Assembly: GCA_944389565.1 (NCBI GenBank)
Contig: CALXMV010000002.1
Coordinates: 49,309-113,308 of the forward strand
Origin: an uncultured Kiritimatiellota bacterium
GTDB taxonomy: Bacteria > Verrucomicrobiota > Kiritimatiellia > RFP12 > DVOR01
Direction: 5' to 3'
Length of the DNA: 64,000 bases
Shown here: positions 1 through 64,000 of the stretch, piece after piece
How the letters are laid out: each line of letters opens with the position of its first letter
Numbering within the stretch: the stretch's first letter is position 1
Made by a program: the position numbers and the translations under genes
The notes under the pieces: model-generated
Databases searched by the model: none
Seen by the model: only the letters and a program-made list of their open reading frames with translations
Told to the model about the DNA's origin: nothing

Positions 1-734
1 AAGGCGACACCGGCCCGCAAGGCCCCAAGGGCGACCCCGGCGAGGGCGCCGCCGTCACCATCGACACCACGATGCCCGCCACCCCCGCGGACGACCATGT
101 GCCCAGCACGAAGCTGATGGCGACAAGTCTGGACAATATGCCCGGTTTCGAGAGTGCGTATCTGTCGAAGGATCATTCCGCCGACGAGTTGGAAATCGTC
201 GAGGCCGATGGATTCGTCAATGAGGGCGAGGACTTATACGCTATTCTTTTCACGTTCTTGGCATCTGGTATTGATGAGGCAGCACTTTCCAATTTGAAGC
301 TGTCGTACAGAAATGGATCCTATACAAAGGAAACCTCTCCTGTTATTGAAAAACAGATAACTGGCGATTTCTCGGTTACTTTTTTTGTAAATGGAATCAA
401 GAAAAACCAAGTCTTAAGATTCGTAGACAAAAACGGCAATAACAGAAAGCTCAAGTGTTTGGCGGTAAAAAAAACCGAAGACGACCAAATAGCGCTTTAT
501 GTCGAAGGCGAGGAGACGAAAGAAAGCAAGACCTTCGCTATTTATGGATTACAGCACTTTAAGAAAAACACCGAATTGTCGATCGCGGACACTTTCACAG
601 AGTTATACCACGCGCTTATACAATCGGCCACACAGCTTAAGTTTACCCCCGTCGAGCCGCTGGCGGACGGGGCGAACGCGGCCGCCTGCGCGGCCAAGAT
701 CAACGAGATCCTCGCCGTGCTCAAGGGGGCATGA
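1..734 (+). CDS. Tail-fibre-like protein, C-terminal part; the 5' end lies outside the window. Collagen-like G-X-Y repeats are followed by an AT-rich globular C-terminal domain.
   Basis: Frame 3 is open from nt 3 to the TGA at 732-734. Nt 3-50 encode GDTGPQGPKGDPGEG as G-X-Y triplets. Nt ~240-600 fall to ~40% GC against a ~70% background. ORF-track entry 72..734 is the Met-internal part of the same frame. Confidence 0.55.
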   Translation, partial: GDTGPQGPKGDPGEGAAVTIDTTMPATPADDHVPSTKLMATSLDNMPGFESAYLSKDHSADELEIVEADGFVNEGEDLYAILFTFLASGIDEAALSNLKLSYRNGSYTKETSPVIEKQITGDFSVTFFVNGIKKNQVLRFVDKNGNNRKLKCLAVKKTEDDQIALYVEGEETKESKTFAIYGLQHFKKNTELSIADTFTELYHALIQSATQLKFTPVEPLADGANAAACAAKINEILAVLKGA

Positions 735-737
735 GCG

Positions 738-875
738 ATGGGCCCGCTAGGCCAACTAGGCCTTCTAGGCCCCCTGACGCCCCTTACGGGGCGACGGTCG
801 CGCCGTCAGGCGCGCCTCCCAGAAGACCCAGTCGGCACAGTGGGCCTATCCGGCCTATCAGGCCGCCCCCGCTGC
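738..875. repeat. Repeat element copy A: degenerate 9-bp periodic tract (GGCCNNCTA-type) plus a conserved hairpin core CGCCCCTTACGGGGCGACGGTCGCGCCGTCAGGCGCGCC
   Basis: Seen in sequence. Homologous to nt 2270-2420 and 25380-25640. Confidence 0.5.
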
Positions 876-881
876 ACGTAC

Positions 882-909
882 GATTCACGATTCACCATTC
901 ACCATTCAC
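882..909 (+). repeat. Tandem heptamer array (GATTCAC GATTCAC CATTCAC CATTCAC) followed by GGGG
   Basis: Seen in sequence. It lies immediately upstream of the RBS of the 950..2230 gene. Confidence 0.8.
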
Positions 910-949
910 GGGGCGGCTTTCGCCGCCCGCGCCTGAAAGGAGCGAAGCC

Positions 950-2230
950 ATGCCCACCCTTGAGGAACTGATCGCCGGCACCGAACGCCGCCGCCGCGCC
1001 GAAGACGCCCTGGCCTACGCCCGGGCCACCGGCCAAGACCTCGCCCTGCGCGACATCCCCACCCCCGCCGGCAGCCGCCCCTATCTGGTCGACGCCCAGG
1101 GCGCCATCACCGCGCCCCTCGCCCACGACCGCCCCCTCGCCCCCGAGGAATACGCCGCGCTCGACCGCGCCCTCGGCGCCGCCGGCGATTCACGATTCAC
1201 GACTCACGATTCACGGGGCGGCGGCGAAGCCGACGCCCTCCCCGCCCTCGCCGCCCTCTACGCCCCCGAACGCCGCGCCCGCGCCGTGCCCTACGCCCCA
1301 AGCGCCTACCTCGGCCCGGACGCCCTCGGCGCCCGCCGCGAGGAGGCGATGTGGGCCCGCGCCGCCACGCGCCGCGCCGCCCAGGACCTCCGCGCCGAGC
1401 GCGTCCGCGCCCTCCTGGCCGACGAACGCGCCTACGGCAACGCCCCCTCCGACCGCCAGCGCGCGGCCGCCGAACGCTGGGCCGACGCCCGCGCCCTCAC
1501 CGGCGACACCCGCACCCGCCAGGTCTTCGAACGCCGCGACCGCCTCGCCGCCGAGGCCCTCGCACGCGCCGACCGCCTCCGCGCGCAGGACGTCGCCGCC
1601 GAGACCGCCCGCCAGGCCTCCGCCGACGACCTCGCCGAGGCCATCGCCCAGGCCGACGCCCAGCGCGCCGCCGCCGACCTGGAGCGCCGGGGCACCCTCG
1701 CCGTCGCCCAGGAGGAGACCCGCCGCGCCAAGGCCGCCAACGCGAACGCCCTCGCCCTCGAACGCCTCCGCGGCGAGAACGCCCTCGGCCTCGCCGGCGC
1801 CAACAACGCCTCCTCCGAGCGCGTCGCACAGATCCGCGCCCAGGCCAACCGCGACGTCGCCCTCCTCCAAGGCACCCTCGCCGCCGCCCGCGCACAAGGC
1901 GCCCTCTCCCCCGAGCAGGACGCCGCCTTCAAGCGTGCCGAGACCCTCGTGCGCCTCTCCCAGTCCCTCGCCCGAGGCGGCCTCGACGAGACCGCCCTCT
2001 TCACCCTCGACAACGAGATCGACAACGACAAGACCCTCTCCCCCGAGGAGAAGGCCGCCCGCAAGGCCCAGCTCCGCCAGAACAACCCCGAGGCCGTCTC
2101 CTGGCTCCTCGGCGCCGCCGCCCGCCAGATGGAGGCCGCCGGCCTCCCCGGCATGCCCGCCCCCGGCGCCCCGCCCACCCCGGCGGCACCCGCGCCCGGC
2201 GCCCTCGCCGGCCTCGCCGACTGGAGGTGA
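950..2230 (+). CDS. Ala/Arg/Glu-rich predicted coiled-coil protein of unknown function, in the phage-like region
   Basis: ATG at 950 is preceded by GAAAGGAG at 935-942. It lies in the frame of ORF 731..2230. The composition suggests long alpha-helical coiled coil. An in-frame GATTCAC array sits at 1187-1214. Confidence 0.55.
   Translation: MPTLEELIAGTERRRRAEDALAYARATGQDLALRDIPTPAGSRPYLVDAQGAITAPLAHDRPLAPEEYAALDRALGAAGDSRFTTHDSRGGGEADALPALAALYAPERRARAVPYAPSAYLGPDALGARREEAMWARAATRRAAQDLRAERVRALLADERAYGNAPSDRQRAAAERWADARALTGDTRTRQVFERRDRLAAEALARADRLRAQDVAAETARQASADDLAEAIAQADAQRAAADLERRGTLAVAQEETRRAKAANANALALERLRGENALGLAGANNASSERVAQIRAQANRDVALLQGTLAAARAQGALSPEQDAAFKRAETLVRLSQSLARGGLDETALFTLDNEIDNDKTLSPEEKAARKAQLRQNNPEAVSWLLGAAARQMEAAGLPGMPAPGAPPTPAAPAPGALAGLADWR
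1187..1214 (+). repeat. Tandem heptamer array GATTCAC x4 (third unit GACTCAC) followed by GGGG; the same 33-mer recurs at 5495-5527
   Basis: Seen in sequence. It encodes DSRFTTHDSRG in frame. Confidence 0.8.
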
Positions 2231-2269
2231 GGGCAGGCGAACGGCGAGGAGCAAGAAGCGAGAAGGGCG

Positions 2270-2420
2270 CCCCCGCATGGGGCGACGGGCGATGCCCGTG
2301 GGCGTGGGTTGGCCGGGCGCGCCTCCCGGTGGGCCTAGGTGGCCTGGTGGGCCTAGACGGCCTATCCCCAAGCCGCGCAGGCCTGGCTGTAGGCGCGCGC
2401 CCCACACGTCGCCGCCGCCG
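2270..2420. repeat. Repeat element copy B (CCCCGCATGGGGCGACGG hairpin, GGCGCGCCTCCC, 9-bp periodic GGCCTNNNN tract)
   Basis: Seen in sequence. Lies just 3' of the coiled-coil gene. Confidence 0.45.
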
Positions 2421-2454
2421 ACCAGACGTGACGCGCGTCAGGGGGGCTATACGA

Positions 2455-3342
2455 TTATCGCGCTTGAGGCGCCGGGCAGAAGACGCCGATAAGCGACGTG
2501 TTTGTGATAATTCGCGCAAAACGCTTTTTGCGCATGAACAGGGTCGCCGCATGATGGAGACTTAACGTCAAATCCTGCAACGTCGCGTCTTCCTCGATCA
2601 TCTTGACCGTAAGCCCGGCCTTTTGTGCGGCCTGTGCGGAAATGTGACGGTCGTGCGTTTTGGACGTATCGTGTTGGGCGAAGACGCGCAATACATGGTC
2701 GATACGACTCGCTTTGTCCTCGGCGTCGCACAGCATCCCGGACTCAAGCCAGTCTTTTGAGACCTGGCGCGCCAGCTCCGTGGCTTTTTGGCATTCCCCC
2801 AACAGCGTCATGGGATACTTGCTGATAATCGGTTGCCATAACAACGCCAGATTGGGATTCTCCGCGATATCCTTCTTTGCCTGGGCGAATTCTTCGACGA
2901 TTGCGTCCGTCCGATATCCTCCAAGCGCAGGGTCGATCGGCCCCAGGCAAGAATGTTTGCCCATAAGGATCTCACGGGCGCACATCGCCAACAGCGTGCC
3001 GCACGACATGGCCATATGCGGGATGAACACGGAGATATTCGTGCCAAACACCGACCGTAAATAAGACCCGATGCCCTCGGTTGCAGGCACCGACCCTCCC
3101 GGAGTGTGCAAGAACAGGTCCAACCCGTCCTGCTTCGGCATCCTGTAAATGGCGGACATGAACCCTTCCATATCCGCTTCCTGGATGTTTGAGTCCTCGA
3201 ACCCGAAAAGGAACCCGGAGTAGTAGAGAATCAGGTTGCGCCCACGATGGGTCGCAAACTGATTCATGTACTTCTGCAAGACGTTGGCCACGCCATCCGG
3301 TGGGGTGGCCTCGTTCTGGATTTCGAGATTTGACGGTGCCAT
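2455..3342 (-). CDS. SDH-family (ClpP/crotonase-fold, S49-related) serine protease
   Basis: A minus-strand ORF. The Met at 3342 is preceded by AGGAAG in reverse complement. Motifs LHTPGGSV and HMAMSCGT are typical of the serine-dehydrogenase proteinase family. GC is lower than in flanking DNA. Confidence 0.6.
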   Translation of the reverse strand: MAPSNLEIQNEATPPDGVANVLQKYMNQFATHRGRNLILYYSGFLFGFEDSNIQEADMEGFMSAIYRMPKQDGLDLFLHTPGGSVPATEGIGSYLRSVFGTNISVFIPHMAMSCGTLLAMCAREILMGKHSCLGPIDPALGGYRTDAIVEEFAQAKKDIAENPNLALLWQPIISKYPMTLLGECQKATELARQVSKDWLESGMLCDAEDKASRIDHVLRVFAQHDTSKTHDRHISAQAAQKAGLTVKMIEEDATLQDLTLSLHHAATLFMRKKRFARIITNTSLIGVFCPAPQAR

Positions 3343-3353
3343 GGCAATTCTTC

Positions 3354-3551
3354 CTAGCGTTCGGAGACGACCGGGCTCTTCGCGTAGAATTGGTAAGGGG
3401 ACGGGCCGTGCGGGTCGAGCCCGGCACGTCGAAAAGCCTCGTCGCGAAAGACGAACGCATGGCCGGGCATGCGTGACTGGATATCCATCAATCGCAACAC
3501 CGTCTTGACGCGCACGTCTTTCAGAACGCCATTCGATACAAGCCTTTTCAT
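3354..3551 (-). CDS. Small hypothetical protein (65 aa) immediately upstream of the protease and coupled to it
   Basis: In reverse complement, GAAGGGAG plus a 6-nt spacer precedes the ATG at 3551. Its stop lies 12 nt before the protease start. No recognisable motif. Confidence 0.35.
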   Translation of the reverse strand: MKRLVSNGVLKDVRVKTVLRLMDIQSRMPGHAFVFRDEAFRRAGLDPHGPSPYQFYAKSPVVSER

Positions 3552-3696
3552 GCAAAACTCCCTTCGCTCGCCAGTATCAAACAAGAACGCATAGTATTAA
3601 ACCACAACCCGCGGCCCCCGCGCAACTTCCCCGGACATCCCGTCCATTTGCGTCCGCGCGCCCCGCAAACGCCCGCGCTTTTGGCACAGTGTCCTC

Positions 3697-6600
3697 GTGC
3701 GGGGCGCCCGCGCCGGGCCCATCCCCCCTCATACCACCACCCGGCGCGGGCGCCCCGCCTTCTCACACACGGGAGCGAACGCAGTGAGCGACACCGACAC
3801 CACCTTCCAGGAACTCTTCCACGTCATCGAGCGCGACACCGGCGCCGAGCGCTACGTCCCCGTCGCCCAAAGCCGGGACTACGCCCGCGCCATGCGCGAG
3901 CAAGGCCGCGACTTCGACCTCCTCGAGGACTGGGAGTCCGACCAAGGCGAGCGCGTCGCCGTCAACCCCGAGAAGCGCGAGGCCTTCCTCCAGGCCGCCC
4001 GCGAGCGCGGCATCGCCGTCCGCCAAAAACGCCCGATGTGGGACGGCGCCACCACCCTCTGGACCGACGGCCAGGGCGGCGCGATCGCCGTCGGCCAAGC
4101 CAAGCGCGAGGCCTACCAGGCCGCCGCCAAGGAACGCGGCCTCGCCGTCGCCGAGATCGGCCCCGAGCCCACCTTCCTCGACCCCGAGGAGGCCGACAAG
4201 GAACTGATGGGCCGCGAGCACGGCGGCTTCGACTGGGGCTCCCTCCTCGACGGCCTCAAGTTCCCCGCACGCCTGGCCGGCTCCGCCGCGCAGGGCATCC
4301 TCGCCCTGCCCACCCTCGCCGCCCTCGGCGGCGAATACGCCGCCGCCAAGGCCGGACTCATCGAGGAAGGCGCGCACCCCGTCTCCGGCGTCGGCATGAA
4401 GGCCATCGACGCCATCGAGCGCGCCAAGCCCGAATACACCTTCGCCAAAGACCAATCCCTCCCCGGCCGGGCCGCCAACGCCCTCATGGGCGGCCTCGAA
4501 TTCATGGGCGCGCTCGCCGCCGGCGGCGCCGCCGAGCAAGGCATCCGCGCCGCGGCCGGGGCCGCCACCCGCGGCGCCGGCGCCCTCGGCGCCACCCGCC
4601 AGGCCGCCGAAAGCATCGCCCGCGGCGGGGCCGCCGCGGCGGACGACGCCACCGCCCAGGCCGCCCGCGCCGCCGCGCCCAAGGCCACCGCCGCCGAGCA
4701 GAGCGCCATGCGCCAGGCCCTCGCCGACGTCGCCACCGCCATCCCCCCCGGCACCCCCGCACAGGAAGCCGCCAAGACCCTCGGCGAGGCCTACCTCCGC
4801 CGCCTCCCCGCCGCCCAATTCCGCGAGGGCGCCCGCCAATTCGCCCAGGCCGCCCTCCGCCCCGGCCTCTGGAAGGCAGCCCCCGTCGCCCTCGGCGCCC
4901 TCGACGTCCACCGCGCCTACGCCCAGGCCGGCCACTCCGAGGACAAGGCCATGCTCGCCACCCTCGGCGACGCCGCCCTCGGCTACCTCCTCGTCTCCCT
5001 CGGCGACGGCTTCGGCGCCTTCGGCGGGGCCGCGGCCACCACCGGCGGCACCCGCTTCTTCCGCGCCCTCGCCGGCAACGCCGCGCGCGACCCCAACCTC
5101 AGGGCAGCCCTCGCCGCCGGCGCCGCCAACGTCCTCGGCTCCGCCGCCACCGGCGCCGGCCAGGCGGCCGGCCACCTCGCCATCCTCCGCGGCGCCCTCG
5201 GCGAGGAAGAAATCTCCGACGCCGACCTCCTCGGCGCCGCCGCCCTCGGCGGCCTCTTCGGCGCCGTCCCCGCCGCCGCCCAGGCCATCCGCCCCATCCG
5301 CCAGGCCATCGCCGAGGACATCGCCACCGCCGCCGCCCGCGCCCAAGCCGCCGCGCAACGCGCGGCGCGTGAATCGCCGACCGTGAATCGTGAATCGCTC
5401 ACCTGGCGCCCGCTCGACGCCACCGACCCCAGCGCCCCGCCCGACACCCCGCAGGGGCCAAACGCGGGCGGCGTGTGGCGCAGCCCTACCCAACGCGATT
5501 CACGATTCACGACTCACGATTCACGGGCCATCGCGCCAAGCGCGATGGCCGCCCCCGTCGCCGTCAGCGACGCAGGCGACATCCTCTTCCGCTCCGGCGC
5601 CATCTGGCGCGCACGCACCGGCGACCTCCTCATGCCCTCGGGCGCCGTCGTCTCCCCCCAAGGCGACATCCTCACCGCCGCCCCACCGCCCGCGCCGCAA
5701 CCCCAGCAACCCACGCCCGCGCAGGACGACCTCTTCGGCCTCCCCCCGGACCCGGCGCAACCCCCCGCGCCGGCGGCGGGGCAAGACCCGGCCGGCACGC
5801 TCGCGCTCTACGACCTGCTGCGCGAGGCCGACGTCCAGGTGCACAACGTCCCGATCGGCCAAATCCAGGTCAACCGCGACATCAAGCAATTCAAGGCCGA
5901 TGCCGACCCCGTCACCGGCGTCGTCGCCGGCGAGGAACTCGGCGGCGAGTACCAAGCCGTCCCCGCCAAGCCCATCCTCCTCCTCGAGAAGCTTGACGGC
6001 AGCCTCGAGGTCGTCACCGGGCGCCACCGCCTCGACCTCGCCCGCCGCAACAACCTCCCCACCATCCCCGCCAACATCATCCGCATGGCCGACGGCTGGA
6101 CGCTCGACATGGCCCGCGCCCTCGACGCCTACGACAACATCCTCGACGAGAAGGGCTCCGACCAAGACTTCATCGACTTCTTCCGCCGCGCCCGAATCGA
6201 CCGCGCCACCGCCGAGGCCAAGGGGCTCGTCACGCGCAAGAAAGGCCGCGACGCCTTCGACGTCGCCGAATACGCCTCCGAGGACCTCTACGCGCTGGCC
6301 ATGGGCGACGCGCGCATGGACGCCCAGACCGCCGCCGCCATCGCCCGCGAGGCCCCCGTCCCCCGCGCCGCCGGCCAGCGCGCCCAAGGCTGGAACCAGA
6401 ACATCCAGGCCGCCGTCTCCCGCGCCGTCCTCGAGGAGGGCCTCCGCGCCGACGACGCCGCCATCATGGCCCGCTCCCTCCGCCAGGCCTACGCCCAGCG
6501 CATCCGCGAGCGCGGCCTCGAACAGCTCGACCTCTTCGGCAACGACGACACCTTCATCCTCGCCATGACCGTCGAGGCCAAGTTCGCCGCCCAGCAGATC

Positions 6601-9600
6601 CGCCAGATCGACTTCGACCTCCGCGGCCTCAAGACCGCCGCCGGCAAACAATCCGGCAACCTCGCCGCCCGCGACACCCTCATCCGGAAATACCGCCTCA
6701 AAGGCCCCGAGGACCGCGAGGGCATGGCCCGCGCCATCGCCGCGCTCGAGGAGCAGAAACGCCGCTGGCAGAACTACCACACCGACCCCGAGCTCGCCGA
6801 GCTCGCCCACGCCCACGCCAAACGCGCCCTCCGCCTCGAGGCCATCGAGCAAGAGGCCGCCGCCGAGGCGACGCAAAGTGTCGCCCGTGAATCGCCCGAG
6901 GGGCAAAGCCCCGCGCCGCAGCCCGCCCCCGCCGCCGAAGCGGCACCCGCCAATCAGCAGATCGGCCAATCGGCGAATCAGCCGGCGGCGCGAAGCGCCG
7001 AGCCGCGCGTGCTCCCCGCCGCGACCATGCGTGACGCGAAAGCCCACGTCGACAAGCTGGCCGAGGACAAGGTGGAGGTCTCCACGCTGAACGGCGACAC
7101 CCTCCGCTTCTCCAAGCAAATCAAGAAAGCCTACTCCAAGGCCGCCGAGAACCAATCCGACGACCGTGCCGCGCACTGGGCCGCCGTCGCCGCGCTCGAA
7201 CATCTGTGTCAAAGCGCGGACCACATCTTCAAGGAGCCGCCCCGGAACGGCAGCGCCGACATCGCCTACTATCACAAGTACGCCGCGCCGTTCGTCCACG
7301 GCGGGGTTGGCTACATCGCCAAGATCACGGCCAAGGAATATCCCAGGCAGACGGCCCGCGGTGTTTACTCCGTCGAGGCCGTCTCCCTCGAACGAATCGG
7401 CGACCGGGGAATCCATGCCTCCATCGCAAACGGACAGACGCTCGACCCGGTCGCCACTGATAAGATAGCCCAAATGGCCGAGCGCGTCAAGCGCTTTCTC
7501 GACCAGCCCGCCCTCGCGCCGGAAGCCGCCCCCATCGCGGCGGCGCCCGAAAGCCAAGCCGCCACCCTCCCCCTCGAGCCGCCCCCCAAACGCCCCCCGC
7601 TGGGCACCTCCCGCGCCCTCATCGCCTGGCAGCGCGCCCACGCCCTCCCCGGCCTCCCGCCGGACGCCGTCGTCCTCATCCAATACGGCGACTTCGTCGA
7701 GACCTACGAGAGCGACGTCCCCGCCCTCCGGGCCGTCACCGGCGCCGAGCCCACCACGCGCTACGGCCGCACCCTCGTCGGCGCACCCAAATCCGGACTC
7801 CCCGCCATCCTCGAGGCCCTCGCCGCCCAAGGACGAACCGTCGCCCTCGTCCCCCGCACCCTCGACCAAGCCGAGATCCGCACGCCCCCCGCCACCCCTA
7901 AGACGCCCCTCACCCAGGATCCGCCCAGCGCGCCGACGGACTCCCCCGCACGCCCCTACTGGGGCCCCAACCGCCCACTCCCCGACACCGGCAAACCCCG
8001 CATCGACGTCACCATCGGCGGGGACCCCACCTACACCGTCGAGGATTCCGGCCTCGACCCCTCCGCGCCCCTCCCAGACGACACCGTCGTCTGGGAGACC
8101 GCCACCCTCACCGGCGCCGGGCACGCCGTCGCCTGGCCCGTGCGCGCCTACGGCAAACCCACCGGCATCGACGGCGCCGCGCTCATCGGCGAGAGCGGCA
8201 TGCGCGCCATCCGAGAGGCCCTCGCCAAAGGCGCCGCCCTCGCCAAGGAACGCACCGCGCTCTACGCCGGGATCCCCGCCAACGAAAACGCGAAGGCCCG
8301 CGACAGACGCCTCGCACGCACCGCCGAGATCGAGGCGGGCGAGGCACAGACCGTCCAAGCCATCGAGGCCGTCCTCGACCGCGTCCGCGAACCCGCCGCG
8401 CGCTACGGCACCCCCGCCGTCGGCCACCTCGTCCACGGCAAGGACAAGGACGGCGCCATGCGCCTCTGGCGCATCGTGGAGCGCGGCAGCCAAAACTCCG
8501 ATACCCTCCTCCCCGACGGCACCGTCGTCCACACCCGCCAGCTCGACGGCGATTCGCACCAACGCTGGGTCACCCGCCCCGACGGCACCGACACCCCGCG
8601 CGAGACCTGGTGGCGCACCCGCAACGCGGACGGCACCGCCAACCCCTTCACCTCAATGGACGCCGACTTCTACGGCGACGCCCCCCAAACGCCCCCCGTC
8701 GAGGCGCCCGGCGGCACCCTCGCCAGCCCCGCGCCCGACGGGCCCTCCCTCGCCGCCTACGGCCTCACCGACGAACAGCTCAACGGCCCCGGCTTCCGCC
8801 CCCTGGCCAAGGGCGAGAACTTCGACACCGTCACCCAAGGCACCCTCGCCCGGCGCAACCAAACCGCCCGCAACGCGCGCCTCGGCACCGAAGCCGCCAT
8901 CCGCGGACGCAACGACGCCAGGAAGATTGGCCACACCGCAAAAGAAGGCGAGAACATTCGCGCCCACCAATACGCAGCCAAAAACGTCCTGAAACTCTAC
9001 GAACAGGCAGAGGTCGCCGTCCGCTCCGACAACTACAAGACCCACGGCAAAGGTAGCGCCCCCAAGACCTACGCCCGCCTCTTCGCCCCCTTCGTTTTCC
9101 AGGGGCGCACCTACGTCGCCGTCATCGCCCAATACGAGGCCAGGCAAAACGGCATCCACGCCATCGAGGTCCTCGACACAATCGAGGCGGGCCGCCTCCC
9201 GGAAGTCACCTCCGGCGAAACCCAACGGGACGCACGGCCGACCGAGAGGCAACCCGCCTCAAACACCCACAGTGTCCCACAAACTGTCCGTCCTGTCAAT
9301 CCCGCCACGCGCTCCGAACTCACCGAGCCCGTCATCGACCGCCTCATCGGCGAAAGCAAACGGCTCAACCCCCGCGTCCTCACCCTAGGCGAGGACGGCA
9401 CCCTCGCCGAGACCCCCACCGACGCGGCCGCCGTCCTCGCCGACGTGCGCGCCGCGGTGGCCCGCTTCGAGGAACGCGCCCGCGCCATCGCCAAATACCG
9501 CCCCGAGCCCGACCCCGCCGCCCTCGGCCGCTTCACCTTCCCCGCCCTCCCCGGCGCCACCCTCGACGTCGTCGATGGCCGGGCCACCCTCACCCTCCCC

Positions 9601-12600
9601 CCCGGCCACACCTTCCCGCAAGCCGCCGCCCTCGTCCAGGCCGTCCGCGCGCAACTCCCCGCCACCACGCGCCTCTCCCTCCAGGGCACCCGCAGCCGCT
9701 TCCTCGGCGCCTACGCCAACCCACCCGCCGCACAGCCTGCCGCCCCCCGCCCGGCCGAGACGTCCGTCGCCCCGTCAGGGGCGGGCGATTCGCAATCCGC
9801 GATTCACGATTCACGGGGCAGTGGGGCCTCCGGCCTCGCCGCCTACCGCGGCAGCCACCGCGCCCCCAGCCGCGCCGACATCGCCGGCGACGAGGACGAC
9901 ACCACCGTCCCCCTCCGCGACTGGGCCAAGATCGTCCCCGGCGACACCTTCACCCACCCGGAACGCTACTTCGGCGCCAACGCCCTCGCCCTCGAATCCG
10001 CGCGCCTCATCGCCCGGGCGTTGGCCGGCAAGGCCAAAACCATCACCGTCTACCGCGCCGTCCCCGCAGGCCTCCCCGAAGCGCGCCTGAACGACGGCGA
10101 CTGGGTCACCCCCAGCAAAGCCTACGCACAGACCCACGGCCGACACGCGCTGGGCGGCGACTACCGCATCCTCGCTCAGCGCGTCGCCATCGATGACCTC
10201 TTCTGGAACGGCGACAGCCCCGCCGAGCTCGGCTACGACAGCGGCCGCAACCCCGCCCCCGACACCCTCGCCAACCCCGCGCCCGGCGCGCCCGCCCCGC
10301 AAGGGGCACAGCCAATCGGCCAATCCGCCAACCCGCAAATCAGCCAAGCCGGCGCCTATCCCATGCGCGGGGAGGTGACGCCGCACCCCGCCAACCTCGG
10401 CGGCGCGCCAGGCAGTCCTGCCCGCGAGCACGCCCGCATCCCCCTCGCCCTCCCCGACCTCGTCCTGCTCTACAAGGAGCTCACCGAGGGCGCCGTCCCC
10501 CGCGTCATCCACAACCGCGCCAACATGGCCAGCGACCTCGGGCGCTACCGCGTCGGACAAAACGCCATCGAGCTCGCCGGCCGCGTCTTCGGCATCGTCG
10601 ACGACTCCGACCTCGCCACCCTCAAGGAGCGCCTCCGCGCCCGCGGCCTCTTCCGAAACGAGGACCCCGCCTGGTGCCTCACCATGCCCCGCGCCGCCAT
10701 CGCACGCGAGAAGCAGATCTCCGAGGAACGCCTCGCCCGCGAGCTCCGCGCCCTCATGACGCGCCGCGTCCGCGCCATGCACGACGACCTCCCCGCCGCC
10801 AAGGTCATGGCCCACGAGCTCTGGCACCTCATCGACGACCAGGACGGCGGCCTCCGCGGCCGCGGCGACCTCGTCGGCCACCTCGCCGCCCTCAAACACG
10901 CCGCCGCACAGGCCCTCCCCGAGCCCGCCTTCGCCGACCAGCCCGCCCTCGTCGCCGAGGCCAAAGCCTTCATCCGATGGTGGCGCGGCATCGGCCAAGA
11001 CGAGCCCTACTTCGACAAGCCAGAGGAGATGTACGCCGAGATCGGCGCCGCCTACTTCTGTGCCCCAGAGGACCTCAAAGCCCGCGCCCCCCAATGCTTC
11101 GCCGCCTGGGACGCCGCCCTCGCCCGCCACCCCGCCGCCCTCGATGCCGCCCAACGCGCCCGCGCCTACATCGCAACCGGCGGGCGCGACAAACGCCTCG
11201 CCAACGAGCTCGCCGCCACCTGGGGCCGCGAATACCAAGTCGCCCTCCGCCGCTACCGCAACGCCACCGAAGGCTTCGACAACTCCGCCGCCGCCTGGTG
11301 GGACCGCATCCTTGCCGCCCTCTGGGACGACCGCGCCCCAGCCCTCAACCTCCTCAAACGCGCCGTCCGCGCCGCCAAGGCCGAAAACAAACGCAACGCC
11401 AAGGACGACCCCGTCGCCGCCGAGACCCTCGCCGAGGCCGACAAACGCCTCGACGCCATGCTCGCCCACGCCACGCTCAACCACGTCCTCTACCGCCGCA
11501 AAGGCCCCAACAACGCCCGGCTCTACCTCGCCGACGTCAAGGGCGACTTCCTCCGCGCCCTCAACGCCATCGGCCAAGACCAAGACCTCGCCCGCACCTA
11601 CGTCGAGCTCTACGCCACCTACCATCGCATCATCGAGCTCGGCGGCCGCCCCATGCCCCTGGGCCAAACCCCCGCCTCCGCCCGCGCCGGCCTCCTCTAC
11701 ATGCTCCACGACGTCGGCCCCAAAACCTACCGCGCCATCGCGCGCGCCTGGGGCGTCTTCCGCGCCCTCTACGAGCGCGACGTCATCGAACGCCCCGCCA
11801 CCGCCGAGCTCCTCGGCCCCGACTTCGTCAACCTCATGCGCCAAAACGCCCACTACGTCACCTTCCGCCACGCCCCCACCCCCGAAACCCTCGCCCAAGC
11901 CGACCGGCGCGCCCACGAAAACCCCCTCGATGAAGCCGCCCGGCGCCTCCTCAAAACCGCCAACCCCGCCTCCGACGTCGCCAAGATCCTCAAACCCCTC
12001 AAAGGCTCCCACGAACCCATCCAAAACCCCCTCCTCGAGACCATGCGCACCGCCGTCGCCATCATCGTCGCCGCCGAGCGCAACCAAATTGTCCTCGACT
12101 GGGTCCGCGCCCTCCGCGAGCTCCACGCCCCCGACATCCTCGAGCGCGACGGCGCCCACACCACCAACAACCCACGCCTCGGCACCATCGACTTCTGGGA
12201 AAACGGCCAACGCAAAACCCTCATCGTCCCCCGCCGCGTCGCCGCCGGCTTCAACGACACCACCCCCGATTGGCTCCGCTCCATCACCGCCGCCACCCGC
12301 ATCCTCAACGCCGCCCTCACCACCAACAACCCCGGCTTCGTCCCCATCGCCCAAGCCCGCGACCTCTACTCCGCCGCCTACAACATCCGCGGCCTCCACC
12401 GCTGGCCCCTCCACTGGATCCCCGCCGCCGGTGACGCCGCCGCCCTCCTCACCCAATTCATCCCACCCGCCGCCATGCGCGCCATCGGCGAGCACCCCCT
12501 CGGCCGCCTCCTCCTCAACCCCAACACCATCGAATACTGGACCAGCTTCGGCAACCGCATGGCACGCCTCATCCACTCCGGCGACTTCCGCGGCGAGCTC

Positions 12601-15504
12601 GAACGCGCCCGCCAAGACCGACTCGCCGGCCGCGAGGCCCAAGCCCAACAGCGCGAATACCTCGTCCAGATGGCCCGCCGCGCCCTCCAAGACGGCATCC
12701 TCCTCAACATGGTCCAATACCGAAAGCTCACCTACGACGCCTCCGGCTGGAAAGCACTCTTCGACGAATACCACCTCGACTTCGACGAGCCCCCCCTCGA
12801 CCCCGAATCCCCCCTCCGCAAAACCCTCCTCGCCACCCCACGCGCCATCCGCGCCCTCTGGAACGCCACCGGCACCGCCTCCGAAATCGCCTCCGCCACC
12901 ACCAAACTCGCCGTCTACGCCTACCTCAACCAACCCCTCACACCCCCACCCGCCGCCACCCCCGCGCGGCGTGAAACGGAAATCGTGAATCGTGAATCGC
13001 GAGAAACGGGAGGGGTCGCGCGCCCCGCCCCCGCCGCGCCCCTCGCCAACCCCGCCCCCATGCGTCTGGCCAACGGCCCCGGCGGACTCCGCCTCGTCGA
13101 AGGCGCCGCCCCGCAGTCCAAGGACATCTTTGGCATGGACCCGGCCCAGATCGACGCCCTCGCCGCGCTCGCCGACCAAGCCGACGCCCTCCCCCCGGAC
13201 ACCCCCTGGGAGGACGACGCCCTCCGCCAACTCGCCCGAAAAGCCCAAATCGCCCGCGAACGCGCCAAGGCCGACGCCGACCCCCACTGGTACCACGCAC
13301 TCCCCTGGGAACGCCGAGCCCAAGCCGCCGTCGCTCAAACCCGCGCGACCATGGGCCGTGGCACCGACAACATCGACACCCCCGAACGCGACGCGCTCCG
13401 CCGCCGGATCGCCGAGCGCCTCTACAACGGCGGCTCCGCCGAGAAAGGCCGCAAACTCTTCGTCGTCATGGGCCTCCCCGGCAGCGGCAAATCCTCCGCC
13501 GTCGTCAAGAACCTCAAAGCCGAGGTCGGCGACCTCGTCGAAGTCGACGCCGACGAGGCCAAAACCCACCTTCCCGAGTTCCAAGGCGGTAAAAACGCCG
13601 ACATGGTGCATACCGAATCCGGCAAAATCGCCGAGGACTTCCTGCTGCGCGGACTCTGTTTCCCAAACGGCGACAACATCGTCTTCCCAACCGTCGGCAA
13701 AAACACCCAAAAGCTCGAACACCTCTTGCGCGAAGCCAAAGAAGCCGGCTACGCCGTCTACCTCTACAACGTCCGCATCCCCATCGCCGAATCCGCCAAC
13801 CGCGCACTCCGCCGCTACGTCGAGACCGGACGCTTCGTCCCCCCGGACTACATCGTCGACGCCGTCGGCGACAAACCCGACCGTACTTTTGCTATACTCA
13901 AAGACAGAAAGGACCTAGTCGATGGCTACGCAGACCTCTCCAACGACGTCCCCTTCGGCGCCCGACCCCAAACCCTGGAAACATCCCGTCGACCCCCTGC
14001 AGGACTGGGACAACGAGGACTATCTGTATCTCTGGATCCTCGCCAAGGAATACCTGGCCAAACAGCTCGGCCGGGAACCGACCTCGGCGGAGGTGCGCGC
14101 GGAAATGGGCTGGTAGGCGACACCCTCGCCCTCCCCGCCCCCGGCGCCGCCCCCGACGCCCCACGCGGCGCAGGCCAAGCCCCCGGGCCCGACAACCCCA
14201 TAATCTCCGACGCCGACGCCGACGCCAAGGCCATCCTCGAATCCATCGTCTGGCGCGCCACCGTCCTCGCCGGCGACCCCACCTTCGACATCCGCGGCAT
14301 CCTCCTCACCCCCATCGAGCTCGTCTTCGGCCCCTTCATCAACGCCGCCCTCAAAGGCACCTTCCGCTTCGTCCAGACCATCGCCGACACCCTCCCCGAC
14401 GCCCGCCCCGACGGCCGCCCCCGACGCCGCACCCCACTCCTCAACGCCGCCTCCTACGCCGGCAAGATCGGCGCCACCCTCGCCCAACGCCTCATCCTCA
14501 CCGCCCTCTCCACCGGCGGCCTCGTCACCGCCGCCGCCCTCGCCCTCTTCCGCGCCGCCACCGGCAACCCAAACGCCACCGAGCAAGACCTCATGGACTC
14601 CCCCCTCGGCCCCGCCGTCCGCGGCGCCGAACGCCTCGGCCAAGGCTACCGCAACATCTCCCCCTACCTCCTCCAAAACTACAACACCCTCCCACTCTAC
14701 GTCGACGGCGACATCACCATCGCCCTCACCCTCCCCATCGCCGACGAAGAGCGCTTCCCCATCCTCCTCCTCGACGCCACCCTCAACAAACTCGGCTTCC
14801 CCTGGACCCCCAACCCCGCCACCGGCCCCGCCGACGCCGCCGCCAACCTCATCGGCGCCCCCGTCAACTCCCTCCGCGGCCAAGGCACCCTCATCCAATA
14901 CCTTCACCTCCTCTCCCCCTTCCTCTTCAACTACAACCCCTACGACAACTTCCGCGGCCACAAAATCCTCCCCGAGGCCGAATTCGCCGCCCGCTGGGAC
15001 AACCCCGCCGCCGCCGCCACCATCGCCAACCGCCTCATCGAATCCACCCCCCTCGCCATCGCCTGGAAACCACCCCAGCCCCTCACCCCCGAGCAACAAG
15101 CCTCCCTCGACCGCACCCCCTGGCTCGGCCGCTTCCACGCCACCCTCACCCGCGCCCCCCTCCTCTCCACCATCGCCGGCCGCCTCATCCGCGTCCAGAT
15201 CGGCGGCGAGGCCGACCGCATCCGCCGCCTCCGCCGCCTCGACCAGCAACAAGCCCTCGCCGTCCGCCTCCTCGCCCGCCAGAACTACGCCCTCACCCAG
15301 CTCGGCCTCCCCCCGCAGATCCCCCAAGACCTCCCCCCCGAATACGCCAAGGACTACTTCGAGGCCTGGTTCGCCCGCCAAGACGAGCACCTCGCCGCCC
15401 GCTCAAGCGCCCACCGCCGCAAACGCCTCATCCAAGACGCCCTCGCCATCCGCGACCCCAACCTCCGCGACCGCGCCCTCCGCGCCCTCCGACACCTCCC
15501 CTGA
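3697..15504 (+). CDS. Giant multidomain 'polyvalent' protein of 3,935 aa. Contains a ParB-like nuclease domain (nt ~5805-6110), a twice-repeated unknown ~90-aa domain (nt ~7108-7410 and ~8920-9210), an HExxH zincin-like motif (nt ~10812-10826) and a zeta-toxin-like P-loop kinase domain (nt ~13380-13905).
   Basis: A single stop-free frame of 11.8 kb, far beyond chance. ParB signature VTGRHRLDLARRNN. Metallopeptidase motif AHELWH. Walker A GLPGSGKS followed by a zeta-toxin-like region. A GTG at 3697 begins the ORF. An alternative GTG at 3784 has a better RBS (GGGAG at 3771-3775). Confidence 0.75.
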   Translation: MRGARAGPIPPHTTTRRGRPAFSHTGANAVSDTDTTFQELFHVIERDTGAERYVPVAQSRDYARAMREQGRDFDLLEDWESDQGERVAVNPEKREAFLQAARERGIAVRQKRPMWDGATTLWTDGQGGAIAVGQAKREAYQAAAKERGLAVAEIGPEPTFLDPEEADKELMGREHGGFDWGSLLDGLKFPARLAGSAAQGILALPTLAALGGEYAAAKAGLIEEGAHPVSGVGMKAIDAIERAKPEYTFAKDQSLPGRAANALMGGLEFMGALAAGGAAEQGIRAAAGAATRGAGALGATRQAAESIARGGAAAADDATAQAARAAAPKATAAEQSAMRQALADVATAIPPGTPAQEAAKTLGEAYLRRLPAAQFREGARQFAQAALRPGLWKAAPVALGALDVHRAYAQAGHSEDKAMLATLGDAALGYLLVSLGDGFGAFGGAAATTGGTRFFRALAGNAARDPNLRAALAAGAANVLGSAATGAGQAAGHLAILRGALGEEEISDADLLGAAALGGLFGAVPAAAQAIRPIRQAIAEDIATAAARAQAAAQRAARESPTVNRESLTWRPLDATDPSAPPDTPQGPNAGGVWRSPTQRDSRFTTHDSRAIAPSAMAAPVAVSDAGDILFRSGAIWRARTGDLLMPSGAVVSPQGDILTAAPPPAPQPQQPTPAQDDLFGLPPDPAQPPAPAAGQDPAGTLALYDLLREADVQVHNVPIGQIQVNRDIKQFKADADPVTGVVAGEELGGEYQAVPAKPILLLEKLDGSLEVVTGRHRLDLARRNNLPTIPANIIRMADGWTLDMARALDAYDNILDEKGSDQDFIDFFRRARIDRATAEAKGLVTRKKGRDAFDVAEYASEDLYALAMGDARMDAQTAAAIAREAPVPRAAGQRAQGWNQNIQAAVSRAVLEEGLRADDAAIMARSLRQAYAQRIRERGLEQLDLFGNDDTFILAMTVEAKFAAQQIRQIDFDLRGLKTAAGKQSGNLAARDTLIRKYRLKGPEDREGMARAIAALEEQKRRWQNYHTDPELAELAHAHAKRALRLEAIEQEAAAEATQSVARESPEGQSPAPQPAPAAEAAPANQQIGQSANQPAARSAEPRVLPAATMRDAKAHVDKLAEDKVEVSTLNGDTLRFSKQIKKAYSKAAENQSDDRAAHWAAVAALEHLCQSADHIFKEPPRNGSADIAYYHKYAAPFVHGGVGYIAKITAKEYPRQTARGVYSVEAVSLERIGDRGIHASIANGQTLDPVATDKIAQMAERVKRFLDQPALAPEAAPIAAAPESQAATLPLEPPPKRPPLGTSRALIAWQRAHALPGLPPDAVVLIQYGDFVETYESDVPALRAVTGAEPTTRYGRTLVGAPKSGLPAILEALAAQGRTVALVPRTLDQAEIRTPPATPKTPLTQDPPSAPTDSPARPYWGPNRPLPDTGKPRIDVTIGGDPTYTVEDSGLDPSAPLPDDTVVWETATLTGAGHAVAWPVRAYGKPTGIDGAALIGESGMRAIREALAKGAALAKERTALYAGIPANENAKARDRRLARTAEIEAGEAQTVQAIEAVLDRVREPAARYGTPAVGHLVHGKDKDGAMRLWRIVERGSQNSDTLLPDGTVVHTRQLDGDSHQRWVTRPDGTDTPRETWWRTRNADGTANPFTSMDADFYGDAPQTPPVEAPGGTLASPAPDGPSLAAYGLTDEQLNGPGFRPLAKGENFDTVTQGTLARRNQTARNARLGTEAAIRGRNDARKIGHTAKEGENIRAHQYAAKNVLKLYEQAEVAVRSDNYKTHGKGSAPKTYARLFAPFVFQGRTYVAVIAQYEARQNGIHAIEVLDTIEAGRLPEVTSGETQRDARPTERQPASNTHSVPQTVRPVNPATRSELTEPVIDRLIGESKRLNPRVLTLGEDGTLAETPTDAAAVLADVRAAVARFEERARAIAKYRPEPDPAALGRFTFPALPGATLDVVDGRATLTLPPGHTFPQAAALVQAVRAQLPATTRLSLQGTRSRFLGAYANPPAAQPAAPRPAETSVAPSGAGDSQSAIHDSRGSGASGLAAYRGSHRAPSRADIAGDEDDTTVPLRDWAKIVPGDTFTHPERYFGANALALESARLIARALAGKAKTITVYRAVPAGLPEARLNDGDWVTPSKAYAQTHGRHALGGDYRILAQRVAIDDLFWNGDSPAELGYDSGRNPAPDTLANPAPGAPAPQGAQPIGQSANPQISQAGAYPMRGEVTPHPANLGGAPGSPAREHARIPLALPDLVLLYKELTEGAVPRVIHNRANMASDLGRYRVGQNAIELAGRVFGIVDDSDLATLKERLRARGLFRNEDPAWCLTMPRAAIAREKQISEERLARELRALMTRRVRAMHDDLPAAKVMAHELWHLIDDQDGGLRGRGDLVGHLAALKHAAAQALPEPAFADQPALVAEAKAFIRWWRGIGQDEPYFDKPEEMYAEIGAAYFCAPEDLKARAPQCFAAWDAALARHPAALDAAQRARAYIATGGRDKRLANELAATWGREYQVALRRYRNATEGFDNSAAAWWDRILAALWDDRAPALNLLKRAVRAAKAENKRNAKDDPVAAETLAEADKRLDAMLAHATLNHVLYRRKGPNNARLYLADVKGDFLRALNAIGQDQDLARTYVELYATYHRIIELGGRPMPLGQTPASARAGLLYMLHDVGPKTYRAIARAWGVFRALYERDVIERPATAELLGPDFVNLMRQNAHYVTFRHAPTPETLAQADRRAHENPLDEAARRLLKTANPASDVAKILKPLKGSHEPIQNPLLETMRTAVAIIVAAERNQIVLDWVRALRELHAPDILERDGAHTTNNPRLGTIDFWENGQRKTLIVPRRVAAGFNDTTPDWLRSITAATRILNAALTTNNPGFVPIAQARDLYSAAYNIRGLHRWPLHWIPAAGDAAALLTQFIPPAAMRAIGEHPLGRLLLNPNTIEYWTSFGNRMARLIHSGDFRGELERARQDRLAGREAQAQQREYLVQMARRALQDGILLNMVQYRKLTYDASGWKALFDEYHLDFDEPPLDPESPLRKTLLATPRAIRALWNATGTASEIASATTKLAVYAYLNQPLTPPPAATPARRETEIVNRESRETGGVARPAPAAPLANPAPMRLANGPGGLRLVEGAAPQSKDIFGMDPAQIDALAALADQADALPPDTPWEDDALRQLARKAQIARERAKADADPHWYHALPWERRAQAAVAQTRATMGRGTDNIDTPERDALRRRIAERLYNGGSAEKGRKLFVVMGLPGSGKSSAVVKNLKAEVGDLVEVDADEAKTHLPEFQGGKNADMVHTESGKIAEDFLLRGLCFPNGDNIVFPTVGKNTQKLEHLLREAKEAGYAVYLYNVRIPIAESANRALRRYVETGRFVPPDYIVDAVGDKPDRTFAILKDRKDLVDGYADLSNDVPFGARPQTLETSRRPPAGLGQRGLSVSLDPRQGIPGQTARPGTDLGGGARGNGLVGDTLALPAPGAAPDAPRGAGQAPGPDNPIISDADADAKAILESIVWRATVLAGDPTFDIRGILLTPIELVFGPFINAALKGTFRFVQTIADTLPDARPDGRPRRRTPLLNAASYAGKIGATLAQRLILTALSTGGLVTAAALALFRAATGNPNATEQDLMDSPLGPAVRGAERLGQGYRNISPYLLQNYNTLPLYVDGDITIALTLPIADEERFPILLLDATLNKLGFPWTPNPATGPADAAANLIGAPVNSLRGQGTLIQYLHLLSPFLFNYNPYDNFRGHKILPEAEFAARWDNPAAAATIANRLIESTPLAIAWKPPQPLTPEQQASLDRTPWLGRFHATLTRAPLLSTIAGRLIRVQIGGEADRIRRLRRLDQQQALAVRLLARQNYALTQLGLPPQIPQDLPPEYAKDYFEAWFARQDEHLAARSSAHRRKRLIQDALAIRDPNLRDRALRALRHLP
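5369..5396 (-). repeat. GTGAATC heptamer array (reverse orientation): GTGAATC gccgacc GTGAATC GTGAATC
   Basis: Seen in sequence. It encodes RESPTVNRES in a linker of the giant gene. Confidence 0.8.
5497..5524 (+). repeat. GATTCAC x4 array, identical to 1187-1214
   Basis: Seen in sequence. Forms an inverted pair with 5369-5396 across 100 bp. Confidence 0.8.
9787..9814 (+). repeat. Heptamer array GATTCGC AATCCGC GATTCAC GATTCAC followed by GGGG
   Basis: Seen in sequence. It encodes a linker with the sequence GDSQSAIHDSRG. Confidence 0.75.
12971..12998 (-). repeat. Heptamer array, reverse orientation: GTGAAAC GGAAATC GTGAATC GTGAATC
   Basis: Seen in sequence. It encodes RRETEIVNRESRE. Confidence 0.75.
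13887..13898 (+). promoter_or_regulatory. Extended -10-like element TTTTGCTATACT internal to the giant gene, 23 nt upstream of the embedded ORF
   Basis: An exact 12-mer copy of the element at 28701-28712, upstream of the gene at 28722. It fits the TGnTATACT extended -10 pattern. The surrounding region is locally AT-rich. Confidence 0.4.
13922..14116 (+). CDS. Embedded (overprinted) small ORF of 64 aa, in the +1 frame relative to the giant gene
   Basis: ATG at 13922 is preceded by AGAAAGGAC. GC3 is ~80% in this frame, whereas the giant-gene frame falls to ~38% over the same stretch. The product has ordinary globular composition (W, Y, K and L). The segment LAKQLGREPTSAEVRAEMG resembles sigma-70 region 3.0 (…EMGREPTPEELAERM…). 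Confidence 0.35.
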   Translation: MATQTSPTTSPSAPDPKPWKHPVDPLQDWDNEDYLYLWILAKEYLAKQLGREPTSAEVRAEMGW

Positions 15505-15724
15505 AATCCCCATCCCGCTTGCACAAATCCCATCACACCCCGACATAACCCATTAAACCCCCAACGCAAACACATAGGCTCCTAGGTTTCAGTCGTGGCT
15601 CCACCCCGGATTGGCCGTGCTGATTTGCTTTGCCGTTGCGAGCAATCTTGTTTTCCGAGAGACGTTTTGCTATTCTTATACGCGTTGATGGGCGAGACGC
15701 CCAGATGTTCACACGGAGTTTGCC

Positions 15725-16798
15725 ATGAAGCAAAAAGCCCTTTTCAGCCTTTGCCTGACGGCCGCGACGGCCGCGTTGATGACCGGTTGCGCCACGAAGC
15801 AGGAGTCCGCGGCGTGGGAGGCGGATCGTGAGGCGGCGGACGTGACGGCCGCCGAGGAGCGCGCCATGCAGGCGGAGGTGAGCGTGGAGCCCGCGCCGAC
15901 GGTGGAGGCCGAGCCGACCGCCGAGCCGACCGCCGAGGCGCAGCCCACCCAGACCACGACGGAGACGGCCCCCGCCGCGCAGCAGCCGGCGCCCCAGCCG
16001 GTGCGCCCGCAGCCGGTGCCTTACACGGTGACGGCGGGGGATTCCGTGAGCGCGTTGGCGGTGCGTTTCGGCGTGCGCCAGCCCGACATCCTGGCGCTGA
16101 ACCCCGAGGTGCGCAAGGCCCCGGATCGTCTGCGCGTGGGGCAGAAGGTGCTCCTGCCCCCCGGCACGGACGTGACGGTGAAGGCGAAGCCGCGCGCGGC
16201 GCGGCCCGCGGCGAACCCGCCCAAGGGCGCGACCGTCTATACCGTCCGCCCCGGTGACGTGCTCGGCGGCATTGCCCTGACGCACGGGGTGACGGTCAAG
16301 ACGATCGTCGAGGCCAACAAGCTGAAGGGCGACACGATTTTCGTGGGGCAGAAGTTGGTGATCCCCGGGGCGAAGAAGCGTGGCCGGGTAACGACCGCGA
16401 CCGATCCCGCGTCGAAGCCGGCGGCCAAGCCCGCGCCCGCCCCGGCCAAGCCGGCCGAAGCCTCCAAGCCCGCCACGGGGGAGCCTTTGCCGCCGCCGCC
16501 CGCGAAGGACGGGGCCGAAGATCCGGACGCCGACCAGCTGGGCGAGGAGGCGTTGCCGCCGCCGCCCGCGAAGGACGAGGCCGGTGAGGCCGCGTTGCCG
16601 CCCGCGCCGCAGGGCGAGGCGCCCGCCGCCATGCAGACCTACGTGGTTCAGCCGGGCGAGGATCTGGTGGCCGTCTCCTTCCGTTGGGGCGTGAGCCTGC
16701 CGGCGCTTCGCGCGGCGAACGGGTTGGACGAGGCCGCGGGCAACGACATCCCCGCGGGGACGACGCTGAAGATCCCGCTGACGCCGCAGGCGCAGTGA
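15725..16798 (+). CDS. LysM-repeat lipoprotein with three LysM domains and a Pro/Ala-rich linker
   Basis: Signal peptide with a lipobox (…ALMTGCATK). LysM motifs YTVTAGDSVSALAVRFGV, YTVRPGDVLGGIAL and YVVQPGEDLVAVSFRWGV. Confidence 0.8.
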   Translation: MKQKALFSLCLTAATAALMTGCATKQESAAWEADREAADVTAAEERAMQAEVSVEPAPTVEAEPTAEPTAEAQPTQTTTETAPAAQQPAPQPVRPQPVPYTVTAGDSVSALAVRFGVRQPDILALNPEVRKAPDRLRVGQKVLLPPGTDVTVKAKPRAARPAANPPKGATVYTVRPGDVLGGIALTHGVTVKTIVEANKLKGDTIFVGQKLVIPGAKKRGRVTTATDPASKPAAKPAPAPAKPAEASKPATGEPLPPPPAKDGAEDPDADQLGEEALPPPPAKDEAGEAALPPAPQGEAPAAMQTYVVQPGEDLVAVSFRWGVSLPALRAANGLDEAAGNDIPAGTTLKIPLTPQAQ

Positions 16799-16857
16799 GG
16801 CGCGGGCGTCCCGCCCGGGGGGCGCGGTTCGCCGCGCCCCCTTTGCTTTGAGGCGGG

Positions 16858-18036
16858 ATGAGGAAGGAGGGTTTCGTGATGTTGCGGGCGTGTGTGTGGC
16901 TGATCGGGGCATTGGCCTTCGGGTTGGCGGTATTCGGGGTGTTGGTGATCTCCTACGCGGGAAAGGCGCAGGCTCAGGTGGGGGATCCGTACCATTTCGT
17001 GACGATGCAGGCGATGTTCCTGGCGATGGGGGTGGTGGCGGCGTTCGTGCTGTACAACCTCGATTATTCCCTTTACCGGCGCAAGGACGTGCTGTGGTTG
17101 CTGGCGGTCGGGATGGTGGTGCTTTTGGCGTTGGTGCTGGTGCCGGGGATTGGGAAGTCGGTGAAGGGGGCGCATCGCTGGATCGGGCTCGGACCGATCA
17201 ATCTGCAGCCGGTGGAGTTCGTGAAGCTCGGGATGGTGGTCTTCGTGTCGGGATATCTGGGGCGCCTGGGGGCGGTGGCGGCGCGGGGCTGGAAGCGTTG
17301 GAAACGGGTGCGGACCTTCGGGTTCCCGCTGCTCGGGCTGGGGGGGCCGTTGGCGTTGCTGGCTTTGGTGTGCGGGGCGTTAGTGCTCCAGCCGGACTAC
17401 GGGGGGACGGCGATCGTGATCGGGCTGTGGGCGATTTTGCTCCTGGCGGGCGGCGTGCCGTTCCGGTGGGTCGCGCTGTGCGGGGTCGTGGGACTGATCG
17501 TCGTGGCGGCCTTCGTGCTGAGCAACCCCAACCGCTTGGCGCGTCTGCGCAACGAGGGCGACGGCGACAACTACCAGACCCTCCAGGCGGAGATCGCCTT
17601 CCGCAACGGCGGCCTCACCGGCGTGGGGCTCGGCCGCGGGATGCAGAAGGAGCATTACCTGCCCGAGTGCCACACCGACTTCATCTACGCGGTCATCGCC
17701 GAGGACTTCGGCCTCGTGGCCACCGGCGCCATCTGGCTCGCCTTCATCGTCATCCTCGGCGCGGGCACGGTCATCGCCTTCCGCGCGCCGGACAAACAGG
17801 GGACGCTCCTGGCGATCGGCGCCACGCTCTATATCTGCGCGCAGGGCGCCGCCAACATGGCCGTCGTCACCCACGTCCTCCCCACCAAGGGGCTCGCCCT
17901 CCCCTTCCTCTCCTACGGCGGTTCCTGCCTCATCGCCACCTTCGCCGCCGTGGGCGTCCTCACCGGCGTGGGCAGGCAGGCCATCGAGGCCGAGGAGACG
18001 CCGCTCCCGCAGGGCCAACGCATCGTTTCCCTCTGA
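16858..18036 (+). CDS. SEDS-family peptidoglycan glycosyltransferase (FtsW/RodA/SpoVE)
   Basis: Polytopic membrane protein with family-typical motifs (…TDFIYAVIAEDFGL…, …PTKGLALPFLSYGGS…). Confidence 0.85.
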   Translation: MRKEGFVMLRACVWLIGALAFGLAVFGVLVISYAGKAQAQVGDPYHFVTMQAMFLAMGVVAAFVLYNLDYSLYRRKDVLWLLAVGMVVLLALVLVPGIGKSVKGAHRWIGLGPINLQPVEFVKLGMVVFVSGYLGRLGAVAARGWKRWKRVRTFGFPLLGLGGPLALLALVCGALVLQPDYGGTAIVIGLWAILLLAGGVPFRWVALCGVVGLIVVAAFVLSNPNRLARLRNEGDGDNYQTLQAEIAFRNGGLTGVGLGRGMQKEHYLPECHTDFIYAVIAEDFGLVATGAIWLAFIVILGAGTVIAFRAPDKQGTLLAIGATLYICAQGAANMAVVTHVLPTKGLALPFLSYGGSCLIATFAAVGVLTGVGRQAIEAEETPLPQGQRIVSL

Positions 18037-18044
18037 TCCCGCCC

Positions 18045-18677
18045 ATGGACACGCCACGCCCCCTCATCGTCTGGGACTTCAACGGCACGCTGCTCGACGA
18101 CCTGCGCGCCTGTCTCGACGCGCTCAACTCCTTCCTCCGCGTCCGTCACCTCCCCACCCTCTCGCGCGAGGCCTACCGCACGCGCTTCACCTTTCCCGTC
18201 GCGGCGTTCTACCACGACCTGGGGATGGACTTTCCCGATCCCTTCGACTGGGAATCCTTGGGCGAGAGTTTCCATATGCGTTACCTTTTCTCCCCGCACC
18301 TCGCCCTCCAGCCCGGCGCGCGCGAGGCCCTCACCGCCTTCCGCGCCGCCGGTCTACGCCAAGGCGTCCTCTCCGCCCTCGAACAGGGGCTCCTCGAGGC
18401 GCAACTCCGCCAATTCGGCATCGATGGCTTCATGGACTTCATCTGCGGCTCGCGCAACTACGAGGGTGCCTCCAAGGAGGCCGCCGCGCGGGCGCTCGCC
18501 CTCCAGGGCCCCGTCCTCCTCGTCGGCGACACCCTCCACGACGCCGAGGTGGCCCGCTCCCAAGGCTGGGACTGCATCCTCTGCGCCGCCGGCCACCAGA
18601 CCGCCGAACGCCTCGCCACCACCGGCTTTCCCGTCATCCCCTCCCTCCGCGACCTCCCCGGCAAAGTCCTCGCCTGA
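18045..18677 (+). CDS. HAD-superfamily hydrolase (phosphoglycolate-phosphatase-like)
   Basis: Motif I is VWDFNGTLLDD. Typical HAD length and a C-terminal GDTxxD motif. Confidence 0.7.
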   Translation: MDTPRPLIVWDFNGTLLDDLRACLDALNSFLRVRHLPTLSREAYRTRFTFPVAAFYHDLGMDFPDPFDWESLGESFHMRYLFSPHLALQPGAREALTAFRAAGLRQGVLSALEQGLLEAQLRQFGIDGFMDFICGSRNYEGASKEAAARALALQGPVLLVGDTLHDAEVARSQGWDCILCAAGHQTAERLATTGFPVIPSLRDLPGKVLA

Positions 18678-18766
18678 CGTTTTTTTCACGGAAACGAAAC
18701 ATTTTCCTTGACTACCCCCCCCCTAGTTGCTATTCTGTTGCCAACTCTTTATGAGGAATTGACGAC

Positions 18767-19432
18767 ATGAAGCACCTACTCACCATCGCCTTTGCCGCGT
18801 GCCTCGGCGCCGTGGCCCAAGCCGCCGCCTATGGATGGTCCTCCTGGGCCACCACGACAGCCCCCGCCAACGAGAGCGGTTCCAGCTCCTATATCTTCTC
18901 CCTCAGCAACGTGACGCAGACGGGCACGTCCATCGGTGCCTCCTCCGCCGGCACCTTCGCTGCCGGAAGCTACGCCCTCAACAGCCTCTCCGTCATCATC
19001 ACCTCCGCCGGCGGATGGAAATCGACCGAGGCCAAGGCCATCGGCGCCGTGCTCGTGAAGGATGGCGCGGTCGTCGCCGTCTCCAACGCCACAAGCTACC
19101 AATTCGATGCCAGCAATGGCGGCACGGGCAACGAATACTTCCCCGGGCAACCCTCCAAGGGCTACGTCACCTTCGACTTCGCCGACACCATCGTCGACGC
19201 GGAAGAGGATTACCGCGTCTACTTCGTGAACGGCACCGACCTCACCGATTCCATCACGGTGGGCTCCAATGAAGCGGACCTTGCCGATTCGCTCTACGCG
19301 TACGACGGGGCGGATTTCTGCTCGGACGGCTCGGGCAACCTGACCTTCCGCGCGGAGGTGCCCGAACCGACGGCCCTGGCGCTCCTCGCCCTCGGCGTGG
19401 CCGGCTTGGCCCTCCGCCGCCGCGCGGCCTGA
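18767..19432 (+). CDS. PEP-CTERM-anchored secreted protein
   Basis: N-terminal signal peptide. The C-terminus VPEPTALALLALGVAGLALRRRAA is a PEP motif followed by a TM helix and an Arg cluster. Confidence 0.8.
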   Translation: MKHLLTIAFAACLGAVAQAAAYGWSSWATTTAPANESGSSSYIFSLSNVTQTGTSIGASSAGTFAAGSYALNSLSVIITSAGGWKSTEAKAIGAVLVKDGAVVAVSNATSYQFDASNGGTGNEYFPGQPSKGYVTFDFADTIVDAEEDYRVYFVNGTDLTDSITVGSNEADLADSLYAYDGADFCSDGSGNLTFRAEVPEPTALALLALGVAGLALRRRAA

Positions 19433-19460
19433 AGCCCCGCGCCTGACCGACCGCACTCAC

Positions 19461-19498
19461 AAAAAAGGCCCGCGCCGAATCCGGCGCGGGCTTTTTTG
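19461..19498. terminator. Bidirectional rho-independent terminator (GCCCGCGCCG-aatc-CGGCGCGGGC stem flanked by A- and T-runs)
   Basis: Seen in sequence between convergent genes. Confidence 0.65.
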
Positions 19499-19517
19499 TG
19501 TCCTCCCACAAAGCGGC

Positions 19518-20462
19518 TCAGGCGAGGGGGCAACGGACGGCGCGGGCACCGTGCTCGCGGAGTTCCGGGACGGCTTCGGCGCAGGCGTGGACGGCTCGTG
19601 GGCAACGGGGCGCGAAGGCGCATCCGGGCGGGAAGCGGTCGGGCGGCGGCACGGTGCCGGGGATGTCGCGGAGGCGGGGTTTGTCGAGGCGGAGGGAAGG
19701 GACGGCCGCAAGGAGCCCCTGGGTGTAGGGATGGGCCGGTGCGGCGAGGACGTCGCGGACGGGGCCGCTCTCGACGATACGCCCGGCGTACATGACGTAG
19801 AGCCGCTCCATATAGTTGGCGACGATGCCGAGATTGTGCGTGATGAGCAGGAGTGCCATGCCATGTTTGCGCACCAGACCATCCATCACGCCAAGGATGC
19901 GGCGCTGGGTGGTGACGTCAAGCGCGGTGGTCGGCTCGTCGGCGATGAGGAGGGCTGGCTCGGCGGCGAGGGCCATCGCGAGCATGACGCGCTGGCATTG
20001 GCCGCCGGAGAGTTCGCAGGGGAAGGAATCGGCCGCGCGCGCGGGGTCGGGCAGCCCCACGTCGTCAAGCAGGGCGAGGATGCGGGCGCGGCGGGCGGCG
20101 CGCTCCATGCGCGGGAGAGCCTCGGCGATCTGGTCGCGCACGCGGATGACGGGGTTCAGGCTGGCCATCGGGTCCTGGAAGACGTAGGCGATGCCGTGGC
20201 GGCGGGTCTCGGCAAGGGCGGCGCGGTCGAAGAGGTCGCGCCCGCGGAAGCGGATTTCGCCGCGGCGGAGGGCACGGTCGGTCGGCGGGAGCGCGGTGAC
20301 GCTGAGGGCGGTGATGGATTTGCCGCAACCGCTCTCGCCGACGAGCGCGACGCGTTCGCCGGCACCGACGCGGAGGCTGACGCCGGGGACGGGCGTGACC
20401 TCGCCGGCGGGCGTGCGGAAGGTGACGCTGAGGTCACGGATGGTAAGCAGGTCGTTTCCCAT
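19518..20462 (-). CDS. ABC transporter ATP-binding protein, oligopeptide/dipeptide (DppF/OppF) type
   Basis: Walker A GESGCGKS, signature LSGGQCQR, Walker B LLIADEPT. C-terminal Cys-containing oligopeptide-ABC extension. Confidence 0.8.
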   Translation of the reverse strand: MGNDLLTIRDLSVTFRTPAGEVTPVPGVSLRVGAGERVALVGESGCGKSITALSVTALPPTDRALRRGEIRFRGRDLFDRAALAETRRHGIAYVFQDPMASLNPVIRVRDQIAEALPRMERAARRARILALLDDVGLPDPARAADSFPCELSGGQCQRVMLAMALAAEPALLIADEPTTALDVTTQRRILGVMDGLVRKHGMALLLITHNLGIVANYMERLYVMYAGRIVESGPVRDVLAAPAHPYTQGLLAAVPSLRLDKPRLRDIPGTVPPPDRFPPGCAFAPRCPRAVHACAEAVPELREHGARAVRCPLA

Positions 20463-20463
20463 G

Positions 20464-21849
20464 TCAGACGGTGAGATCGAGGTGTTCGAGGTCGGTGAGC
20501 GCCTTGTTGTCCTCCGGGGTGGCGCCGCGGCGGTTGCGGGCGAAGGGGACATGCCCCTTGAGGATGAAGAGCCGCACGAGCGGCGGGAAGGGGATGGCCG
20601 TGCAGAGGGAGAGGACGACGATGGCGTTGAAGAAGACCTTGTCGAGGATGCCGAGGTTGGTGGCGATGAGCGCGGCGGCGACGGTGGCCGAGAGCTGCGG
20701 CACCGTCATCATGCCGGCGCACAGGCTCTGGCGGTCGGTGAAGCCGGTGGCGCGCAGGGCGAGGTAGCCGCTGAGCACCTTGCTGGCGATCAGGCCCACG
20801 ACGGTCGCGCCGGCGATGAGCCAGCCGCGCACGGGGTCGACGCCCTCGCCCATGCCCAGGAAGGTCTTGAGGTCGGCCTGGAAGCCGAAGCACAGGAAGA
20901 GGAAGGGGATGACGAGGCCGAAACCGATGGCCTCGAGTTTCGCGTGCACGCCGTCGGAGGGGTTTCGGAAGCCAGGCGTGCGGGCGACGGCGATGCCGGT
21001 GACGAAGGCGCTGACGATGAGGTTGATGCCCAGCAACTCGCCGAAGAGCACCATCAGCAGGACGACCAGCACGAAGAAGGTCGGTTTCGTCTCGTCGGCA
21101 TGGGGCACCACACGCTCGACCACGTGCCACAGCCACGGCACCACGAACATGACGGCGCCTAGGAAGAGGACGATCACCCCCAGGAAACAAGGCGTGAACC
21201 AGGCGCCCAGCCAGGACAGGTCGAAACGGTCGAGCACGGAGATGCTGGCCGGCGCGAGCTGCGGCGCCTGGCCGCCCATCGCGTGCAGCTGCAGGCAGAC
21301 GGCCAGCGTCACCAACGACAGGATATCCGTCACGATCGTGGCCGAGAGCACCGTCACGCCGAAACGCGACTTCATGAGCCCCATCTCACGGAGCACGGGG
21401 AAGACGATCCCCACGTCGTGCGAGGCGAAGAGCGAGGCATAGACCACCGCCGGCACCACCCACGCGCTCCCCGGATCGGCGAAGAGCCAGTAGACGAAAA
21501 AGCCGGCCACGGAGGGCAGGAGGAAGGTCGCCGCCGAAAGCGTGACGACCGCCTTGCGCTCGTTGGCCAAGAGCCGCAGGTTCGTCTCCACCCCCGCCAA
21601 CGCCATCAGAAAGACCAATCCCAGAAAGCCCAGCGCGTCCACCACCTGGTAAAGCGCCGGCCCATCGATCCGCGACCCGACCGCCGCGCCCAGCCACCCA
21701 AGCACGTCGAGCCCGTTGGGCCCGATCACGATGCCCGTGACCATCAGCGCCACCACGGAGGGCACATGGAACCGGCGGGAGACCGCCGGCACCAACGCGA
21801 TCAGCGCAATCAAGACCAGAAAAGCGATGAGATACGTGACCTGTTCCAT
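20464..21849 (-). CDS. Cation:proton antiporter (CPA1/CPA2 Na+/H+ exchanger family)
   Basis: Roughly 12 TM helices. Sodium/hydrogen-exchanger-like sequence. Confidence 0.7.
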   Translation of the reverse strand: MEQVTYLIAFLVLIALIALVPAVSRRFHVPSVVALMVTGIVIGPNGLDVLGWLGAAVGSRIDGPALYQVVDALGFLGLVFLMALAGVETNLRLLANERKAVVTLSAATFLLPSVAGFFVYWLFADPGSAWVVPAVVYASLFASHDVGIVFPVLREMGLMKSRFGVTVLSATIVTDILSLVTLAVCLQLHAMGGQAPQLAPASISVLDRFDLSWLGAWFTPCFLGVIVLFLGAVMFVVPWLWHVVERVVPHADETKPTFFVLVVLLMVLFGELLGINLIVSAFVTGIAVARTPGFRNPSDGVHAKLEAIGFGLVIPFLFLCFGFQADLKTFLGMGEGVDPVRGWLIAGATVVGLIASKVLSGYLALRATGFTDRQSLCAGMMTVPQLSATVAAALIATNLGILDKVFFNAIVVLSLCTAIPFPPLVRLFILKGHVPFARNRRGATPEDNKALTDLEHLDLTV

Positions 21850-21930
21850 AGGTTGGCAAGTTTAGCAAAAAAAAGGGCGCGCGGGGAGAAAAACCCGCGC
21901 GCCAGGGAAAAACCGCCCAAGGCAAGGCCA

Positions 21931-22968
21931 TCAGGCGAAATGGAGGATCAGACCGCAGGCGACGACCCACAGCACGATCGTGCCGACCATGCACGGGTCG
22001 CGCAGGAAAACCGCCTCCGGCTCGCCGGCGCGTTGCTCGCCGTAAGTCAGGCGCAGATGGCGGAAGACCCCGAGCACCACCAGCGGTACCGTCCACACGA
22101 GCCGATCCGTACCGAAATGCGCGATCGTCTCCGTGGCCAGGGTGTACAGCGTGTAGCAGGAGACGGTGGCCGCGGCGCACAGGCCGACCTCCAGATCCAG
22201 GATCCGCCCCTCGGCGACGCTCGGCTGGCGCGCGCCCTTGGCGAAATGCCGGGCCCGCCGCTTGCAGAGCGCGACGAAGAGCGCCACCAGGAAGACGCAC
22301 ACCAAGAGCCACGGCGAGAGCCGCACCCCCAGCGCCAAGGCGCCGGCGGCCGCGCGCAGGCCGAAACCCGCCGCCACCAGCATCGCCCCGACCTCGGCCA
22401 CGCGCCGCGCCGCGAAGGTGTAGAGCGGCTGGATCAGCAGATAGGCCAGCGCCACCCAGAAGAAGGGCGCCCCGGACGCACCGCCACGGGCGCCCACCAG
22501 CCATGCGGCGCCGAGCCCGGCCGCCGCGCACACCACGCCAAGCGTCACGGCGGCCGCCGGCGAGACACGCCGCGCCGCGACCGGGCGCAGACGGCGCTGG
22601 GGGTCGGCGGCGTCGAGGCGGGCGTCCGCCACATCGTTCAGCGCGTACGCGGCGCCGGAGAGGAGGACGAAGGCGGCGAGCGCCCATCCGAGGCGCACCT
22701 GGATTTCCACGGCGCCCAGCGCCGCGAGGCTCTGCCCTTGGTCGAAACAGGCGAAGAAAGGTGCGGCCAGCAGGATCAGGTTCTTGGCCCACTGCGCGGG
22801 GCGCAGGCAGCGAAGGAGGTCGAGCGGGCGGTTGCCGTAGAGGCCTTCGAGGCCGTGATGGTCCGACCAGTCGGCGCTTTCGCCGAAGGTGCGGCTGACG
22901 CCCTTCCGGGGGCGGGCGGCGCGATGGGCGGGCCTGCCCCGGCCGTTGTTTCGGGTGTTCTCGGCCAT
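21931..22968 (-). CDS. UbiA-family prenyltransferase
   Basis: Polytopic membrane protein with an Asp-rich ALNDVAD motif. Confidence 0.7.
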   Translation of the reverse strand: MAENTRNNGRGRPAHRAARPRKGVSRTFGESADWSDHHGLEGLYGNRPLDLLRCLRPAQWAKNLILLAAPFFACFDQGQSLAALGAVEIQVRLGWALAAFVLLSGAAYALNDVADARLDAADPQRRLRPVAARRVSPAAAVTLGVVCAAAGLGAAWLVGARGGASGAPFFWVALAYLLIQPLYTFAARRVAEVGAMLVAAGFGLRAAAGALALGVRLSPWLLVCVFLVALFVALCKRRARHFAKGARQPSVAEGRILDLEVGLCAAATVSCYTLYTLATETIAHFGTDRLVWTVPLVVLGVFRHLRLTYGEQRAGEPEAVFLRDPCMVGTIVLWVVACGLILHFA

Positions 22969-22971
22969 CGG

Positions 22972-24615
22972 TCAGTTCTCCTTGATGCTCATGAGGAACT
23001 CGGCGTTGGAGCCGGTGAGGCGCATCCGCTTGAGCAGCACGTCCATCGCCTCGCTGGGGCCCACGGGGGTGAGCGCCTTGCGCAGGGCCCACACGCGGCT
23101 CAGCTCGTCGGGGTGGAGGAGGAGGTCCTCGCGGCGGGTACCGGATTGCTCGATGTTGATGGCCGGGAAGATGCGCCGGTCGGAGAGGCCGCGGTCAAGA
23201 CGGAGTTCCATGTTGCCCGTGCCCTTGAACTCCTCGAAGATCACGTCGTCCATCTTGCTGCCGGTCTCGATGAGGGCGGTGGCCAGGATGGTGAGCGACC
23301 CGCCGAACTCGATGTTGCGCGCCGCGCCGAAGAAACGTTTCGGCTTGTGCATCGCGTTCGCGTCCAAGCCGCCGGAGAGGATTTTGCCCGAATGCGGGGC
23401 GGCGGTGTTGTAGGCGCGCGCCAGGCGCGTGATGGAATCGAGCAGGATCACCACGTCCTTGCCGCTCTCCACCTTGCGTTTGGCCACCTCGATGACCATC
23501 TCGGAGACGGCGCAGTGGCGCTGGGGCTCCTCGTCGAAAGTGGAGGCGAAGACCTGCGCCTTGGTGTTGCGCTGCATATCCGTCACCTCCTCGGGGCGTT
23601 CGTCGATGAGCAGGATCATCAGCTCCACGTCCGGGTAATTCGCGCTGATGGCGTTGGCGATTTTCTGCAGGAGCACCGTCTTGCCCGTGCGCGGCGGCGC
23701 CACGATGAGGCCACGCTGGCCGAAGCCCACCGGCGTGAAGAGATCCATCACCCGCGTGGCGAGCTCCGTCTTCGCCGTCTCCAGCAGGATCCGCCGGTCG
23801 GGAAAGATCGGCGTGAGATACTCGAAATGCGCGATCCGCTTCGCCTGCTCCACGGGCAGGCCGTTGATCGAGAGCACGTTCGCCAGGGCGAAGAAACGGT
23901 CCTTGTCGCGCGGCTCGCGCAAGGGCCCCTCCACCAGATCGCCCGTGCGCAGGCCATGGCGCCGCACCTGCTGCTGGCTCACGAAGACGTCCTCCGGGCA
24001 CTGCAGGTAGTTGTTCGCCGCCGAGCGCAGGAACCCCGATCCGTCGTTCACCGTCTCCAACGTCCCCGTCGCGATCACCGTGCCCCGCCGCCGCAGCCAT
24101 GTGCGGATCAGCTCCATGATCACCTCGTGGCGGCGCAGATTGATGGCGTCCTCCGCGCGCTCCGGCGGCAACATCCCCACCAGCTCCTCGAAGGGCACCC
24201 CCTCCAATTCCTTCAGGCGCAGCGGCGGCGTCTCCGGCGGCAGGGGCTCATACTGCGGCTGCGGCGCCGCGGGCTGGGGCGCGGGCTGCCCCCCACCCCG
24301 CTGACGGTCGCGCCAACGCCCCTTCTTCCAGCGCCGCCCCTCCTGCCCCGCGCGGAACGCCTGCTCCGCGATGGGCTCCGCCCCCTCGGCGGAGGGTTCC
24401 GGCACGGCCTCGGCCGGCCGCTCCGCGACCGCCGCCACAGGCTCCTGCGCCTCCTCCCGCTCCGGCACGGGTTCCCGCTCCGGCACGGGCGCCACCGGCC
24501 GGGCCGCCCGCCCGCGGCCGCCGCCCGATCGCGGCCGCGCCACACGCCGCCCGCGAAACGCCGGTTGCTGACCTTGGTTCGTCATATCCTCTTCTGCCAT
24601 CGAAGCCTCACTCAT
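22972..24615 (-). CDS. rho: Transcription termination factor Rho. The likely Met is at 24615 and the catalytic core is preceded by a ~200-aa Arg/Gly/Pro-rich insertion.
   Basis: Motifs FGQRGLIVAPPRTGKT and the RecA-like core. The ORF-track frame extends to 24858. The start at 24615 (MSEASMAEED…) abuts the coaE stop. Confidence 0.85.
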   Translation of the reverse strand: MSEASMAEEDMTNQGQQPAFRGRRVARPRSGGGRGRAARPVAPVPEREPVPEREEAQEPVAAVAERPAEAVPEPSAEGAEPIAEQAFRAGQEGRRWKKGRWRDRQRGGGQPAPQPAAPQPQYEPLPPETPPLRLKELEGVPFEELVGMLPPERAEDAINLRRHEVIMELIRTWLRRRGTVIATGTLETVNDGSGFLRSAANNYLQCPEDVFVSQQQVRRHGLRTGDLVEGPLREPRDKDRFFALANVLSINGLPVEQAKRIAHFEYLTPIFPDRRILLETAKTELATRVMDLFTPVGFGQRGLIVAPPRTGKTVLLQKIANAISANYPDVELMILLIDERPEEVTDMQRNTKAQVFASTFDEEPQRHCAVSEMVIEVAKRKVESGKDVVILLDSITRLARAYNTAAPHSGKILSGGLDANAMHKPKRFFGAARNIEFGGSLTILATALIETGSKMDDVIFEEFKGTGNMELRLDRGLSDRRIFPAINIEQSGTRREDLLLHPDELSRVWALRKALTPVGPSEAMDVLLKRMRLTGSNAEFLMSIKEN

Positions 24616-25220
24616 TCCTGTGCCAGGCGGCGCCACCGCGCCACCAACCGCTCGACCTGCCGGCGCAACGCCGGCAGATCGTCCGAATCGTTGTCCAAAA
24701 CCCAATCCGCGCGCCGGGCCTTCTCCGCCGGCGGCATCTGCGCCGCCAGCCGCGCCCGCGCCTCGGCCATCGTCAGCCCCCGCGCCCCCATCAGCCGCCG
24801 CACCTGCGTCGCCTCCGAGGCCATCACGCACACCACCCCGCGCCACCCCAGATCCCATCCTTGCTCATACAGCGTCGCCGCCGAGAAGACCGCCAGCGCC
24901 TCCGCCGGCAAGCCGGCCAGCCACGCCTCCGCCTCCCGCCGCACCAAGGGCAGGACGATCCCCTCCAGCCGCGCCCGCGCGGCCGCGTCGCCGAAGGCCA
25001 ACGCGCCCAACGCCCGCCGATCCACCCCGCCATCCGCGCCCACCATCCCCGCGCCGAAGGCCGCCGCGATCGCCCCCACCGCCGCGCCGTCCGGTGCCTC
25101 CAAGGCCCGCACCACCGCGTCCGCGTCCAACACCGCGCACCCACACGCGCGGAAACACGCCTCCGCCGTGCTCTTGCCGCACGCGATCCCGCCCGTCAAA
25201 CCAAACACGCGCCTATGCAT
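24612..25220 (-). CDS. coaE: Dephospho-CoA kinase
   Basis: Start MHRRVFGLTGGIACGKST contains the P-loop. Its stop overlaps the rho start. Confidence 0.8.
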   Translation of the reverse strand: MHRRVFGLTGGIACGKSTAEACFRACGCAVLDADAVVRALEAPDGAAVGAIAAAFGAGMVGADGGVDRRALGALAFGDAAARARLEGIVLPLVRREAEAWLAGLPAEALAVFSAATLYEQGWDLGWRGVVCVMASEATQVRRLMGARGLTMAEARARLAAQMPPAEKARRADWVLDNDSDDLPALRRQVERLVARWRRLAQE

Positions 25221-25379
25221 CGTCGCGAAAACCGATATAAGGGAATGCCCATCCAAAAGGCAAAGACTGAAAATAAGGGGAAAACGCACCGCGCCACCTG
25301 CACGGCGAAACAATTGGCGCGCATTTTACCACAACCACTCCCCCCCGCGCAACGGGAAATCAAACCGGCGGCCGGCCGA

Positions 25380-25640
25380 TCGGAGAATTGGCCGACTCGG
25401 GAGGGTTTGGGGGCAGAGTCGGGCTGGGCCCACTAAGCCCACTAAGCCTGCTGGGCCTACTGGGAACGCCCCATGCGGGGCGACGGAGCGGCTCGGCGGG
25501 CGAGGATGGCGGCCTGCCCGGGCGTAGGCCACGCCCGTCGCGCCGTCAGGCGCGCCCAGTGGGCCCAGTCGTCCCAGTGGGCCCAGAAGGCCCATTCGGC
25601 ATCGCCGCCTCCCCAAGGGCGAAAATCGGGAGGGTTCGGG
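25380..25640. repeat. Repeat element copy C: shares the hairpin core and 9-bp periodic GGGCCCAGT/CACTAAGCC tracts with copies A and B, and is flanked by TCGGGAGGGTT(T/C)GGGGGC direct repeats
   Basis: Seen in sequence (core CGCCCCATGCGGGGCGACGG…GTCGCGCCGTCAGGCGCGCC). Confidence 0.5.
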
Positions 25641-25754
25641 GGCGGGCCTGAGCGCGTGCGGCGTGCGCACGGCAGGACACACCCCCGAAAAAACGTGCGC
25701 AAGGGACGGGCGGAATATGGTAAACTGGTGCCATCACCAGTTGGAGGAAGACCG

Positions 25755-27632
25755 ATGAAAGGTTTGTTGACTTTCGCGCTCGCGTTCGGGGTCGCCGTGG
25801 CGGCCCAGGCCGATTACCTGTTGCCCGAGACCATCACGTTGGCGCCTGGCGGCCAAGCGCTCCTGATCGGCGAACGCGGTGCCGGCAAACTCTCCGTGCG
25901 CGACTTCACGGGGCAGGAGACGCGCGCGTTGGAGGCGGTCAAGCGCGAGGGCGGCTTCCTCGGCCTCTTCGCCGACGAGATCCCCCTGCCCGTCACCGGC
26001 GTGGGCGCCGCGCCCGACGGCACGCTCTTCTACACGGCAGACGACGGCAACGAGGGCCGCCTCTTCCGCGAGGACGGCGAATGGGTCGTCACCGGCAACC
26101 GCCCCATGACCCCCACCGTCTCCCCCGACGGCAAATACGTCTACGTCTGCAACCGTTTCGACAACAACGTGATGAAGATCGACGCCGCGACGCTGGAGAT
26201 CGTGGCGACGGCCCCCGCGACGCGCGAGGCCAACGGCTGCGCCCTCGGCAAGGACGGCAAGCTGCTCTTCGTCATCAACATGCTCCCCACCGACGCCACC
26301 GAGCCCGTCAAGTACGTCGCCGCCCGCGTCACCGTCATCGACACGGCCACCTTCAAGGTGATCGACCACGTGCACCTGCCCGACGGCTCCACCGGCGTGC
26401 GCGGCATCACCGCCTCGCCCGACGGCAAGCACATCTACCTCACCCACACCCAGGCCCGTTACCAGCTGCCCACCACCCAGCTCGAACGCGGCTGGATGAA
26501 CACCGCCGCCCTCTCCGTCTTCGACGGCGAGACGGGCAAATACGTCAATACCGTCCTCCTCGACGACGTGGACCTCGGCGCGGCCAACCCTTGGGGCGTC
26601 ACCGTCTCCCCCAACGGCAAGTGGCTCCTCGTGGCCCACGCGGGCTCCCGCGAGGTCAACATCATCGACCGCGCCGCCATGCACGAGCGCCTCGCCCGCG
26701 CCGCCGCCGGCGAGCAGGTCACCGCCGTCACCTCCTCCGCCGCCGAGGTCCACAACGACCTCTCCTTCCTCTCCGACATCCGCCGCCGCGTCCCCCTCAC
26801 CACCGACGGCCCCCGCGGCATCGTCGCCACCGACGACAAGGCCTACGTGGTCTGCTACTTCGCCGACGCCCTCGTCGAGATCCCCTACACCGAGCGCGTC
26901 ATCAAGCCCACCGTCATCCCCCTCAACGGCACGCTCATCGACCTCGCCAAAGACCCCGTCCTCCGCGGCGAGATGCTCTTCAACGACGGCTCCAAATGCT
27001 TCCAGCAATGGCAGTCCTGCGCCTCCTGCCACCCCGACGGCATCGTCGACGGCCTCAACTGGGACCTCATGAACGACGGCATCGGCAACCCCAAGCAGAC
27101 CAAGAGCCTCTACCTCTCCGGCCTCACCCCGCCCACCATGATCACCGGCATCCGCAAGGACATGGAGCACTGTGACCGCGCCGGCTTCCACCACATCCAG
27201 TTCTACGACGCCGCCGAGGAGGACGCCCAGTGTGTCGACGCCTACGTCCGCTCCATGAAGCCCGTCGTCTCCCCCTACGCCCGCCCCGAGAACGCCGAGG
27301 CCATCGCCCGCGGCAAAGCCCTCTTCGAGCAGTCCGAGTGCAACGCCTGCCACCTCCCCGACCACCACTTCACCGCCGCCATCGACCCCACGGACGGCTC
27401 CAAATCCAAACTCTACGACATCGGCCTGGGCACCCGCGACGAGGTCGGCCAGCTCTTCGACGTCCCCACCCTCCACGAAGTCTGGCGCACCGCCCCCTAC
27501 CTCTACGACGGCCGCGCCGCCGACATGCGCGCCGTCCTCACCACCTGGAACACCAGCGGCCAGCACGGCGTCACCGAAGGCCTCTCCGACCAGGAACTCC
27601 AAGACCTCACCCTCTACATCCTCTCCCTCTGA
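25755..27632 (+). CDS. Secreted YVTN-type beta-propeller protein fused to a di-haem cytochrome c peroxidase-like (CCP/MauG) domain
   Basis: GGAGGAAG RBS before the ATG at 25755. Signal peptide. Two CxxCH haem motifs (CASCH and CNACH). Confidence 0.75.
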   Translation: MKGLLTFALAFGVAVAAQADYLLPETITLAPGGQALLIGERGAGKLSVRDFTGQETRALEAVKREGGFLGLFADEIPLPVTGVGAAPDGTLFYTADDGNEGRLFREDGEWVVTGNRPMTPTVSPDGKYVYVCNRFDNNVMKIDAATLEIVATAPATREANGCALGKDGKLLFVINMLPTDATEPVKYVAARVTVIDTATFKVIDHVHLPDGSTGVRGITASPDGKHIYLTHTQARYQLPTTQLERGWMNTAALSVFDGETGKYVNTVLLDDVDLGAANPWGVTVSPNGKWLLVAHAGSREVNIIDRAAMHERLARAAAGEQVTAVTSSAAEVHNDLSFLSDIRRRVPLTTDGPRGIVATDDKAYVVCYFADALVEIPYTERVIKPTVIPLNGTLIDLAKDPVLRGEMLFNDGSKCFQQWQSCASCHPDGIVDGLNWDLMNDGIGNPKQTKSLYLSGLTPPTMITGIRKDMEHCDRAGFHHIQFYDAAEEDAQCVDAYVRSMKPVVSPYARPENAEAIARGKALFEQSECNACHLPDHHFTAAIDPTDGSKSKLYDIGLGTRDEVGQLFDVPTLHEVWRTAPYLYDGRAADMRAVLTTWNTSGQHGVTEGLSDQELQDLTLYILSL

Positions 27633-27660
27633 CGGGAGAGGCCCACCACAGGAGCGCACC

Positions 27661-28650
27661 ATGCTGCTGACCCACCTCAAAGGCGATCTCTGGACCACCC
27701 TCGAACACCCCACCCGCGGCGTGGAGGTCACCCGGAACGGTTGGGGCTCCCCCGCCGCGCTCGCCGCGGCCCCCACCGACGAAGTCCCCGGCATCTGGCT
27801 CTGCAACGACACCCACGGCGGCTTCCCCGCCGTCGTCCAGCGCACCTTCGCCCAATACGCCACCGCCGACGTCATCACCTACGCCGGGCGTGACGTCGGC
27901 GTCCACTGCGCCAACGACCACGCCGACTACGTCTTCCTCGCCGGCGTCGGCCCCGACGACCCCACCACCAGCCGCACCGCGCAGACCCAGTCCGCCTTCG
28001 AGAACCTGGAGAAGATCCTCGCCACCGCCGGCTTCGGCTTCAAGGACGTCGTCCGCACCTGGCTCTACATGGACAAGATCCTCGAGTGGTACGACGACTT
28101 CAACCGCGTGCGCGACGCCTTCTTCGAGAGCCGCGGCATCTTCGGCGGCTTCGTCCCCGCCAGCACCGGCATCGGCTCGGCCAACATCACCGGCTCGGCC
28201 ATCATCACCGGCGCCATCGCCATGCGCCCCAAGGCCCCCGGCTCCGCCACCCGCGCCATGCTCGACTCCCCCCTCCAGTGCTCCGCCCTCGACTACCGCA
28301 GCTCCTTCAGCCGCGCCGCCGAGATCGTCACCCCCGACGGCCGCCTCGTCTTCGTCTCCGGCACCGCCAGCATCGCCTACGGCGGCGAGACCGCCCACGT
28401 CGGCGACCCCGAAAAGCAGATCGCCCTCACGATGGACGTCGTCGACGGCATCCTCAAAACCCGGGACATGGGCTTCCACAACACCACCCGCGCCATCGCC
28501 TACATCAAGCGCCCCGAATACCGCGCCCATTGGCAAGCCTGGCTCGACGCCCACCGCCTCCCCCGCGACTTCGCCCAGGAGGTCGTCGCCGACGTCTGCC
28601 GCGACGACCTCCTCTTCGAGCTCGAGCTCGACGCCTTCCAGCACCACTGA
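27661..28650 (+). CDS. Tandem RidA/YjgF-family (endoribonuclease L-PSP-like) protein
   Basis: Two YjgF-like segments. Assigned by family resemblance. Confidence 0.6.
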   Translation: MLLTHLKGDLWTTLEHPTRGVEVTRNGWGSPAALAAAPTDEVPGIWLCNDTHGGFPAVVQRTFAQYATADVITYAGRDVGVHCANDHADYVFLAGVGPDDPTTSRTAQTQSAFENLEKILATAGFGFKDVVRTWLYMDKILEWYDDFNRVRDAFFESRGIFGGFVPASTGIGSANITGSAIITGAIAMRPKAPGSATRAMLDSPLQCSALDYRSSFSRAAEIVTPDGRLVFVSGTASIAYGGETAHVGDPEKQIALTMDVVDGILKTRDMGFHNTTRAIAYIKRPEYRAHWQAWLDAHRLPRDFAQEVVADVCRDDLLFELELDAFQHH

Positions 28651-28721
28651 CCCCTGACGCCCCCGGACGGAAACGAGCGGCGCGCCCCATGCGCGCCGCC
28701 GTTTTGCTATACTATGCGGCC

Positions 28722-29417
28722 ATGAAACGGGAACCTAACACGTTCGACTTCGTCTACGCCGTCCGGCACACGCAGATCGCGCGCGCGCCGGAGCGGTTGC
28801 TGGATCCGTTTGACCAGACGACGGTGAATTACACGTTGCTGACGCAGCCGATGGACGACCCGACGAAGACGCGGGTGCGGGAGGGGAAGTTGCAGACTTT
28901 CCCGCCGAGGCTGTTGCTGCCGGGGGATCTCTCGACGCAGGAGCTGGAAGGGTTCGGGGAGCAGGCGGCGGCGTATCTGGACTTCCTGCGGTCGCATGGG
29001 GCGAACTTCCGGATCCTGCGCTACTCCTATCGGTTGCGGCGGGAGACCTATTCGGAGACGTTGCTCTCGGAGCCGCTGGACGTGGTGCGAGGGCGGGCGG
29101 AGAAGGCGCACGACCACAAGGCCGACCCGTACGCCGCGCTCGTGGTGGGCGTGGACGAGCCGTGGGACGTCTGCCTCCTCCATCTGTTCATGCGCCTGGT
29201 GCAGGCCTCCCTGCCCAAGACGCTGCACGACCTGGAGCGGCGCGCCAAGGCCGGCTTCCGCGAGCGGATGCCGCGGGAGGACCGCGAGGAGATCGAACGC
29301 GCCTTCGCCGCCGCCGAGAAAGACCCCTCCCTCATCAAAAGCCTCGGCAGGCTCCTCAAGCAGAAGGGCCTCTTCGAGCTCTACCAAGACCGTTTCTTCG
29401 CCCTGATCCGCCCCTGA
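28722..29417 (+). CDS. Hypothetical protein (231 aa), apparently leaderless
   Basis: TATACT lies at 28709-28714 and the ATG at 28722. No recognised motif. Confidence 0.5.
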   Translation: MKREPNTFDFVYAVRHTQIARAPERLLDPFDQTTVNYTLLTQPMDDPTKTRVREGKLQTFPPRLLLPGDLSTQELEGFGEQAAAYLDFLRSHGANFRILRYSYRLRRETYSETLLSEPLDVVRGRAEKAHDHKADPYAALVVGVDEPWDVCLLHLFMRLVQASLPKTLHDLERRAKAGFRERMPREDREEIERAFAAAEKDPSLIKSLGRLLKQKGLFELYQDRFFALIRP

Positions 29418-29419
29418 CC

Positions 29420-29974
29420 ATGGACTTTTTCATCGCGGACACCCATTTCGGCCATGCGAAGGTCGCCGCCAAGCGGAAGTTCCGCTCGGTGGAGGCGATG
29501 GACGAGGCGCTCATCGCCGCATGGAACGCGCGCGTGGGCGAGGCGGACGACGTGTTCATCGCCGGCGACCTCATCTGCCGCAACGACCGCCCGGCGGAGG
29601 AGTATCTGCGCCGCCTGCGCGGCCGCAAGCATCTGGCCGTGGGCAACCATGACCGCGTGTGGATGCGCACCGTGCGCCTGGCGGACTTCTTCCGCGAGGT
29701 GGCCTTCACGATCGAGGGCGTGCGCGACGGGGTCTTCTTCACGGTCAACCATTACCCGATGCTCGATTGGTACCGCCGGCGCCACGGCGCGCTCATGATC
29801 TACGGCCACATCCACGACTCCGACGCCGAGCCGTATTGCCCGTTCCTGCGGACCATCCCGCGCGCCTACAACGCGGGCGTGGACGTGAACGATTTCCGGC
29901 CCGTCACCCTCCGCGAGCTCATCGCCAACACCGCCCGCCGGCGCCAGGCGGCCGGCGGGCCAAGCCCGCGGTGA
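29420..29974 (+). CDS. Metallophosphoesterase (calcineurin-like)
   Basis: Motifs DTHFGH, GDLI and GNHD. Confidence 0.7.
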   Translation: MDFFIADTHFGHAKVAAKRKFRSVEAMDEALIAAWNARVGEADDVFIAGDLICRNDRPAEEYLRRLRGRKHLAVGNHDRVWMRTVRLADFFREVAFTIEGVRDGVFFTVNHYPMLDWYRRRHGALMIYGHIHDSDAEPYCPFLRTIPRAYNAGVDVNDFRPVTLRELIANTARRRQAAGGPSPR

Positions 29975-30045
29975 CCCGCGGCGCCAGGGGAAAGGCACGG
30001 CGCGTTGTGGTATAATAAGGGACGTTTCAGAAAGGACGGTTCTCC

Positions 30046-30885
30046 ATGTGGGATTACACGGACAAGGTGATGGATCATTTTCGGCACCCGCGCAACGTCG
30101 GGACGATCGAGCATCCCGACGGGAAGGCGACGGTGGGGTCGCTGGCGTGCGGGGACGCGCTGACGTTCATGTTCCGCCTGGGGCCCGACGGGCGGATCGC
30201 GGAAGCGAAGTTCCAGACGTTCGGGTGCGCGAGCGCGGTGGCCTCGAGCTCGGCCCTGACGGAGATGGTGATCGGCAAGACCCTCGAGGAGGCCGAGAAG
30301 ATCACGAACAAGGAAATCGCCGACTACCTGGGCGGCCTGCCGGACCAGAAGATGCATTGCTCGGTGATGGGGCGCGAGGCGCTGGAGGCGGCCATCCACA
30401 ATTACCGCACGGGCGAGGAGAACGTGGTGCAGGTGAACGACGAGATCGTCTGCACGTGCTTCGGCGTGTCGCGGGCGGAAATCGAGCGCGTGACGCGCGA
30501 AAACCACCTGCACACGGTCGAGGAGGTGACGAACTACTGCAAGGCCGGCGGCGGGTGCGGGATGTGCCGCGACCGCATCCAGGAGATCGTCGACGAGGTG
30601 AACCACGCCCAGGCGGCCGCCCCCGCCCCCGCAAAACCCGCCAAGAAGATGACCACCCTCCAGAAAATCAAGCTCATCGAGCAGACGCTCGAGGAGCAGG
30701 TGCGCCCCGTGCTGAGAAAGGACGGCGGCGACGTGGAGCTGGTGGACGTGGACGGCGACACGGTGCGGATCGCCTTCCGCGGGATGTGCGCGGGGTGCCG
30801 CAGCGCGGCCATCACGCGCGACAATCTGATCGCGACCGCGCTGCATGAGTTCGTGGACCCGGCGATCGAGGTGGTGACGGAATGA
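30046..30885 (+). CDS. nifU: NifU-type Fe-S cluster assembly scaffold (IscU-like N-terminus, central 2Fe-2S region and Nfu C-terminus)
   Basis: Conserved Cys pattern (CGD, CSVMG, CxxC). TGGTATAAT extended -10 at 30007-30015. Its stop overlaps the nifS start. Confidence 0.85.
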   Translation: MWDYTDKVMDHFRHPRNVGTIEHPDGKATVGSLACGDALTFMFRLGPDGRIAEAKFQTFGCASAVASSSALTEMVIGKTLEEAEKITNKEIADYLGGLPDQKMHCSVMGREALEAAIHNYRTGEENVVQVNDEIVCTCFGVSRAEIERVTRENHLHTVEEVTNYCKAGGGCGMCRDRIQEIVDEVNHAQAAAPAPAKPAKKMTTLQKIKLIEQTLEEQVRPVLRKDGGDVELVDVDGDTVRIAFRGMCAGCRSAAITRDNLIATALHEFVDPAIEVVTE

Positions 30886-32060
30886 GCGACGTGCCTGTGG
30901 TTTACCTGGACAACAACGCGACGACGCGGCCCGCGCCGGAGGTGGTGGAGGCCATGCTCCCCTTCCTCACCGAGCAGTGGGGCAACCCGAGCAGCATGCA
31001 TGCCTTCGGCGGGCGCGTGGCCAAGCCGGTGGCCGAGGCCCGCGAGCGGGTGGCGGCCTTCGTGAACGCCGAACGCCCGGAGGAGATCGTCTTCGAGGGG
31101 TGCGCCACGGAGGCGGACAACCATGCCCTCTTCGGCGTGGCGGCGGCCTGGGGGCGCCCGGGCACGATCATCACCAGCCGCGTGGAGCACCCGGCGATCC
31201 TCGGCCCCTGCCTGCGCCTGCGCGAGATGGGGCATCGCGTGGTGGAGATCGGGGTGGACGGCGAGGGCCGTTTCGACATGGCCGCCTACGAGGCAGCGTT
31301 GGCCGCGCACCCGGGGCCGAAGCTGGTCTCGGTGATGTGGGCGAACAACGAGACAGGCGTCGTCTTCCCCATCAAGCGCATCGCCGAGCTCGGCAAGGCC
31401 GCCGGCGCGACCGTCCACACCGATGCCGTCCAAGCCGCCGGCAAGGAACCGCTGGACGTGCGGGAGGCGCCGGTGGACCTGCTGACCATCGCCGGCCACA
31501 AGATGCACGCGCCCAAAGGCATCGGCATGCTCTACGTGCGCCGCGGCACGCGCATCAAACCCTTCGTCATCGGCGGCCACCAGGAGCGCGGCCGGCGCGG
31601 CGGCACGGAGAACGTGCCCTACATCATCGGTCTGGCCAAGGCCTGCGACCTGGCCCAACAGGCGCTGACCGACGGCACGGAGGAGCGGATGCGCCGCCTG
31701 CGCGACAAACTGCAGGCGGGGCTCCTGGCCTCCTGCCCGGACAGCCGGGTGAACGGCGGCGGCGCCGCGCGCGTCTCCAACACGCTCAACATCTCCTTCG
31801 AGTACATCGAGGGCGAAAGCGTGCTCTACCACCTGAGCGACCTGGGGATCTGCGCGAGCAGCGGGTCGGCCTGCGCGGCGGGCAGTCTGGAGCCGAGCCA
31901 CGTGATCCGCGCGATGGGCGTGCCCTTCACGGCCGTCCATGGCTCCATCCGTTTCTCCCTGAGCCGCTACACCACGGAGGAGGAGATCGACTACGTGCTC
32001 GCGCACTGCCCGGAGGTGGTGGCGGAGATGCGCGCGATCTCGCCCTTCGTGAAGCGCTGA
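30882..32060 (+). CDS. nifS: Cysteine desulfurase (class V aminotransferase)
   Basis: PLP-Lys region HKMHAPKGIG and active-site SSGSAC. Confidence 0.9.
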   Translation: MSDVPVVYLDNNATTRPAPEVVEAMLPFLTEQWGNPSSMHAFGGRVAKPVAEARERVAAFVNAERPEEIVFEGCATEADNHALFGVAAAWGRPGTIITSRVEHPAILGPCLRLREMGHRVVEIGVDGEGRFDMAAYEAALAAHPGPKLVSVMWANNETGVVFPIKRIAELGKAAGATVHTDAVQAAGKEPLDVREAPVDLLTIAGHKMHAPKGIGMLYVRRGTRIKPFVIGGHQERGRRGGTENVPYIIGLAKACDLAQQALTDGTEERMRRLRDKLQAGLLASCPDSRVNGGGAARVSNTLNISFEYIEGESVLYHLSDLGICASSGSACAAGSLEPSHVIRAMGVPFTAVHGSIRFSLSRYTTEEEIDYVLAHCPEVVAEMRAISPFVKR

Positions 32061-32118
32061 CGGCCTTGCCGGGGCGCCGGGGATATGATACAATCATCGC
32101 ATTGAAAGGTTCCGCACG

Positions 32119-33273
32119 ATGAAGAGGTTTTGCATTGGCGCGTTCAGCGCAGGGATGTTGGCCGCCGCCGCGATGGCCCAGCAGGGGCCGGTGGTGACGG
32201 CACGGGACGACGCGCCGGTGGCGCCGACGGCGGAGGACGCCGCGGCGGACGGCCGCGACGAGGGGCGGCTCTATCTCGGGCTCGGCGTCGGAGGCTCGGT
32301 CCTCCACCGCCACGCGAGCCCGGACCCGGGGAGCGACCTGCGGGGCGTCTCGCCCACGGTCGTCCTGCGCCTGGGCTATGACTTCGCCGACAGCCCGTGG
32401 TCGATCGAGGGCTACGGCTCGCTGGGGCGCGCCAACCTCAAAAGTGGCTCGGACTCCGCCCGCACGCTCTTCGGCCTGGGCGTGGAGGGGCTCTACCACT
32501 TCGACCGCTACGCGCGCTTCGACCCCTTCTTGGCCGGCGGTCTCTCGTGGAACAGCGGCAGCGCGCCCGTGTGGCAGGACGGCAACCGCTCGCACCTCTT
32601 CGCGCAGGCGGGGCTCGGCGCCTTCTGGCACCTCACCGAGAGCCTCTCCCTGCGTGGCGACGTGCGGTGGCACGTGGCGCTGACGGACGACTTCATCTCC
32701 TTCACCTCCGCGGATGTCGGCGTGGTGTGGTATCCCGGCGCGGGCGGCGGCGCGGACGACACGGTAAGCTCCCTGCCGCCCTTGGCCGACGCGCCGATCG
32801 AGCCCGGCGCCGTGCGTTACGACGACGCCTCCGAACACGCCGAGGCCCTGCGCGACGTGACGCCCGTGGGCGCCGACCATATGCGCCTGGAGTTGCGCGT
32901 GGGCTTCGCGAAGGACACGGCGGTCATCGAGCCGGCCGCCTACCCGGTGCTCGACGAGTTGCTTCGCCTGGCGCGGCGCGCGCTGGAGGTGAACCCCGAG
33001 GCGTCCATCGAATTGCATGGGCACGCCGACCGCCAGCATGGCTCCGACCATGAGTACAACCGCCGGCTCTCCGAGGCGCGCGCCAAGAGCGTGATGAACT
33101 ATCTCGCCCAGAACGGCGTGCCGGCGGGGCGGATGAAGGCCTTCGGCCACTCCTTCGACCAACCGGCCGAGCCGGTGGACCTGGAGCATGGCACGCCGGC
33201 CAACCGCCGCGTGGAAATCGCCATCCAGAACGTCACGGAGGCCGAGCGCGAACAGATCCGCGCCGGCCGCTGA
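32119..33273 (+). CDS. OmpA-family outer-membrane protein
   Basis: Signal peptide, a beta-barrel-like N-terminal half and a C-terminal OmpA_C domain (…NRRLSEARA…NRRVEI). Confidence 0.8.
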   Translation: MKRFCIGAFSAGMLAAAAMAQQGPVVTARDDAPVAPTAEDAAADGRDEGRLYLGLGVGGSVLHRHASPDPGSDLRGVSPTVVLRLGYDFADSPWSIEGYGSLGRANLKSGSDSARTLFGLGVEGLYHFDRYARFDPFLAGGLSWNSGSAPVWQDGNRSHLFAQAGLGAFWHLTESLSLRGDVRWHVALTDDFISFTSADVGVVWYPGAGGGADDTVSSLPPLADAPIEPGAVRYDDASEHAEALRDVTPVGADHMRLELRVGFAKDTAVIEPAAYPVLDELLRLARRALEVNPEASIELHGHADRQHGSDHEYNRRLSEARAKSVMNYLAQNGVPAGRMKAFGHSFDQPAEPVDLEHGTPANRRVEIAIQNVTEAEREQIRAGR

Positions 33274-33283
33274 GCCGCGGACG

Positions 33284-34441
33284 ATGGGCACGCTCCAGCG
33301 CTACATCCTGCGTTCGTTCCTCGTGGCCGCCGGGCTGACGGGGCTGGTGCTCACCTTCGTGCTCTCGGTGGGGTTCCTCTTCCAGGTGCTCCAATTCATC
33401 GTGCGCGGGGCGCCAGGGGCGTTGGTGTTGCAATATCTGGTGGCGTCGTTGCCGGAGGTGCTCGGCTTCACGATCCCCTTGGCGCTGATGGTGGCCTCGC
33501 TGCTCGTCTTCAGCAGGCTGAGCTCGGACAGCGAGATCGCGGCGATGAAGGCGTGCGGCGTGAGCTTCCTCACGATCATGCGCGGGCCGATCGTCGTGGG
33601 CGCGCTCTGCTCCGGCCTCGTCTTCTACCTGCAGCACCACGCCATGCCCAACGGCCACTACGTCCGCCGCACCCTCGCCAGCCGTCTCGCGCTCGATGCC
33701 GGCGTCCAACTCCTGGAGCCGGGGCGCTTCATCGACAATATCGACAACGTCGCCCTCTTCTGCGACCGGAAGGTCGACGGCAAGGACGCCGAGGGCCGTG
33801 GCATCACCACGCTCTACAACCTCCTGGCGATCGACCGCCGAGAGGGTTTCCTGCGCGAGATCCATGCCGACCGCGCGGACGTCCGTGCCGAGGGGAGCGA
33901 CCTCATCTTCACCATGCGCGAGGCGACCGTCTCCCCGCCCTTGGAGGGCGTGGCGGGCACGGCGACCTTCGACTCCTTCGAGTACCGGTGCGACGACGTG
34001 GTCTCGCGTTCGCGCAAGTACATGAAGAAACCCAAGGACTTCGTCTTCGGCGAGTTGCGCGCGGCGGTGGCCGGCGCCAAGGCCGAGCGTGACGCCGCGC
34101 GGGCGGCCGAGTCCGCGGGAAAGGTTGCCGAAGGGGTCTCGTCGGAGGCCGCGGACAAGTGGTATTCGCGTCTGCGCTTCCTCATGCACTATCGCACCGT
34201 CTGGGCCTGCGCGTCGATCTGCTTCGTCCTCGTGGGCATCCCGCTGGGGTGCCAGACGCTCCGCAAGGATTCCGCCAAGGGCATGGCCTTGGGCGTCGGC
34301 ATCGGCATCGCTTTCTTCTTGGTGCTTCTGCTCTCCGAGGCGTTGGCCGACAAGCCGGCCGCCTGCCCGTGGGCGCTCGTCTGGCTGCCCGTCCTCCTCT
34401 GCCTGGGCGCCGCGGCGGTACTCATCCCCAAACAGCAATAA
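33284..34441 (+). CDS. LptF/LptG-family LPS export permease
   Basis: N-terminus MGTLQRYILRSF. Six TM helices with a periplasmic insert. Confidence 0.7.
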   Translation: MGTLQRYILRSFLVAAGLTGLVLTFVLSVGFLFQVLQFIVRGAPGALVLQYLVASLPEVLGFTIPLALMVASLLVFSRLSSDSEIAAMKACGVSFLTIMRGPIVVGALCSGLVFYLQHHAMPNGHYVRRTLASRLALDAGVQLLEPGRFIDNIDNVALFCDRKVDGKDAEGRGITTLYNLLAIDRREGFLREIHADRADVRAEGSDLIFTMREATVSPPLEGVAGTATFDSFEYRCDDVVSRSRKYMKKPKDFVFGELRAAVAGAKAERDAARAAESAGKVAEGVSSEAADKWYSRLRFLMHYRTVWACASICFVLVGIPLGCQTLRKDSAKGMALGVGIGIAFFLVLLLSEALADKPAACPWALVWLPVLLCLGAAAVLIPKQQ

Positions 34442-34454
34442 TCGAGGTTCCCCC

Positions 34455-35237
34455 ATGGCCATCCATCCCCTTGCCTATGTCTGCGACGGCGCCACGATCC
34501 ATCCCGAGGCCGAGGTCGGCCCCTTCGCCTACGTCGGCCCGGACGTCACGCTCGCGGCGGGCGTCAAGCTCCACCACCACGCGACGGTCGAGGGGCACAC
34601 CACCCTCGGCGAGGGGTGCGAGGTCTTCCCGAACGCCTGCGTCGGCACCAAGACGCAAGACCTCAAGTGGCGCCCCGGCAACGTCACCTACGTGGAGATC
34701 GGCCCGCGCACCGTCATCCGCGAATGCGCCACCATCCACTCCGGCACCTTCGACGGCACCAAGACGGTCATCGGCTCGGACTGCCTCATCATGGCCTACT
34801 GCCACTTGGCGCACGGGTGTGTCGTCGGCGACCACGTCATCATGTCCAACGGCGTCCAGGTCGCCGGCGAATGCCTGATCGAACACCACGCCGTCATCGG
34901 CGGCACCACCGCCATCCTGCAATTCACCCACATCGGCGCCTACGCGATGGTCGGCGGCGGCACCCACCTGCGCAAGGACGCCCCCCCCTACATGGTCACC
35001 ATGGGCGTCGACAACCTCGTCGTCCGCGGGCTCAACTCCGTCGGCATCCGCCGCCACGCCGACGCCTTCAGCCCCGAGGCCTACGCCGCGCTGAAGGACG
35101 CCTACCAGATCCTCTACTCCGAGGGCGCCACCCGCGCCGCCGCGCTCGCGCGCATCGCCGCCGAGCTCCCCCGCTGCCCGGAGATCGAGCACCTGCTCGA
35201 CTTCTACGCCAACGCCTCCAAGCACGGCGTGGCCTGA
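34455..35237 (+). CDS. lpxA: Acyl-ACP--UDP-N-acetylglucosamine O-acyltransferase
   Basis: Hexapeptide repeats and a diagnostic C-terminal helical region. Confidence 0.85.
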   Translation: MAIHPLAYVCDGATIHPEAEVGPFAYVGPDVTLAAGVKLHHHATVEGHTTLGEGCEVFPNACVGTKTQDLKWRPGNVTYVEIGPRTVIRECATIHSGTFDGTKTVIGSDCLIMAYCHLAHGCVVGDHVIMSNGVQVAGECLIEHHAVIGGTTAILQFTHIGAYAMVGGGTHLRKDAPPYMVTMGVDNLVVRGLNSVGIRRHADAFSPEAYAALKDAYQILYSEGATRAAALARIAAELPRCPEIEHLLDFYANASKHGVA

Positions 35238-35303
35238 GCCGTTTCCCGCTTGCGCGCCGCGCCACGCTTTGCTAGACTTCAGGTATCAGCAAAGGAGTCC
35301 GAC

Positions 35304-35753
35304 ATGGAAGAAGACCAGAAGCAACCGATTGGGGACGACATCGCCGACGATGTCGAGATCACCCCCACCGACATCGTTTTCGACTGCCCCCAATGCGGGC
35401 ACAACCTCGTGGTCGACTACCGCGCGGCCGGCCTGCAGGTGCCCTGCTCGGAATGCGGCGCCATCATCCAGGTGCCCATCCCCGACGCGATGAACCTGGA
35501 GGATCTTGACTGCGACCCCGGCGAGTTGCTCCAACAGCTGCTCCAAACCCGCCGGATGCTCGTCAAGGCCGGCGCCGCCGCCCAAGCCGCCGGCGAGAAG
35601 GTCGTCGAGCTCACCCAGCAACTCGCCGATTACCGCAAGACCCTCCTCGCCGTCAAGGCGCGCGTCGAGACCCTGCAGGAAGCCGCCGACCTCGCCAACG
35701 CCACGCGCAAGGACGTCCTCGACATCATCGAGACGACCGGCATCGGCAAGTAA
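35304..35753 (+). CDS. Zinc-ribbon protein with a C-terminal coiled coil, unknown function
   Basis: AAAGGAG RBS. Cys pairs CPQC…CSEC. Confidence 0.5.
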   Translation: MEEDQKQPIGDDIADDVEITPTDIVFDCPQCGHNLVVDYRAAGLQVPCSECGAIIQVPIPDAMNLEDLDCDPGELLQQLLQTRRMLVKAGAAAQAAGEKVVELTQQLADYRKTLLAVKARVETLQEAADLANATRKDVLDIIETTGIGK

Positions 35754-35760
35754 AGGCTCC

Positions 35761-36696
35761 ATGGAACACCCCATCAGCCTCCGTTACCGTTTGGAATACG
35801 CGGGGTTGCGGACTTTGCAGGTCGCGATCACGACGTTCCCCATCCGCTGGGTGGGGGCCGTCGCCTCCGGTCTCCTGCGCGTGGTCTTCCGCCTCTGCTG
35901 GCCGCTCAAGGCCGAGACCGTGAGCCGCGTGCGGGAGGTCTTCGGGGCCGAGACACCCATCGCGGAGTGCCGCCGCATCGCCCGCACCTCCATCTGGAAC
36001 ATGCTGATGAACTTCGTGGAGCTCTTCCACGCCGGGCGCATGGATCTGGCCTATCTCCGCGCGCACCTGGAAGGCACCGACGCCGCGAAGGCCACCCTGC
36101 AGCGCCTCATCGACCGGCATGGCGGCGTGGTCATCGCCCTGCCGCACATGGGCAACTGGGATCTCGCCGGCGTCGCCTGTTCCGCCTTCGGCTTCCCCCT
36201 CATGGCCGTGGGGCGCCCCCAGAACAATCCCCTCTTCGAGGCGTGGCTCCGCCGCGCGCGCCTCAACTTCCAGACCGTCGACCGTCGCCACCCCAGCTCG
36301 TTCGTCCGCGTGGCGCACCATCTCAAGGGCGGCGGCGTCTTCGCGATCCTCCCGGACGTCCGCCACAACAAGCCCGCCGTCCCCTGCACCGTCTTCGGCA
36401 AGCCCGATGTCCAGCTCGGCAAAGGCCTCGCCAAGTTCGCCCGCATGGCCAACGTGCCCGTCCTGCCCGTCGTGATGGAGCGGGTGGACGCCGACCATCA
36501 CCGCCTCACCCTCTCCAACCCCATCCTGCCCGACCCCGACGCCGACCCCGACGCCGACGCCCGGCGCATGACCCAGGCGGTCTGGGACATCTTCGAGCGG
36601 CGCATCCGCGCCACCCCCGAGCAATGGTTCTGGCACAACCGCCGCTGGATCCTCACCCCCCTTTACACGCAAACGCGCCATTCGCGCCATCACTGA
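35761..36696 (+). CDS. Lipid A biosynthesis lauroyl/myristoyl acyltransferase-like (LpxL/HtrB family)
   Basis: HX4D acyltransferase motif (HMGNWD) and family-typical length. Confidence 0.7.
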
Positions 36697-36706
36697 GACC
36701 CCACCC

Positions 36707-37930
36707 ATGATCCTGGTCAACGAAAACTTCTCCAAACTGCAGGCCTCCTACCTCTTCTCCGAAATCGCCAAACGCGTCCGCGCCTACCAAGAGGCCACCC
36801 CCGACGCCGCGATCATCCGCCTGGGCATCGGCGACGTCACCCTCCCCCTCGCCCCGGCCTGCCTGGAGGCCATGCACCGCGCCGTCGACGAGCTCGGCCA
36901 CAGCGCCACCTTCCGCGGCTACGGCCCCGAGCAAGGCTATGCCTTCCTCCGCGAGGCCATCGCCCAAAACGACTACCAGGCCCGCGGGTGCGACATCGCC
37001 CCCGACGAGATCTTCGTCTCCGACGGCTCCAAGTGCGACTGCGCCAACATCCAGGAACTCTTCGCGGGCGAGGGCCTGCGCATCGCCATCCCCGACCCCG
37101 TCTACCCCGTCTACGTCGACACCAACGTCATGGCCGGCCGCACCGGCCCCGCGCGGGATGGCCGTTACGACGGGCTCGTCTACCTCGAAGGCACCGCCGC
37201 CAACGGCTTCGTCCCCGCGCCCCCCGCCGAGCCCGTCGACCTCATCTACCTCTGCTTCCCCAACAACCCCACCGGCGCCGTCGCCACCCGCGAGCAACTC
37301 CAGGCGTGGGTCGACTACGCCCGTGCCAACAAGGCCCTCATCCTCTTCGACGCCGCCTACGAGGCCTTCATCCGCGACCCCGCCATCCCCCACTCCATCT
37401 ACGAGATCCCCGGCGCGCGTGACTGCGCCATCGAGTTCCGCTCCTTCTCCAAGAAGGCGGGCTTCACCGGCGTGCGTTGCGCCTTCACCGTCGTCCCCAA
37501 GGGGCTCCTCGCCTACGCCAAGGACGGCACGGCCGTCCCCCTCCACCCCATGTGGAACCGCCGCCACACCACCAAGTTCAACGGCGTCTCCTACCCCGTC
37601 CAGCGCGCCGCCGAGGCCGTCTACTCCGCCGACGGCGCCTGCCAGACCACCCAGCAGGTCGATTACTACCTCGGCAACGCCAAGCTCATCCGCGCCGGCA
37701 TCCGCGCCCTCGGCCTCGACTGCGTGGGCGGCGACAACTCGCCATACGTGTGGGTCAACGTCCGGGGCGACTCCTGGGCCTTCTTCGACCGCCTGCTCCA
37801 CGCGGCGCAGGTCGTCACCACCCCCGGCGCGGGGTTCGGCAAATGCGGCGAGGGCTACATCCGCATCTCCGCCTTCAACGACCGCGCCAAGGTGCAGGAG
37901 GCCATGGGCCGCATCGCCCAGGCGCTCTGA
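36707..37930 (+). CDS. dapL: LL-diaminopimelate aminotransferase
   Basis: N-terminus [24 protein letters not shown]-Lys [10 protein letters not shown]. Confidence 0.8.
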
Positions 37931-38002
37931 GCGGTCGCCTTCCCGAGCCCGCCCCCCAAGGCGGGCTTTTCTTTTCCCCTTCCCCGCACAGGAGGTCCCC
38001 CC

Positions 38003-39205
38003 ATGACCGGTAACATGCTCATCGCCCAAAGCGGCGGCCCCTCGGTGGTCATCAACCAAAGCCTCGTCGGCGCCGTTCTCGCCGCCAAGACCTCCACCAA
38101 AATCGTCGAGATCCACGGCGCCCTCCACGGCATCCAAGGCATCCTCGACGAGGCCTTCATCGACCTGCGCGCCGAGCCCGAGGAGGTCCTCCTGCGCGTC
38201 GCCCAGACCCCCTCCTCCGCCCTCGGCTCCGTCCGCCGCAAGCCCTCCGCCGACGACTGCCGCGCCATCTTCCGCGTCCTCGCCAAGCGCGACATCCGCT
38301 ACTTCTTCTACATCGGCGGCAACGACTCCGCCGAGACCGCCAACATCATCGCCGAGGAGGCCGGCCGCCAAGGCTACGACCTGCGCTGCTTCCACATCCC
38401 CAAGACCATCGACAACGACCTCCTCTGCAACGACCACACCCCCGGCTACGGCTCCGCCGCGCGCTTCGTCGCCTGCGCCGTCCGCGGCGACGACCTGGAC
38501 AACCGCGCCCTCGGCGGCGTCAAGATCGACGTCATCATGGGCCGCAACGCCGGTTTCCTCGCCGCCGCCGCCGCGCTGGCCCGCCAAGACCCCGACGACG
38601 GCCCCCACCTCATCTACCTCCCCGAGCGCCCCTTCACCCTCGACCGCTTCGTCGCCGACGTCGCCGAATGCATCACCCGCCACGGTCGCTGCGTCGTCGC
38701 CGTCTCCGAAGGCATACGCGACCCCGACGGCCGCCCCATCGCCGAGGCCTTCTCCTCCGAGATCGACCCCCACGGCAACGTCCAGCTCACCTCCGGCGCG
38801 CTCGGCGAAAACCTCGCCGCCGTCATCCGCGCCAAGCTCCCCGCCGTCAGGCGCGTCCGCGCCGACACCTTCGGCTTCATCCAGCGCTGCTTCGTCGGGT
38901 GCGTCTCCGAGACAGACGCCAACGAGGCCCGCCTCGTCGGCTCCGTCGCCGTCCAGGCCGCCGTCGGCGGCAAGTACCAGAACGGCACCGTCACCATCAA
39001 CCGCCTCCCCGGCGCCGCCTACCAGGTCGACTACGCCATCGCGCCCCTCCCCGCCGTCGCCCGCCACACCCGATCCCTCCCCGACCGCTTCATCAACCCC
39101 GAGGGCAACAACGTCACCGGCCTCTTCCTCGACTACGCCCGCCCGCTCGTCGGCGCGCTCCCCGTCACCGCCCGTTTCAACGCCCTCCGCAACCGCCGCG
39201 CCTGA
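38003..39205 (+). CDS. 6-phosphofructokinase (PfkA family, possibly PPi-dependent)
   Basis: Motifs GGxSxVIN, GGNDS and PKTIDND. Confidence 0.75.
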   Translation: MTGNMLIAQSGGPSVVINQSLVGAVLAAKTSTKIVEIHGALHGIQGILDEAFIDLRAEPEEVLLRVAQTPSSALGSVRRKPSADDCRAIFRVLAKRDIRYFFYIGGNDSAETANIIAEEAGRQGYDLRCFHIPKTIDNDLLCNDHTPGYGSAARFVACAVRGDDLDNRALGGVKIDVIMGRNAGFLAAAAALARQDPDDGPHLIYLPERPFTLDRFVADVAECITRHGRCVVAVSEGIRDPDGRPIAEAFSSEIDPHGNVQLTSGALGENLAAVIRAKLPAVRRVRADTFGFIQRCFVGCVSETDANEARLVGSVAVQAAVGGKYQNGTVTINRLPGAAYQVDYAIAPLPAVARHTRSLPDRFINPEGNNVTGLFLDYARPLVGALPVTARFNALRNRRA

Positions 39206-39218
39206 CGCACGCCCGGCC

Positions 39219-40337
39219 ATGAGACCCTTCTCCCTCCTGATCAAGCCCGCCGGCGCGGATTGTAACCTGCGTTGCGAATACTGCTTCTACCTGGGGCGGG
39301 CGGCGCTCTACCCCGGGCGAGCCGTCCACCGCATGGACACCCCGACGCTCACGCGCCTGGTGCGCGGCTTCCTCGCCCTGCCCTTCCCCGCCCACACCTT
39401 CGCCTTCCAGGGCGGCGAGCCGCTCCTCATGGGCGAGGCCTTCTACCGCGACCTCCTCGCCCTCCAGCGCCGCTACGCCCGCCCCGGCGCCCAGATTACC
39501 AACTGCGTCCAGACCAACGGCACCCTCCTCACCCCCTCCCTGGCCCGGCTCTTCGCCGACAACCGCTTCCTCCTCGGGGTGAGCGTGGACGGCCCCGCCG
39601 CCGTGCACGACCTCCGCCGGCCCGACCCCGCCGGCCGCGGCAGCCATGCCGCCGTCCTGCGCGGCCTCGCCCTCCTCCGCGACGCCCACGTGGAGCACAA
39701 CCTCCTCACCCTCGTCTCCCAGAGCAACGTCCACGACCCTCTCGGCACCTACCGCTACCTCCGCGACACGCTCGGTTGCCGCTTCATGCAGTTCATCGAA
39801 TGCGTGGAGTTCGGCCCCGACGGCGCCCCCCTTCCTTACGCCATCTCCCCCGACGAGTGGGCCGACTTCGTCATCGCCGTCTTCGACGAATGGTACGCTC
39901 ACGACCTCCGCTCCGTCTCCGTCCGCCTCTTCGACAGCGTCGTCGCCAAGATCCTCACGGGCAACGCCAACAGCTGCTCGATGGGCGCCGACTGCCGCGA
40001 CTACCTCGTCGTCGAGCACAATGGCGACGTCTACCCCTGCGACTTCTTCGTCCGCCCCGAACTCCGCCTCGGCAACATCCTGGAGAACGACTGGGACGAG
40101 ATCTGGGATCACCCCCTCCACGCCGCCTTCGGCGCCCGCAAGGCGCAGACCCACCCCGATTGCGCCGGCTGCCCATGCCATGCCTTCTGCCAGGGCGACT
40201 GCCCCAAAAACCGCACCGGCCACGACCCCGCCGCCGACCCGCGTACCCTCTCCTACCTCTGCCCGGCCTGGAAACGGATCTACGCCCACATCCTCCCCCC
40301 TCTCCGCCGCGAGGCCGAGAAACTCCGCCGCCGCTGA
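39219..40337 (+). CDS. Anaerobic sulfatase-maturating enzyme (radical SAM/SPASM)
   Basis: CNLRCEYC (CxxxCxxC) motif plus C-terminal Cys clusters. Confidence 0.85.
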   Translation: MRPFSLLIKPAGADCNLRCEYCFYLGRAALYPGRAVHRMDTPTLTRLVRGFLALPFPAHTFAFQGGEPLLMGEAFYRDLLALQRRYARPGAQITNCVQTNGTLLTPSLARLFADNRFLLGVSVDGPAAVHDLRRPDPAGRGSHAAVLRGLALLRDAHVEHNLLTLVSQSNVHDPLGTYRYLRDTLGCRFMQFIECVEFGPDGAPLPYAISPDEWADFVIAVFDEWYAHDLRSVSVRLFDSVVAKILTGNANSCSMGADCRDYLVVEHNGDVYPCDFFVRPELRLGNILENDWDEIWDHPLHAAFGARKAQTHPDCAGCPCHAFCQGDCPKNRTGHDPAADPRTLSYLCPAWKRIYAHILPPLRREAEKLRRR

Positions 40338-40753
40338 CCCCCCCGCCGCCGACCCGCGCGTCCCTGCCCCCCGACCCTGCGCATGGTTCACCCCCGACCC
40401 TGCGCAGGGTCGGCGTTGGTTCGTGCGCGACACGCCCCTAAAAAAGGTCTTAAGCGGTCACGGGACCGCCAACACCCCTTTTTCGAGGGAAAACCGAAAA
40501 TCACGAAAAGTGATTGCAATCCGAATGGTTATTTGATATTTTCCGAAGCGTTGTCCCCATCGGGGCGTCTGTGAAAGGAACGATTCATGACTGACACCGT
40601 TTGCGATGCGTCGCGCTTCGCGGCGATACACGACAAAGACTTCGCCATGGCCCACACGCTGCCGGGCTACCGTCTCGCAGTCCCCCGCGCACACCTGTCT
40701 TGACTGCCTCCGTTTTGCCAACCTATGTGTGTTTTTTTGCGAAAGGATCGACT

Positions 40754-42310
40754 ATGACCCCCACACCGCCCGTCGCCGTCGAGAAGAAGGCCGTCGCCAC
40801 CCTTCCCGAAAACGTCCGCTCCTTCATCGTTCCCTCCTACCAGCGTGGTTATCGTTGGGGCGAAGTCCAGGTGCGCCAACTGGTCGAAGACCTCAGGGAG
40901 GCCGCCGAGAACGGGAAGCCCTATTGCCTCCAACCGCTGGTCGTGCATGGGGACAAGAACACAAAAGAATGGCGTGTCATCGACGGTCAGCAACGCCTGA
41001 CGACCCTGTGGCTTCTGCTCGACGCCCTGGGGAAACGCCCCTCGTGGCAGTTATGTTACGAACGGCACGGCGGCGTGACGAAGCCCCTGGACATCCCGGA
41101 AGGGACACCGGACGCTTTTTTCGTCACCCATGCCCGGCAAGCGCTGAGCGAGAGCCCGGGGTTGGAAGCCTATCTCGACGACCCGAACGGCCCCTTTTTC
41201 CTGTGGTACGAGCCGGAAGGCAAGGAAAGCGACATCTTCGCGCGCCTGAACGCCGGCAAAATCCATCTCTCCAACGCGGAGCTCATCAAGGCCGCCCTGC
41301 TTGACAGGCAGGCGGACGTCAACGCGCGACAGTGGGACGCCGTCGAGCAACGCCTGCAAGACGAGGACTTTTGGTGTTTCGTCAATCCCGAGCCGGACGC
41401 CGCCCGCTTCAGCGCCGCCCGTATCGATTTCCTCTTTGAGCTGTGGATGCGGCGAGGGGGGAACGGGAAAAGCGACGATTTCGCGAAGAACCCGGAGCAG
41501 GCCTTCCGACGCAATCCCTTTGTCGTCTACGAGGCGGTCGTGGGCACGAAAGAGGCCCCAAACGACACAAAGGCGGTCTGGCAGGAGGTCTGCGAGATCT
41601 CTGACAAGATGAACGAGTGGTATGACGACCCATGGCTCTACCATCTCATCGGTTTCCTGATGGCCAACCGCGTCAAGAAGCCGGAAGAGCGATTCAGGAC
41701 CCTGCTGGAACTGCTCGCCAAAGTCACGCCCAAAAAGGCGGGTCAGGCGGAAGAGCCGTTGACGAAACACGGTTTCGTGCAGGAGGTCAGGGAGCGCTGC
41801 CGACAGGCAATCTTCGGGGACAGGGAGATCGAGGCTTGCCTGGGGGGATGGGTGTATGGGAAGAACAACAAGGAAATCATCGCCGCGCTTCTCCTCTTCA
41901 ATCTCGCGCTGACGCATCACGCGGGATTGGAACGGACGCGTTTCCCGTTCGGCACCTTTCGGGGAACAGGTTGGAGCATCGAGCACATCCACCCGCACGC
42001 GCGAGGCGGAAGCGATGCGTTCGGCAATTTGACGCTCCTGCCAAAAGGGGACAATGCGGCGTTCAGCGACGGGATCTTCCACGAGAAACGGAGTTGTTTT
42101 CGGAAATGGTTGGGGGTTGACGGCACGGATGGCCCGTCTGACGGGCCAAAAGGATTCATCCCATTGGGCACGCGCCTTGTCTTCGCCCGTTTTGTCGGCC
42201 GTGAGGCGCCCGAGGAGACTTCAGGGGATTGGGACGCCGAAAAGGACGGCGGGCCGTATCAGGCTTTCGTCGCCAAGACCATCGAGACCTATCTGCCGAA
42301 CGGAAAATAA
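40754..42310 (+). CDS. GmrSD-like type IV restriction/DNA-modification-sensing protein (DUF262 ParB-like N-domain plus DUF1524 His-Me finger C-domain)
   Basis: AAAGGA RBS before the ATG at 40754. DGQQRLTT motif. C-terminal EHIHPHARGG…GNLTLLPKGDN. The island has lower GC. Confidence 0.75.
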   Translation: MTPTPPVAVEKKAVATLPENVRSFIVPSYQRGYRWGEVQVRQLVEDLREAAENGKPYCLQPLVVHGDKNTKEWRVIDGQQRLTTLWLLLDALGKRPSWQLCYERHGGVTKPLDIPEGTPDAFFVTHARQALSESPGLEAYLDDPNGPFFLWYEPEGKESDIFARLNAGKIHLSNAELIKAALLDRQADVNARQWDAVEQRLQDEDFWCFVNPEPDAARFSAARIDFLFELWMRRGGNGKSDDFAKNPEQAFRRNPFVVYEAVVGTKEAPNDTKAVWQEVCEISDKMNEWYDDPWLYHLIGFLMANRVKKPEERFRTLLELLAKVTPKKAGQAEEPLTKHGFVQEVRERCRQAIFGDREIEACLGGWVYGKNNKEIIAALLLFNLALTHHAGLERTRFPFGTFRGTGWSIEHIHPHARGGSDAFGNLTLLPKGDNAAFSDGIFHEKRSCFRKWLGVDGTDGPSDGPKGFIPLGTRLVFARFVGREAPEETSGDWDAEKDGGPYQAFVAKTIETYLPNGK

Positions 42311-42320
42311 GGAGACCGCC

Positions 42321-43385
42321 ATGCACGAACCAACCTTTCTGCGCGAACTAACCTTTCTGGATGCCTTGCGGAAACGGCCCATCGTCATCCCCGCGATTCA
42401 GCGCGACTACGCGCAAGGGCGCGACACAACCCAAGCGGCGAACATCCGCACGGCGTTCGTGCGGCGGCTGGATGAGGCCGCCCGTGACCCGGGACGGGCG
42501 CTGAGCCTCGACTTGGTGTACATGGCCAAGGACGACAAGGCCGACTGGGTGCCTGTGGATGGGCAGCAGCGCCTCACCACGCTCTTTCTCTTCCATCTCT
42601 ATCATCTGAAAGACGTCTCCGACCTCAAACGCTTCAGTTATGCGGTGCGCCGCTCTTCACAGGCTTTCTGCGAGAAGGTCGTGGAGCGACAGCCGGACTG
42701 GAAGGGATTGGTGGAGGGAGGGCAGTATCCCACCCCCTCGGCGGCCATCCGCGACCAAGTCTGGTTTCTGAGCGCGTGGGAACGCGATCCCACCGTCAAG
42801 GGGATGCTCCAGACGCTGGACACCATCCACGGGGAAGCCAAGCAGAAAGCCCCGCTTCCGGAAGGATGGGAACGGAACATCACCTTTTGGGGCTACGAAC
42901 CCGAGGGGGACGCCGACGTGATCTACCGCGAGCTCAACGCCCGCGGCAAGCCGCTCACGCCCTTCGAGAACCTCAAAGCCTTCATCGATGGCCGCCCCGG
43001 CGTGACGAAGGACTGGAGAACGAATATCGACGGCGCATGGCTGGACGCGATCTGGGGGGCCGTCGAGAAAACGGAAGACCCGGAGTCCGCGTGCGACACG
43101 GCGCTGCTGACGCTGACGGTGGCGACACTTCTTGTCCGGGCCGTCGCGAAAGGCTCGGTCTCCGAGGAAACGGACGTCCAGGAAGCATTGGCCGTCCTGA
43201 TGGATCCCAACGCCTGGCTCTCGGACAATCTGCGAGAACGCCTGTGCGACGATGCCGCGCCTGAGGCGTTGGACAGGGATTTCGGGAAGGTGGCGCAGGA
43301 CGGCGGCAAGGAAGCCGCCGACCGGATGACCGCGCCCTGGGAGACAGGGGCAAGTTCCCGCTCATCGACAAACTTGCGCGGATAG
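42321..43385 (+). CDS. Second DUF262 (ParB-like NTPase/nuclease) protein; its reading frame probably continues by a -1 shift into 43265..44440
   Basis: AAGGAG RBS. DGQQRLTTLF motif. GC3 collapses after ~43345 while the -1 frame becomes codon-like. Confidence 0.6.
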   Translation: MHEPTFLRELTFLDALRKRPIVIPAIQRDYAQGRDTTQAANIRTAFVRRLDEAARDPGRALSLDLVYMAKDDKADWVPVDGQQRLTTLFLFHLYHLKDVSDLKRFSYAVRRSSQAFCEKVVERQPDWKGLVEGGQYPTPSAAIRDQVWFLSAWERDPTVKGMLQTLDTIHGEAKQKAPLPEGWERNITFWGYEPEGDADVIYRELNARGKPLTPFENLKAFIDGRPGVTKDWRTNIDGAWLDAIWGAVEKTEDPESACDTALLTLTVATLLVRAVAKGSVSEETDVQEALAVLMDPNAWLSDNLRERLCDDAAPEALDRDFGKVAQDGGKEAADRMTAPWETGASSRSSTNLRG

Positions 43386-43411
43386 CCAACGACCATCTCA
43401 CGTATGCCGAC

Positions 43412-44440
43412 TTGACCCTGCTGTATGCCTATTTGGAGGAACCGACCCATTGCCCGGAATGGTGGCGCGTCATCCACAACATCGTCGAGAACACGACGAT
43501 CGACAGCGCGAAAACGTTCGTCAGCGCGATCAAGTCCTTCACGGAACTGACCAAAGGCGCCAACCAGGGGCATGCCACCTTCCAAACGGCGCTGGGAGCG
43601 TCCGGCTTCGCGAAAGACCAGCGCATGGAAGAACGCAAAAAACTGGAACTCATCGCCGCAAACCCGTCTTGGCGTGGCCGTATCGTAGAGGCAGAGAGAT
43701 TGCCATGGCAAAAAGGCCGGATCGGGTTCCTGCTGGACCAGGGCGACAGCGATCCGGAAACCTTCGCAACGATCAAAGGATCCTTCATGTCGACATTCGC
43801 GGACGAAACGTCACGCCGCGCTTGGCTCCGCGACACCGTCCTCCCGCGGATCGAGGCCGCCTACTATACACCCGACACCGACAAAGCGGTTTACATCCCC
43901 TGTACGCTCGTCTATCCCGAGAATGACCACATCCTCAAAGATTTCCTCTACAGCCATTCATGGCAGATCGAATCCTTGGCACAGGCCGGCCAGGCAACCA
44001 CGGCGCGTTCCGCGTGGCGCGACCGTCTGGATTGTCTCTGCGAGGGGTGGGACGATCCGCGCGGGCAACCCTATGCCGATCGGTACGTCATCCAAACCAG
44101 ATCCGTGAACAGCCCCGGCGTTTATTTGTATACACGCCGCTATCTCAACGACAACACGGCTTACCGCATTGACAAGGCGGTCGATTGGTGGTATGCCCTC
44201 TCGGGCGTGACCCCCTGCAACAACAGGTGGTGCTTGATCAGAGGCGGAACCGCCGTGGAGGTCACGTGGCAGGGCGAAACGCTCCGTCTCATCCACGTTG
44301 ATCCGGGGTGGCAGGGCGTATGCAGCAAAGACACGGAAAAACAAACGTGGGGCGAGGACGTCGCATTCAACCCACAGACGCAGACGCTCGGGGACGTCGT
44401 GAAAACATTGCGCGAGGAGGCCTCGCATGGAAACGGATGA
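43412..44440 (+). CDS. Unknown protein. The frame is open from 43265, so this is possibly the C-terminal half of the preceding DUF262 gene, with an ENDHI(x)n putative degenerate nuclease motif.
   Basis: The ORF-track start is TTG. The same frame reads …GKFPLIDKLARIANDHLTYADL… upstream with high GC3. Confidence 0.5.
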   Translation: MTLLYAYLEEPTHCPEWWRVIHNIVENTTIDSAKTFVSAIKSFTELTKGANQGHATFQTALGASGFAKDQRMEERKKLELIAANPSWRGRIVEAERLPWQKGRIGFLLDQGDSDPETFATIKGSFMSTFADETSRRAWLRDTVLPRIEAAYYTPDTDKAVYIPCTLVYPENDHILKDFLYSHSWQIESLAQAGQATTARSAWRDRLDCLCEGWDDPRGQPYADRYVIQTRSVNSPGVYLYTRRYLNDNTAYRIDKAVDWWYALSGVTPCNNRWCLIRGGTAVEVTWQGETLRLIHVDPGWQGVCSKDTEKQTWGEDVAFNPQTQTLGDVVKTLREEASHGNG

Positions 44441-45263
44441 CGAGTTGGAGTGGTACCTTGAGCCACCGGAGTGGCAACTTTCCGGAGCCAAAGAGGCGCC
44501 CCCGCCCGCCGACTGGCCGGGCGACATCTTCCCGCGGTGGGAGGCCTTCCGACGCGCCCACCAGTCCGCCGACGCCGTGTTCGATCCTGCGATCGACGAG
44601 TCTTGGCGCTTGTCGGATATCTACGCCCTCCGTCGCAGCCGGGACGGCGAGGGTGATTGGCGCCTTACCTGTAAGGGCGTTCCTCCCGAAGCCTACATGG
44701 GCAATAAGGCGCTGCGCCTCGTGGTCGCGCCCGACCCGGCCTTAGAAATCCAGGGTTGCGGTTGCGGAAGTAACGCCATCGGCGCGCGGGCCTTCAAGGG
44801 CTGCGTGAACCTGAACTACGTCACCCACCTCGCGAACGACGTCTACGACATCGAGGAAGAAGCCTTCGCCGGGTGCTCGGCCCTGCGCGAGATCTGGAAC
44901 TTTCCCTTTTATCTGACGCGCATCGGGAAGCGTGCCTTCCAAGGGTGCGAGCGGCTCTGGAGGATTTGCCTGCCGGATTGCTTGGATGAAATCGGAGAAG
45001 AGGCCTTTTCCGGGTGCTCGGCCCTGTTGAAAGTCACTTTCGCGGAATGCATGCCTGATTGCCTTCGGTTTATCGGCCCACGCGCCTTCGCGGGGTGTGC
45101 GAGCCTACGGAAGGTCTATCTCCCGCAAACGCTCGAAACACTCGGGACAGACGCTTTCGCGGGCTGCCGCGCCCTCCGGCACGTCATCCTGCCCCGCACG
45201 TTGGAGGCGTCCATACCCGACGCCTTCCCGGACAGCACCGAAGCCGACTTCGTCTTTCACTGA
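44427..45263 (+). CDS. Leucine-rich-repeat protein (BspA-type LRR_5 repeats)
   Basis: GAGGAGG RBS. Repeats IG(x)AF(x)GC(x)L(x)V(x)LP occur about five times. It overlaps the upstream gene by 14 nt. Confidence 0.7.
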   Translation: METDDELEWYLEPPEWQLSGAKEAPPPADWPGDIFPRWEAFRRAHQSADAVFDPAIDESWRLSDIYALRRSRDGEGDWRLTCKGVPPEAYMGNKALRLVVAPDPALEIQGCGCGSNAIGARAFKGCVNLNYVTHLANDVYDIEEEAFAGCSALREIWNFPFYLTRIGKRAFQGCERLWRICLPDCLDEIGEEAFSGCSALLKVTFAECMPDCLRFIGPRAFAGCASLRKVYLPQTLETLGTDAFAGCRALRHVILPRTLEASIPDAFPDSTEADFVFH

Positions 45264-45369
45264 GCCGCCCGCCGGGAATCCCCCCGGTGACCTTGCGTGC
45301 GGCCAAGGATGGCAACACAGGCGGACAGGCGTTTGTCTTGCGCGGATCGCGGAAGCCCGGGACGAGGGA

Positions 45370-46656
45370 TCAGAGGGTTTCGAGGATGAGACGGCGGGGC
45401 GGGGGCGGTTCGTCGGAAAGGGCAAAGGCCGCGCGGGCGGCATCCAGCTGCGCATGCGCCGTCGCGCCGTCCGCCGCGCACAGCACGCAGAGCGGGGCAC
45501 CGGCCTCCACGCGCTCGCCCTGGCCAAGGAGCGCGTCGACGCCCGCCGCGGGGTCGGGCGTGTCGGTCACCGCGCGACGCCCCGCGCCGAGCCCCAAGGC
45601 CACGCGGCCGATCGCCTCGGCGTCCACGTGCGCCACCCATCCCGCGCGCGGGGCGGGCACCTCCACGCGCGCCCCCGCCTGGGGCAACGGCGCGTCCGGG
45701 TCGCCCCCCTGCGCCGCCACCATCTCACGGAAGACCGCGTACGCGGCGCCGGAATCCAACGTCTCGCGCGCCCGCTCACGGGCGGCGCCGAGATCGGCGC
45801 AGAGCCCCGCCGCGTGCGCCATCCACGCCGCCTCCTCGATTGTCAGCGCCCGCACGTCCCACGGGCCCTTCCCGTTCAGCACGTCGACGGACTCGGCGAC
45901 CTCCAGGGCGTTCCCGACGGTCCGCCCGAGCGGCTGATTCATGTCCGTCACCAAGGCGCGGCACGTGCGGCCCAGGCGCCGGCCGGTCTCCAGCAGGCTC
46001 TCGGCCAAGGCACGCGCGTCGGCGAACGTGCGCATGAAGGCGCCGCTCCCGCACTTCACGTCGAAGAGCAGCGTGTGGGCGCCCTCGGCGAGTTTCTTGC
46101 TCATGATGGAGGCGGTGATGAGGGGGATGCTCGGCACCGTGCCCGTCACGTCGCGCAGGGCGTAGAGCCGTCGGTCGGCCGGCGCCAGGGAATCCGTCTG
46201 CCCGATCAGGCAACAGCCCACCGAGCCCACGATGCGGCGGAAATCCGCCACGCCGAGGCGCGTGTCGAAGCCGGGGAGGCTCTCCAGTTTGTCCAGCGTG
46301 CCGCCGGTGAGCCCCAAGCCGCGCCCCGAGATCATCGGCACGGCCAGCCCCATCGCCGCGCAGAGCGGCGCCAAGGGCAGGGAGATTTTGTCGCCCACCC
46401 CGCCGGTCGAATGCTTGTCCGCGGTCGGCCGGGGCAGATCCCAGGCCAGACACTCGCCCGAACGCATCATCGCGTCCGTCAGCGTCGCGGTCTCGCGCGG
46501 CGTCATGCCCCGCAGGCAGACGGCCATCAGCCACGCGGCGATCTGGTAATCCGGCAGGGAGCCGTCCGTCACCCCGCGCACCCAGGCGCGGAGGTCGGCC
46601 TCGGCGTGCTCCTTGCCGTCGCGCTTCGCCTCGATGAACCACTGCGGCACCAACAT
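45370..46656 (-). CDS. deoA: Thymidine/pyrimidine-nucleoside phosphorylase
   Basis: Motif HSTGGVGDK and glycosyl-transferase family 3 features. Confidence 0.8.
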   Translation of the reverse strand: MLVPQWFIEAKRDGKEHAEADLRAWVRGVTDGSLPDYQIAAWLMAVCLRGMTPRETATLTDAMMRSGECLAWDLPRPTADKHSTGGVGDKISLPLAPLCAAMGLAVPMISGRGLGLTGGTLDKLESLPGFDTRLGVADFRRIVGSVGCCLIGQTDSLAPADRRLYALRDVTGTVPSIPLITASIMSKKLAEGAHTLLFDVKCGSGAFMRTFADARALAESLLETGRRLGRTCRALVTDMNQPLGRTVGNALEVAESVDVLNGKGPWDVRALTIEEAAWMAHAAGLCADLGAARERARETLDSGAAYAVFREMVAAQGGDPDAPLPQAGARVEVPAPRAGWVAHVDAEAIGRVALGLGAGRRAVTDTPDPAAGVDALLGQGERVEAGAPLCVLCAADGATAHAQLDAARAAFALSDEPPPPRRLILETL

Positions 46657-46673
46657 ACGCGCCTCCCTTCGCC

Positions 46674-48926
46674 TCAGGCCAACGGCGCGTTATCGGCGGT
46701 GACGGCGCAAAGCCCGCCGGAGCCGAATTCGGAGGTGAGATAGAGCCGGAAGGGGTGGCGCCCCGCCGCGAGGCGCAGCATGATGGCGCGATCGCGGGCG
46801 CAATCGCCGGCCTCGTATTCCAGGATGTGCGCCTCATGGAGCCAGAGCTGGCAACCGCCCGGCCCCTTGGCGGCGAAGGCCACGTCGCCCTCCCGCGGCA
46901 CCTCGACCCATCCCTCGACGGCGAGCCCGAAGGCGCTGTCCTCGGGGAGCCTGTCGCGCAGGGCCTCGACGTCCCCCGCGGCGACCTCGAAACTCTCCTC
47001 GGGCGTGAGCGTGCGGAGGTTGGGCACCCACGGCCAATCCTCCGCCCCCTCCAGGAAGAGGGAGACGCGCCAACGCGCCGCGCCGGGCTCCCGCAACGCG
47101 GGCATCGCGGCACGCTCCACGCCTGGGCGCGCGCCGAACTGCGCGTAGACCCCCGGCGCGCCGCAGGCGTCGGGCACCTTCGCGGCGGGGATGCGGCAGG
47201 TGAGGAGCAGGTCGGTCATCCGCCGGAGCCGCCCGGCCTGCGCCGGATCCTTGGAGAGGTCGCGCGTCTGCCCCGGGTCGTTGACGACGTCGTAGAGCGC
47301 GCGCGGGCCGTTGAGCCCCTTGTTGCGGACGAGCACGTAGTCGCCGTCGCGCACCATCTGCTCGAACTGGAAGCCCTGGCCCGAGCCGCCGTCCTGATAC
47401 TCGCAATAGATTCGCGCGGGGAGCGGCGTGCCCGCGCCGGTGAGCGCGGGGAGGATGGAGGTGCCGTCGCAATGGGCCGGTTGCGGGAGCCCGGCAACCT
47501 CCGCGAGCGTCGCCATCCACGCGGGGAACTGGAAGGGATGGTCGCAGACGCGCGGCTTCTCCGGGTCGGCGGGGATGACGCCGGGCCAGAGCGCGAAGGT
47601 CGGCTCGCGGAGCCCCCCCTCGAAACTCCACCGCTTCATCCCCTTGAACGGCCCGTTCGACTTGAAGGCACCCTCGACCCACTTGATGCCCGCCGGGGCG
47701 AGATACTCGCCCGCGGGGCCGTTGTCCGAGGTGAAGACGAAGAGCGTCTTCTCCGCCAACCCACGCACCCTGAGGAAACGGAGCAGGTCGCCGAGGGCCT
47801 CGTCGAGCCGGCGGACGTTCGTGGCGTAGCGGCGCTGCGACGGGGTGTAGGCGGCGTATTCGGGATAGATGAAGGTGTTCGAGGTGTTCTTGCCGTCGGG
47901 GCCGATCTCCTTGAAGGGCAGATACCCCTGGGCGTCCTTCACCCACGCCACGCCGCCGCCCCATGCCCGATCCGCGTCGTCGGGCGCGGGATAGGGCCGC
48001 CCCGGCACATGGAAGTTCTCCAGCGAGGCAAGCCCCGGGTCGCCCTGGCCGTTGCGCGAGCCGGACCCATGGCAGGTCGTGTAGCACGCGTAGCAGAAGA
48101 AAGGCTCCTCGCGCCCGGCCTCCTGATGGGCCTTGACGAGTTGCTTGATCTTGGCGGTGAAGAGGTCGGTGTCGTAGCAGAAACGCCCCTCCGCGTCGGC
48201 GACGAGCCGCCGCCAATAGTTCCCCTCGGGGTCGCGCTCGAAGGCCATCCCCCCCGCCCCCGCCGAAAGCGCCGCGTAGAACGCGTCCGCCTTCGCCGTG
48301 GCCGAGACGTTCTCCACCAGCGGCGACCCCTTCTTCGAGGTCCGCCACTCCGGCCCCTCCCAATGGTAGAAGGAATGCCCATGCGCGTGGGCGGGATAAC
48401 CGTAGGAATAGTCGAACCCCGCGTCGCACGCCATCGCGCGGCGCGGCTGGTCGCCGCTCTCATAGCCCCCGCCGATGCCCCACTTGCCGACATGCCAGGT
48501 GGCGTAACCGGCCGCCTTCATCACCGTGGCCAGCGTCATGTGCGCGTCCACCGGCCGATCGAACATATTGTCGCGCAGGTTGCAATGGCCCTGGTTCTTG
48601 CCCGTCACCATCGAGGCGCGCGCCGGCGCGCAGACCGGCGCGGTCGTGTACGCGTTCGTCAGGCGCACGCCCTGACGCATCGCCGCGTCGAGGTTCGGCG
48701 TGTCGATATGGACGCCCCCCGCCTCCGCCCGGCGGTTCTGCCAGAACGCCCCCAGATCCCCCCACCCCAGGTCGTCGCACAGCACCAGGATCACGTTCGG
48801 CCGCGCCCCCGCGCCGCGCACCGCCCCGCCCGCGCCGCGCGCCAACGCCTCCGCCGCCCACGACGCCCCCGGCGCCGCCAACACCGCGCACGCCCCGACA
48901 GCCTTCAGAAAATCCCGTCTCCGCAT
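46674..48926 (-). CDS. Tat-secreted sulfatase (arylsulfatase family) with a C-terminal extension
   Basis: Twin-arginine signal MRRRDFLKAVGACAVLAAPGASWA. Sulfatase core with the CxPxR-type context (…APVCAPARAS…). Confidence 0.85.
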   Translation of the reverse strand: MRRRDFLKAVGACAVLAAPGASWAAEALARGAGGAVRGAGARPNVILVLCDDLGWGDLGAFWQNRRAEAGGVHIDTPNLDAAMRQGVRLTNAYTTAPVCAPARASMVTGKNQGHCNLRDNMFDRPVDAHMTLATVMKAAGYATWHVGKWGIGGGYESGDQPRRAMACDAGFDYSYGYPAHAHGHSFYHWEGPEWRTSKKGSPLVENVSATAKADAFYAALSAGAGGMAFERDPEGNYWRRLVADAEGRFCYDTDLFTAKIKQLVKAHQEAGREEPFFCYACYTTCHGSGSRNGQGDPGLASLENFHVPGRPYPAPDDADRAWGGGVAWVKDAQGYLPFKEIGPDGKNTSNTFIYPEYAAYTPSQRRYATNVRRLDEALGDLLRFLRVRGLAEKTLFVFTSDNGPAGEYLAPAGIKWVEGAFKSNGPFKGMKRWSFEGGLREPTFALWPGVIPADPEKPRVCDHPFQFPAWMATLAEVAGLPQPAHCDGTSILPALTGAGTPLPARIYCEYQDGGSGQGFQFEQMVRDGDYVLVRNKGLNGPRALYDVVNDPGQTRDLSKDPAQAGRLRRMTDLLLTCRIPAAKVPDACGAPGVYAQFGARPGVERAAMPALREPGAARWRVSLFLEGAEDWPWVPNLRTLTPEESFEVAAGDVEALRDRLPEDSAFGLAVEGWVEVPREGDVAFAAKGPGGCQLWLHEAHILEYEAGDCARDRAIMLRLAAGRHPFRLYLTSEFGSGGLCAVTADNAPLA

Positions 48927-49056
48927 CGTCTCGTCCCTTTCGTTCTGCTCGCCCGCCTCGCGCGGGCATCGGGTATATGTTACCAAAATCCGCCGCGCCC
49001 GGCGACGGATCCGGCGGAAGAAAACCCGCCTGAGGCGATCCGGACGCGACCCGCGC

Positions 49057-50601
49057 TCACGCGAACAGCCACGCGCGCACCGCTTCTTTGACCTTCCGGT
49101 TCGCCCGTTGCGCAAGCCCCCGGATTTTCTCGCCGACCCACTTGCGCACGGCCTGCCCCGCCTTGACGACGGCCGTCCCCGCCGCCGAGCCGGCCATGTA
49201 CCCGACCACGCTGCCGACGAACCCGCCGATTATCGCCCCGGGCGGCCCAAACACCATCCCGACCGACGCGCCGATCGCGGCGCCCTTCGCGCCGACAATC
49301 AACCCCGCGAGCACCGCGACGGTCGTCTGCTCCATCTGATCGACGCCCTCCTCCACGGAAAGCTCGCCTCTGCCCATCTTGTAAAGAATCTTCGCGTTCT
49401 CGACGGCGACGAAGGCGACATTCGCCCAAGTCCCGGAGGCGACGCCCTTGAACGCGCCGCGAAAGGCGCCTTTCTCCGCGGCCACCTTCAACGCGCCGGC
49501 CACGGCGGCCTTCGCGCCGAAATCCGCGCCATCCTTCAGCGCCGCCTTGGCCACCGCCTTCCCCTCGATTTCCTCGCCGCGCCAAAGTTTCCCGACGACC
49601 TCGCCCCCGGCGCCGATGGCCGCGCCGATGAGCGCGGCTTTGCCGACCTGCTTGCCCAATCCGATGGACAGATCGCGGTAGCGGTATTCCTTCCAATCCA
49701 GATCGTTCCATCTGCCGCTTTGGGCGTCTTCCTGCAATTTTTTGGCGTTCGGCCGCGTGAGCGGGTTGCTCCGCGTGCCATCCGGCGCCTGGAGGGTATC
49801 CGTGGCCCCCCTGACCTCGCCCTTCTGGTCGGCGGGGACAAGTTTGCGTTGCCCGCGATAGTCACCGTTCTCGAAGAGTTGCCGGCTCGCCTGCCCGTCC
49901 TTGCCATACTTCACCTGATAGCGCCGGACGATCTTCCCGTTCGTGTCCTTGATCACGATGTCCACGGAGTTTTTGCCGTAGCCGCCCTTCCCCGCGCCGC
50001 CAAGCACCTCCGCGCGATACTGGCTGCCGTTCGCCTTGGCGTTCAGGTTGAAGGTCTCGACGTGATAGCGCTCCGCCATGAACCCATCCAGATGCGGGTT
50101 CCGGTTGACGGCGCCGGCTTGCGTCAGAAACGTCCCCGTCATCGCTTGGTTGGCGTCCGCCACGGCCTCGTCCAGCCGCGCCAGGTGCGCGGCGGCCGTC
50201 CCCTGCGCGGTTTGCGCCGAGGCGAACTCCTGCATCCTGTCGGCGAACCATGCCTCCTTGCTTCGGCCGCGGGCCACCGCCTCCCGCAGGGAGGCCTTGG
50301 CCTCCTCCTGCCTATGAAGCGTGTCGACGATTTCGGCGCTCATGGCGGCCACCTCCCCGGGGTCGCGCTCCGGGAGATGGCGCGCCATCTCATCGCGCAG
50401 CCAATCCCCGACGGGCGTCCCCGCCTGCTGGGCGCGCTCCCATCCCGCCGTGAACGCCGTCTGGAGGTCGATCACCGTCTGCGCGTCCTCCTCCGAGATT
50501 GGCGGGGCGACCGTCGCGTCCGCGATGAGATCCCACGTCTCAGGCGCTTGGGGCGTTTCGCCGTGGTCCGTCCTGTCCTGTTTCGGCTCCTGTTCGCTCA
50601 T
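49057..50601 (-). CDS. Unknown protein with a C-terminal glycine-zipper (GxxxG)n hydrophobic region; candidate effector of a three-gene operon
   Basis: GGAG RBS. The C-terminal ~130 aa contain LIGAAIGAGG, GAKGAAIGASVGMVFGPPGAIIGGFVGSVVGYMAGSAAG and similar stretches. Confidence 0.55.
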   Translation of the reverse strand: MSEQEPKQDRTDHGETPQAPETWDLIADATVAPPISEEDAQTVIDLQTAFTAGWERAQQAGTPVGDWLRDEMARHLPERDPGEVAAMSAEIVDTLHRQEEAKASLREAVARGRSKEAWFADRMQEFASAQTAQGTAAAHLARLDEAVADANQAMTGTFLTQAGAVNRNPHLDGFMAERYHVETFNLNAKANGSQYRAEVLGGAGKGGYGKNSVDIVIKDTNGKIVRRYQVKYGKDGQASRQLFENGDYRGQRKLVPADQKGEVRGATDTLQAPDGTRSNPLTRPNAKKLQEDAQSGRWNDLDWKEYRYRDLSIGLGKQVGKAALIGAAIGAGGEVVGKLWRGEEIEGKAVAKAALKDGADFGAKAAVAGALKVAAEKGAFRGAFKGVASGTWANVAFVAVENAKILYKMGRGELSVEEGVDQMEQTTVAVLAGLIVGAKGAAIGASVGMVFGPPGAIIGGFVGSVVGYMAGSAAGTAVVKAGQAVRKWVGEKIRGLAQRANRKVKEAVRAWLFA

Positions 50602-50619
50602 GGCAAATGCTCCGATCGT

Positions 50620-52155
50620 TTAGCTGTTTGTTTGGGAATCCGGTGTGCTGGCCCGTTTGATGTCGTTCTTCAGGATGGCCTCCCGCATCCGCGGGATCCG
50701 CTCCTTGAGCGTGTTGGAAATGGACTTGGTCTCTTTCGCCACGGCAAGCAGATCCTCCGTGGTGAGCGTCTCGCGATTCTCGGCGAAGGCGCGCTCGATG
50801 GCCTCCTTGACCACCGCCTCCAGATCCGCGCCGCTGAACCCTTCCGTCGCCTTGATCAGCGCGATGGTGTCGATTGCCCGATTCCACCGTTTCCGCTTCC
50901 TGAGATGGATCTCAAGGATCGCTCTGCGCTCCTCGCCATTCGGCAGATCGACGAAAAACAGTTCGTCGAAGCGGCCCTTGCGCAGAAACTCGGGCTTGAT
51001 GTTCGAGATGTCGTTGGCGGTCGCGACGATGAAGACGGTGTTCTCCTTCTCCTGGAGCCAGGTCAGGAATTGCCCGAAGAGGCGCGTCGTCACCTCGCTC
51101 CCCTCGCCGCCTGAGGCGGCCACGCCCGCGAAGGCCTTCTCGATCTCATCGACCCACAGCACGCAGGGCGCGATGGCCTCGGCGAGTCGCAGGGCCCGGC
51201 GCATGTTCTCCTCCGATTCGCCCACGTATTTCCCGAGCAGGCGCCCCACGTCGAGGCGGACCAACGGGATCTGGAAAAGCCCCGCCGTCGCCTTGGCCGT
51301 CAGGCTCTTGCCACACCCCGGCATACCGACGATCATGATTCCCTTGGGGACGTCCACGCCGGACTTGATCGCCTGATCGAGGTTCTTGAAAATCCGGGCC
51401 TTCCGTCCCAGCCAATTCTTCAGGATGTCCAGTCCGCCGATGTTTTCCACCTTGCACTCGGCATCGACCAGCTCCAGGCTCCCGCTCTTCTTCACGAACT
51501 GCCGCTTCTCCTGGAGGATCAGGCGCGTGTCCCGCCGATCCAGGTCGCCGCCGTTCTGGTAAGCGAGATTGAGGATCTGCCCGATCTGGAACGCGTTCAG
51601 CCCCTTGAAGGAAAGGGCGATCTCGTCGACGACCTCATCGCCCACCCGAATGCCCTGCCCGTCGGCGAAGGCCCGGATGATCGAGCGGATCTCCGGGATC
51701 GACGGCAACGGGAAATCGAAGAGCGTGATGAGGTGCTCCAGCTCACGCGGGATCGACAGGATCGCCGAGACGACGAAAATCGTCGCGTGATAGGTGTCGT
51801 CGTTCAGGTTCCATTCCGCGATGCGCCGCAACAACGCGATGACCTTGGGCTCCGCCAAGTCGCCATGCACATCCCGCAGGATCAGGAAGGTCGGCCTCCG
51901 GAACCCCTCCTCCAAGGTACGGAGCAGGAACGCCTCCAAATCGCACGCCTCGCCGGGCGGATCCAAGGGATGGCCATCCCGGAAATCCACCATCCCCAAC
52001 GCATGGTCAAACGCCACGCACCTGATACCCTCCCCGGCCACTTGGGCGATCAGACCGTCGACCGCATGGAAATCGAAGTGGTTGATGTAAATGATGGGAC
52101 GCAGGGCGTCCACATACGAGGCCAATTGGTCGACCGCGCCCTGACGCATGGTCAC
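50620..52155 (-). CDS. Classic-clade AAA+ ATPase with a ~250-aa unknown N-terminal domain
   Basis: Walker A GMPGCGKS, Walker B VLWVDEIE, and a SRH with Arg. The start (GTG 52155 or ATG 52149) overlaps the upstream stop. Confidence 0.8.
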   Translation of the reverse strand: MTMRQGAVDQLASYVDALRPIIYINHFDFHAVDGLIAQVAGEGIRCVAFDHALGMVDFRDGHPLDPPGEACDLEAFLLRTLEEGFRRPTFLILRDVHGDLAEPKVIALLRRIAEWNLNDDTYHATIFVVSAILSIPRELEHLITLFDFPLPSIPEIRSIIRAFADGQGIRVGDEVVDEIALSFKGLNAFQIGQILNLAYQNGGDLDRRDTRLILQEKRQFVKKSGSLELVDAECKVENIGGLDILKNWLGRKARIFKNLDQAIKSGVDVPKGIMIVGMPGCGKSLTAKATAGLFQIPLVRLDVGRLLGKYVGESEENMRRALRLAEAIAPCVLWVDEIEKAFAGVAASGGEGSEVTTRLFGQFLTWLQEKENTVFIVATANDISNIKPEFLRKGRFDELFFVDLPNGEERRAILEIHLRKRKRWNRAIDTIALIKATEGFSGADLEAVVKEAIERAFAENRETLTTEDLLAVAKETKSISNTLKERIPRMREAILKNDIKRASTPDSQTNS

Positions 52156-53144
52156 ACCTCCATGTAAAGCACGCTGCGCTGCGAGGAGCCGCTCTTGTAG
52201 TCAAGGCCGTCGAGGATCATGAACGCGCCGTTCGTCTGGCTGGTCGAATGCTCGACCCCATGCGCCCCCGCAGACCGGATGTAATCAGGCTCCGCAGCGG
52301 CACGCCCGTCAACCAAAACTCCCATCCGAAGGACCATGTATTGCCTGCCCTTGACCTCCAAGTCTTTCCAATAACCCGCGGTTTCCCCGGCGAAGACACG
52401 AAGATTTTTCTCCCCGACCCCTTTCCTGACCGTCTCGACACGCTGACGGACAAAGTTCCAGATGGCCTCCATCGCCTCCTTCTTGAACTTCATCTCGTCG
52501 TACTCGGGGTCCGTCGTGGGAAGCGAACGATCCACGTCACGCATGGCTTTGCCGTCCTCAAGCTCAATGGTGACAGGCAGATAGTATCTCCGCGTGGTCG
52601 GATTCATGAGCAGGCACATGACGGACAGCCAATACCCGCCACGACACAAGGACAAGAACAACGACCGATGATGCAGATCCAAGACCCACCCATAATGTGT
52701 GGCCATCTCGGCAATCGCCGCCTTGATTTGCGCCGCATTCGCACCGTAATCCGGAGAAACGAGCAACCCATTCGCCAACTTGAAGTAATTTTCCTGATAA
52801 GCCTTGACAAGCGCGGCCTCGCGCACCTTCCCTTTCTGGCAAGCCAGATAACGCCTCACGCGCTCCGCACGATACTGGAGCGCATAAAGACTCCTCTCGT
52901 CCGCCTCGGCGCCAAGCGCGGCGATGACCTTCCGCATGGTTTGGACCTCGTCGCCAGGCACATCGGCCAAGACGCGGATTTTCTCGGCCTCGTCGGCATA
53001 ACCGCGGGTTTCCAGCCAGCGTAACAACAAGTCCCCGCGCAACGCCTCGAAGACATCCTCGACGACGAAGTTCTCCCGCAACGCCTCAAGCGTCCGCACG
53101 GGCTTCCCGTCCACGATCAGATTGAACTTGATGGTCTTTGCCAT
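52152..53144 (-). CDS. Hypothetical protein (330 aa), first gene of the AAA operon
   Basis: A perfect AAGGAG RBS sits 6 nt before the ATG at 53144. No recognised motif. Confidence 0.55.
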   Translation of the reverse strand: MAKTIKFNLIVDGKPVRTLEALRENFVVEDVFEALRGDLLLRWLETRGYADEAEKIRVLADVPGDEVQTMRKVIAALGAEADERSLYALQYRAERVRRYLACQKGKVREAALVKAYQENYFKLANGLLVSPDYGANAAQIKAAIAEMATHYGWVLDLHHRSLFLSLCRGGYWLSVMCLLMNPTTRRYYLPVTIELEDGKAMRDVDRSLPTTDPEYDEMKFKKEAMEAIWNFVRQRVETVRKGVGEKNLRVFAGETAGYWKDLEVKGRQYMVLRMGVLVDGRAAAEPDYIRSAGAHGVEHSTSQTNGAFMILDGLDYKSGSSQRSVLYMEV

Positions 53145-53279
53145 GAAGCACTCCTTGAAATGATGGCGCAAGTATACCACCCCCCCATAAAATCAAGTTC
53201 ATTTAATCGTATAAGCGCCACCGCCCCCGAAAGGCGGAAAGGATTGGGGGGAGGGGATTGGCAGATTGGTACCCCCGCA

Positions 53280-53440
53280 CATCGGGCGGGGGCGGGGGCC
53301 AAACCCTAAAGGGTTTGAACCCAAAGTCGGGAGGGTTCGGGGGCGAAACCCTAAGGGGTCTGACCCGAAACCCTAAGGGGTCTGGGGCGGAAGTCGGGAG
53401 GGTTGGGGCGGGGAGACGTCTTGCGTATACCCCCCATTGA
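53280..53440. repeat. Intergenic repeat cluster: AAACCCTAA(A)GGGTYTG hairpin units interleaved with AGTCGGGAGGGTT(C)GGGGCG
   Basis: Seen in sequence. The second motif matches the direct repeats flanking repeat copy C at 25395 and 25622. Confidence 0.5.
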
Positions 53441-53533
53441 CACAAAAGGGCCTTTTTGTTATCATGCGCGAACTTTTTTCCCCAATGGAGGCCATGTCGT
53501 AGTGTGCGTGGCCGGTTCATGGAGATCGCAGTC

Positions 53534-56500
53534 ATGAAATGTCAATTCTCGCGTTTGCTCGTGAGTCTTTTTTCTATGTTGCCGTGCCTTGTCTTGGGCG
53601 CGGCCGCCGTCGGCGCTCCCTTTGACCGCACCTTCACCTTCTCCACCCTCGGCCGCGCGGCGGAGGTGGCGCTCGCCCCGATCGACGAGGGCGGCACGCT
53701 CACCGTCACGCTCGATGGCGCCCTGATTGACAAGACCATCCGCCTCGACCGCGAGGGCGAGGTGGGCGCGGATGAGCCCGTCGCCTTCATCCCCTCCGTG
53801 GTCAAGATCACCGCGCTCACCCTCGTCTTCCCCTCCACCGCCCACCCCGAGGCGCTCTTCGTCAACAACCGCCATGATCAGGAAATGAAGTGGGAGCCTG
53901 AGGGCGAGACTGAGCGGATTGTCCTGCGCGACGCCGCCGGCGGCACCACCGAGGCCTATGCCGTCACCTATGCCCACAAAATCGGCACGGCTGTCGGCGC
54001 CGGGGGCGAGGTGCCCTACCGGATCACCTTCTCGCGCTTCCTCACCGACGGCAACCAGACCAACAACGGCAACATCTACCTGGCCGATTCGGCCGGCCGC
54101 GTCCCGCACGTCCGCGCCGTCGGCACGGCCACGGTGACCCGCCACGTCATCACCCTCTCCGATGGCGAGGCGCACAGCCTCGACGCCGAGCTCGGCACGG
54201 CCTTCACGGACAGCGTGGACAACATCGTCGTGGCCGAGTTCACCGGCGCGGGCGGCACGCTGCGGATGGACCGCGCGCTCGCGAAGGCGCCCTTCGTGGC
54301 GGCCACCGCGGTGACGGGCGAGGCCGCGCAGATTCGCTTCACCGCCCCCGCCGCGGGCCAGACCGCCCCCGTCTTCACCGGCGCCTGCACCTTCCGCGAC
54401 CACGGGCGCGACGTCCGGGGGCGCATCGTCGTCAGCGGCGAGACCGGCTCCCTCTCCGAGGGCGGCGGCAAATGGGATCCCGCCGACTTCCTCCTCCTCT
54501 GCGACGCCACCCTTGCCTCTCCTCTACCCCCCCCCGTACAGGACGGTGAGAGCCTCTGGTTCCACGACCACGTCATCGCCATCCCTGCCGGGCGCACCCT
54601 CACCCTCGCCTACCCCACCGACCAGGCCGCGCAGGTCACCGACGAGGAGCAGCTCCCCAACGTCTCCTTCGCCGACGCCACCGCCGCCCTCGAACTCGCC
54701 TCCGACCTCTCCGGCAAGGGCCTCCCCCCCAAATACCAATTCGCCCTCAGCACCCAGTCCGGCACCCTCATCCTCAACCGCGACTTCGAGACGGACGACG
54801 CCTTCGGCTTTTACGCCCTCTCCGCCTCGGCGCTGGAGACCACGCTCATCCTCCGCGGCGACCACACCTTCGCCTTCGGCGGGATGCTCGCGTTCAACAA
54901 CTACGCCTCGGCCACGGTCGTCGTGGAGGACGGCCAAACCACGATCGACGGCGCGCTCCACCTCTCCAACACCGCCAGCGCCGTGCGCGTCGAGGGCGGC
55001 TCCCTGACGGTGAACACCGTCGCCGGATTCCCCACCGGCTCCACCACGCGCCTCGACGTGGCCCAAGGGGCGGCCCTCACGCTCACGGACGGCCTCGCCA
55101 CGGGCTCGGACGCCTCCGTCGGCGCCTTCAACCTCGCCGTCGCCGGCACGCTCACCCTCGGCGGCGACCTGCACATGACCCCCGCCCGCCGCCGCACCCT
55201 CACCCTCGCCGGCGGCACCATCTCCGCCACCCGGGCCGCCGCCGTCAATTGCGGCGTCAATCTCGGCGGCACCGAGACGGAGAACTTCCTGGTCGTCTCC
55301 GGCGGCGGCACCCTCACCGGCCCGGTCACCGTGGACGGCGTCTCCGGCGCCGGCGCCCTCGCCATCGAAACGCAGGCCGCCGTCACCCAATTGCGCGACT
55401 ACGACGGCACCGTCTCCGGCGCCGGCACGATCGGGGCCATCGAGGGCTCCCTCGGCACCGTCGTCCTCGGCAAGCCCTGGCTCAGCGCCACGGGCAAGAC
55501 CCTCGCCGACGTCGCCGCCATCACCCCGAAATACCTCGGCGCCATCGGCTTCTCCGCCGGCGCCTCGCCCTCCGCCCAGAAGGCCATCGACTTCTCGGTG
55601 GTCGATGCCCTCTCCACCCTCCAGGCCGCCTTCGTCCCCGCGGACAACCAGGCCATCACCATGCGCCTGGACCAATACGCCGACGCGGACATCCGCTGGC
55701 CCGCCGCCGTCAGCGGCGTGACCCTCACCCTCATCGAGTCCGGCGCCTACGGCGGCTCCGTCACCCTCCCCCACTGGCCCGAGCGGGGCGTCGATTTCCG
55801 CTTCGCCTCCTACGACCCCGACGGCGCGCGCGACGAATCCACCGGCCAGCCCCTCCACTCCCTCCGCGGCGAGGGCGAATTCTCCCACACCCATTCCGAG
55901 GACGGCGTCAGCGACATCCTCACCTGGGAGGACCCCGTCTTCACCGGCGCCGGCGCGTGGTTCGACGTCGAGTTCAACGGCGATTCCTACAACACCGGTT
56001 GGTTCACCCTGCTCGACAACAACGGCAACCCAAGCGCACAGGCCAACGGCATGCTCCGTGGCGATGCCGCCGACGCTGGGCAGCAGATCGTCATGACGGA
56101 CACCTCGTTCTTCGCCCCCGTCTCGCACCCGGCGAACGCGAAAGGCGGGATACCTCTGCGTTATCGCCCGTACGTCTCGCCCTACTCGCTCGATTATCCT
56201 GAGGAATGGAGCGTCGCCGTACGCCTCTCCGCGCCGAACAAGAAGAAAATGTGCATCCTCGCCCTAGGCGGAAACGGCGCATACACCGGCAGCGGTGCCT
56301 CCGACAAAACCTACTCACTCGTCTTCGCCACCGGCGACAACCCGAACGAAATCGTCCTCTGGAAGTTCGATGGCATGGGCAACGATACGGCCATCCCCGA
56401 GGAGCCACTCTTCAGGGTCACACTCGCCGACTCGCAAACCGCCCTCCACGTCTTCTCCGTGGTCTGCGACGGCGAGGCCCTCACCCTCTACATGGACGGC

Positions 56501-59500
56501 GCCTACCTCAGCCAGATCGACCTGCCCCCCAGCACGAAACTGGCCCCCGGCCTGCAGGTGGGGCAGCAACTCGGCGGCAACTACATCCCCGCCGACGCCA
56601 AGGCGTTGGCGCAGGACGTCACCGCCAACGACGGCGGCCTCATCGACTACATCCGCTTCTACAAGGGCGCCCTCACCGACGCGGCCATGCAGGAGATCGC
56701 CGACCGCACCCCCTACGTCCTCGACAACGTCCGCTACGTCCGCCACGTCCCCGCCACGGAACACACCGGCGCCGAGACGTGGATCCAGAAGGGCGCCTGG
56801 CAGAAGGAGACGTGGAACGGCTCGGCCTGGGCCCCCAAGGGCGACCCCACCGACCAGCCCGCCGAGGGCACGGCGTGCCGCCTCCTCGTCGCACCCGGCG
56901 AGTACACCATCCAGGTGAACGTCGAGCGTCAGGAAAACGCCTACTTCTACTCCCCCAACCGCAACTACGCCACCCTCGTCCTCGCCCCGCAGGAGGGGCA
57001 GACCAAGGCCGGCACCCTCCGCCTCACCCCCCTCGGCGTCACCGCCCGCGAGGCCGACGACACCCTCGACACCGCCGAGGGCGGCGAGGCCGTCACCACC
57101 TGGGAGAATCAGGTCGTCGACAGCGACTGGTACACGGCGACCGCCGAATCCACCGCCGCCAACCGTACCGGCTTCCGCTACGGCCGCCTCCGCTTCACCG
57201 GCGGCGCCGACGACCCCATCGCCGACGACCCCGCCATCCCCCACTTCTACGGCGCAGGATATATCCTCGCGGAAAGCACGCCAACCCCCACCGAAAACCA
57301 AGTCTCAATCGACTGGGGTGAAACCAAGGTCGGAAGTGGCACTACGTTCAACAAGCCTATTAAACGTACTGGGACGAAGACCTATACCATCACCTATTCC
57401 GCCACCTCACCCCTCAACGCCATCTATGACGCCGGCGCGTGTTACTTCTCGAAATACGCGCAACTCCTCCTGCAAGGCACACAAACAGGCCAATGCACCG
57501 TCACGGAAACCTGGCAGCAGGAAGGAACCAGATCTTTCGGTTACGATTGGTGGAACGATCCAACACTCCAGACCACCGAGACCTCCGGCGGCGCACTCAC
57601 CCAGCGCAACACGTTGGAGATGGTGGCGGGGCTGTCGCTGACGCGCGGGGAGGTGGACGAGGTGGCGACATGGCAGCTGACGGGCCCGGTGGTGGTGGAG
57701 GGCGGCGAGGCGTCGGCCGAGGACCATGTGCTCGGGCACGCGCCCTTGGCCGAGGAGGACCAGCAGTCGCAGGATGTGTGGGTGCCCTTCTTCTCGGGCA
57801 CGGCGTCGAGCTGGAAGTTCTACGACGTGACGCGCCGGGAGGCCACGGACAACGCCAACGGCGCCGCCGAGGGGCTCTTCGCCGAGGGCGTGCAGACCCC
57901 CGGCCGCCTCTACCTCGACCTCACCGCCGAAAACGGCAAGGCCCGCTATAAGGCGAGCCACGACTTCTCGAAGCAGGCGTGGTATCGCTACGGTTACGAA
58001 GGCGACGCGACGAGCGGGATCGCCGGCATGACGCCCATCCAGGCCTCGGATGCGGACTTCAGGCGCGCCATCGCCTTCCAGATCCGCCTGGCGGCGGCAG
58101 AGGGCGACGTGACGCTCACCCTCGACGCGAAGCCCGACAACGACGTCAAGGTCCAGACCTTCCACGTGGAGGAGGACGGGAAGGCGGAGGAGGCGCCGAC
58201 GTTGCGGCTCGTCACCGGCAAGGACGTCGCGCCGATGGTCATCCATCGCTCCGTCATCGCCGCCGCGCGCCTCGACGTCTCGAACGGGCAGACCGGCACG
58301 GCCACCGACGCGATCCACCTCGGCAACGCGCTGAACCTCCGTCCCGGCGAGGGGCTCCACACCCCCGTCCACCGCGGCACCGCGGAGACCGCGCGCGGCG
58401 CCTACATCGTCGGCCCCACGGAGATCGACTGGGACTTCGGCGCGAGCAGCTCGGTGCCGCGGCTGGAGGTCGCCACGGGGTGCGAGCTCACCTTCACCAC
58501 GGGGCAGAACTTCCGCCGCCACGGCACCACCCTCGTCGCGCAGGGCGGCGAGCCGGCGACGAACGACCTGACGCGGGGCGGCGCCTGGATCCACCACGCC
58601 AGCGAGGCGGCCTTCCTGGGGCAGGACGTCGAGCTGGGCGAGGGCGCGACCTTCGCCTTCCATGCGGAGGCCGCCTCCGAAGGCGCGGACGTCGCCGAGG
58701 AGGGCGTGGTGCTGGCCGGCGCGCTGAAGCTGAAGGGCAACGCCACGCTCCGCGGCGGACAGGGCCAGACCGCCGCGCAGACGGAGCGCGTGCCGCACTT
58801 CAACGCCGCCGGCGGCATCGTCGCCGAACAGCCCGGCCTCACCCTGACCGTCGACACCCAGGGCCAGACCCTCTGGCATTGCCACACCGTCGACCTGCGG
58901 GGCGAGCGCTTCGGCCTGCGCAAGACGGGCGCGGGCGCGGTGAACTTCTATGCCCACACCCCGCCCTCCGTCACCGGCCCCGTCTCGGTGGAACAGGGCA
59001 CGCTCTTGGTCACCAAGGGTGCCTCCACCCCCATCGGCGCCAAGGGCCTCCGTGTGGAGAAGGGCGCGACGCTGGCCGACAATGACCGCGTGGAGGGCGA
59101 CACCCACCTGCTCGCCGACGTCAAGGGCGGCGAGACCCTCTCCGGCGGCGGCACCGTCCAGGGCGGCCTCCTCCGGCTCAACAAGGACGCGACCTACATC
59201 GCGAAGGTCGACGAGGCGCTCACCGCCACCGACGGCTTCGACGTCGACTCCTCCACCCTGCCCGACGTCGTCATCGACCTGCCGGAGGGTTACGTGGGCG
59301 GTTACCCGCAGGGCGTCTTCCTCCGCGCCGGGCGCGCGGAGCGCAACGTCCGCCGCCGCCTCGCCTCGATGATGGGCGAGACGCGCTGGGACACCATCGC
59401 CCGCATCGACAAGCGGACCGGCAAGACCGCCTATTACGCCCAGGAGCCCAGGATCCCGGAGCCCGGCGAGGGCGACTTCGACGGCGACGTGGCGGACAAC

Positions 59501-60115
59501 TCCTACGCCGGGCACCCCGTCGTCGTCGGTGGCCTCACCGTCCTCTACCAGCAGGGCGGCGTGGCCTACGTGGGCACCTCCCGCGGCCGCACCAAAGCCG
59601 GCACCCACCGGCTGAACGCCGACGAGATCGGCCACGCGATCACCTGCTTCTCGGGCGTCTGGGCGTTCGCCGCCGACACCGGCGCCTCCGAGACGGAGGA
59701 GTACGTGGACGGCTCGAACCTCCTGCTGGCCTATGAGTTCGGCATCACGGCCATGCACCGCGTGACGATCGGGGAGAGCGACTACCTCGTGGCCGAAGTC
59801 ACGATCCTCAACGCCCTGCGCGAGACCTTCCCCGAGGCCTTCCCCGCGGACGCGGCCGTGGACGAGGCCCTCTTCCGCGAGACCGCCCGCGTCACCCTCG
59901 TCGATGGGGCGACCGACGAGCCCGTCGCGGGTGCGGCGGAGGTCACGGGCCTCGACGGCGCGACCCTCCTCCGCCCGGACGACGGCACACAGGCCCTCGC
60001 CGCCTCCGGCGCCACCCCCACGCGTTACGTCCGGATCCCGTGGTCGGACGATCTCCTCGGCGCCTCCCTGCGGGCACAGGTCTCGCTGAAGGTGACCGTG
60101 ACCGAGGCGCCCTGA
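53534..60115 (+). CDS. Giant secreted protein (2,194 aa) with a LamG/concanavalin-like jelly-roll segment and autotransporter-associated beta-strand repeats
   Basis: GGAG RBS and signal peptide MKCQFSRLLVSLFSMLPCLVLGAAAVGA. LamG-like region ~nt 56200-56700. PATR-like …TGAGAVNFYAHTPPSVTGPVSVEQGTLLV… No PEP-CTERM. Confidence 0.7.
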   Translation: MKCQFSRLLVSLFSMLPCLVLGAAAVGAPFDRTFTFSTLGRAAEVALAPIDEGGTLTVTLDGALIDKTIRLDREGEVGADEPVAFIPSVVKITALTLVFPSTAHPEALFVNNRHDQEMKWEPEGETERIVLRDAAGGTTEAYAVTYAHKIGTAVGAGGEVPYRITFSRFLTDGNQTNNGNIYLADSAGRVPHVRAVGTATVTRHVITLSDGEAHSLDAELGTAFTDSVDNIVVAEFTGAGGTLRMDRALAKAPFVAATAVTGEAAQIRFTAPAAGQTAPVFTGACTFRDHGRDVRGRIVVSGETGSLSEGGGKWDPADFLLLCDATLASPLPPPVQDGESLWFHDHVIAIPAGRTLTLAYPTDQAAQVTDEEQLPNVSFADATAALELASDLSGKGLPPKYQFALSTQSGTLILNRDFETDDAFGFYALSASALETTLILRGDHTFAFGGMLAFNNYASATVVVEDGQTTIDGALHLSNTASAVRVEGGSLTVNTVAGFPTGSTTRLDVAQGAALTLTDGLATGSDASVGAFNLAVAGTLTLGGDLHMTPARRRTLTLAGGTISATRAAAVNCGVNLGGTETENFLVVSGGGTLTGPVTVDGVSGAGALAIETQAAVTQLRDYDGTVSGAGTIGAIEGSLGTVVLGKPWLSATGKTLADVAAITPKYLGAIGFSAGASPSAQKAIDFSVVDALSTLQAAFVPADNQAITMRLDQYADADIRWPAAVSGVTLTLIESGAYGGSVTLPHWPERGVDFRFASYDPDGARDESTGQPLHSLRGEGEFSHTHSEDGVSDILTWEDPVFTGAGAWFDVEFNGDSYNTGWFTLLDNNGNPSAQANGMLRGDAADAGQQIVMTDTSFFAPVSHPANAKGGIPLRYRPYVSPYSLDYPEEWSVAVRLSAPNKKKMCILALGGNGAYTGSGASDKTYSLVFATGDNPNEIVLWKFDGMGNDTAIPEEPLFRVTLADSQTALHVFSVVCDGEALTLYMDGAYLSQIDLPPSTKLAPGLQVGQQLGGNYIPADAKALAQDVTANDGGLIDYIRFYKGALTDAAMQEIADRTPYVLDNVRYVRHVPATEHTGAETWIQKGAWQKETWNGSAWAPKGDPTDQPAEGTACRLLVAPGEYTIQVNVERQENAYFYSPNRNYATLVLAPQEGQTKAGTLRLTPLGVTAREADDTLDTAEGGEAVTTWENQVVDSDWYTATAESTAANRTGFRYGRLRFTGGADDPIADDPAIPHFYGAGYILAESTPTPTENQVSIDWGETKVGSGTTFNKPIKRTGTKTYTITYSATSPLNAIYDAGACYFSKYAQLLLQGTQTGQCTVTETWQQEGTRSFGYDWWNDPTLQTTETSGGALTQRNTLEMVAGLSLTRGEVDEVATWQLTGPVVVEGGEASAEDHVLGHAPLAEEDQQSQDVWVPFFSGTASSWKFYDVTRREATDNANGAAEGLFAEGVQTPGRLYLDLTAENGKARYKASHDFSKQAWYRYGYEGDATSGIAGMTPIQASDADFRRAIAFQIRLAAAEGDVTLTLDAKPDNDVKVQTFHVEEDGKAEEAPTLRLVTGKDVAPMVIHRSVIAAARLDVSNGQTGTATDAIHLGNALNLRPGEGLHTPVHRGTAETARGAYIVGPTEIDWDFGASSSVPRLEVATGCELTFTTGQNFRRHGTTLVAQGGEPATNDLTRGGAWIHHASEAAFLGQDVELGEGATFAFHAEAASEGADVAEEGVVLAGALKLKGNATLRGGQGQTAAQTERVPHFNAAGGIVAEQPGLTLTVDTQGQTLWHCHTVDLRGERFGLRKTGAGAVNFYAHTPPSVTGPVSVEQGTLLVTKGASTPIGAKGLRVEKGATLADNDRVEGDTHLLADVKGGETLSGGGTVQGGLLRLNKDATYIAKVDEALTATDGFDVDSSTLPDVVIDLPEGYVGGYPQGVFLRAGRAERNVRRRLASMMGETRWDTIARIDKRTGKTAYYAQEPRIPEPGEGDFDGDVADNSYAGHPVVVGGLTVLYQQGGVAYVGTSRGRTKAGTHRLNADEIGHAITCFSGVWAFAADTGASETEEYVDGSNLLLAYEFGITAMHRVTIGESDYLVAEVTILNALRETFPEAFPADAAVDEALFRETARVTLVDGATDEPVAGAAEVTGLDGATLLRPDDGTQALAASGATPTRYVRIPWSDDLLGASLRAQVSLKVTVTEAP

Positions 60116-60127
60116 CCCCGCACGGCA

Positions 60128-60166
60128 CAAAAAAAGGAGGCCCCCGGACGGGGGCCTCCTTTTTTC
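60128..60166. terminator. Bidirectional rho-independent terminator (AGGAGGCCCCC-ggac-GGGGGCCTCCT flanked by A- and T-runs)
   Basis: Seen in sequence. Confidence 0.7.
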
Positions 60167-60172
60167 ATGGTC

Positions 60173-62776
60173 TCAGAGCGTCTCGTGCCAGCCGGGGAAG
60201 GGGGGCAACGTCTCCGTGGCGGGATCCGCGCGGCGGCGGCCCTCGCGGACGGCCTGGCGGTTCTCGGCCTCCAGGCGGTCGCGGCCGGCGGTCTTTCCGA
60301 TGCGCCAGGCGTCGAGCGCACACGGCCGCCACGGGGCCACGGAGAGCGCGGGCGCGCCAGGCACGGCGGCGAGGCCGCGCCAGTCGACGTCGGGGTTCGC
60401 GCGGAGACGTTCGAGGCCCTTGCGGATGAGCGCGACGGCGGCGGGGCGTTTCGCCTCGGGGAGCCGCCGCAGGCCGGGGCTCCGTTCGGGGTTGTCGAAA
60501 TAGATGGGGGCGGGGTCGCGCACGCCATGCCAGAGGCCCCAGCCGATGCCGAGCGCCTGATGTTCCTGCCAGGAGAGCGGGGAGCGCCCGCCTGGGTTTT
60601 GCCCGTAGTTGGTGCAATAGTCGCCGTAGTAAGGGGCGTTGAGGTCGACCCACTCCTGGATGCGGCGGCGCTCGGCGGCGGTGAGCAGGTCGGCGTGGCC
60701 GGGGTCGTCGGTGAGTTTGCGGATGAGCGGGCTCGCGTGGGAGCCCCAACTCTTGGCGGGGGCGAAGGCCGAGCCTCCCGCGCCGATGGCGCCAAGGAAG
60801 TTGCCGTGCGGCACGCCCGCGCGGCCACGGTCGCGCCAGAGGTCGACGTAGGCGGCGTTGAAGACGGTGTTCTTGTCGGGCACGAGGGTGAGGTCGGCGG
60901 CGGGGGCGTCGTAACCGTGACAGGAGACGCACCGCGCGGTGAAGATGGGCTGGACGTCGGTGACGAAGTTGAAGGTCTCGCGCGGGGCGTCGGCGCACAG
61001 CGCATCCTCGCGGGTGCCAAAATCCAGGATCCGCCTGAGCGGGGTGGCGGGCGCGCCCTGCGCCAGGGCCATCGGGCGGCCCCCGCCGGCGGGCGGCGCG
61101 CTCTGGCGGCTCTCGTGGCACCCCACGCACCCCACGCGTTCCCCGCTCTGAACCTGCGTGCCGGTGCGCATGGATTGGAGCATCCGCCCCTCCGCGTCGA
61201 GCACCTGGAAGTAGACGAAGCGGTCTTGCGGCACGGTGAACCACGCGGAGCCGTCGGGATGGATCGGCACCTCGCCGAGGACGCGCTTGACCTCGAAGGA
61301 GTGCCAGTTGGCGGCGGGGTTTTGCTGCCCCTCCCCACCCCATTGCTGACGGCGGCAGGTGAACCGTTTGGGGACCGACTCGACGACGCGGAGCGTCTTG
61401 GCCTCGCCTCGGCGGACGCCCCGCATATGGGTGCCGGCGTAAACGTCGCGCACTAGGATGGAGCCCGGGGCGTCGGCGTAGTCGCGCGTCTCGGCGAGGG
61501 TCGGCTCCAAGGGGCGGGGGGCAAGCGGGGTGGGATCGTAAATCCCCCAATCGCCCGCCTCCTCCACGAGCAACGTCTCGTTCCCGAAGACGTCGACCAG
61601 GTAAAGGCCGGTCTTCTCGCCCTTGCCGGGAATCTGCCGGCTGACCAGGAGGTACTTCTCGGAGAGCGGGCGGGGGTCCTCGTATTTGATCTTCAGGGAC
61701 TTGTAGGCATCGATGCGGTTCGGTGCGCCGGGGTCGGCGATGCGGGCGCGGGCCTCCGCCGGCCAAGTGCGGAGCACGGGGGCGCGCCCGTCCACGCCGC
61801 GCGTGCGGTCGATGAGCGCGAGCGCGCCCCAGGGGCGGTCGTGCGTGGAGGAGAGGATGGCGGCGACGAGGCGACTCCCAGGGACGGCCCGCCCATCGAT
61901 GGCCGCGCCGATGGGGGAATTGTTGCCGTAATAGGTCACCGCCCGCGTGCCGTCCGGAGCGACCGTCCAGAGGCCCTGCGCGGACCCGAAGTCGCGGTCG
62001 TTGTATTCCCAGCGGTCATAGAGGATGAGGCCGTCGGGCAGGAGGTCGGTGGGGCGCTCGAAGAGGGTGCTGTTGGCGATCTTAACGATGTTCGAGCCAT
62101 CGGCCTCCATGCGGTAGAGATTGGCGGCGATGTGGCGGTTGCACATCACGTATTTCGGGTCGCGCGTGGAGGAGAAGACGATGCGGCCGTCGGGGAGGTA
62201 GAGCGGGTCCATGTCGTCCGCGCCGGGGAAACGGGTGAGACGCCGGGGTTCGCCGCCGGACACGGGGCGTTCATAGATCGAGCTGTTGCCGGCGGCGTCC
62301 GGCCGGAACGCGTAGAGCAGGCGCGTGGCGTCGTGCGAGCATTCCAGGTCGCGGAAAAGGCCCTCCGCGCTCTCCTCCACCGTGCGGACCGCGTCCGTCC
62401 GGGGGTCCCACACGCGGATGGCGCCTCCGGGGCGGTAGGCGCCGTCGTTGACCTCGCCCGGGGCGGAGGGGAACATCGTGTGCGTGTTGTGGTGGTCCTG
62501 CGCGTACTGCCGGCGGGCGACGAACGCAATCGGGGCGCGCCGCACCAAGGGGTTCGCGCGCGCGGCCTCCCGCCGCAACGCCCCCAGCACGGCCTCGTCC
62601 GCCTCCGCGCCCAAGGCCTCCGCCCGCGCCAGAAGCCCCGCGCCCTCGGGGAACCCCTCCGCGCCGAAGGTCTCCGTGAGATCCCGCAGCATCGCCCGCA
62701 ACGACGCGGCGTCGCCCTCGCCCCGCGCCACCGCGCACAGCGTCATCGCAAGCAAAACCATCATCGTCCGCCGCAC
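60173..62776 (-). CDS. PD40/TolB-like beta-propeller protein with c-type cytochrome (CxxCH) segments
   Basis: Start inferred at GTG 62776 or ATG 62764 (…RRTMMVLLAMTLCAVARG, a signal peptide). Motifs CVGCHES and CVSCHGY. WD/PD40-like repeats. The upstream ORF extension overlaps the CorC gene and is rejected. Confidence 0.65.
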   Translation of the reverse strand: MRRTMMVLLAMTLCAVARGEGDAASLRAMLRDLTETFGAEGFPEGAGLLARAEALGAEADEAVLGALRREAARANPLVRRAPIAFVARRQYAQDHHNTHTMFPSAPGEVNDGAYRPGGAIRVWDPRTDAVRTVEESAEGLFRDLECSHDATRLLYAFRPDAAGNSSIYERPVSGGEPRRLTRFPGADDMDPLYLPDGRIVFSSTRDPKYVMCNRHIAANLYRMEADGSNIVKIANSTLFERPTDLLPDGLILYDRWEYNDRDFGSAQGLWTVAPDGTRAVTYYGNNSPIGAAIDGRAVPGSRLVAAILSSTHDRPWGALALIDRTRGVDGRAPVLRTWPAEARARIADPGAPNRIDAYKSLKIKYEDPRPLSEKYLLVSRQIPGKGEKTGLYLVDVFGNETLLVEEAGDWGIYDPTPLAPRPLEPTLAETRDYADAPGSILVRDVYAGTHMRGVRRGEAKTLRVVESVPKRFTCRRQQWGGEGQQNPAANWHSFEVKRVLGEVPIHPDGSAWFTVPQDRFVYFQVLDAEGRMLQSMRTGTQVQSGERVGCVGCHESRQSAPPAGGGRPMALAQGAPATPLRRILDFGTREDALCADAPRETFNFVTDVQPIFTARCVSCHGYDAPAADLTLVPDKNTVFNAAYVDLWRDRGRAGVPHGNFLGAIGAGGSAFAPAKSWGSHASPLIRKLTDDPGHADLLTAAERRRIQEWVDLNAPYYGDYCTNYGQNPGGRSPLSWQEHQALGIGWGLWHGVRDPAPIYFDNPERSPGLRRLPEAKRPAAVALIRKGLERLRANPDVDWRGLAAVPGAPALSVAPWRPCALDAWRIGKTAGRDRLEAENRQAVREGRRRADPATETLPPFPGWHETL

Positions 62777-62895
62777 CGCGCACCTCCTTCGCCCCCGTAC
62801 CGCGGGGGATGAGGCGATTGTAACACACCCCACGCCCACCCCACGGCGGGAAGCGCCCGCCGCAGGCGTCTTGCCTACGGCATCACGCACCCGGC

Positions 62896-63921
62896 TCAGC
62901 GCGTGGGCTTGCGTTCGGTGGAGGCGCGCAGGACGGGGTCGTCGAGGACGGCGTTGAGGATGTCCTCCTGGGTGACGATGCCCACAGGGGCGTCGTGGTC
63001 GAGGACGACGAGGAGTTTGGTGTTGCGCACGCGCATATAGGGGAGCAACTCGTCCGCGGGGAGGTCGCCGACGACGAAAACGGGGGCGCGGCGCAGATCG
63101 AAGGGGATGGGGTCCTTGGAGCGGGAACGCAAGAGGTCGAAGAGATGGACGACACCCAGGCAGTGAAGGCCATCCTCGGAGAAGAGCGGCAGGATCCGGT
63201 GACGGGTCTGCCGGAAGACGCGCAGGACGGTCGCGAGGTTGTCGCTCTCGTAGACGCGATCGACCTTGTCGATCGGCGTCATGATCTGGGTGGCGCGGCG
63301 GAGCTGGAGGTCGAGCACGCGCCCGACCATCATGCGCTCGAAGGCGGAGATCTGCCCATGCGCCTCGGAATCGCGCATCAGGAAGGCCAGAGACTCGCGG
63401 GAGACGAAGGGCGAACGCTTGGCGTCGTCGCGCCGGGCGGCGACCATGCGCGTGAGGAAAATGCAGAGCGAGGCCAGCGGATAGAGCAGCGTGCGAAGCG
63501 TCAGGAAGACGGGGACGAGCGGGCGGCAACGCTCGATGGGGCGCGCGGTGAACCAGAGTTTCGGCAGGTATTCGCCGATGACGAGCAGGAGCACGGCGAT
63601 GACCAGCGTGGCGAGCGTCTGCGCCGCGGGGCCGTGGAAGCCCAAGGCGTTGGCGGCGGCGACGGCCAGCGCGGCGGCAAGGGTGGAGAGGGTGACGTTG
63701 CAGATGTTGTTGCCGACGAGGGTGGTGGCGAGCATCCGATGGGAGTCGCGCAAGATCGCGGCCATGGCGCGGACGCGCCGGTCGCCCAGGCGGATGAGGC
63801 GGACGAGGCGGTGACGGTTGACGCTCACCATGCCGCTCTCGAAGCCGGAGAAGAACCAGCTCCCGCAGAAAAAGAGCACGATGAGCGCGAGTTGGAGGGG
63901 CAGATGCGGGAAACCGCTCAT
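62896..63921 (-). CDS. HlyC/CorC-family transporter (DUF21/CNNM membrane domain plus CBS pair)
   Basis: N-terminal four-TM DUF21-like region, then CBS-like repeats. Confidence 0.8.
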   Translation of the reverse strand: MSGFPHLPLQLALIVLFFCGSWFFSGFESGMVSVNRHRLVRLIRLGDRRVRAMAAILRDSHRMLATTLVGNNICNVTLSTLAAALAVAAANALGFHGPAAQTLATLVIAVLLLVIGEYLPKLWFTARPIERCRPLVPVFLTLRTLLYPLASLCIFLTRMVAARRDDAKRSPFVSRESLAFLMRDSEAHGQISAFERMMVGRVLDLQLRRATQIMTPIDKVDRVYESDNLATVLRVFRQTRHRILPLFSEDGLHCLGVVHLFDLLRSRSKDPIPFDLRRAPVFVVGDLPADELLPYMRVRNTKLLVVLDHDAPVGIVTQEDILNAVLDDPVLRASTERKPTR

Positions 63922-64000
63922 GGCAGGGGCTCCTCCTCTCCGGACTCCCCGGGCGCGTGACGGCCGGGCTCGGGCAGGTCGCGATGGCGGGACTCGGGAT

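What the first reader, a model, noticed from the sequence alone, without database searches (positions are those of the whole stretch)
40440..45263. Lower-GC island with tandem DUF262 (GmrSD-like) genes, an unknown C-terminal module and an LRR protein
A 4.9-kb insert lies between the anSME gene and deoA. It starts with a ~400-bp AT-rich promoter region. The first gene is an intact DUF262+DUF1524 gene with a DGQQR motif and the His-Me finger EHIHP…N. It is followed by a second DUF262 gene (DGQQRLTTLF) that lacks the DUF1524 signature and instead continues into a 340-aa unknown module. Last comes a translationally coupled BspA-type leucine-rich-repeat protein. Tandem type-IV-restriction-like sensors plus an LRR partner are not a standard described defence arrangement.
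Basis: partly seen in the sequence, partly recalled or inferred. Interest (0 to 1): 0.65.

Follow-up and report, generated by a model that had tools for sequence, protein, structure and literature searches.

The report
Paired GmrSD-like restriction genes, one broken
A foreign 4.9-kb island in a gut Kiritimatiellae genome carries a widespread but unnamed two-gene relative of GmrSD-type restriction enzymes; its second gene is split by a real frameshift, and the leucine-rich-repeat gene behind it is at most an occasional companion.

Summary
The island is real. GC3 is 0.74-0.80, against 0.92-0.95 in the flanking genes. It lies between the anSME gene and deoA and is absent from the nearest relative.

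Gene A (40754-42310) is an intact DUF262 + His-Me (DUF1524) protein.

The "second DUF262 gene plus 340-aa module" is one ~706-aa gene broken by a 1-nt frameshift at the GGGG run 43347-43350. Full-length homologues of 684-780 aa span both halves. The same break is present in six independent assemblies.

A followed by B is a conserved operon. All 5 close contexts have it, as do 69 of 75 distant loci from many phyla, often next to restriction-modification and mobile-element genes.

It has the same design as the characterised two-protein type IV systems TgvAB and ECOR17 GmrS1/GmrSD2. It is a different lineage: the gene order is reversed, only the DUF262 core is similar, and B has its own C-terminal module with no match among solved structures.

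The LRR gene overlaps the end of B and shares the island's composition. Its closest homologues lie elsewhere, and nearly all other A-B pairs lack an LRR neighbour. Two exceptions keep a weak link open: a downstream LRR gene in L001 and an LRR-A fusion in L068.

Verdict: a new variant of a known kind, probably decaying here. Interest is moderate.

The parts
40338..40753 (+). Upstream spacer of the island (416 nt, GC 0.59). It holds a promoter-like element: TTGACT at 40700-40705, a 17-nt spacer, CTATGT at 40723-40728, and the Shine-Dalgarno GAAAGGA at 40741-40747. A palindrome AATCAC-GAAAA-GTGATT lies at 40499-40515.
   Evidence: The TTGAC(T/C) - ~17 nt - TAACAT-like - GAAAGGA block aligns upstream of the A gene in L007, L004, L008, L009 and L001. 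The sigma-70 scan called no site on this strand, and there is no Rfam match. The 38-aa ORF at 40587-40703 called in other assemblies is not conserved in relatives.
40754..42310 (+). Gene A: an intact GmrSD-like protein (518 aa). It has an N-terminal DUF262 ParB-like NTPase domain, a helical linker and a C-terminal His-Me finger (DUF1524) nuclease.
   Evidence: Pfam GmrSD_N 3e-27, GmrSD_C 1e-3, HNH_4 5e-3. Invariant in 20 homologues: YQRGYRW, DGQQRL, N166, H411, N425, N434, K445. PADLOC matches (HEC-06, Orf5, SspE) cover only the first ~90 residues. An A-like gene lies directly upstream of a B-like gene in 5 of 5 close contexts and 69 of 75 distant loci.
42321..43385 (+). Gene B, 5' part (354 aa as sequenced). 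It covers the DUF262 domain, with the subfamily motifs IQRDYAQGR, VDGQQRLTT and NARGKPLTPFEN, and the start of the helical region. It ends at a TAG created by the frameshift.
   Evidence: Pfam GmrSD_N 5e-17. Start ATG 42321 lies 10 nt after the stop of A and follows AAGGAGA. It aligns to residues 1-345 of full-length homologues.
43347..43350 (+). Frameshift site. This is a GGGG run where one base is missing relative to the intact homologues. The reading frame changes from 0 to -1 between ...MTAPWETG and KFPLIDKLAR...
   Evidence: Three-frame translation. The repaired junction aligns with P0001 (...MTAPWDKPFPLIDKLAR...). The same split into 354 + 342 aa is called in four assemblies; two more end inside B, and all six are 99.97-100% identical to the window as far as they extend. 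There is no slippery heptamer and no long homopolymer (direct reading).
43349..44440 (+). It has a conserved helical core with invariant N387, E390, N391 (HNIxEN), Q434, E437, E438, K441, E459 and G466, followed by a lineage-specific, beta-rich end.
   Evidence: It aligns to residues ~350-705 of full-length homologues. Pfam, PADLOC and NCBIfam give no family. The AF2 model has pLDDT 78, and the best Foldseek PDB match has E 0.7. The core is found at positions ~370-560 of 650-870-aa proteins among 315 representative clusters. The only start codon in this frame is TTG 43412; it has no Shine-Dalgarno and falls inside a conserved helix.
44427..45263 (+). Gene D: a small (278 aa) BspA-type LRR_5 protein with no obvious signal peptide. 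It overlaps the end of B by 14 nt and has its own GAGGAGG Shine-Dalgarno.
   Evidence: Pfam LRR_5 4e-30, LRR_8 8e-9. Sequence of the junction. GC3 0.78, like the rest of the island. Full-length homologues P0122 (57%), P0125 (46%) and P0123 (41%) lie in loci without DUF262 genes.

Best explanation
The island is a horizontally acquired defence cassette. [quoted passage not shown]

Gene A supplies a DUF262 NTPase/sensor domain and the His-Me finger nuclease. Gene B supplies a second, divergent DUF262 domain and a family-specific helical and beta-rich C-terminal module with no nuclease motif.

By analogy with TgvAB and ECOR17 GmrS1/GmrSD2, A and B most likely work together as a hetero-oligomer. 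Both NTPase domains would gate the single nuclease of A against modified foreign DNA, with B acting as the specificity or regulatory subunit. This step is inferred, not shown.

In this Kiritimatiellae lineage, B has suffered a 1-nt deletion that truncates it after 354 residues. The cassette here is therefore probably inactive or impaired and at an early stage of decay.

The LRR_5 gene arrived in the same variable stretch. It is expressed from its own ribosome-binding site and is most likely a passenger rather than an obligatory component.
For: 1. Foreign origin.
- GC3 is 0.74-0.80 against 0.92-0.95 in the flanks.
- The nearest relative (PFK 90% identical) has PFK directly followed by deoA, with no A, B or D.
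- Two other relatives have different genes after PFK, so this site is variable.

2. B and C are one gene.
- Twenty-odd homologues of 684-798 aa cover 87-98% of the repaired protein; P0001 is 55% identical over 98%.
- The alignment is continuous across the junction.
- The AF2 model of the repaired protein has pLDDT 80.6, and the junction falls in a loop between confident helices.

3. The frameshift is real.
- Six assemblies from different samples are 99.97-100% identical, and all those that reach the site have the same split.

4. The pair is conserved.
- An A-like gene abuts the B-like gene upstream in L001-L009.
- The same holds in 69 of 75 informative distant loci from Bacteroidota, Bacillota, Pseudomonadota, Actinomycetota, Campylobacterota, Spirochaetota, Verrucomicrobiota and others. 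The median gap is -4 nt.
- In four distant pairs checked with Pfam, the upstream partner has GmrSD_N plus GmrSD_C and the downstream one has GmrSD_N only.

5. Defence context.
- Among the neighbours of the distant pairs, 8 of 84 match ResIII, 5 HsdR, 4 N6_Mtase, 3 HsdM_N, 3 phage integrase and 3 WYL.
- HsdR sits directly downstream in L058.
- Copies occur on 17 plasmids.

6. Catalytic residues.
- A keeps H411, N425 and N434, and both proteins keep QR, DGQQR and the NxxG/FE motifs.
- The best structural match to the B model is SspE (Foldseek E 5e-6).

7. Precedent for the mechanism.
- TgvA (DUF262 only) and TgvB (DUF262 + DUF1524) are both required. DGQQR mutants of either, or H571A/N602A in TgvB, abolish defence against glucosyl-hmC phages (PMC11411939; PMC11014532).
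- ECOR17 GmrS1 + GmrSD2 behave likewise (PMC12373910).
Against: - No experiment exists on any member of this A-B lineage that I could find. Restriction activity, dependence on DNA modification and complex formation are all inferred from distant relatives.
- Similarity to TgvA and TgvB is confined to the generic DUF262 core. BLASTP gives 8e-15 over 94 residues for A and about 0.01 for B. The gene order is the opposite.
- B's C-terminal module has no recognisable fold or family, so its role is unknown.
- The frameshifted copy shows no further decay, and the samples show no divergence. A functional split gene, or a truncated but active B, cannot be excluded.
- The island has no integrase, tRNA or flanking repeats, so how it got there is unknown.
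Confidence: 0.65

Rival explanations
1. Three-component system. The LRR_5 protein D is a functional accessory of the A-B module in some lineages, for example a protein-binding sensor or adaptor. It would be comparable to the repeat-domain sensors of other immune systems.
For: - D overlaps the end of B by 14 nt on the same strand.
- D shares the island's GC3 and is absent together with A-B from the nearest relative.
- It is the only LRR_5 gene in the 64-kb window, and no other turned up in the background sequence of the related loci scanned.
- In L001-L003 a 527-aa LRR_5 gene (Pfam 6e-123) directly follows another A-B pair.
- In L068 an A-like protein carries an N-terminal LRR_5 segment (6e-12) fused to GmrSD_N and GmrSD_C.
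- L020 has two LRR_5 genes within 2.5 kb of a pair.
Against: - L004-L009 have no LRR after the pair.
- Only 2 of the 80 distant loci hold any LRR_5 sequence (the L068 fusion and the opposite-strand genes in L020), and no recurrent third gene exists.
- D's closest full-length homologues (57%, 46% and 41% identical) lie in loci without DUF262 genes.
- The L001 LRR protein belongs to a different subfamily: it is 527 aa and about 35% identical in the repeats only.
- Leaving out the window itself, one adjacency and one fusion compare with roughly 0.4 expected by chance. This is my rough estimate from 2 LRR ORFs among the neighbourhood ORFs, and it is suggestive only.
Confidence: 0.2
2. Functional split gene. 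The frameshift created, or is tolerated as, a three-polypeptide version of the system. In this version the B N-terminal half (the DUF262 domain) and ORF C (the module) are made separately, or B is made whole by ribosomal frameshifting, and the cassette is still active.
For: - Both halves are free of further stops or indels.
- The break falls in a loop between helices of the model.
- The allele is the only one seen in six samples.
- GmrS and GmrD domains can work as separate chains in some family members (Machnicka 2015).
Against: - ORF C has no ATG or GTG. Its only start is TTG 43412, which has no Shine-Dalgarno and would remove about 20 residues of a conserved helix (Y362 and A370 are nearly invariant).
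- The shift needed is -1, but there is no X XXY YYZ heptamer, and GGGG is too short for transcriptional slippage (direct reading).
- All close homologues are single ORFs.
- The six assemblies are virtually identical, so their agreement shows one clone and not selection.
- Broken copies of either partner occur elsewhere (L086, L028, plasmid pSYMBR3459).
Confidence: 0.15
3. Not an immune system. The two ParB-like DUF262 proteins serve another DNA transaction, such as partition or maintenance of a mobile element, and the nuclease motif of A is incidental.
For: - DUF262 belongs to the ParB-like superfamily.
- Copies occur on plasmids.
- No member of this lineage has been tested.
Against: - The His-Me catalytic triad of A is invariant across phyla.
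- The neighbours are dominated by restriction-modification genes, not partition genes.
- Every characterised DUF262-DUF1524 protein (GmrSD, BrxU, SspE, TgvB) is a restriction-type nuclease.
Confidence: 0.05

Closest known systems
TgvAB of Vibrio cholerae VPI-2 (two-protein GmrSD-like type IV restriction system)
   Same: Two adjacent, co-oriented, abutting genes both encode DUF262 domains with intact QR/DGQQR motifs. Only one of the two carries the DUF1524 His-Me nuclease. The pair is often embedded in or next to type I R-M loci. It is widespread across phyla.
   Different: - The gene order is reversed: here the nuclease-bearing gene comes first.
- Sequence similarity is limited to the DUF262 core (A 8e-15 over 94 aa; B about 0.01).
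- B has its own signature (QRDYAQGR, HNIxEN...QxxEExxK) and a ~460-aa C-terminal region.
- A true TgvAB-like pair coexists with an A-B pair in L033, so the two are separate lineages.
GmrS1/GmrSD2 doublet of E. coli ECOR17 (PMC12373910)
   Same: It is a type IV restriction enzyme that needs two GmrS-like genes, of which only one has the HNH/His-Me domain. Neither gene is active alone.
   Different: - The DUF262-only gene is described as upstream.
- The ECOR17 system is inhibited by T4 Ip3. Nothing comparable is known here.
Single-chain GmrSD enzymes (Eco94GmrSD, BrxU = PADLOC HEC-05, HEC-06, enterococcal TIV-RE) and SspE
   Same: Gene A has the same DUF262 - helical linker - DUF1524 architecture and the same catalytic motifs. 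SspE is the best structural match to the B model and a weak sequence match to A.
   Different: - Those enzymes work alone, whereas A is almost always paired with B.
- PADLOC HEC-05, HEC-06 and SspE models match only about 20-90 N-terminal residues of A.
BspA-type LRR_5 proteins
   Same: D has four to five LRR_5 repeats above the Pfam threshold.
   Different: D is small (278 aa). It has an acidic N-terminus with no hydrophobic signal sequence and none of the surface-anchoring domains typical of BspA-like adhesins, so it is presumably cytoplasmic.

Membership tests
GmrSD family (COG1479) type IV restriction enzymes | N-terminal DUF262 (ParB-like NTPase) domain with QR, DGQQR and FxxxN-type motifs | tested here: met
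   A matches Pfam GmrSD_N at 3e-27 and B at 5e-17. The motifs are invariant in the alignments A3 and A1.
GmrSD family (COG1479) type IV restriction enzymes | C-terminal DUF1524 His-Me finger with H...N...H/N | tested here: met
   Met for A only. EHIHP H411, GNL N425 and N434 are invariant in 20 homologues. Pfam GmrSD_C is 1e-3 here, below the cut-off, but 1e-5 to 1e-8 in three distant A-like partners. B has no such motif and no beta-beta-alpha element in the model.
GmrSD family (COG1479) type IV restriction enzymes | Cleavage of modified DNA only (for example glucosyl-hmC or phosphorothioate) | not testable with these tools
   This needs phage or plasmid challenge, or biochemistry.
TgvAB-type two-protein GmrSD-like systems | Two adjacent DUF262 genes in one operon, only one of them with DUF1524 | tested here: met
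   The A stop and the B start are 10 nt apart.
TgvAB-type two-protein GmrSD-like systems | Homology to TgvA and TgvB beyond the shared DUF262 core, with the order DUF262-only gene then nuclease gene | tested here: not met
   BLASTP and phmmer against the first 400 residues of TgvA and TgvB (V. cholerae and Psychrobacter; Table S5 of PMC11411939) give only N-terminal ~90-aa matches. The real TgvAB pair in L033 scores 1e-33 to 1e-37. The order here is nuclease gene first.
TgvAB-type two-protein GmrSD-like systems | Both proteins are required for defence | not testable with these tools
   This is inferred only from the near-universal co-occurrence.
PADLOC HEC-06 / HEC-05 (BrxU) / SspE | Full-length match to the system's HMM | tested here: not met
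   Matches cover A residues ~10-96 of models 558-793 positions long. B matches are weaker, and C and D give none.
BspA-type LRR (Pfam LRR_5) proteins | LRR_5 repeats above the gathering score | tested here: met
   104.7 bits against a cut-off of 27.7.
BspA-type LRR (Pfam LRR_5) proteins | Secretion signal or cell-surface domains | tested here: inconclusive
   By inspection the N-terminus (METDDELEWYLEPPEWQ...) is acidic, has no hydrophobic stretch, and no other Pfam domain was found. No signal-peptide predictor was available.

The most novel reading that the evidence does not exclude
The A-B pair represents an uncharacterised, phylum-spanning class of two-subunit type IV-like restriction enzymes. 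B's unique C-terminal module, with a conserved polar cluster and no match among solved structures, determines what is sensed. In some lineages an LRR_5 module has been recruited as an extra sensor or adaptor, either as a separate downstream gene (this window, L001) or fused to the nuclease subunit (L068). That would be a bacterial nuclease-based immune system using leucine-rich repeats for recognition.
Probability: 0.15. Interest if true: 0.7.

Novelty: new variant of a known kind. Interest (0 to 1): 0.45.

Why it matters
Type IV restriction by GmrSD-family enzymes is a major front in the arms race with phages that modify their DNA. Why some of these systems need a second, nuclease-less DUF262 protein is still open for TgvAB.

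The pair found here belongs to a separate lineage with the same two-subunit logic. It is very widespread, spanning many phyla and plasmids, and it seems to be missing from PADLOC 2.0.0 and from the literature I could search. Naming and testing it would fill a gap in defence-system annotation. It would also give a second, independent model for how two ParB-like NTPase domains control one His-Me nuclease.

For this particular window the practical lesson is smaller. The cassette is a recently broken copy, and the LRR link is only a lead.

Tried and rejected
- **Programmed frameshift:** no slippery heptamer, only a 4-nt G run, and no Rfam element. Rejected as unsupported.
- **Sequencing error:** rejected, because six independent assemblies agree.
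- **Mobile-element hallmarks:** no tRNA in the window and no flanking direct or inverted repeats beyond chance. No integrase gene lies in the island or its flanking genes.
- **38-aa ORF upstream of A (40587-40703):** not conserved in relatives.
- **Membership of TgvAB, HEC-05, HEC-06 or SspE:** tested and not met.
- **Metagenome scan for an empty site:** I replaced it with look-ups of PFK orthologues.
- **GTDB genome scan:** it returned only distant relatives, up to 41% identity over the N-terminus. The host species is not among those hits.
- **Source names:** exact look-ups gave no source names for the island's proteins.


Full report
**Observation**

The stretch between the radical-SAM/SPASM (anSME-type) gene (39219-40337) and the convergent deoA-type phosphorylase gene (45370-46656, minus strand) differs sharply in composition from its surroundings. 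GC in 500-nt windows falls to 0.58-0.64, against 0.68-0.76 in the flanks. Third-codon-position GC is 0.77, 0.80, 0.74 and 0.78 for the four ORFs, against 0.92-0.95 for five flanking genes.

The ORF map and the Pfam scan give four ORFs:
- A (40754-42310): GmrSD_N 3e-27, with weak GmrSD_C and HNH_4 matches.
- B (42321-43385): GmrSD_N 5e-17.
- ORF C (43412-44440): no family.
- D (44427-45263): LRR_5 4e-30.

Nothing else marks the island. The window has no tRNA, there are no meaningful flanking repeats, and there is no Rfam match.

**The second gene is frameshifted**

B and ORF C are in different frames. The C frame is open from 43265 but has no start codon before TTG 43412. Inserting one G into the GGGG run at 43347-43350 gives a 706-aa protein.

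The best is 55% identical over 98%. The alignment runs smoothly through the junction: window ...MTAPWETG|GKFPLIDKLAR... against P0001 ...MTAPWDKPFPLIDKLAR.... An AlphaFold model of the repaired protein has mean pLDDT 80.6, and the junction lies in a loop between confident helices.

An exact look-up of protein A found the same island in six assemblies from different samples. They are 99.97-100% identical over up to 5.1 kb. The four that extend far enough show the same 354 + 342-aa split. The frameshift is therefore a real allele and not an assembly error. The near-identity of the copies means they say nothing about selection.

I found no slippery heptamer and no long homopolymer. TTG 43412 has no Shine-Dalgarno sequence and would start inside a conserved helix. 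I therefore read B as a recently inactivated or truncated gene. A working split gene remains possible at low probability.

**What the pair is**

In every close context, an A-like gene of 519-544 aa sits immediately upstream of an intact B-like gene of 684-753 aa (L001-L009).

A scan of one genome per GTDB species with B's two signature peptides (QRDYAQGR, DGQQRLTTL) gave 80 loci. They come from Bacteroidota, Bacillota, Pseudomonadota, Actinomycetota, Campylobacterota, Spirochaetota, Verrucomicrobiota and others. In 69 of the 75 loci where the upstream DNA is present, an A-like ORF abuts the B-like ORF on the same strand, with a median gap of -4 nt. Most of the six exceptions are decayed or truncated copies.

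In four distant pairs checked with Pfam, the upstream partner has GmrSD_N plus GmrSD_C and the downstream one has GmrSD_N only. No third gene recurs.

Among 84 neighbouring proteins, 8 match ResIII, 5 HsdR, 4 N6_Mtase, 3 HsdM_N, 3 phage integrase and 3 WYL. In L058 an HsdR gene follows the pair directly. Copies also occur on 17 plasmids, where they are annotated only as "DUF262 domain-containing protein".

A conserved TTGAC - 17 nt - TAACAT-like - GAAAGGA block precedes the A gene in the window and its closer relatives.

**Anatomy of the two proteins**

*Gene A.* It keeps every residue that defines a GmrSD enzyme: YQRGYRW, DGQQRL, N166, and the His-Me triad H411, N425 and N434. All are invariant across 20 homologues.

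*Gene B.*
- It keeps the NTPase motifs but in a distinctive form: IQRDYAQGR, DGQQRLTT, NARGKxLTxFEN.
- It then continues into a helical region with an invariant polar set: N387, E390 and N391 in HNIxEN; Q434, E437, E438 and K441; E459; G466.
- It ends in a beta-rich region that is lineage-specific.
- Searched on its own against 1.84 billion representatives, the C-terminal part matches 315 clusters. The match is nearly always residues ~376-484 of the repaired protein, aligned to positions ~370-560 of 650-870-aa proteins. This core is therefore the family signature of the B partner.
- It has no Pfam, NCBIfam or PADLOC family.
- Its model (pLDDT 78) has no significant PDB neighbour (best E 0.7).
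- The full B model's best hits are SspE chains (E 5e-6).

**Comparison with what is known**

Two groups described TgvAB of V. cholerae in 2024. TgvA has DUF262 only and TgvB has DUF262 + DUF1524. Both are required. DGQQR mutants of either, or H571A/N602A in TgvB, abolish protection, and the targets are phages with glucosylated hmC (PMC11411939; PMC11014532). A similar GmrS1/GmrSD2 doublet was shown in E. coli ECOR17 (PMC12373910). Machnicka et al. (2015) had already noted that DUF262 genes are enriched next to GmrSD homologues.

The design seen here, two ParB-like NTPase domains and one nuclease in one operon, is therefore known.

Membership of the TgvAB family was tested and not met. I used the first 400 residues of TgvA and TgvB from Table S5 of PMC11411939. 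A matches only over ~90 N-terminal residues (best 8e-15), and B scarcely matches at all (about 0.01). A genuine TgvAB-like pair that happens to lie in L033, 3.5 kb from an A-B pair, scores 1e-33 to 1e-37. The gene order is also reversed.

PADLOC 2.0.0 models (HEC-06, HEC-05/BrxU, SspE, Orf5, NsnA) touch only the DUF262 N-terminus.

I therefore file the pair as a separate, apparently uncharacterised lineage of two-protein GmrSD-like systems. The mechanism is inferred by analogy and is not shown: a hetero-oligomer in which B acts as the specificity or regulatory subunit and A as the nuclease acting on modified DNA.

**The LRR gene**

*For a link:*
- D's ATG lies 14 nt before the stop of B's 3' part, behind a strong GAGGAGG.
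- D has the island's GC3.
- The nearest relative (PFK 90% identical) has PFK followed directly by deoA, with none of A, B or D.
- D is the only LRR_5 gene in the 64-kb window, and no other appeared in the background sequence of the related loci scanned.
- In L001-L003 a 527-aa LRR_5 protein (6e-123) follows another A-B pair.
- In L068 an A-like protein begins with a genuine LRR_5 segment (6e-12) fused to GmrSD_N and GmrSD_C.

*Against a link:*
- L004-L009 have no LRR gene after the pair.
- Only two of the 80 distant loci hold any LRR_5 sequence: the L068 fusion and opposite-strand genes in L020. LRR_5 is not among the recurrent neighbour families.
- D's closest full-length homologues (57%, 46% and 41% identical) are stand-alone genes in loci without DUF262 genes.

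Leaving out the window itself, one adjacency and one fusion compare with roughly 0.4 expected by chance. This is my own rough estimate, and it is suggestive but not significant. I treat D as a probable passenger and the LRR link as a lead (probability about 0.2).

**Host and setting**

The PFK next to the island is 79-84% identical to PFKs of Kiritimatiellae MAGs, including Candidatus Spyradenecus. The host is therefore a high-GC gut Kiritimatiellae bacterium. The DNA after PFK differs in each of three relatives, so the island sits at a synteny breakpoint.

**Verdict**

The tandem pair is real and conserved, but it is a variant of a design described since 2024. The "unknown module" is the normal C-terminus of the B partner, and the LRR partner is not general.

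- Novelty: new variant of a known kind. It is an unnamed, widespread lineage, and the local copy is probably defective.
- Interest: 0.45.

Noticed in passing
L068:2457-4745 (MAG Eubacteriales, JAZQYD010000026.1): The A-like nuclease partner carries an N-terminal BspA-type LRR_5 segment (Pfam 6e-12, residues 33-106) fused to GmrSD_N and a weak GmrSD_C. The gene upstream resembles a WYL-type regulator by my reading of its sequence; its Pfam result was not shown individually. This is a possible Rosetta-stone link between LRR_5 and this system.
   Followed up: partly
L096:4106-7466 and L101:3981-7536 (minus strand), beside the LRR paralogues P0122 and P0123: A four-gene cluster with low GC3 (0.70-0.77, against about 0.93 in its flanks). 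It encodes a ThiF/E1-like protein (PADLOC E1-E2 7e-30), a weak E2-like protein, a JAB-domain protein (6e-13) and an unknown protein. It looks like a ubiquitin-like conjugation defence operon. It sits divergently next to the closest homologues of the window's LRR gene.
   Followed up: partly
L033:5236-9277 and L033:12822-15504: One Bacteroidales MAG contig holds both an A-B pair and a genuine TgvAB-like pair 3.5 kb apart. This shows that the two kinds of DUF262 doublet are distinct and can coexist.
   Followed up: partly
L001:1-12194: The A-B pair here sits in a larger island. The island also holds a second, full-length GmrSD gene (666 aa, at the contig edge), a 902-aa ankyrin-repeat protein upstream and a 527-aa LRR_5 protein downstream.
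   Followed up: partly
window 40499-40515: A perfect 6-bp palindrome with a 5-nt spacer (AATCAC-GAAAA-GTGATT) lies in the most AT-rich part of the spacer upstream of gene A. It could be an operator. I did not check whether it is conserved.
   Followed up: no
window 40371-40413: A 17-nt inverted repeat (94% complementary, 9-nt loop) lies just after the anSME stop codon. It is probably that gene's terminator and marks the left edge of the island.
   Followed up: no
L104 (Paraburkholderia phenoliruptrix plasmid pSYMBR3459, record positions 243555-247532): In this annotated plasmid copy it is the A-like gene that is split, into a 112-aa DUF262 fragment and a 490-aa 'hypothetical protein', ahead of an intact B-like gene. 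It lies next to TcmP/Gp37-Gp68-type genes and IS21. Broken copies of either partner seem common.
   Followed up: no
window 38003-39205 and L105, L107, L109: The DNA after the PFK gene differs in every relative examined: deoA in L105, a GT4 glycosyltransferase in L107 and a PHP-domain gene in L109. The island therefore lies at a recurrent synteny breakpoint. The anSME gene has native GC3 (0.93) but is also missing from the closest relative.
   Followed up: partly

Follow-up and report, generated by a model that had tools for sequence, protein, structure and literature searches.

Introduction

Two described systems are built around AAA+ ATPases related to the one studied here. In SgiAT of SGI1, the antitoxin is an AAA+ ATPase of the SpoVK/Ycf46/Vps4 group (PMC10954446). 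In cyanobacteria, ycf46 belongs to a three-gene operon of unknown function (slr0373-slr0374-slr0376 in Synechocystis and Synpcc7942_0416-0418 in S. elongatus) whose expression rises under many stresses and runs counter to that of ribosomal genes (PMC7496141; bioRxiv 10.1101/2025.07.21.665879). Here we analyzed a triplet of genes, denoted A, B and C, in a 64,000-nucleotide stretch of DNA from an uncultured Kiritimatiellota bacterium, referred to below as the window. A preliminary description had presented the triplet as a candidate defence or toxin system, similar in logic to abortive-infection systems but not recognised as a named one. Neither A nor C matched any model in PADLOC 2.0, Pfam or NCBIfam, in agreement with that view, and we found no paper describing the A-B-C triplet. 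We see about an even chance that A, B and C form an as yet unnamed conflict cassette (defence or toxin-like) that is self-contained and was acquired horizontally.

Organization of the locus

The three genes lie in series on the minus strand at 49057-53144, at the coordinates first reported, and are tightly packed in the order A, B, C. Since each has more than 1000 homologues, they are real genes and not chance reading frames. Gene A (52152..53144) encodes a soluble protein of 330 aa, and the AAGGAG Shine-Dalgarno sequence previously read in front of it is present at 53151..53156, 6 nt ahead of its ATG. Gene B (50620..52149) encodes a 509-aa ATPase. Starting instead from a GTG at 52155 would extend it to 511 aa, and the preliminary description had B starting at this GTG, overlapping the stop codon of A (GTGA). 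While the overlap exists, the GTG does not appear to be the true start; judging from the sequence, the ATG at 52149, 2 nt past the stop of A, is more likely, with GGAGG 7-8 nt upstream, and its equivalent is the start used for B by gene callers on sister contigs. Gene C (49057..50601), which encodes a putative membrane effector of 514 aa, starts 18 nt past the stop of B with GGAG 9 nt upstream of its start. A pattern scan placed two weak terminator-like hairpins 3' of the C stop (48990..49038), their count being no higher than in shuffled sequence, and a terminator role is only suggestive.

The GC contents of A, B and C are 58.4%, 62.2% and 67.7%, respectively, and that of the triplet is 63.4%, compared with 70-74% in the flanking genes and 68.6% in the whole window; the corresponding GC3 values are 75%, 86% and 86% against ~92% for comparison. 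The lower GC noted earlier is therefore real, but the value of ~58% set against ~70% in the flanks applies to A only and overstated the contrast. The cassette sits between a sulfatase gene, downstream of C, and a giant surface-type protein gene; this sulfatase and repeats in the intergenic region upstream of A had both been reported, and both were found. The nearest defence-like genes in the window are a DUF262 pair ~6 kb away, past housekeeping genes, and there is no WYL gene at the window copy, features that speak against a conflict role.

Gene B encodes a Ycf46-like AAA+ ATPase

The sequence of B is that of a complete AAA+ ATPase, which falls in the classic clade and is Ycf46-like. The AAA+ module with its lid spans aa 233-470 (50740..51453, minus strand; PF00004, PF17862) and contains both motifs previously pointed out, the Walker A GMPGCGKS (51304-51327) and the Walker B VLWVDEIE (51139-51162), with PF00004 matched at E=8e-29 together with AAA_lid_3. 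Between them is the pore loop KYVG (51220-51231), and sensor-1 N379 and the arginines R390/R393 are also within the module. Motif conservation was judged across 76 sequences. All the motifs expected of an active unfoldase are present in B, and such activity is predicted for it. The closest solved structure to the module is the p97/Cdc48 D2 ring (E=4e-61), whereas all NCBIfam scores of B are far below the family cut-offs. The N-terminal region, described earlier as an unknown domain of ~250 aa, indeed comprises ~230-250 aa without any family match; we delimited it as a conserved domain of aa 1-232 (51454..52149, minus strand; no Pfam match) with residues conserved in at least 90%, e.g. P18-I-I-Y-I22, F25 and D26. 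When this domain was compared with the AAA domain by hhalign, the probability was 4%, and no duplication was detectable.

B of the window genome (~70% GC) shares 65-68% identity with homologues from gut clostridia, and a 66%-identical homologue is named 'AAA domain-containing protein ycf46' in UniRef. Because B is in a Ycf46-like family with cyanobacterial members in a stress-induced operon, we kept in view a second reading, in which the three genes serve stress response, growth arrest or membrane-protein quality control and form a mobile equivalent of the cyanobacterial ycf46 operon. In that case the task of B would be to remodel or extract the membrane protein C, assisted by A as a cofactor, when the cell meets envelope, oxidative or nutrient stress and not phage. 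That ycf46 is the middle gene of its stress-induced operon (PMC7496141; bioRxiv 10.1101/2025.07.21.665879) and is co-induced with a slr0373-like gene in Microcystis cell death (PMC12172450) agrees with this reading, and the core, stress-induced character of the cyanobacterial Ycf46 relatives also counts against a conflict role. However, Moorena is the sole named cyanobacterium among the best 150 clusters of the A family.

Architecture of the C protein

C starts with an N-terminal helical domain (aa ~35-160; 50122..50499, minus strand), defined by alignments and by model helices of pLDDT 60-85, which carries an invariant G-R-S-K-E-x-W-F-A motif and is kept in long and short family members. It is followed by a middle alpha/beta domain (aa ~165-300; 49702..50109, minus strand), strongly conserved but missing from short C variants, with invariant E177, H180, D214, Q229-x-K231 and G246-x-Y248-x-x-Q251. 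This middle domain had been overlooked in the preliminary description. As a hypothesis only, it might be a PD-(D/E)xK-like nuclease.

The remainder of C is a Gly/Ala-rich region (aa 308-500; 49102..49680, minus strand). A glycine-zipper tail of ~130 aa had been claimed for C; the Gly/Ala-rich end is there, but it is ~190 aa long with 39% Gly+Ala. Only aa 425-475 (49177-49329), a glycine-zipper stretch reading ...GLIVGAKGAAIGASVGMVFGPPGAIIGGFVGSVVGYMAGS..., are hydrophobic enough for a transmembrane hairpin, and the other helices are amphipathic. While the Pfam glycine-zipper match of C itself is below threshold (E=0.008), its homologues matched C19orf12 (26/33), Gly-zipper_Omp (24/33) and DUF6861 (18/33) at E<0.01, with a best E of 3.5e-06. 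The C-terminal helices were modelled at low confidence (pLDDT<50). Considering this, and that the helices are amphipathic except for one 50-residue hairpin, membrane permeabilisation by C is not established. Among C variants, only the N-terminal helical domain and the glycine-zipper membrane region are common to all; 13 of the C copies encoded upstream of A-B are short and do not have the middle domain, so that what C always keeps as its core is the membrane part.

One C homologue is labelled 'LXG domain-containing protein' in UniRef, and the N-terminus of C is helical, as would be expected if C were a secreted LXG/type VII polymorphic toxin with A and B as chaperone and export ATPase. This identity is largely refuted and we regard it as very improbable: at E<0.01 none of 33 C family members matched Pfam LXG, type VII secretion genes are absent from every inspected locus, and the cassette also occurs in Gram-negative phyla and an archaeon. 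Moreover, there is neither an immunity gene nor a variable toxin tip, the C-terminus being the most conserved part of C.

Structure model of the A protein

In the structure model of A, a beta-hairpin and helices at the N-terminus are followed by a middle part of helical repeats and, at the C-terminus, a beta domain. Although the model is confident, no convincing fold match was found in the PDB. Both extreme termini are invariant, with MAKTIKFN at the start and LYMEV-COOH at the end.

Conservation and spread of the cassette

To describe synteny we used 78 species-representative loci. B is directly 3' of A in 72 of them, the remaining six being contig ends or fragmented genes, and C adjoins A-B in 68 of these 72, as A-B-C in 47 and as C-A-B in 21. 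The homologues therefore do co-occur, contrary to the possibility raised earlier that they never would. At some loci the cassette is present as diverged tandem duplicates, and identical copies are on many different contigs. Together with the identity of B to its clostridial homologues and the lower GC and GC3, these copies and the patchy distribution speak for horizontal transfer. The cassette covers ten or more bacterial phyla and a single archaeon (Methanofollis); the bacterial bearers are Bacillota, Bacteroidota, Pseudomonadota, Campylobacterota, Cyanobacteria, Synergistota, Fibrobacterota, Cloacimonadota, Ignavibacteriales, Desulfobacterales and Moduliflexus.

B matched phrog_8638 over its full length (E=3.6e-112), and the glycine-zipper region of C gave weak PHROG matches to tail and internal virion proteins, which could indicate that the triplet is what is left of a lysis or morphogenesis module of a phage, e.g. 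one pairing a phage AAA ATPase with a holin-like membrane protein. Such an origin is extremely improbable, as A is in 0 of 50,697 INPHARED phage records and the cassette is on 1 of 2.9 million IMG/VR contigs; B homologues in phage are at most 32% identical with partial coverage and come without A or C, and no phage structural genes flank the cassette within the window. The near-absence from phage collections is neutral with respect to defence and gives no link to phages.

Genomic contexts

The contexts of the family are often defence islands or mobile-element cargo. Among the neighbours are large serine recombinases, a relaxase, AIPR, DrmE (DISARM), PLD-helicase and HEPN_AbiU2, as well as restriction-modification genes, Bunzi, PD-T4-6, PDC-S39, PDC-S01, PDC-S05 and TIR-TM; of these, the recombinases, AbiU2, AIPR, DISARM and restriction-modification genes are seen repeatedly. 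A WYL-type regulator is in the flanks of 31/74 loci, and among the 57 loci with enough upstream sequence to assess its position, 16 have an HTH-WYL-WCX regulator immediately upstream in the same orientation, archaeal and Gram-negative ones included. Flanks are purely housekeeping in Moorena, where the order is C-A-B, and in three further loci (L098-L100).

Lone cassettes amid housekeeping genes, as in Moorena, the window and elsewhere, are in line with the stress reading. In contrast, sporadic spread across phyla, near-identical mobile copies, WYL regulators and defence neighbours are atypical of a housekeeping stress system, and we consider this reading unlikely while giving it real weight. 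It also overlaps with the conflict reading, since an effector of abortive infection also works by arresting growth.

The cassette is further found as cargo of elements that have serine recombinases and a relaxase at their borders and on C. butyricum megaplasmids, where a stop codon interrupts C in the C. butyricum copy, a frequent fate of toxic genes. With SgiAT on SGI1 as a precedent for a toxin with an AAA+ antitoxin, these observations would suit an addiction or toxin-antitoxin module that stabilises integrative elements and megaplasmids, with C as toxin, A/B as antidote and no anti-phage role. We judge this improbable, because many copies are at chromosomal housekeeping sites with no visible mobile element and because, at 4 kb and with three proteins plus an optional WYL gene, the module is much larger than typical addiction modules; nor is it cleanly separable from the conflict reading, as many toxin-antitoxin systems also act in defence.

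Proposed model for a putative conflict cassette

Taken all together, the initial proposal of a defence or toxin system is borne out insofar as the cassette is unnamed, self-contained and present in defence contexts, and is weakened by the housekeeping sites and the kinship with Ycf46. For the conflict reading we propose the following model. The genes, their motifs, their synteny, the spread among taxa and the genomic contexts behind it are observed, whereas that C is toxic, which way B controls it, that A is a sensor and that there is any anti-phage activity are inferred. C would be the effector, anchored by or inserted through its glycine-zipper hairpin, and once oligomerised its Gly/Ala-rich helices may perturb or permeabilise the cytoplasmic membrane, leading to growth arrest or abortive infection. 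In the window subfamily, C would bring an extra conserved cytoplasmic domain, maybe nuclease-like. B could form a hexameric, substrate-threading unfoldase of the Ycf46 type that gates C as an ATP-driven switch. The analogy of the AAA+ antitoxin of SgiAT/IetAS suggests that B would most likely remodel C, or a complex of A and C, without pause and so keep it inactive, until a trigger stalls or redirects B. A, always just 5' of B, is probably translationally coupled to it and is a likely adaptor or sensor between trigger and B, with its invariant N- and C-terminal tails as candidate docking or threading sites; the sensor role is purely inferred. In many genomes, an upstream WYL regulator may add transcriptional control.

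Comparison with known systems

In having an HTH-WYL-WCX regulator directly upstream at some of its loci, the family is like the WYL-regulated BrxR-BREX and CapW-CBASS systems, but the cassette genes are unrelated to theirs and the window copy has no WYL gene. With p97/Cdc48/VAT, PAN and FtsH, B shares the Walker A/B motifs, aromatic pore loop, sensor-1, arginine fingers and lid, whereas it is a single AAA ring without a protease domain, double-psi barrel N-domain or HbYX tail. Ycf46 is closer in layout, being ~500 aa with an unclassified N-domain before a C-terminal AAA module, and its operon also has the ATPase as the middle of three genes, a likeness drawn from the ATPase and its gene position alone; Ycf46 is core and vertically inherited in cyanobacteria and red-lineage plastids, while the cassette is sporadic and mobile.

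IetAS (Gao_Iet) and SgiAT, like the cassette with its presumed toxin C, encode a classic-type AAA+ ATPase beside a toxic protein and occur in mobile or defence contexts. IetA models are the best PADLOC matches of B (E=8e-25), over the ATPase core only, and B scores 81.5 bits against the NCBIfam IteA cut-off of 510. Unlike these systems, the cassette has no subtilisin-like protease partner, its ATPase is paired with two unrelated proteins (A and the glycine-zipper C), and the N-terminal domain of B is a different one. Finally, C shares GxxxG(A/S) repeats, a hydrophobic hairpin and a GP(P)G turn with glycine-zipper proteins (C19orf12-like, Gly-zipper_Omp/YMGG and DUF6861). Those families consist of small proteins, whereas the hairpin of C forms the end of a 350-550 aa protein that adds a specific N-terminal domain, amphipathic helices and, in the window subfamily, an inserted alpha/beta domain.

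Gene organization and surroundings

Genes A, B and C lie consecutively on the minus strand, at the place given in the preliminary description. Gene A (52152-53144) encodes 330 aa from its ATG, or 342 aa from a GTG farther upstream; gene B (50620-52155) encodes 511 aa when read from a GTG and 509 aa if the ATG at 52149 is used; and gene C (49057-50601) encodes 514 aa. The ribosome-binding site and the overlap noted earlier are both present in the sequence, with AAGGAG 6 nt ahead of the ATG of A and the TGA stop codon of A sharing bases with the GTG (GTGA). The ATG of B is located 2 nt past the stop of A with GGAGG 7-8 nt upstream, and it is this ATG, not the GTG, that gene callers took as the start of B on the sister contigs. 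B and C are separated by an 18-nt spacer containing GGAG. A-B-C is probably a translationally coupled operon. Two weak hairpins lie 3' of C, a count not above chance. The GC content of the triplet is lower than that of the flanking genes (70-74%, GC3 about 92%), as had been described, but the overall value is 63.4% instead of ~58% and the contrast is smaller than claimed: GC and GC3 are 58.4% and 75% in A, 62.2% and 86% in B, and 67.7% and 86% in C.

The cassette is flanked by a sulfatase and a thymidine phosphorylase on one side and by a 2219-aa protein on the other. The gene of the latter (53456-60115, plus strand) encodes a signal-peptide-like N-terminus; its counterpart on the sister contig L011 was called at 2203 aa, with no Pfam match on record. 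The 275-bp region between A and this divergent giant gene contains three copies of a AAACCCTAAGGGGTCTG-like motif. At 53288-53408, the motif of about 54 nt containing AAACCCTAAGGGGTCTG is arranged as three overlapping copies together with several inverted repeats; these repeats may act as operators or form a REP-like element. Pointing towards the giant gene is a sigma-70-like promoter close to consensus (TTGACA, 17 nt, TATCAT; 53437-53465).

Protein B has the motifs of a classic AAA+ ATPase

The assignment of B as a classic AAA+ ATPase held up, since it matches PF00004 (E=8e-29) and carries both of the motifs cited for it. Walker A (GMPGCGKS, aa 275-282) and Walker B (VLWVDEIE, aa 330-337), the aromatic pore loop 1 KYVG (K307-Y-V-G310), sensor-1 (N379) and the arginine fingers R390/R393 (RKGRFD) of the second region of homology are each conserved at a level of at least 90% across 76 family members, and the lid is matched by AAA_lid_3 (E=1.3e-11). 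With Walker A and B, pore loop, arginine fingers and lid all present, B reads as a complete classic-clade ATPase, and the conservation of its motifs within the family argues for a substrate-threading unfoldase. Among solved structures, p97/Cdc48 comes nearest with its D2 ring (E=4e-61), a match restricted to residues 235-463. The N-terminal 232 residues are conserved and fall outside any classified domain; that they form a degenerate AAA copy was rejected, as hhalign against the AAA domain gave a probability of 4%. In NCBIfam, the matches of B to PAN, Cdc48, FtsH and IteA were all far below their cut-offs, while phrog_8638 matched B over its full length (E=3.6e-112). The search returned more than 8000 near-full-length relatives. 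Among these, a Butyricicoccus homologue (P0036) with 66% identity is named 'AAA domain-containing protein ycf46' by UniRef. B also fits the Ycf46 architecture of about 500 aa, in which a family-specific N-domain is followed by one AAA module, and is a candidate member of that family.

Proteins A and C

Scans of A against Pfam, NCBIfam, PADLOC and PHROGs gave no significant match. Its AlphaFold model was confident (pLDDT 89.9) and predicts an N-terminal hairpin with helices, then a long stretch of helical repeats and, at the C-terminus, a beta domain. A profile of A collected 2210, 751 and 336 clusters at 50% identity with E<=1e-3, 1e-10 and 1e-30, respectively. In an alignment of 38 diverse homologues, the first eight residues (MAKTIKFN, 53121-53144) and the last five (LYMEV-COOH, 52152-52166) were invariant or nearly so. 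Such conservation is unusual for protein ends and suggests that a binding partner, possibly the AAA+ ring, recognises the termini.

The model of C was only moderate (pLDDT 54.7, with residues 35-300 at 60-85). Its N-terminal domain is helical with an invariant GRSKExWFA motif, its middle is an alpha/beta unit with invariant E177, H180, D214, Q229-x-K231 and G246-x-Y-x-x-Q251, and its C-terminus (aa 308-500) is Gly/Ala-rich (39% Gly+Ala). The proposed glycine-zipper C-terminus was borne out in part: tandem GxxxG motifs are found inside a hydrophobic helical hairpin, but this hairpin is confined to aa 425-475, the only stretch hydrophobic enough to cross the membrane (Kyte-Doolittle >1.2). The Pfam glycine-zipper match of C itself is below threshold (E=0.008); among 33 homologues, C19orf12 was matched by 26, Gly-zipper_Omp by 24 and DUF6861 by 18. 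We also considered C as an LXG polymorphic toxin of type VII secretion, which ranks among the weaker explanations and was set aside, as none of the 33 C-family members matches Pfam LXG and the inspected loci hold no type VII secretion genes.

For the middle domain, Foldseek against the PDB gave no match at E<0.2, and nothing beyond noise came from an HMM run against PDB sequences or from Pfam scanned at E<=10. Membership of the PD-(D/E)xK nuclease superfamily, defined by an alpha-beta-beta-beta-alpha-beta core with an acidic residue in strand 2 and (D/E/Q)xK in strand 3, is therefore only hypothetical for this domain.

In one homologous locus, on the C. butyricum megaplasmid pCFSA3989 (L093, 14605-16152), the C homologue is cut by a stop codon directly after the invariant GRSKES and is annotated as two hypothetical proteins. 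The same A-gene match occurs in two further records, H1 and H3; the reading of the C gene covered L093. The stop codon may have disabled a toxic gene, or it may be read through in a programmed way.

The cassette is widespread and syntenic

Each of the three proteins has more than 1000 relatives in a database clustered at 90%. A search through genomes representative of their species gave 78 loci, distributed over Bacillota, Bacteroidota, several classes of Pseudomonadota, Campylobacterota, Cyanobacteria (Moorena), Synergistota, Fibrobacter, Cloacimonadota, Ignavibacteriales, Desulfobacterales, Moduliflexus and the archaeon Methanofollis. The earlier proposal depended on the homologues occurring together, and they do. 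In HMM searches of six-frame ORFs over these loci, B directly follows A in 72 of 78, the other six being contig ends or fragmented genes, and C adjoins the pair in 68 of the 72 (downstream in 47, upstream in 21). The three genes are strictly co-inherited, and the cassette has spread horizontally.

Thirteen of the upstream C copies are short (about 350-390 aa); they retain the helical N-terminal domain along with the glycine-zipper part and lack the middle domain altogether. Considering these copies, the constant core consists of A, B and a membrane-type C, and the middle domain present in the window is an addition of one subfamily, inside which its motifs are invariant. In four loci (L018, L023, L081 and L084), two A-B-C or C-A-B cassettes that differ from each other stand in tandem; B scores about 850-1050 in the first copy and about 520-540 in the second, which suggests duplication and diversification.

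Genomic neighbourhoods

Elements that encode a relaxase and large serine recombinases carry the cassette in gut clostridia, next to AIPR, DrmE, PLD-helicase, a dynamin/DUF87/nuclease trio and HEPN_AbiU2. On C. butyricum megaplasmids, a WYL gene borders it on one side and a restriction-modification system on the other. When the 125 distinct immediate neighbours were sorted by family, WYL/WCX regulators outnumbered every other group by far (15-16 members); Bunzi, PD-T4-6, PDC-S39, PDC-S01, PDC-S05 and TIR-TM were matched once each, and methyltransferases were also present. A dedicated search found a WYL protein within the flanks of 31 of 74 loci. Upstream sequence was long enough in 57 loci, and 16 of these, archaeal and Gram-negative ones included, have the WYL gene immediately upstream in the same orientation. 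WYL control and neighbourhoods of defence genes or mobile elements are frequent. The window has no WYL regulator immediately upstream of A, where the 275-bp intergenic region leads to the divergent giant gene. Lone cassettes among housekeeping genes were also seen, namely in the window, at the loci L098-L100 and in Moorena, where the cta genes lie on one side and pheT/rsgA/dnaJ on the other. The cassette is nearly missing from phage collections; the cassette as a remnant of a phage lysis module is among the weaker explanations and was rejected.

Several nearby loci deserve mention in their own right. Directly upstream of the cassette on Butyricicoccus-type contigs (L001-L005, 1-5985), a conserved gene set encoding a Dynamin_N GTPase, a HerA-like DUF87 ATPase, an Endonuclease_NS_2 protein and a small ORF may constitute another candidate conflict system. 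On L098 (17265-19038), about 4 kb downstream of the cassette, a weakly C-like 304-aa ORF (E=4e-13) adjoins a WYL gene and may be a related second module. At a distance of about 6 kb from the cassette, the window carries a pair of adjacent DUF262/GmrSD_N-type genes whose products have partial PADLOC matches to HEC-06, Orf5 and SspE N-domains; genes for a 342-aa protein of no assigned family and a leucine-rich-repeat protein come next. This plus-strand stretch (40601-43385, 43412-44440 and 44427-45263) has a lower GC content (58-63%). It may be a second defence-like locus. A 372-aa protein encoded at 39219-40337 (plus strand) gave partial matches to prokaryotic viperin (pVip) models (E=5.8e-11) and may simply be a radical-SAM enzyme.

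Proposed mechanism and a possible relation to ycf46

The sequence analysis shows an intact unfoldase, B, beside a partner, C, that has a glycine-zipper hairpin. We give the cassette an even chance of being a conflict system, either defensive or toxin-like. In such a system, C would be the toxic output, acting through membrane perturbation, and A would serve as an adaptor or sensor whose invariant tails are candidate docking or threading sites. B would be an ATP-driven gate. In SgiAT, an AAA+ ATPase of the SpoVK/Ycf46/Vps4 group serves as antitoxin to the toxin it is paired with (PMC10954446); on this precedent, B would most likely hold back C, or a complex of A and C, until triggered.

The ycf46 gene, conserved in cyanobacteria and plastids, has been known for years and lacks a mechanism. 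A link of the cassette to Ycf46 is plausible. In Synechocystis and S. elongatus, ycf46 is the middle gene of a three-gene operon (PMC7496141; bioRxiv 10.1101/2025.07.21.665879), flanked by slr0373 and slr0376 or by Synpcc7942_0416 and 0418. This operon is strongly induced by many stresses and linked to growth arrest, with no function assigned (PMC7496141; bioRxiv 10.1101/2025.07.21.665879; PMC12172450). If the flanking genes were homologues of A and C, the cassette would be a mobile version of a module for stress response or growth arrest; however, the only named cyanobacterial A-like proteins among the best 150 A-family clusters are from Moorena, and we regard this main alternative as rather unlikely. 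It overlaps with the conflict reading, since an effector of abortive infection also works by arresting growth. An addiction module is a weaker explanation than the stress module and seems improbable.

A more far-reaching form of the conflict reading is about as likely as the stress module: A-B-C, with WYL optional, would be a widespread unnamed immune or suicide system in which a Ycf46-type unfoldase gates a glycine-zipper pore-former, and the cyanobacterial ycf46 stress operon and plastid ycf46 would be its domesticated descendants. The cassette may then also explain Ycf46, the ATPase of a strongly stress-induced three-gene operon, and a common machine would give ycf46 a concrete, testable function. 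As a defence or suicide system, the cassette would represent a new design, in which a membrane effector is under the control of an AAA+ ATPase of the classic protein-unfolding kind, and would add two protein families, A and C, without any annotation. The family is large and, being common in gut clostridia and mobile on integrative elements, could influence phage therapy and the flow of mobile elements in microbiomes.

Comparison with known systems

Many comparable candidate systems exist. In PADLOC-DB 2.0.0, no system had all of its components matched: A had no match, C matched only LeoB (E=0.016, on the glycine zipper), and B matched only the ATPase cores of IetA (E=8e-25, residues 255-482 only) and TRIP13. 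The literature searches yielded no description of the A-B-C triplet; the RADS preprint reports an 'AAA ATPase' candidate, not specified further, whose defence was weak to moderate. MoxR-vWA/FtsH ternary conflict systems, whose core pair is a MoxR ATPase and a vWA protein (Kaur et al. 2020; PMC7159879), were ruled out, as neither MoxR nor vWA was matched in A, B or C. IetAS (Gao_Iet) was excluded on both of its components. NCBIfam IteA_antiphage gave B 81.5 bits against a cut-off of 510 with only the ATPase core aligned, and for the partner IetS, a subtilisin-like serine protease, neither A nor C has a peptidase match and the operon contains no protease gene. In its proposed working, the cassette is nevertheless closest to IetAS and SgiAT, which place an AAA+ ATPase beside a toxic partner; it differs from IetAS in having no protease and an IetA score far below the cut-off. 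We class the cassette as a putative member of the NTPase-gated effector cassettes, forming a large, unannotated and clearly modular family.
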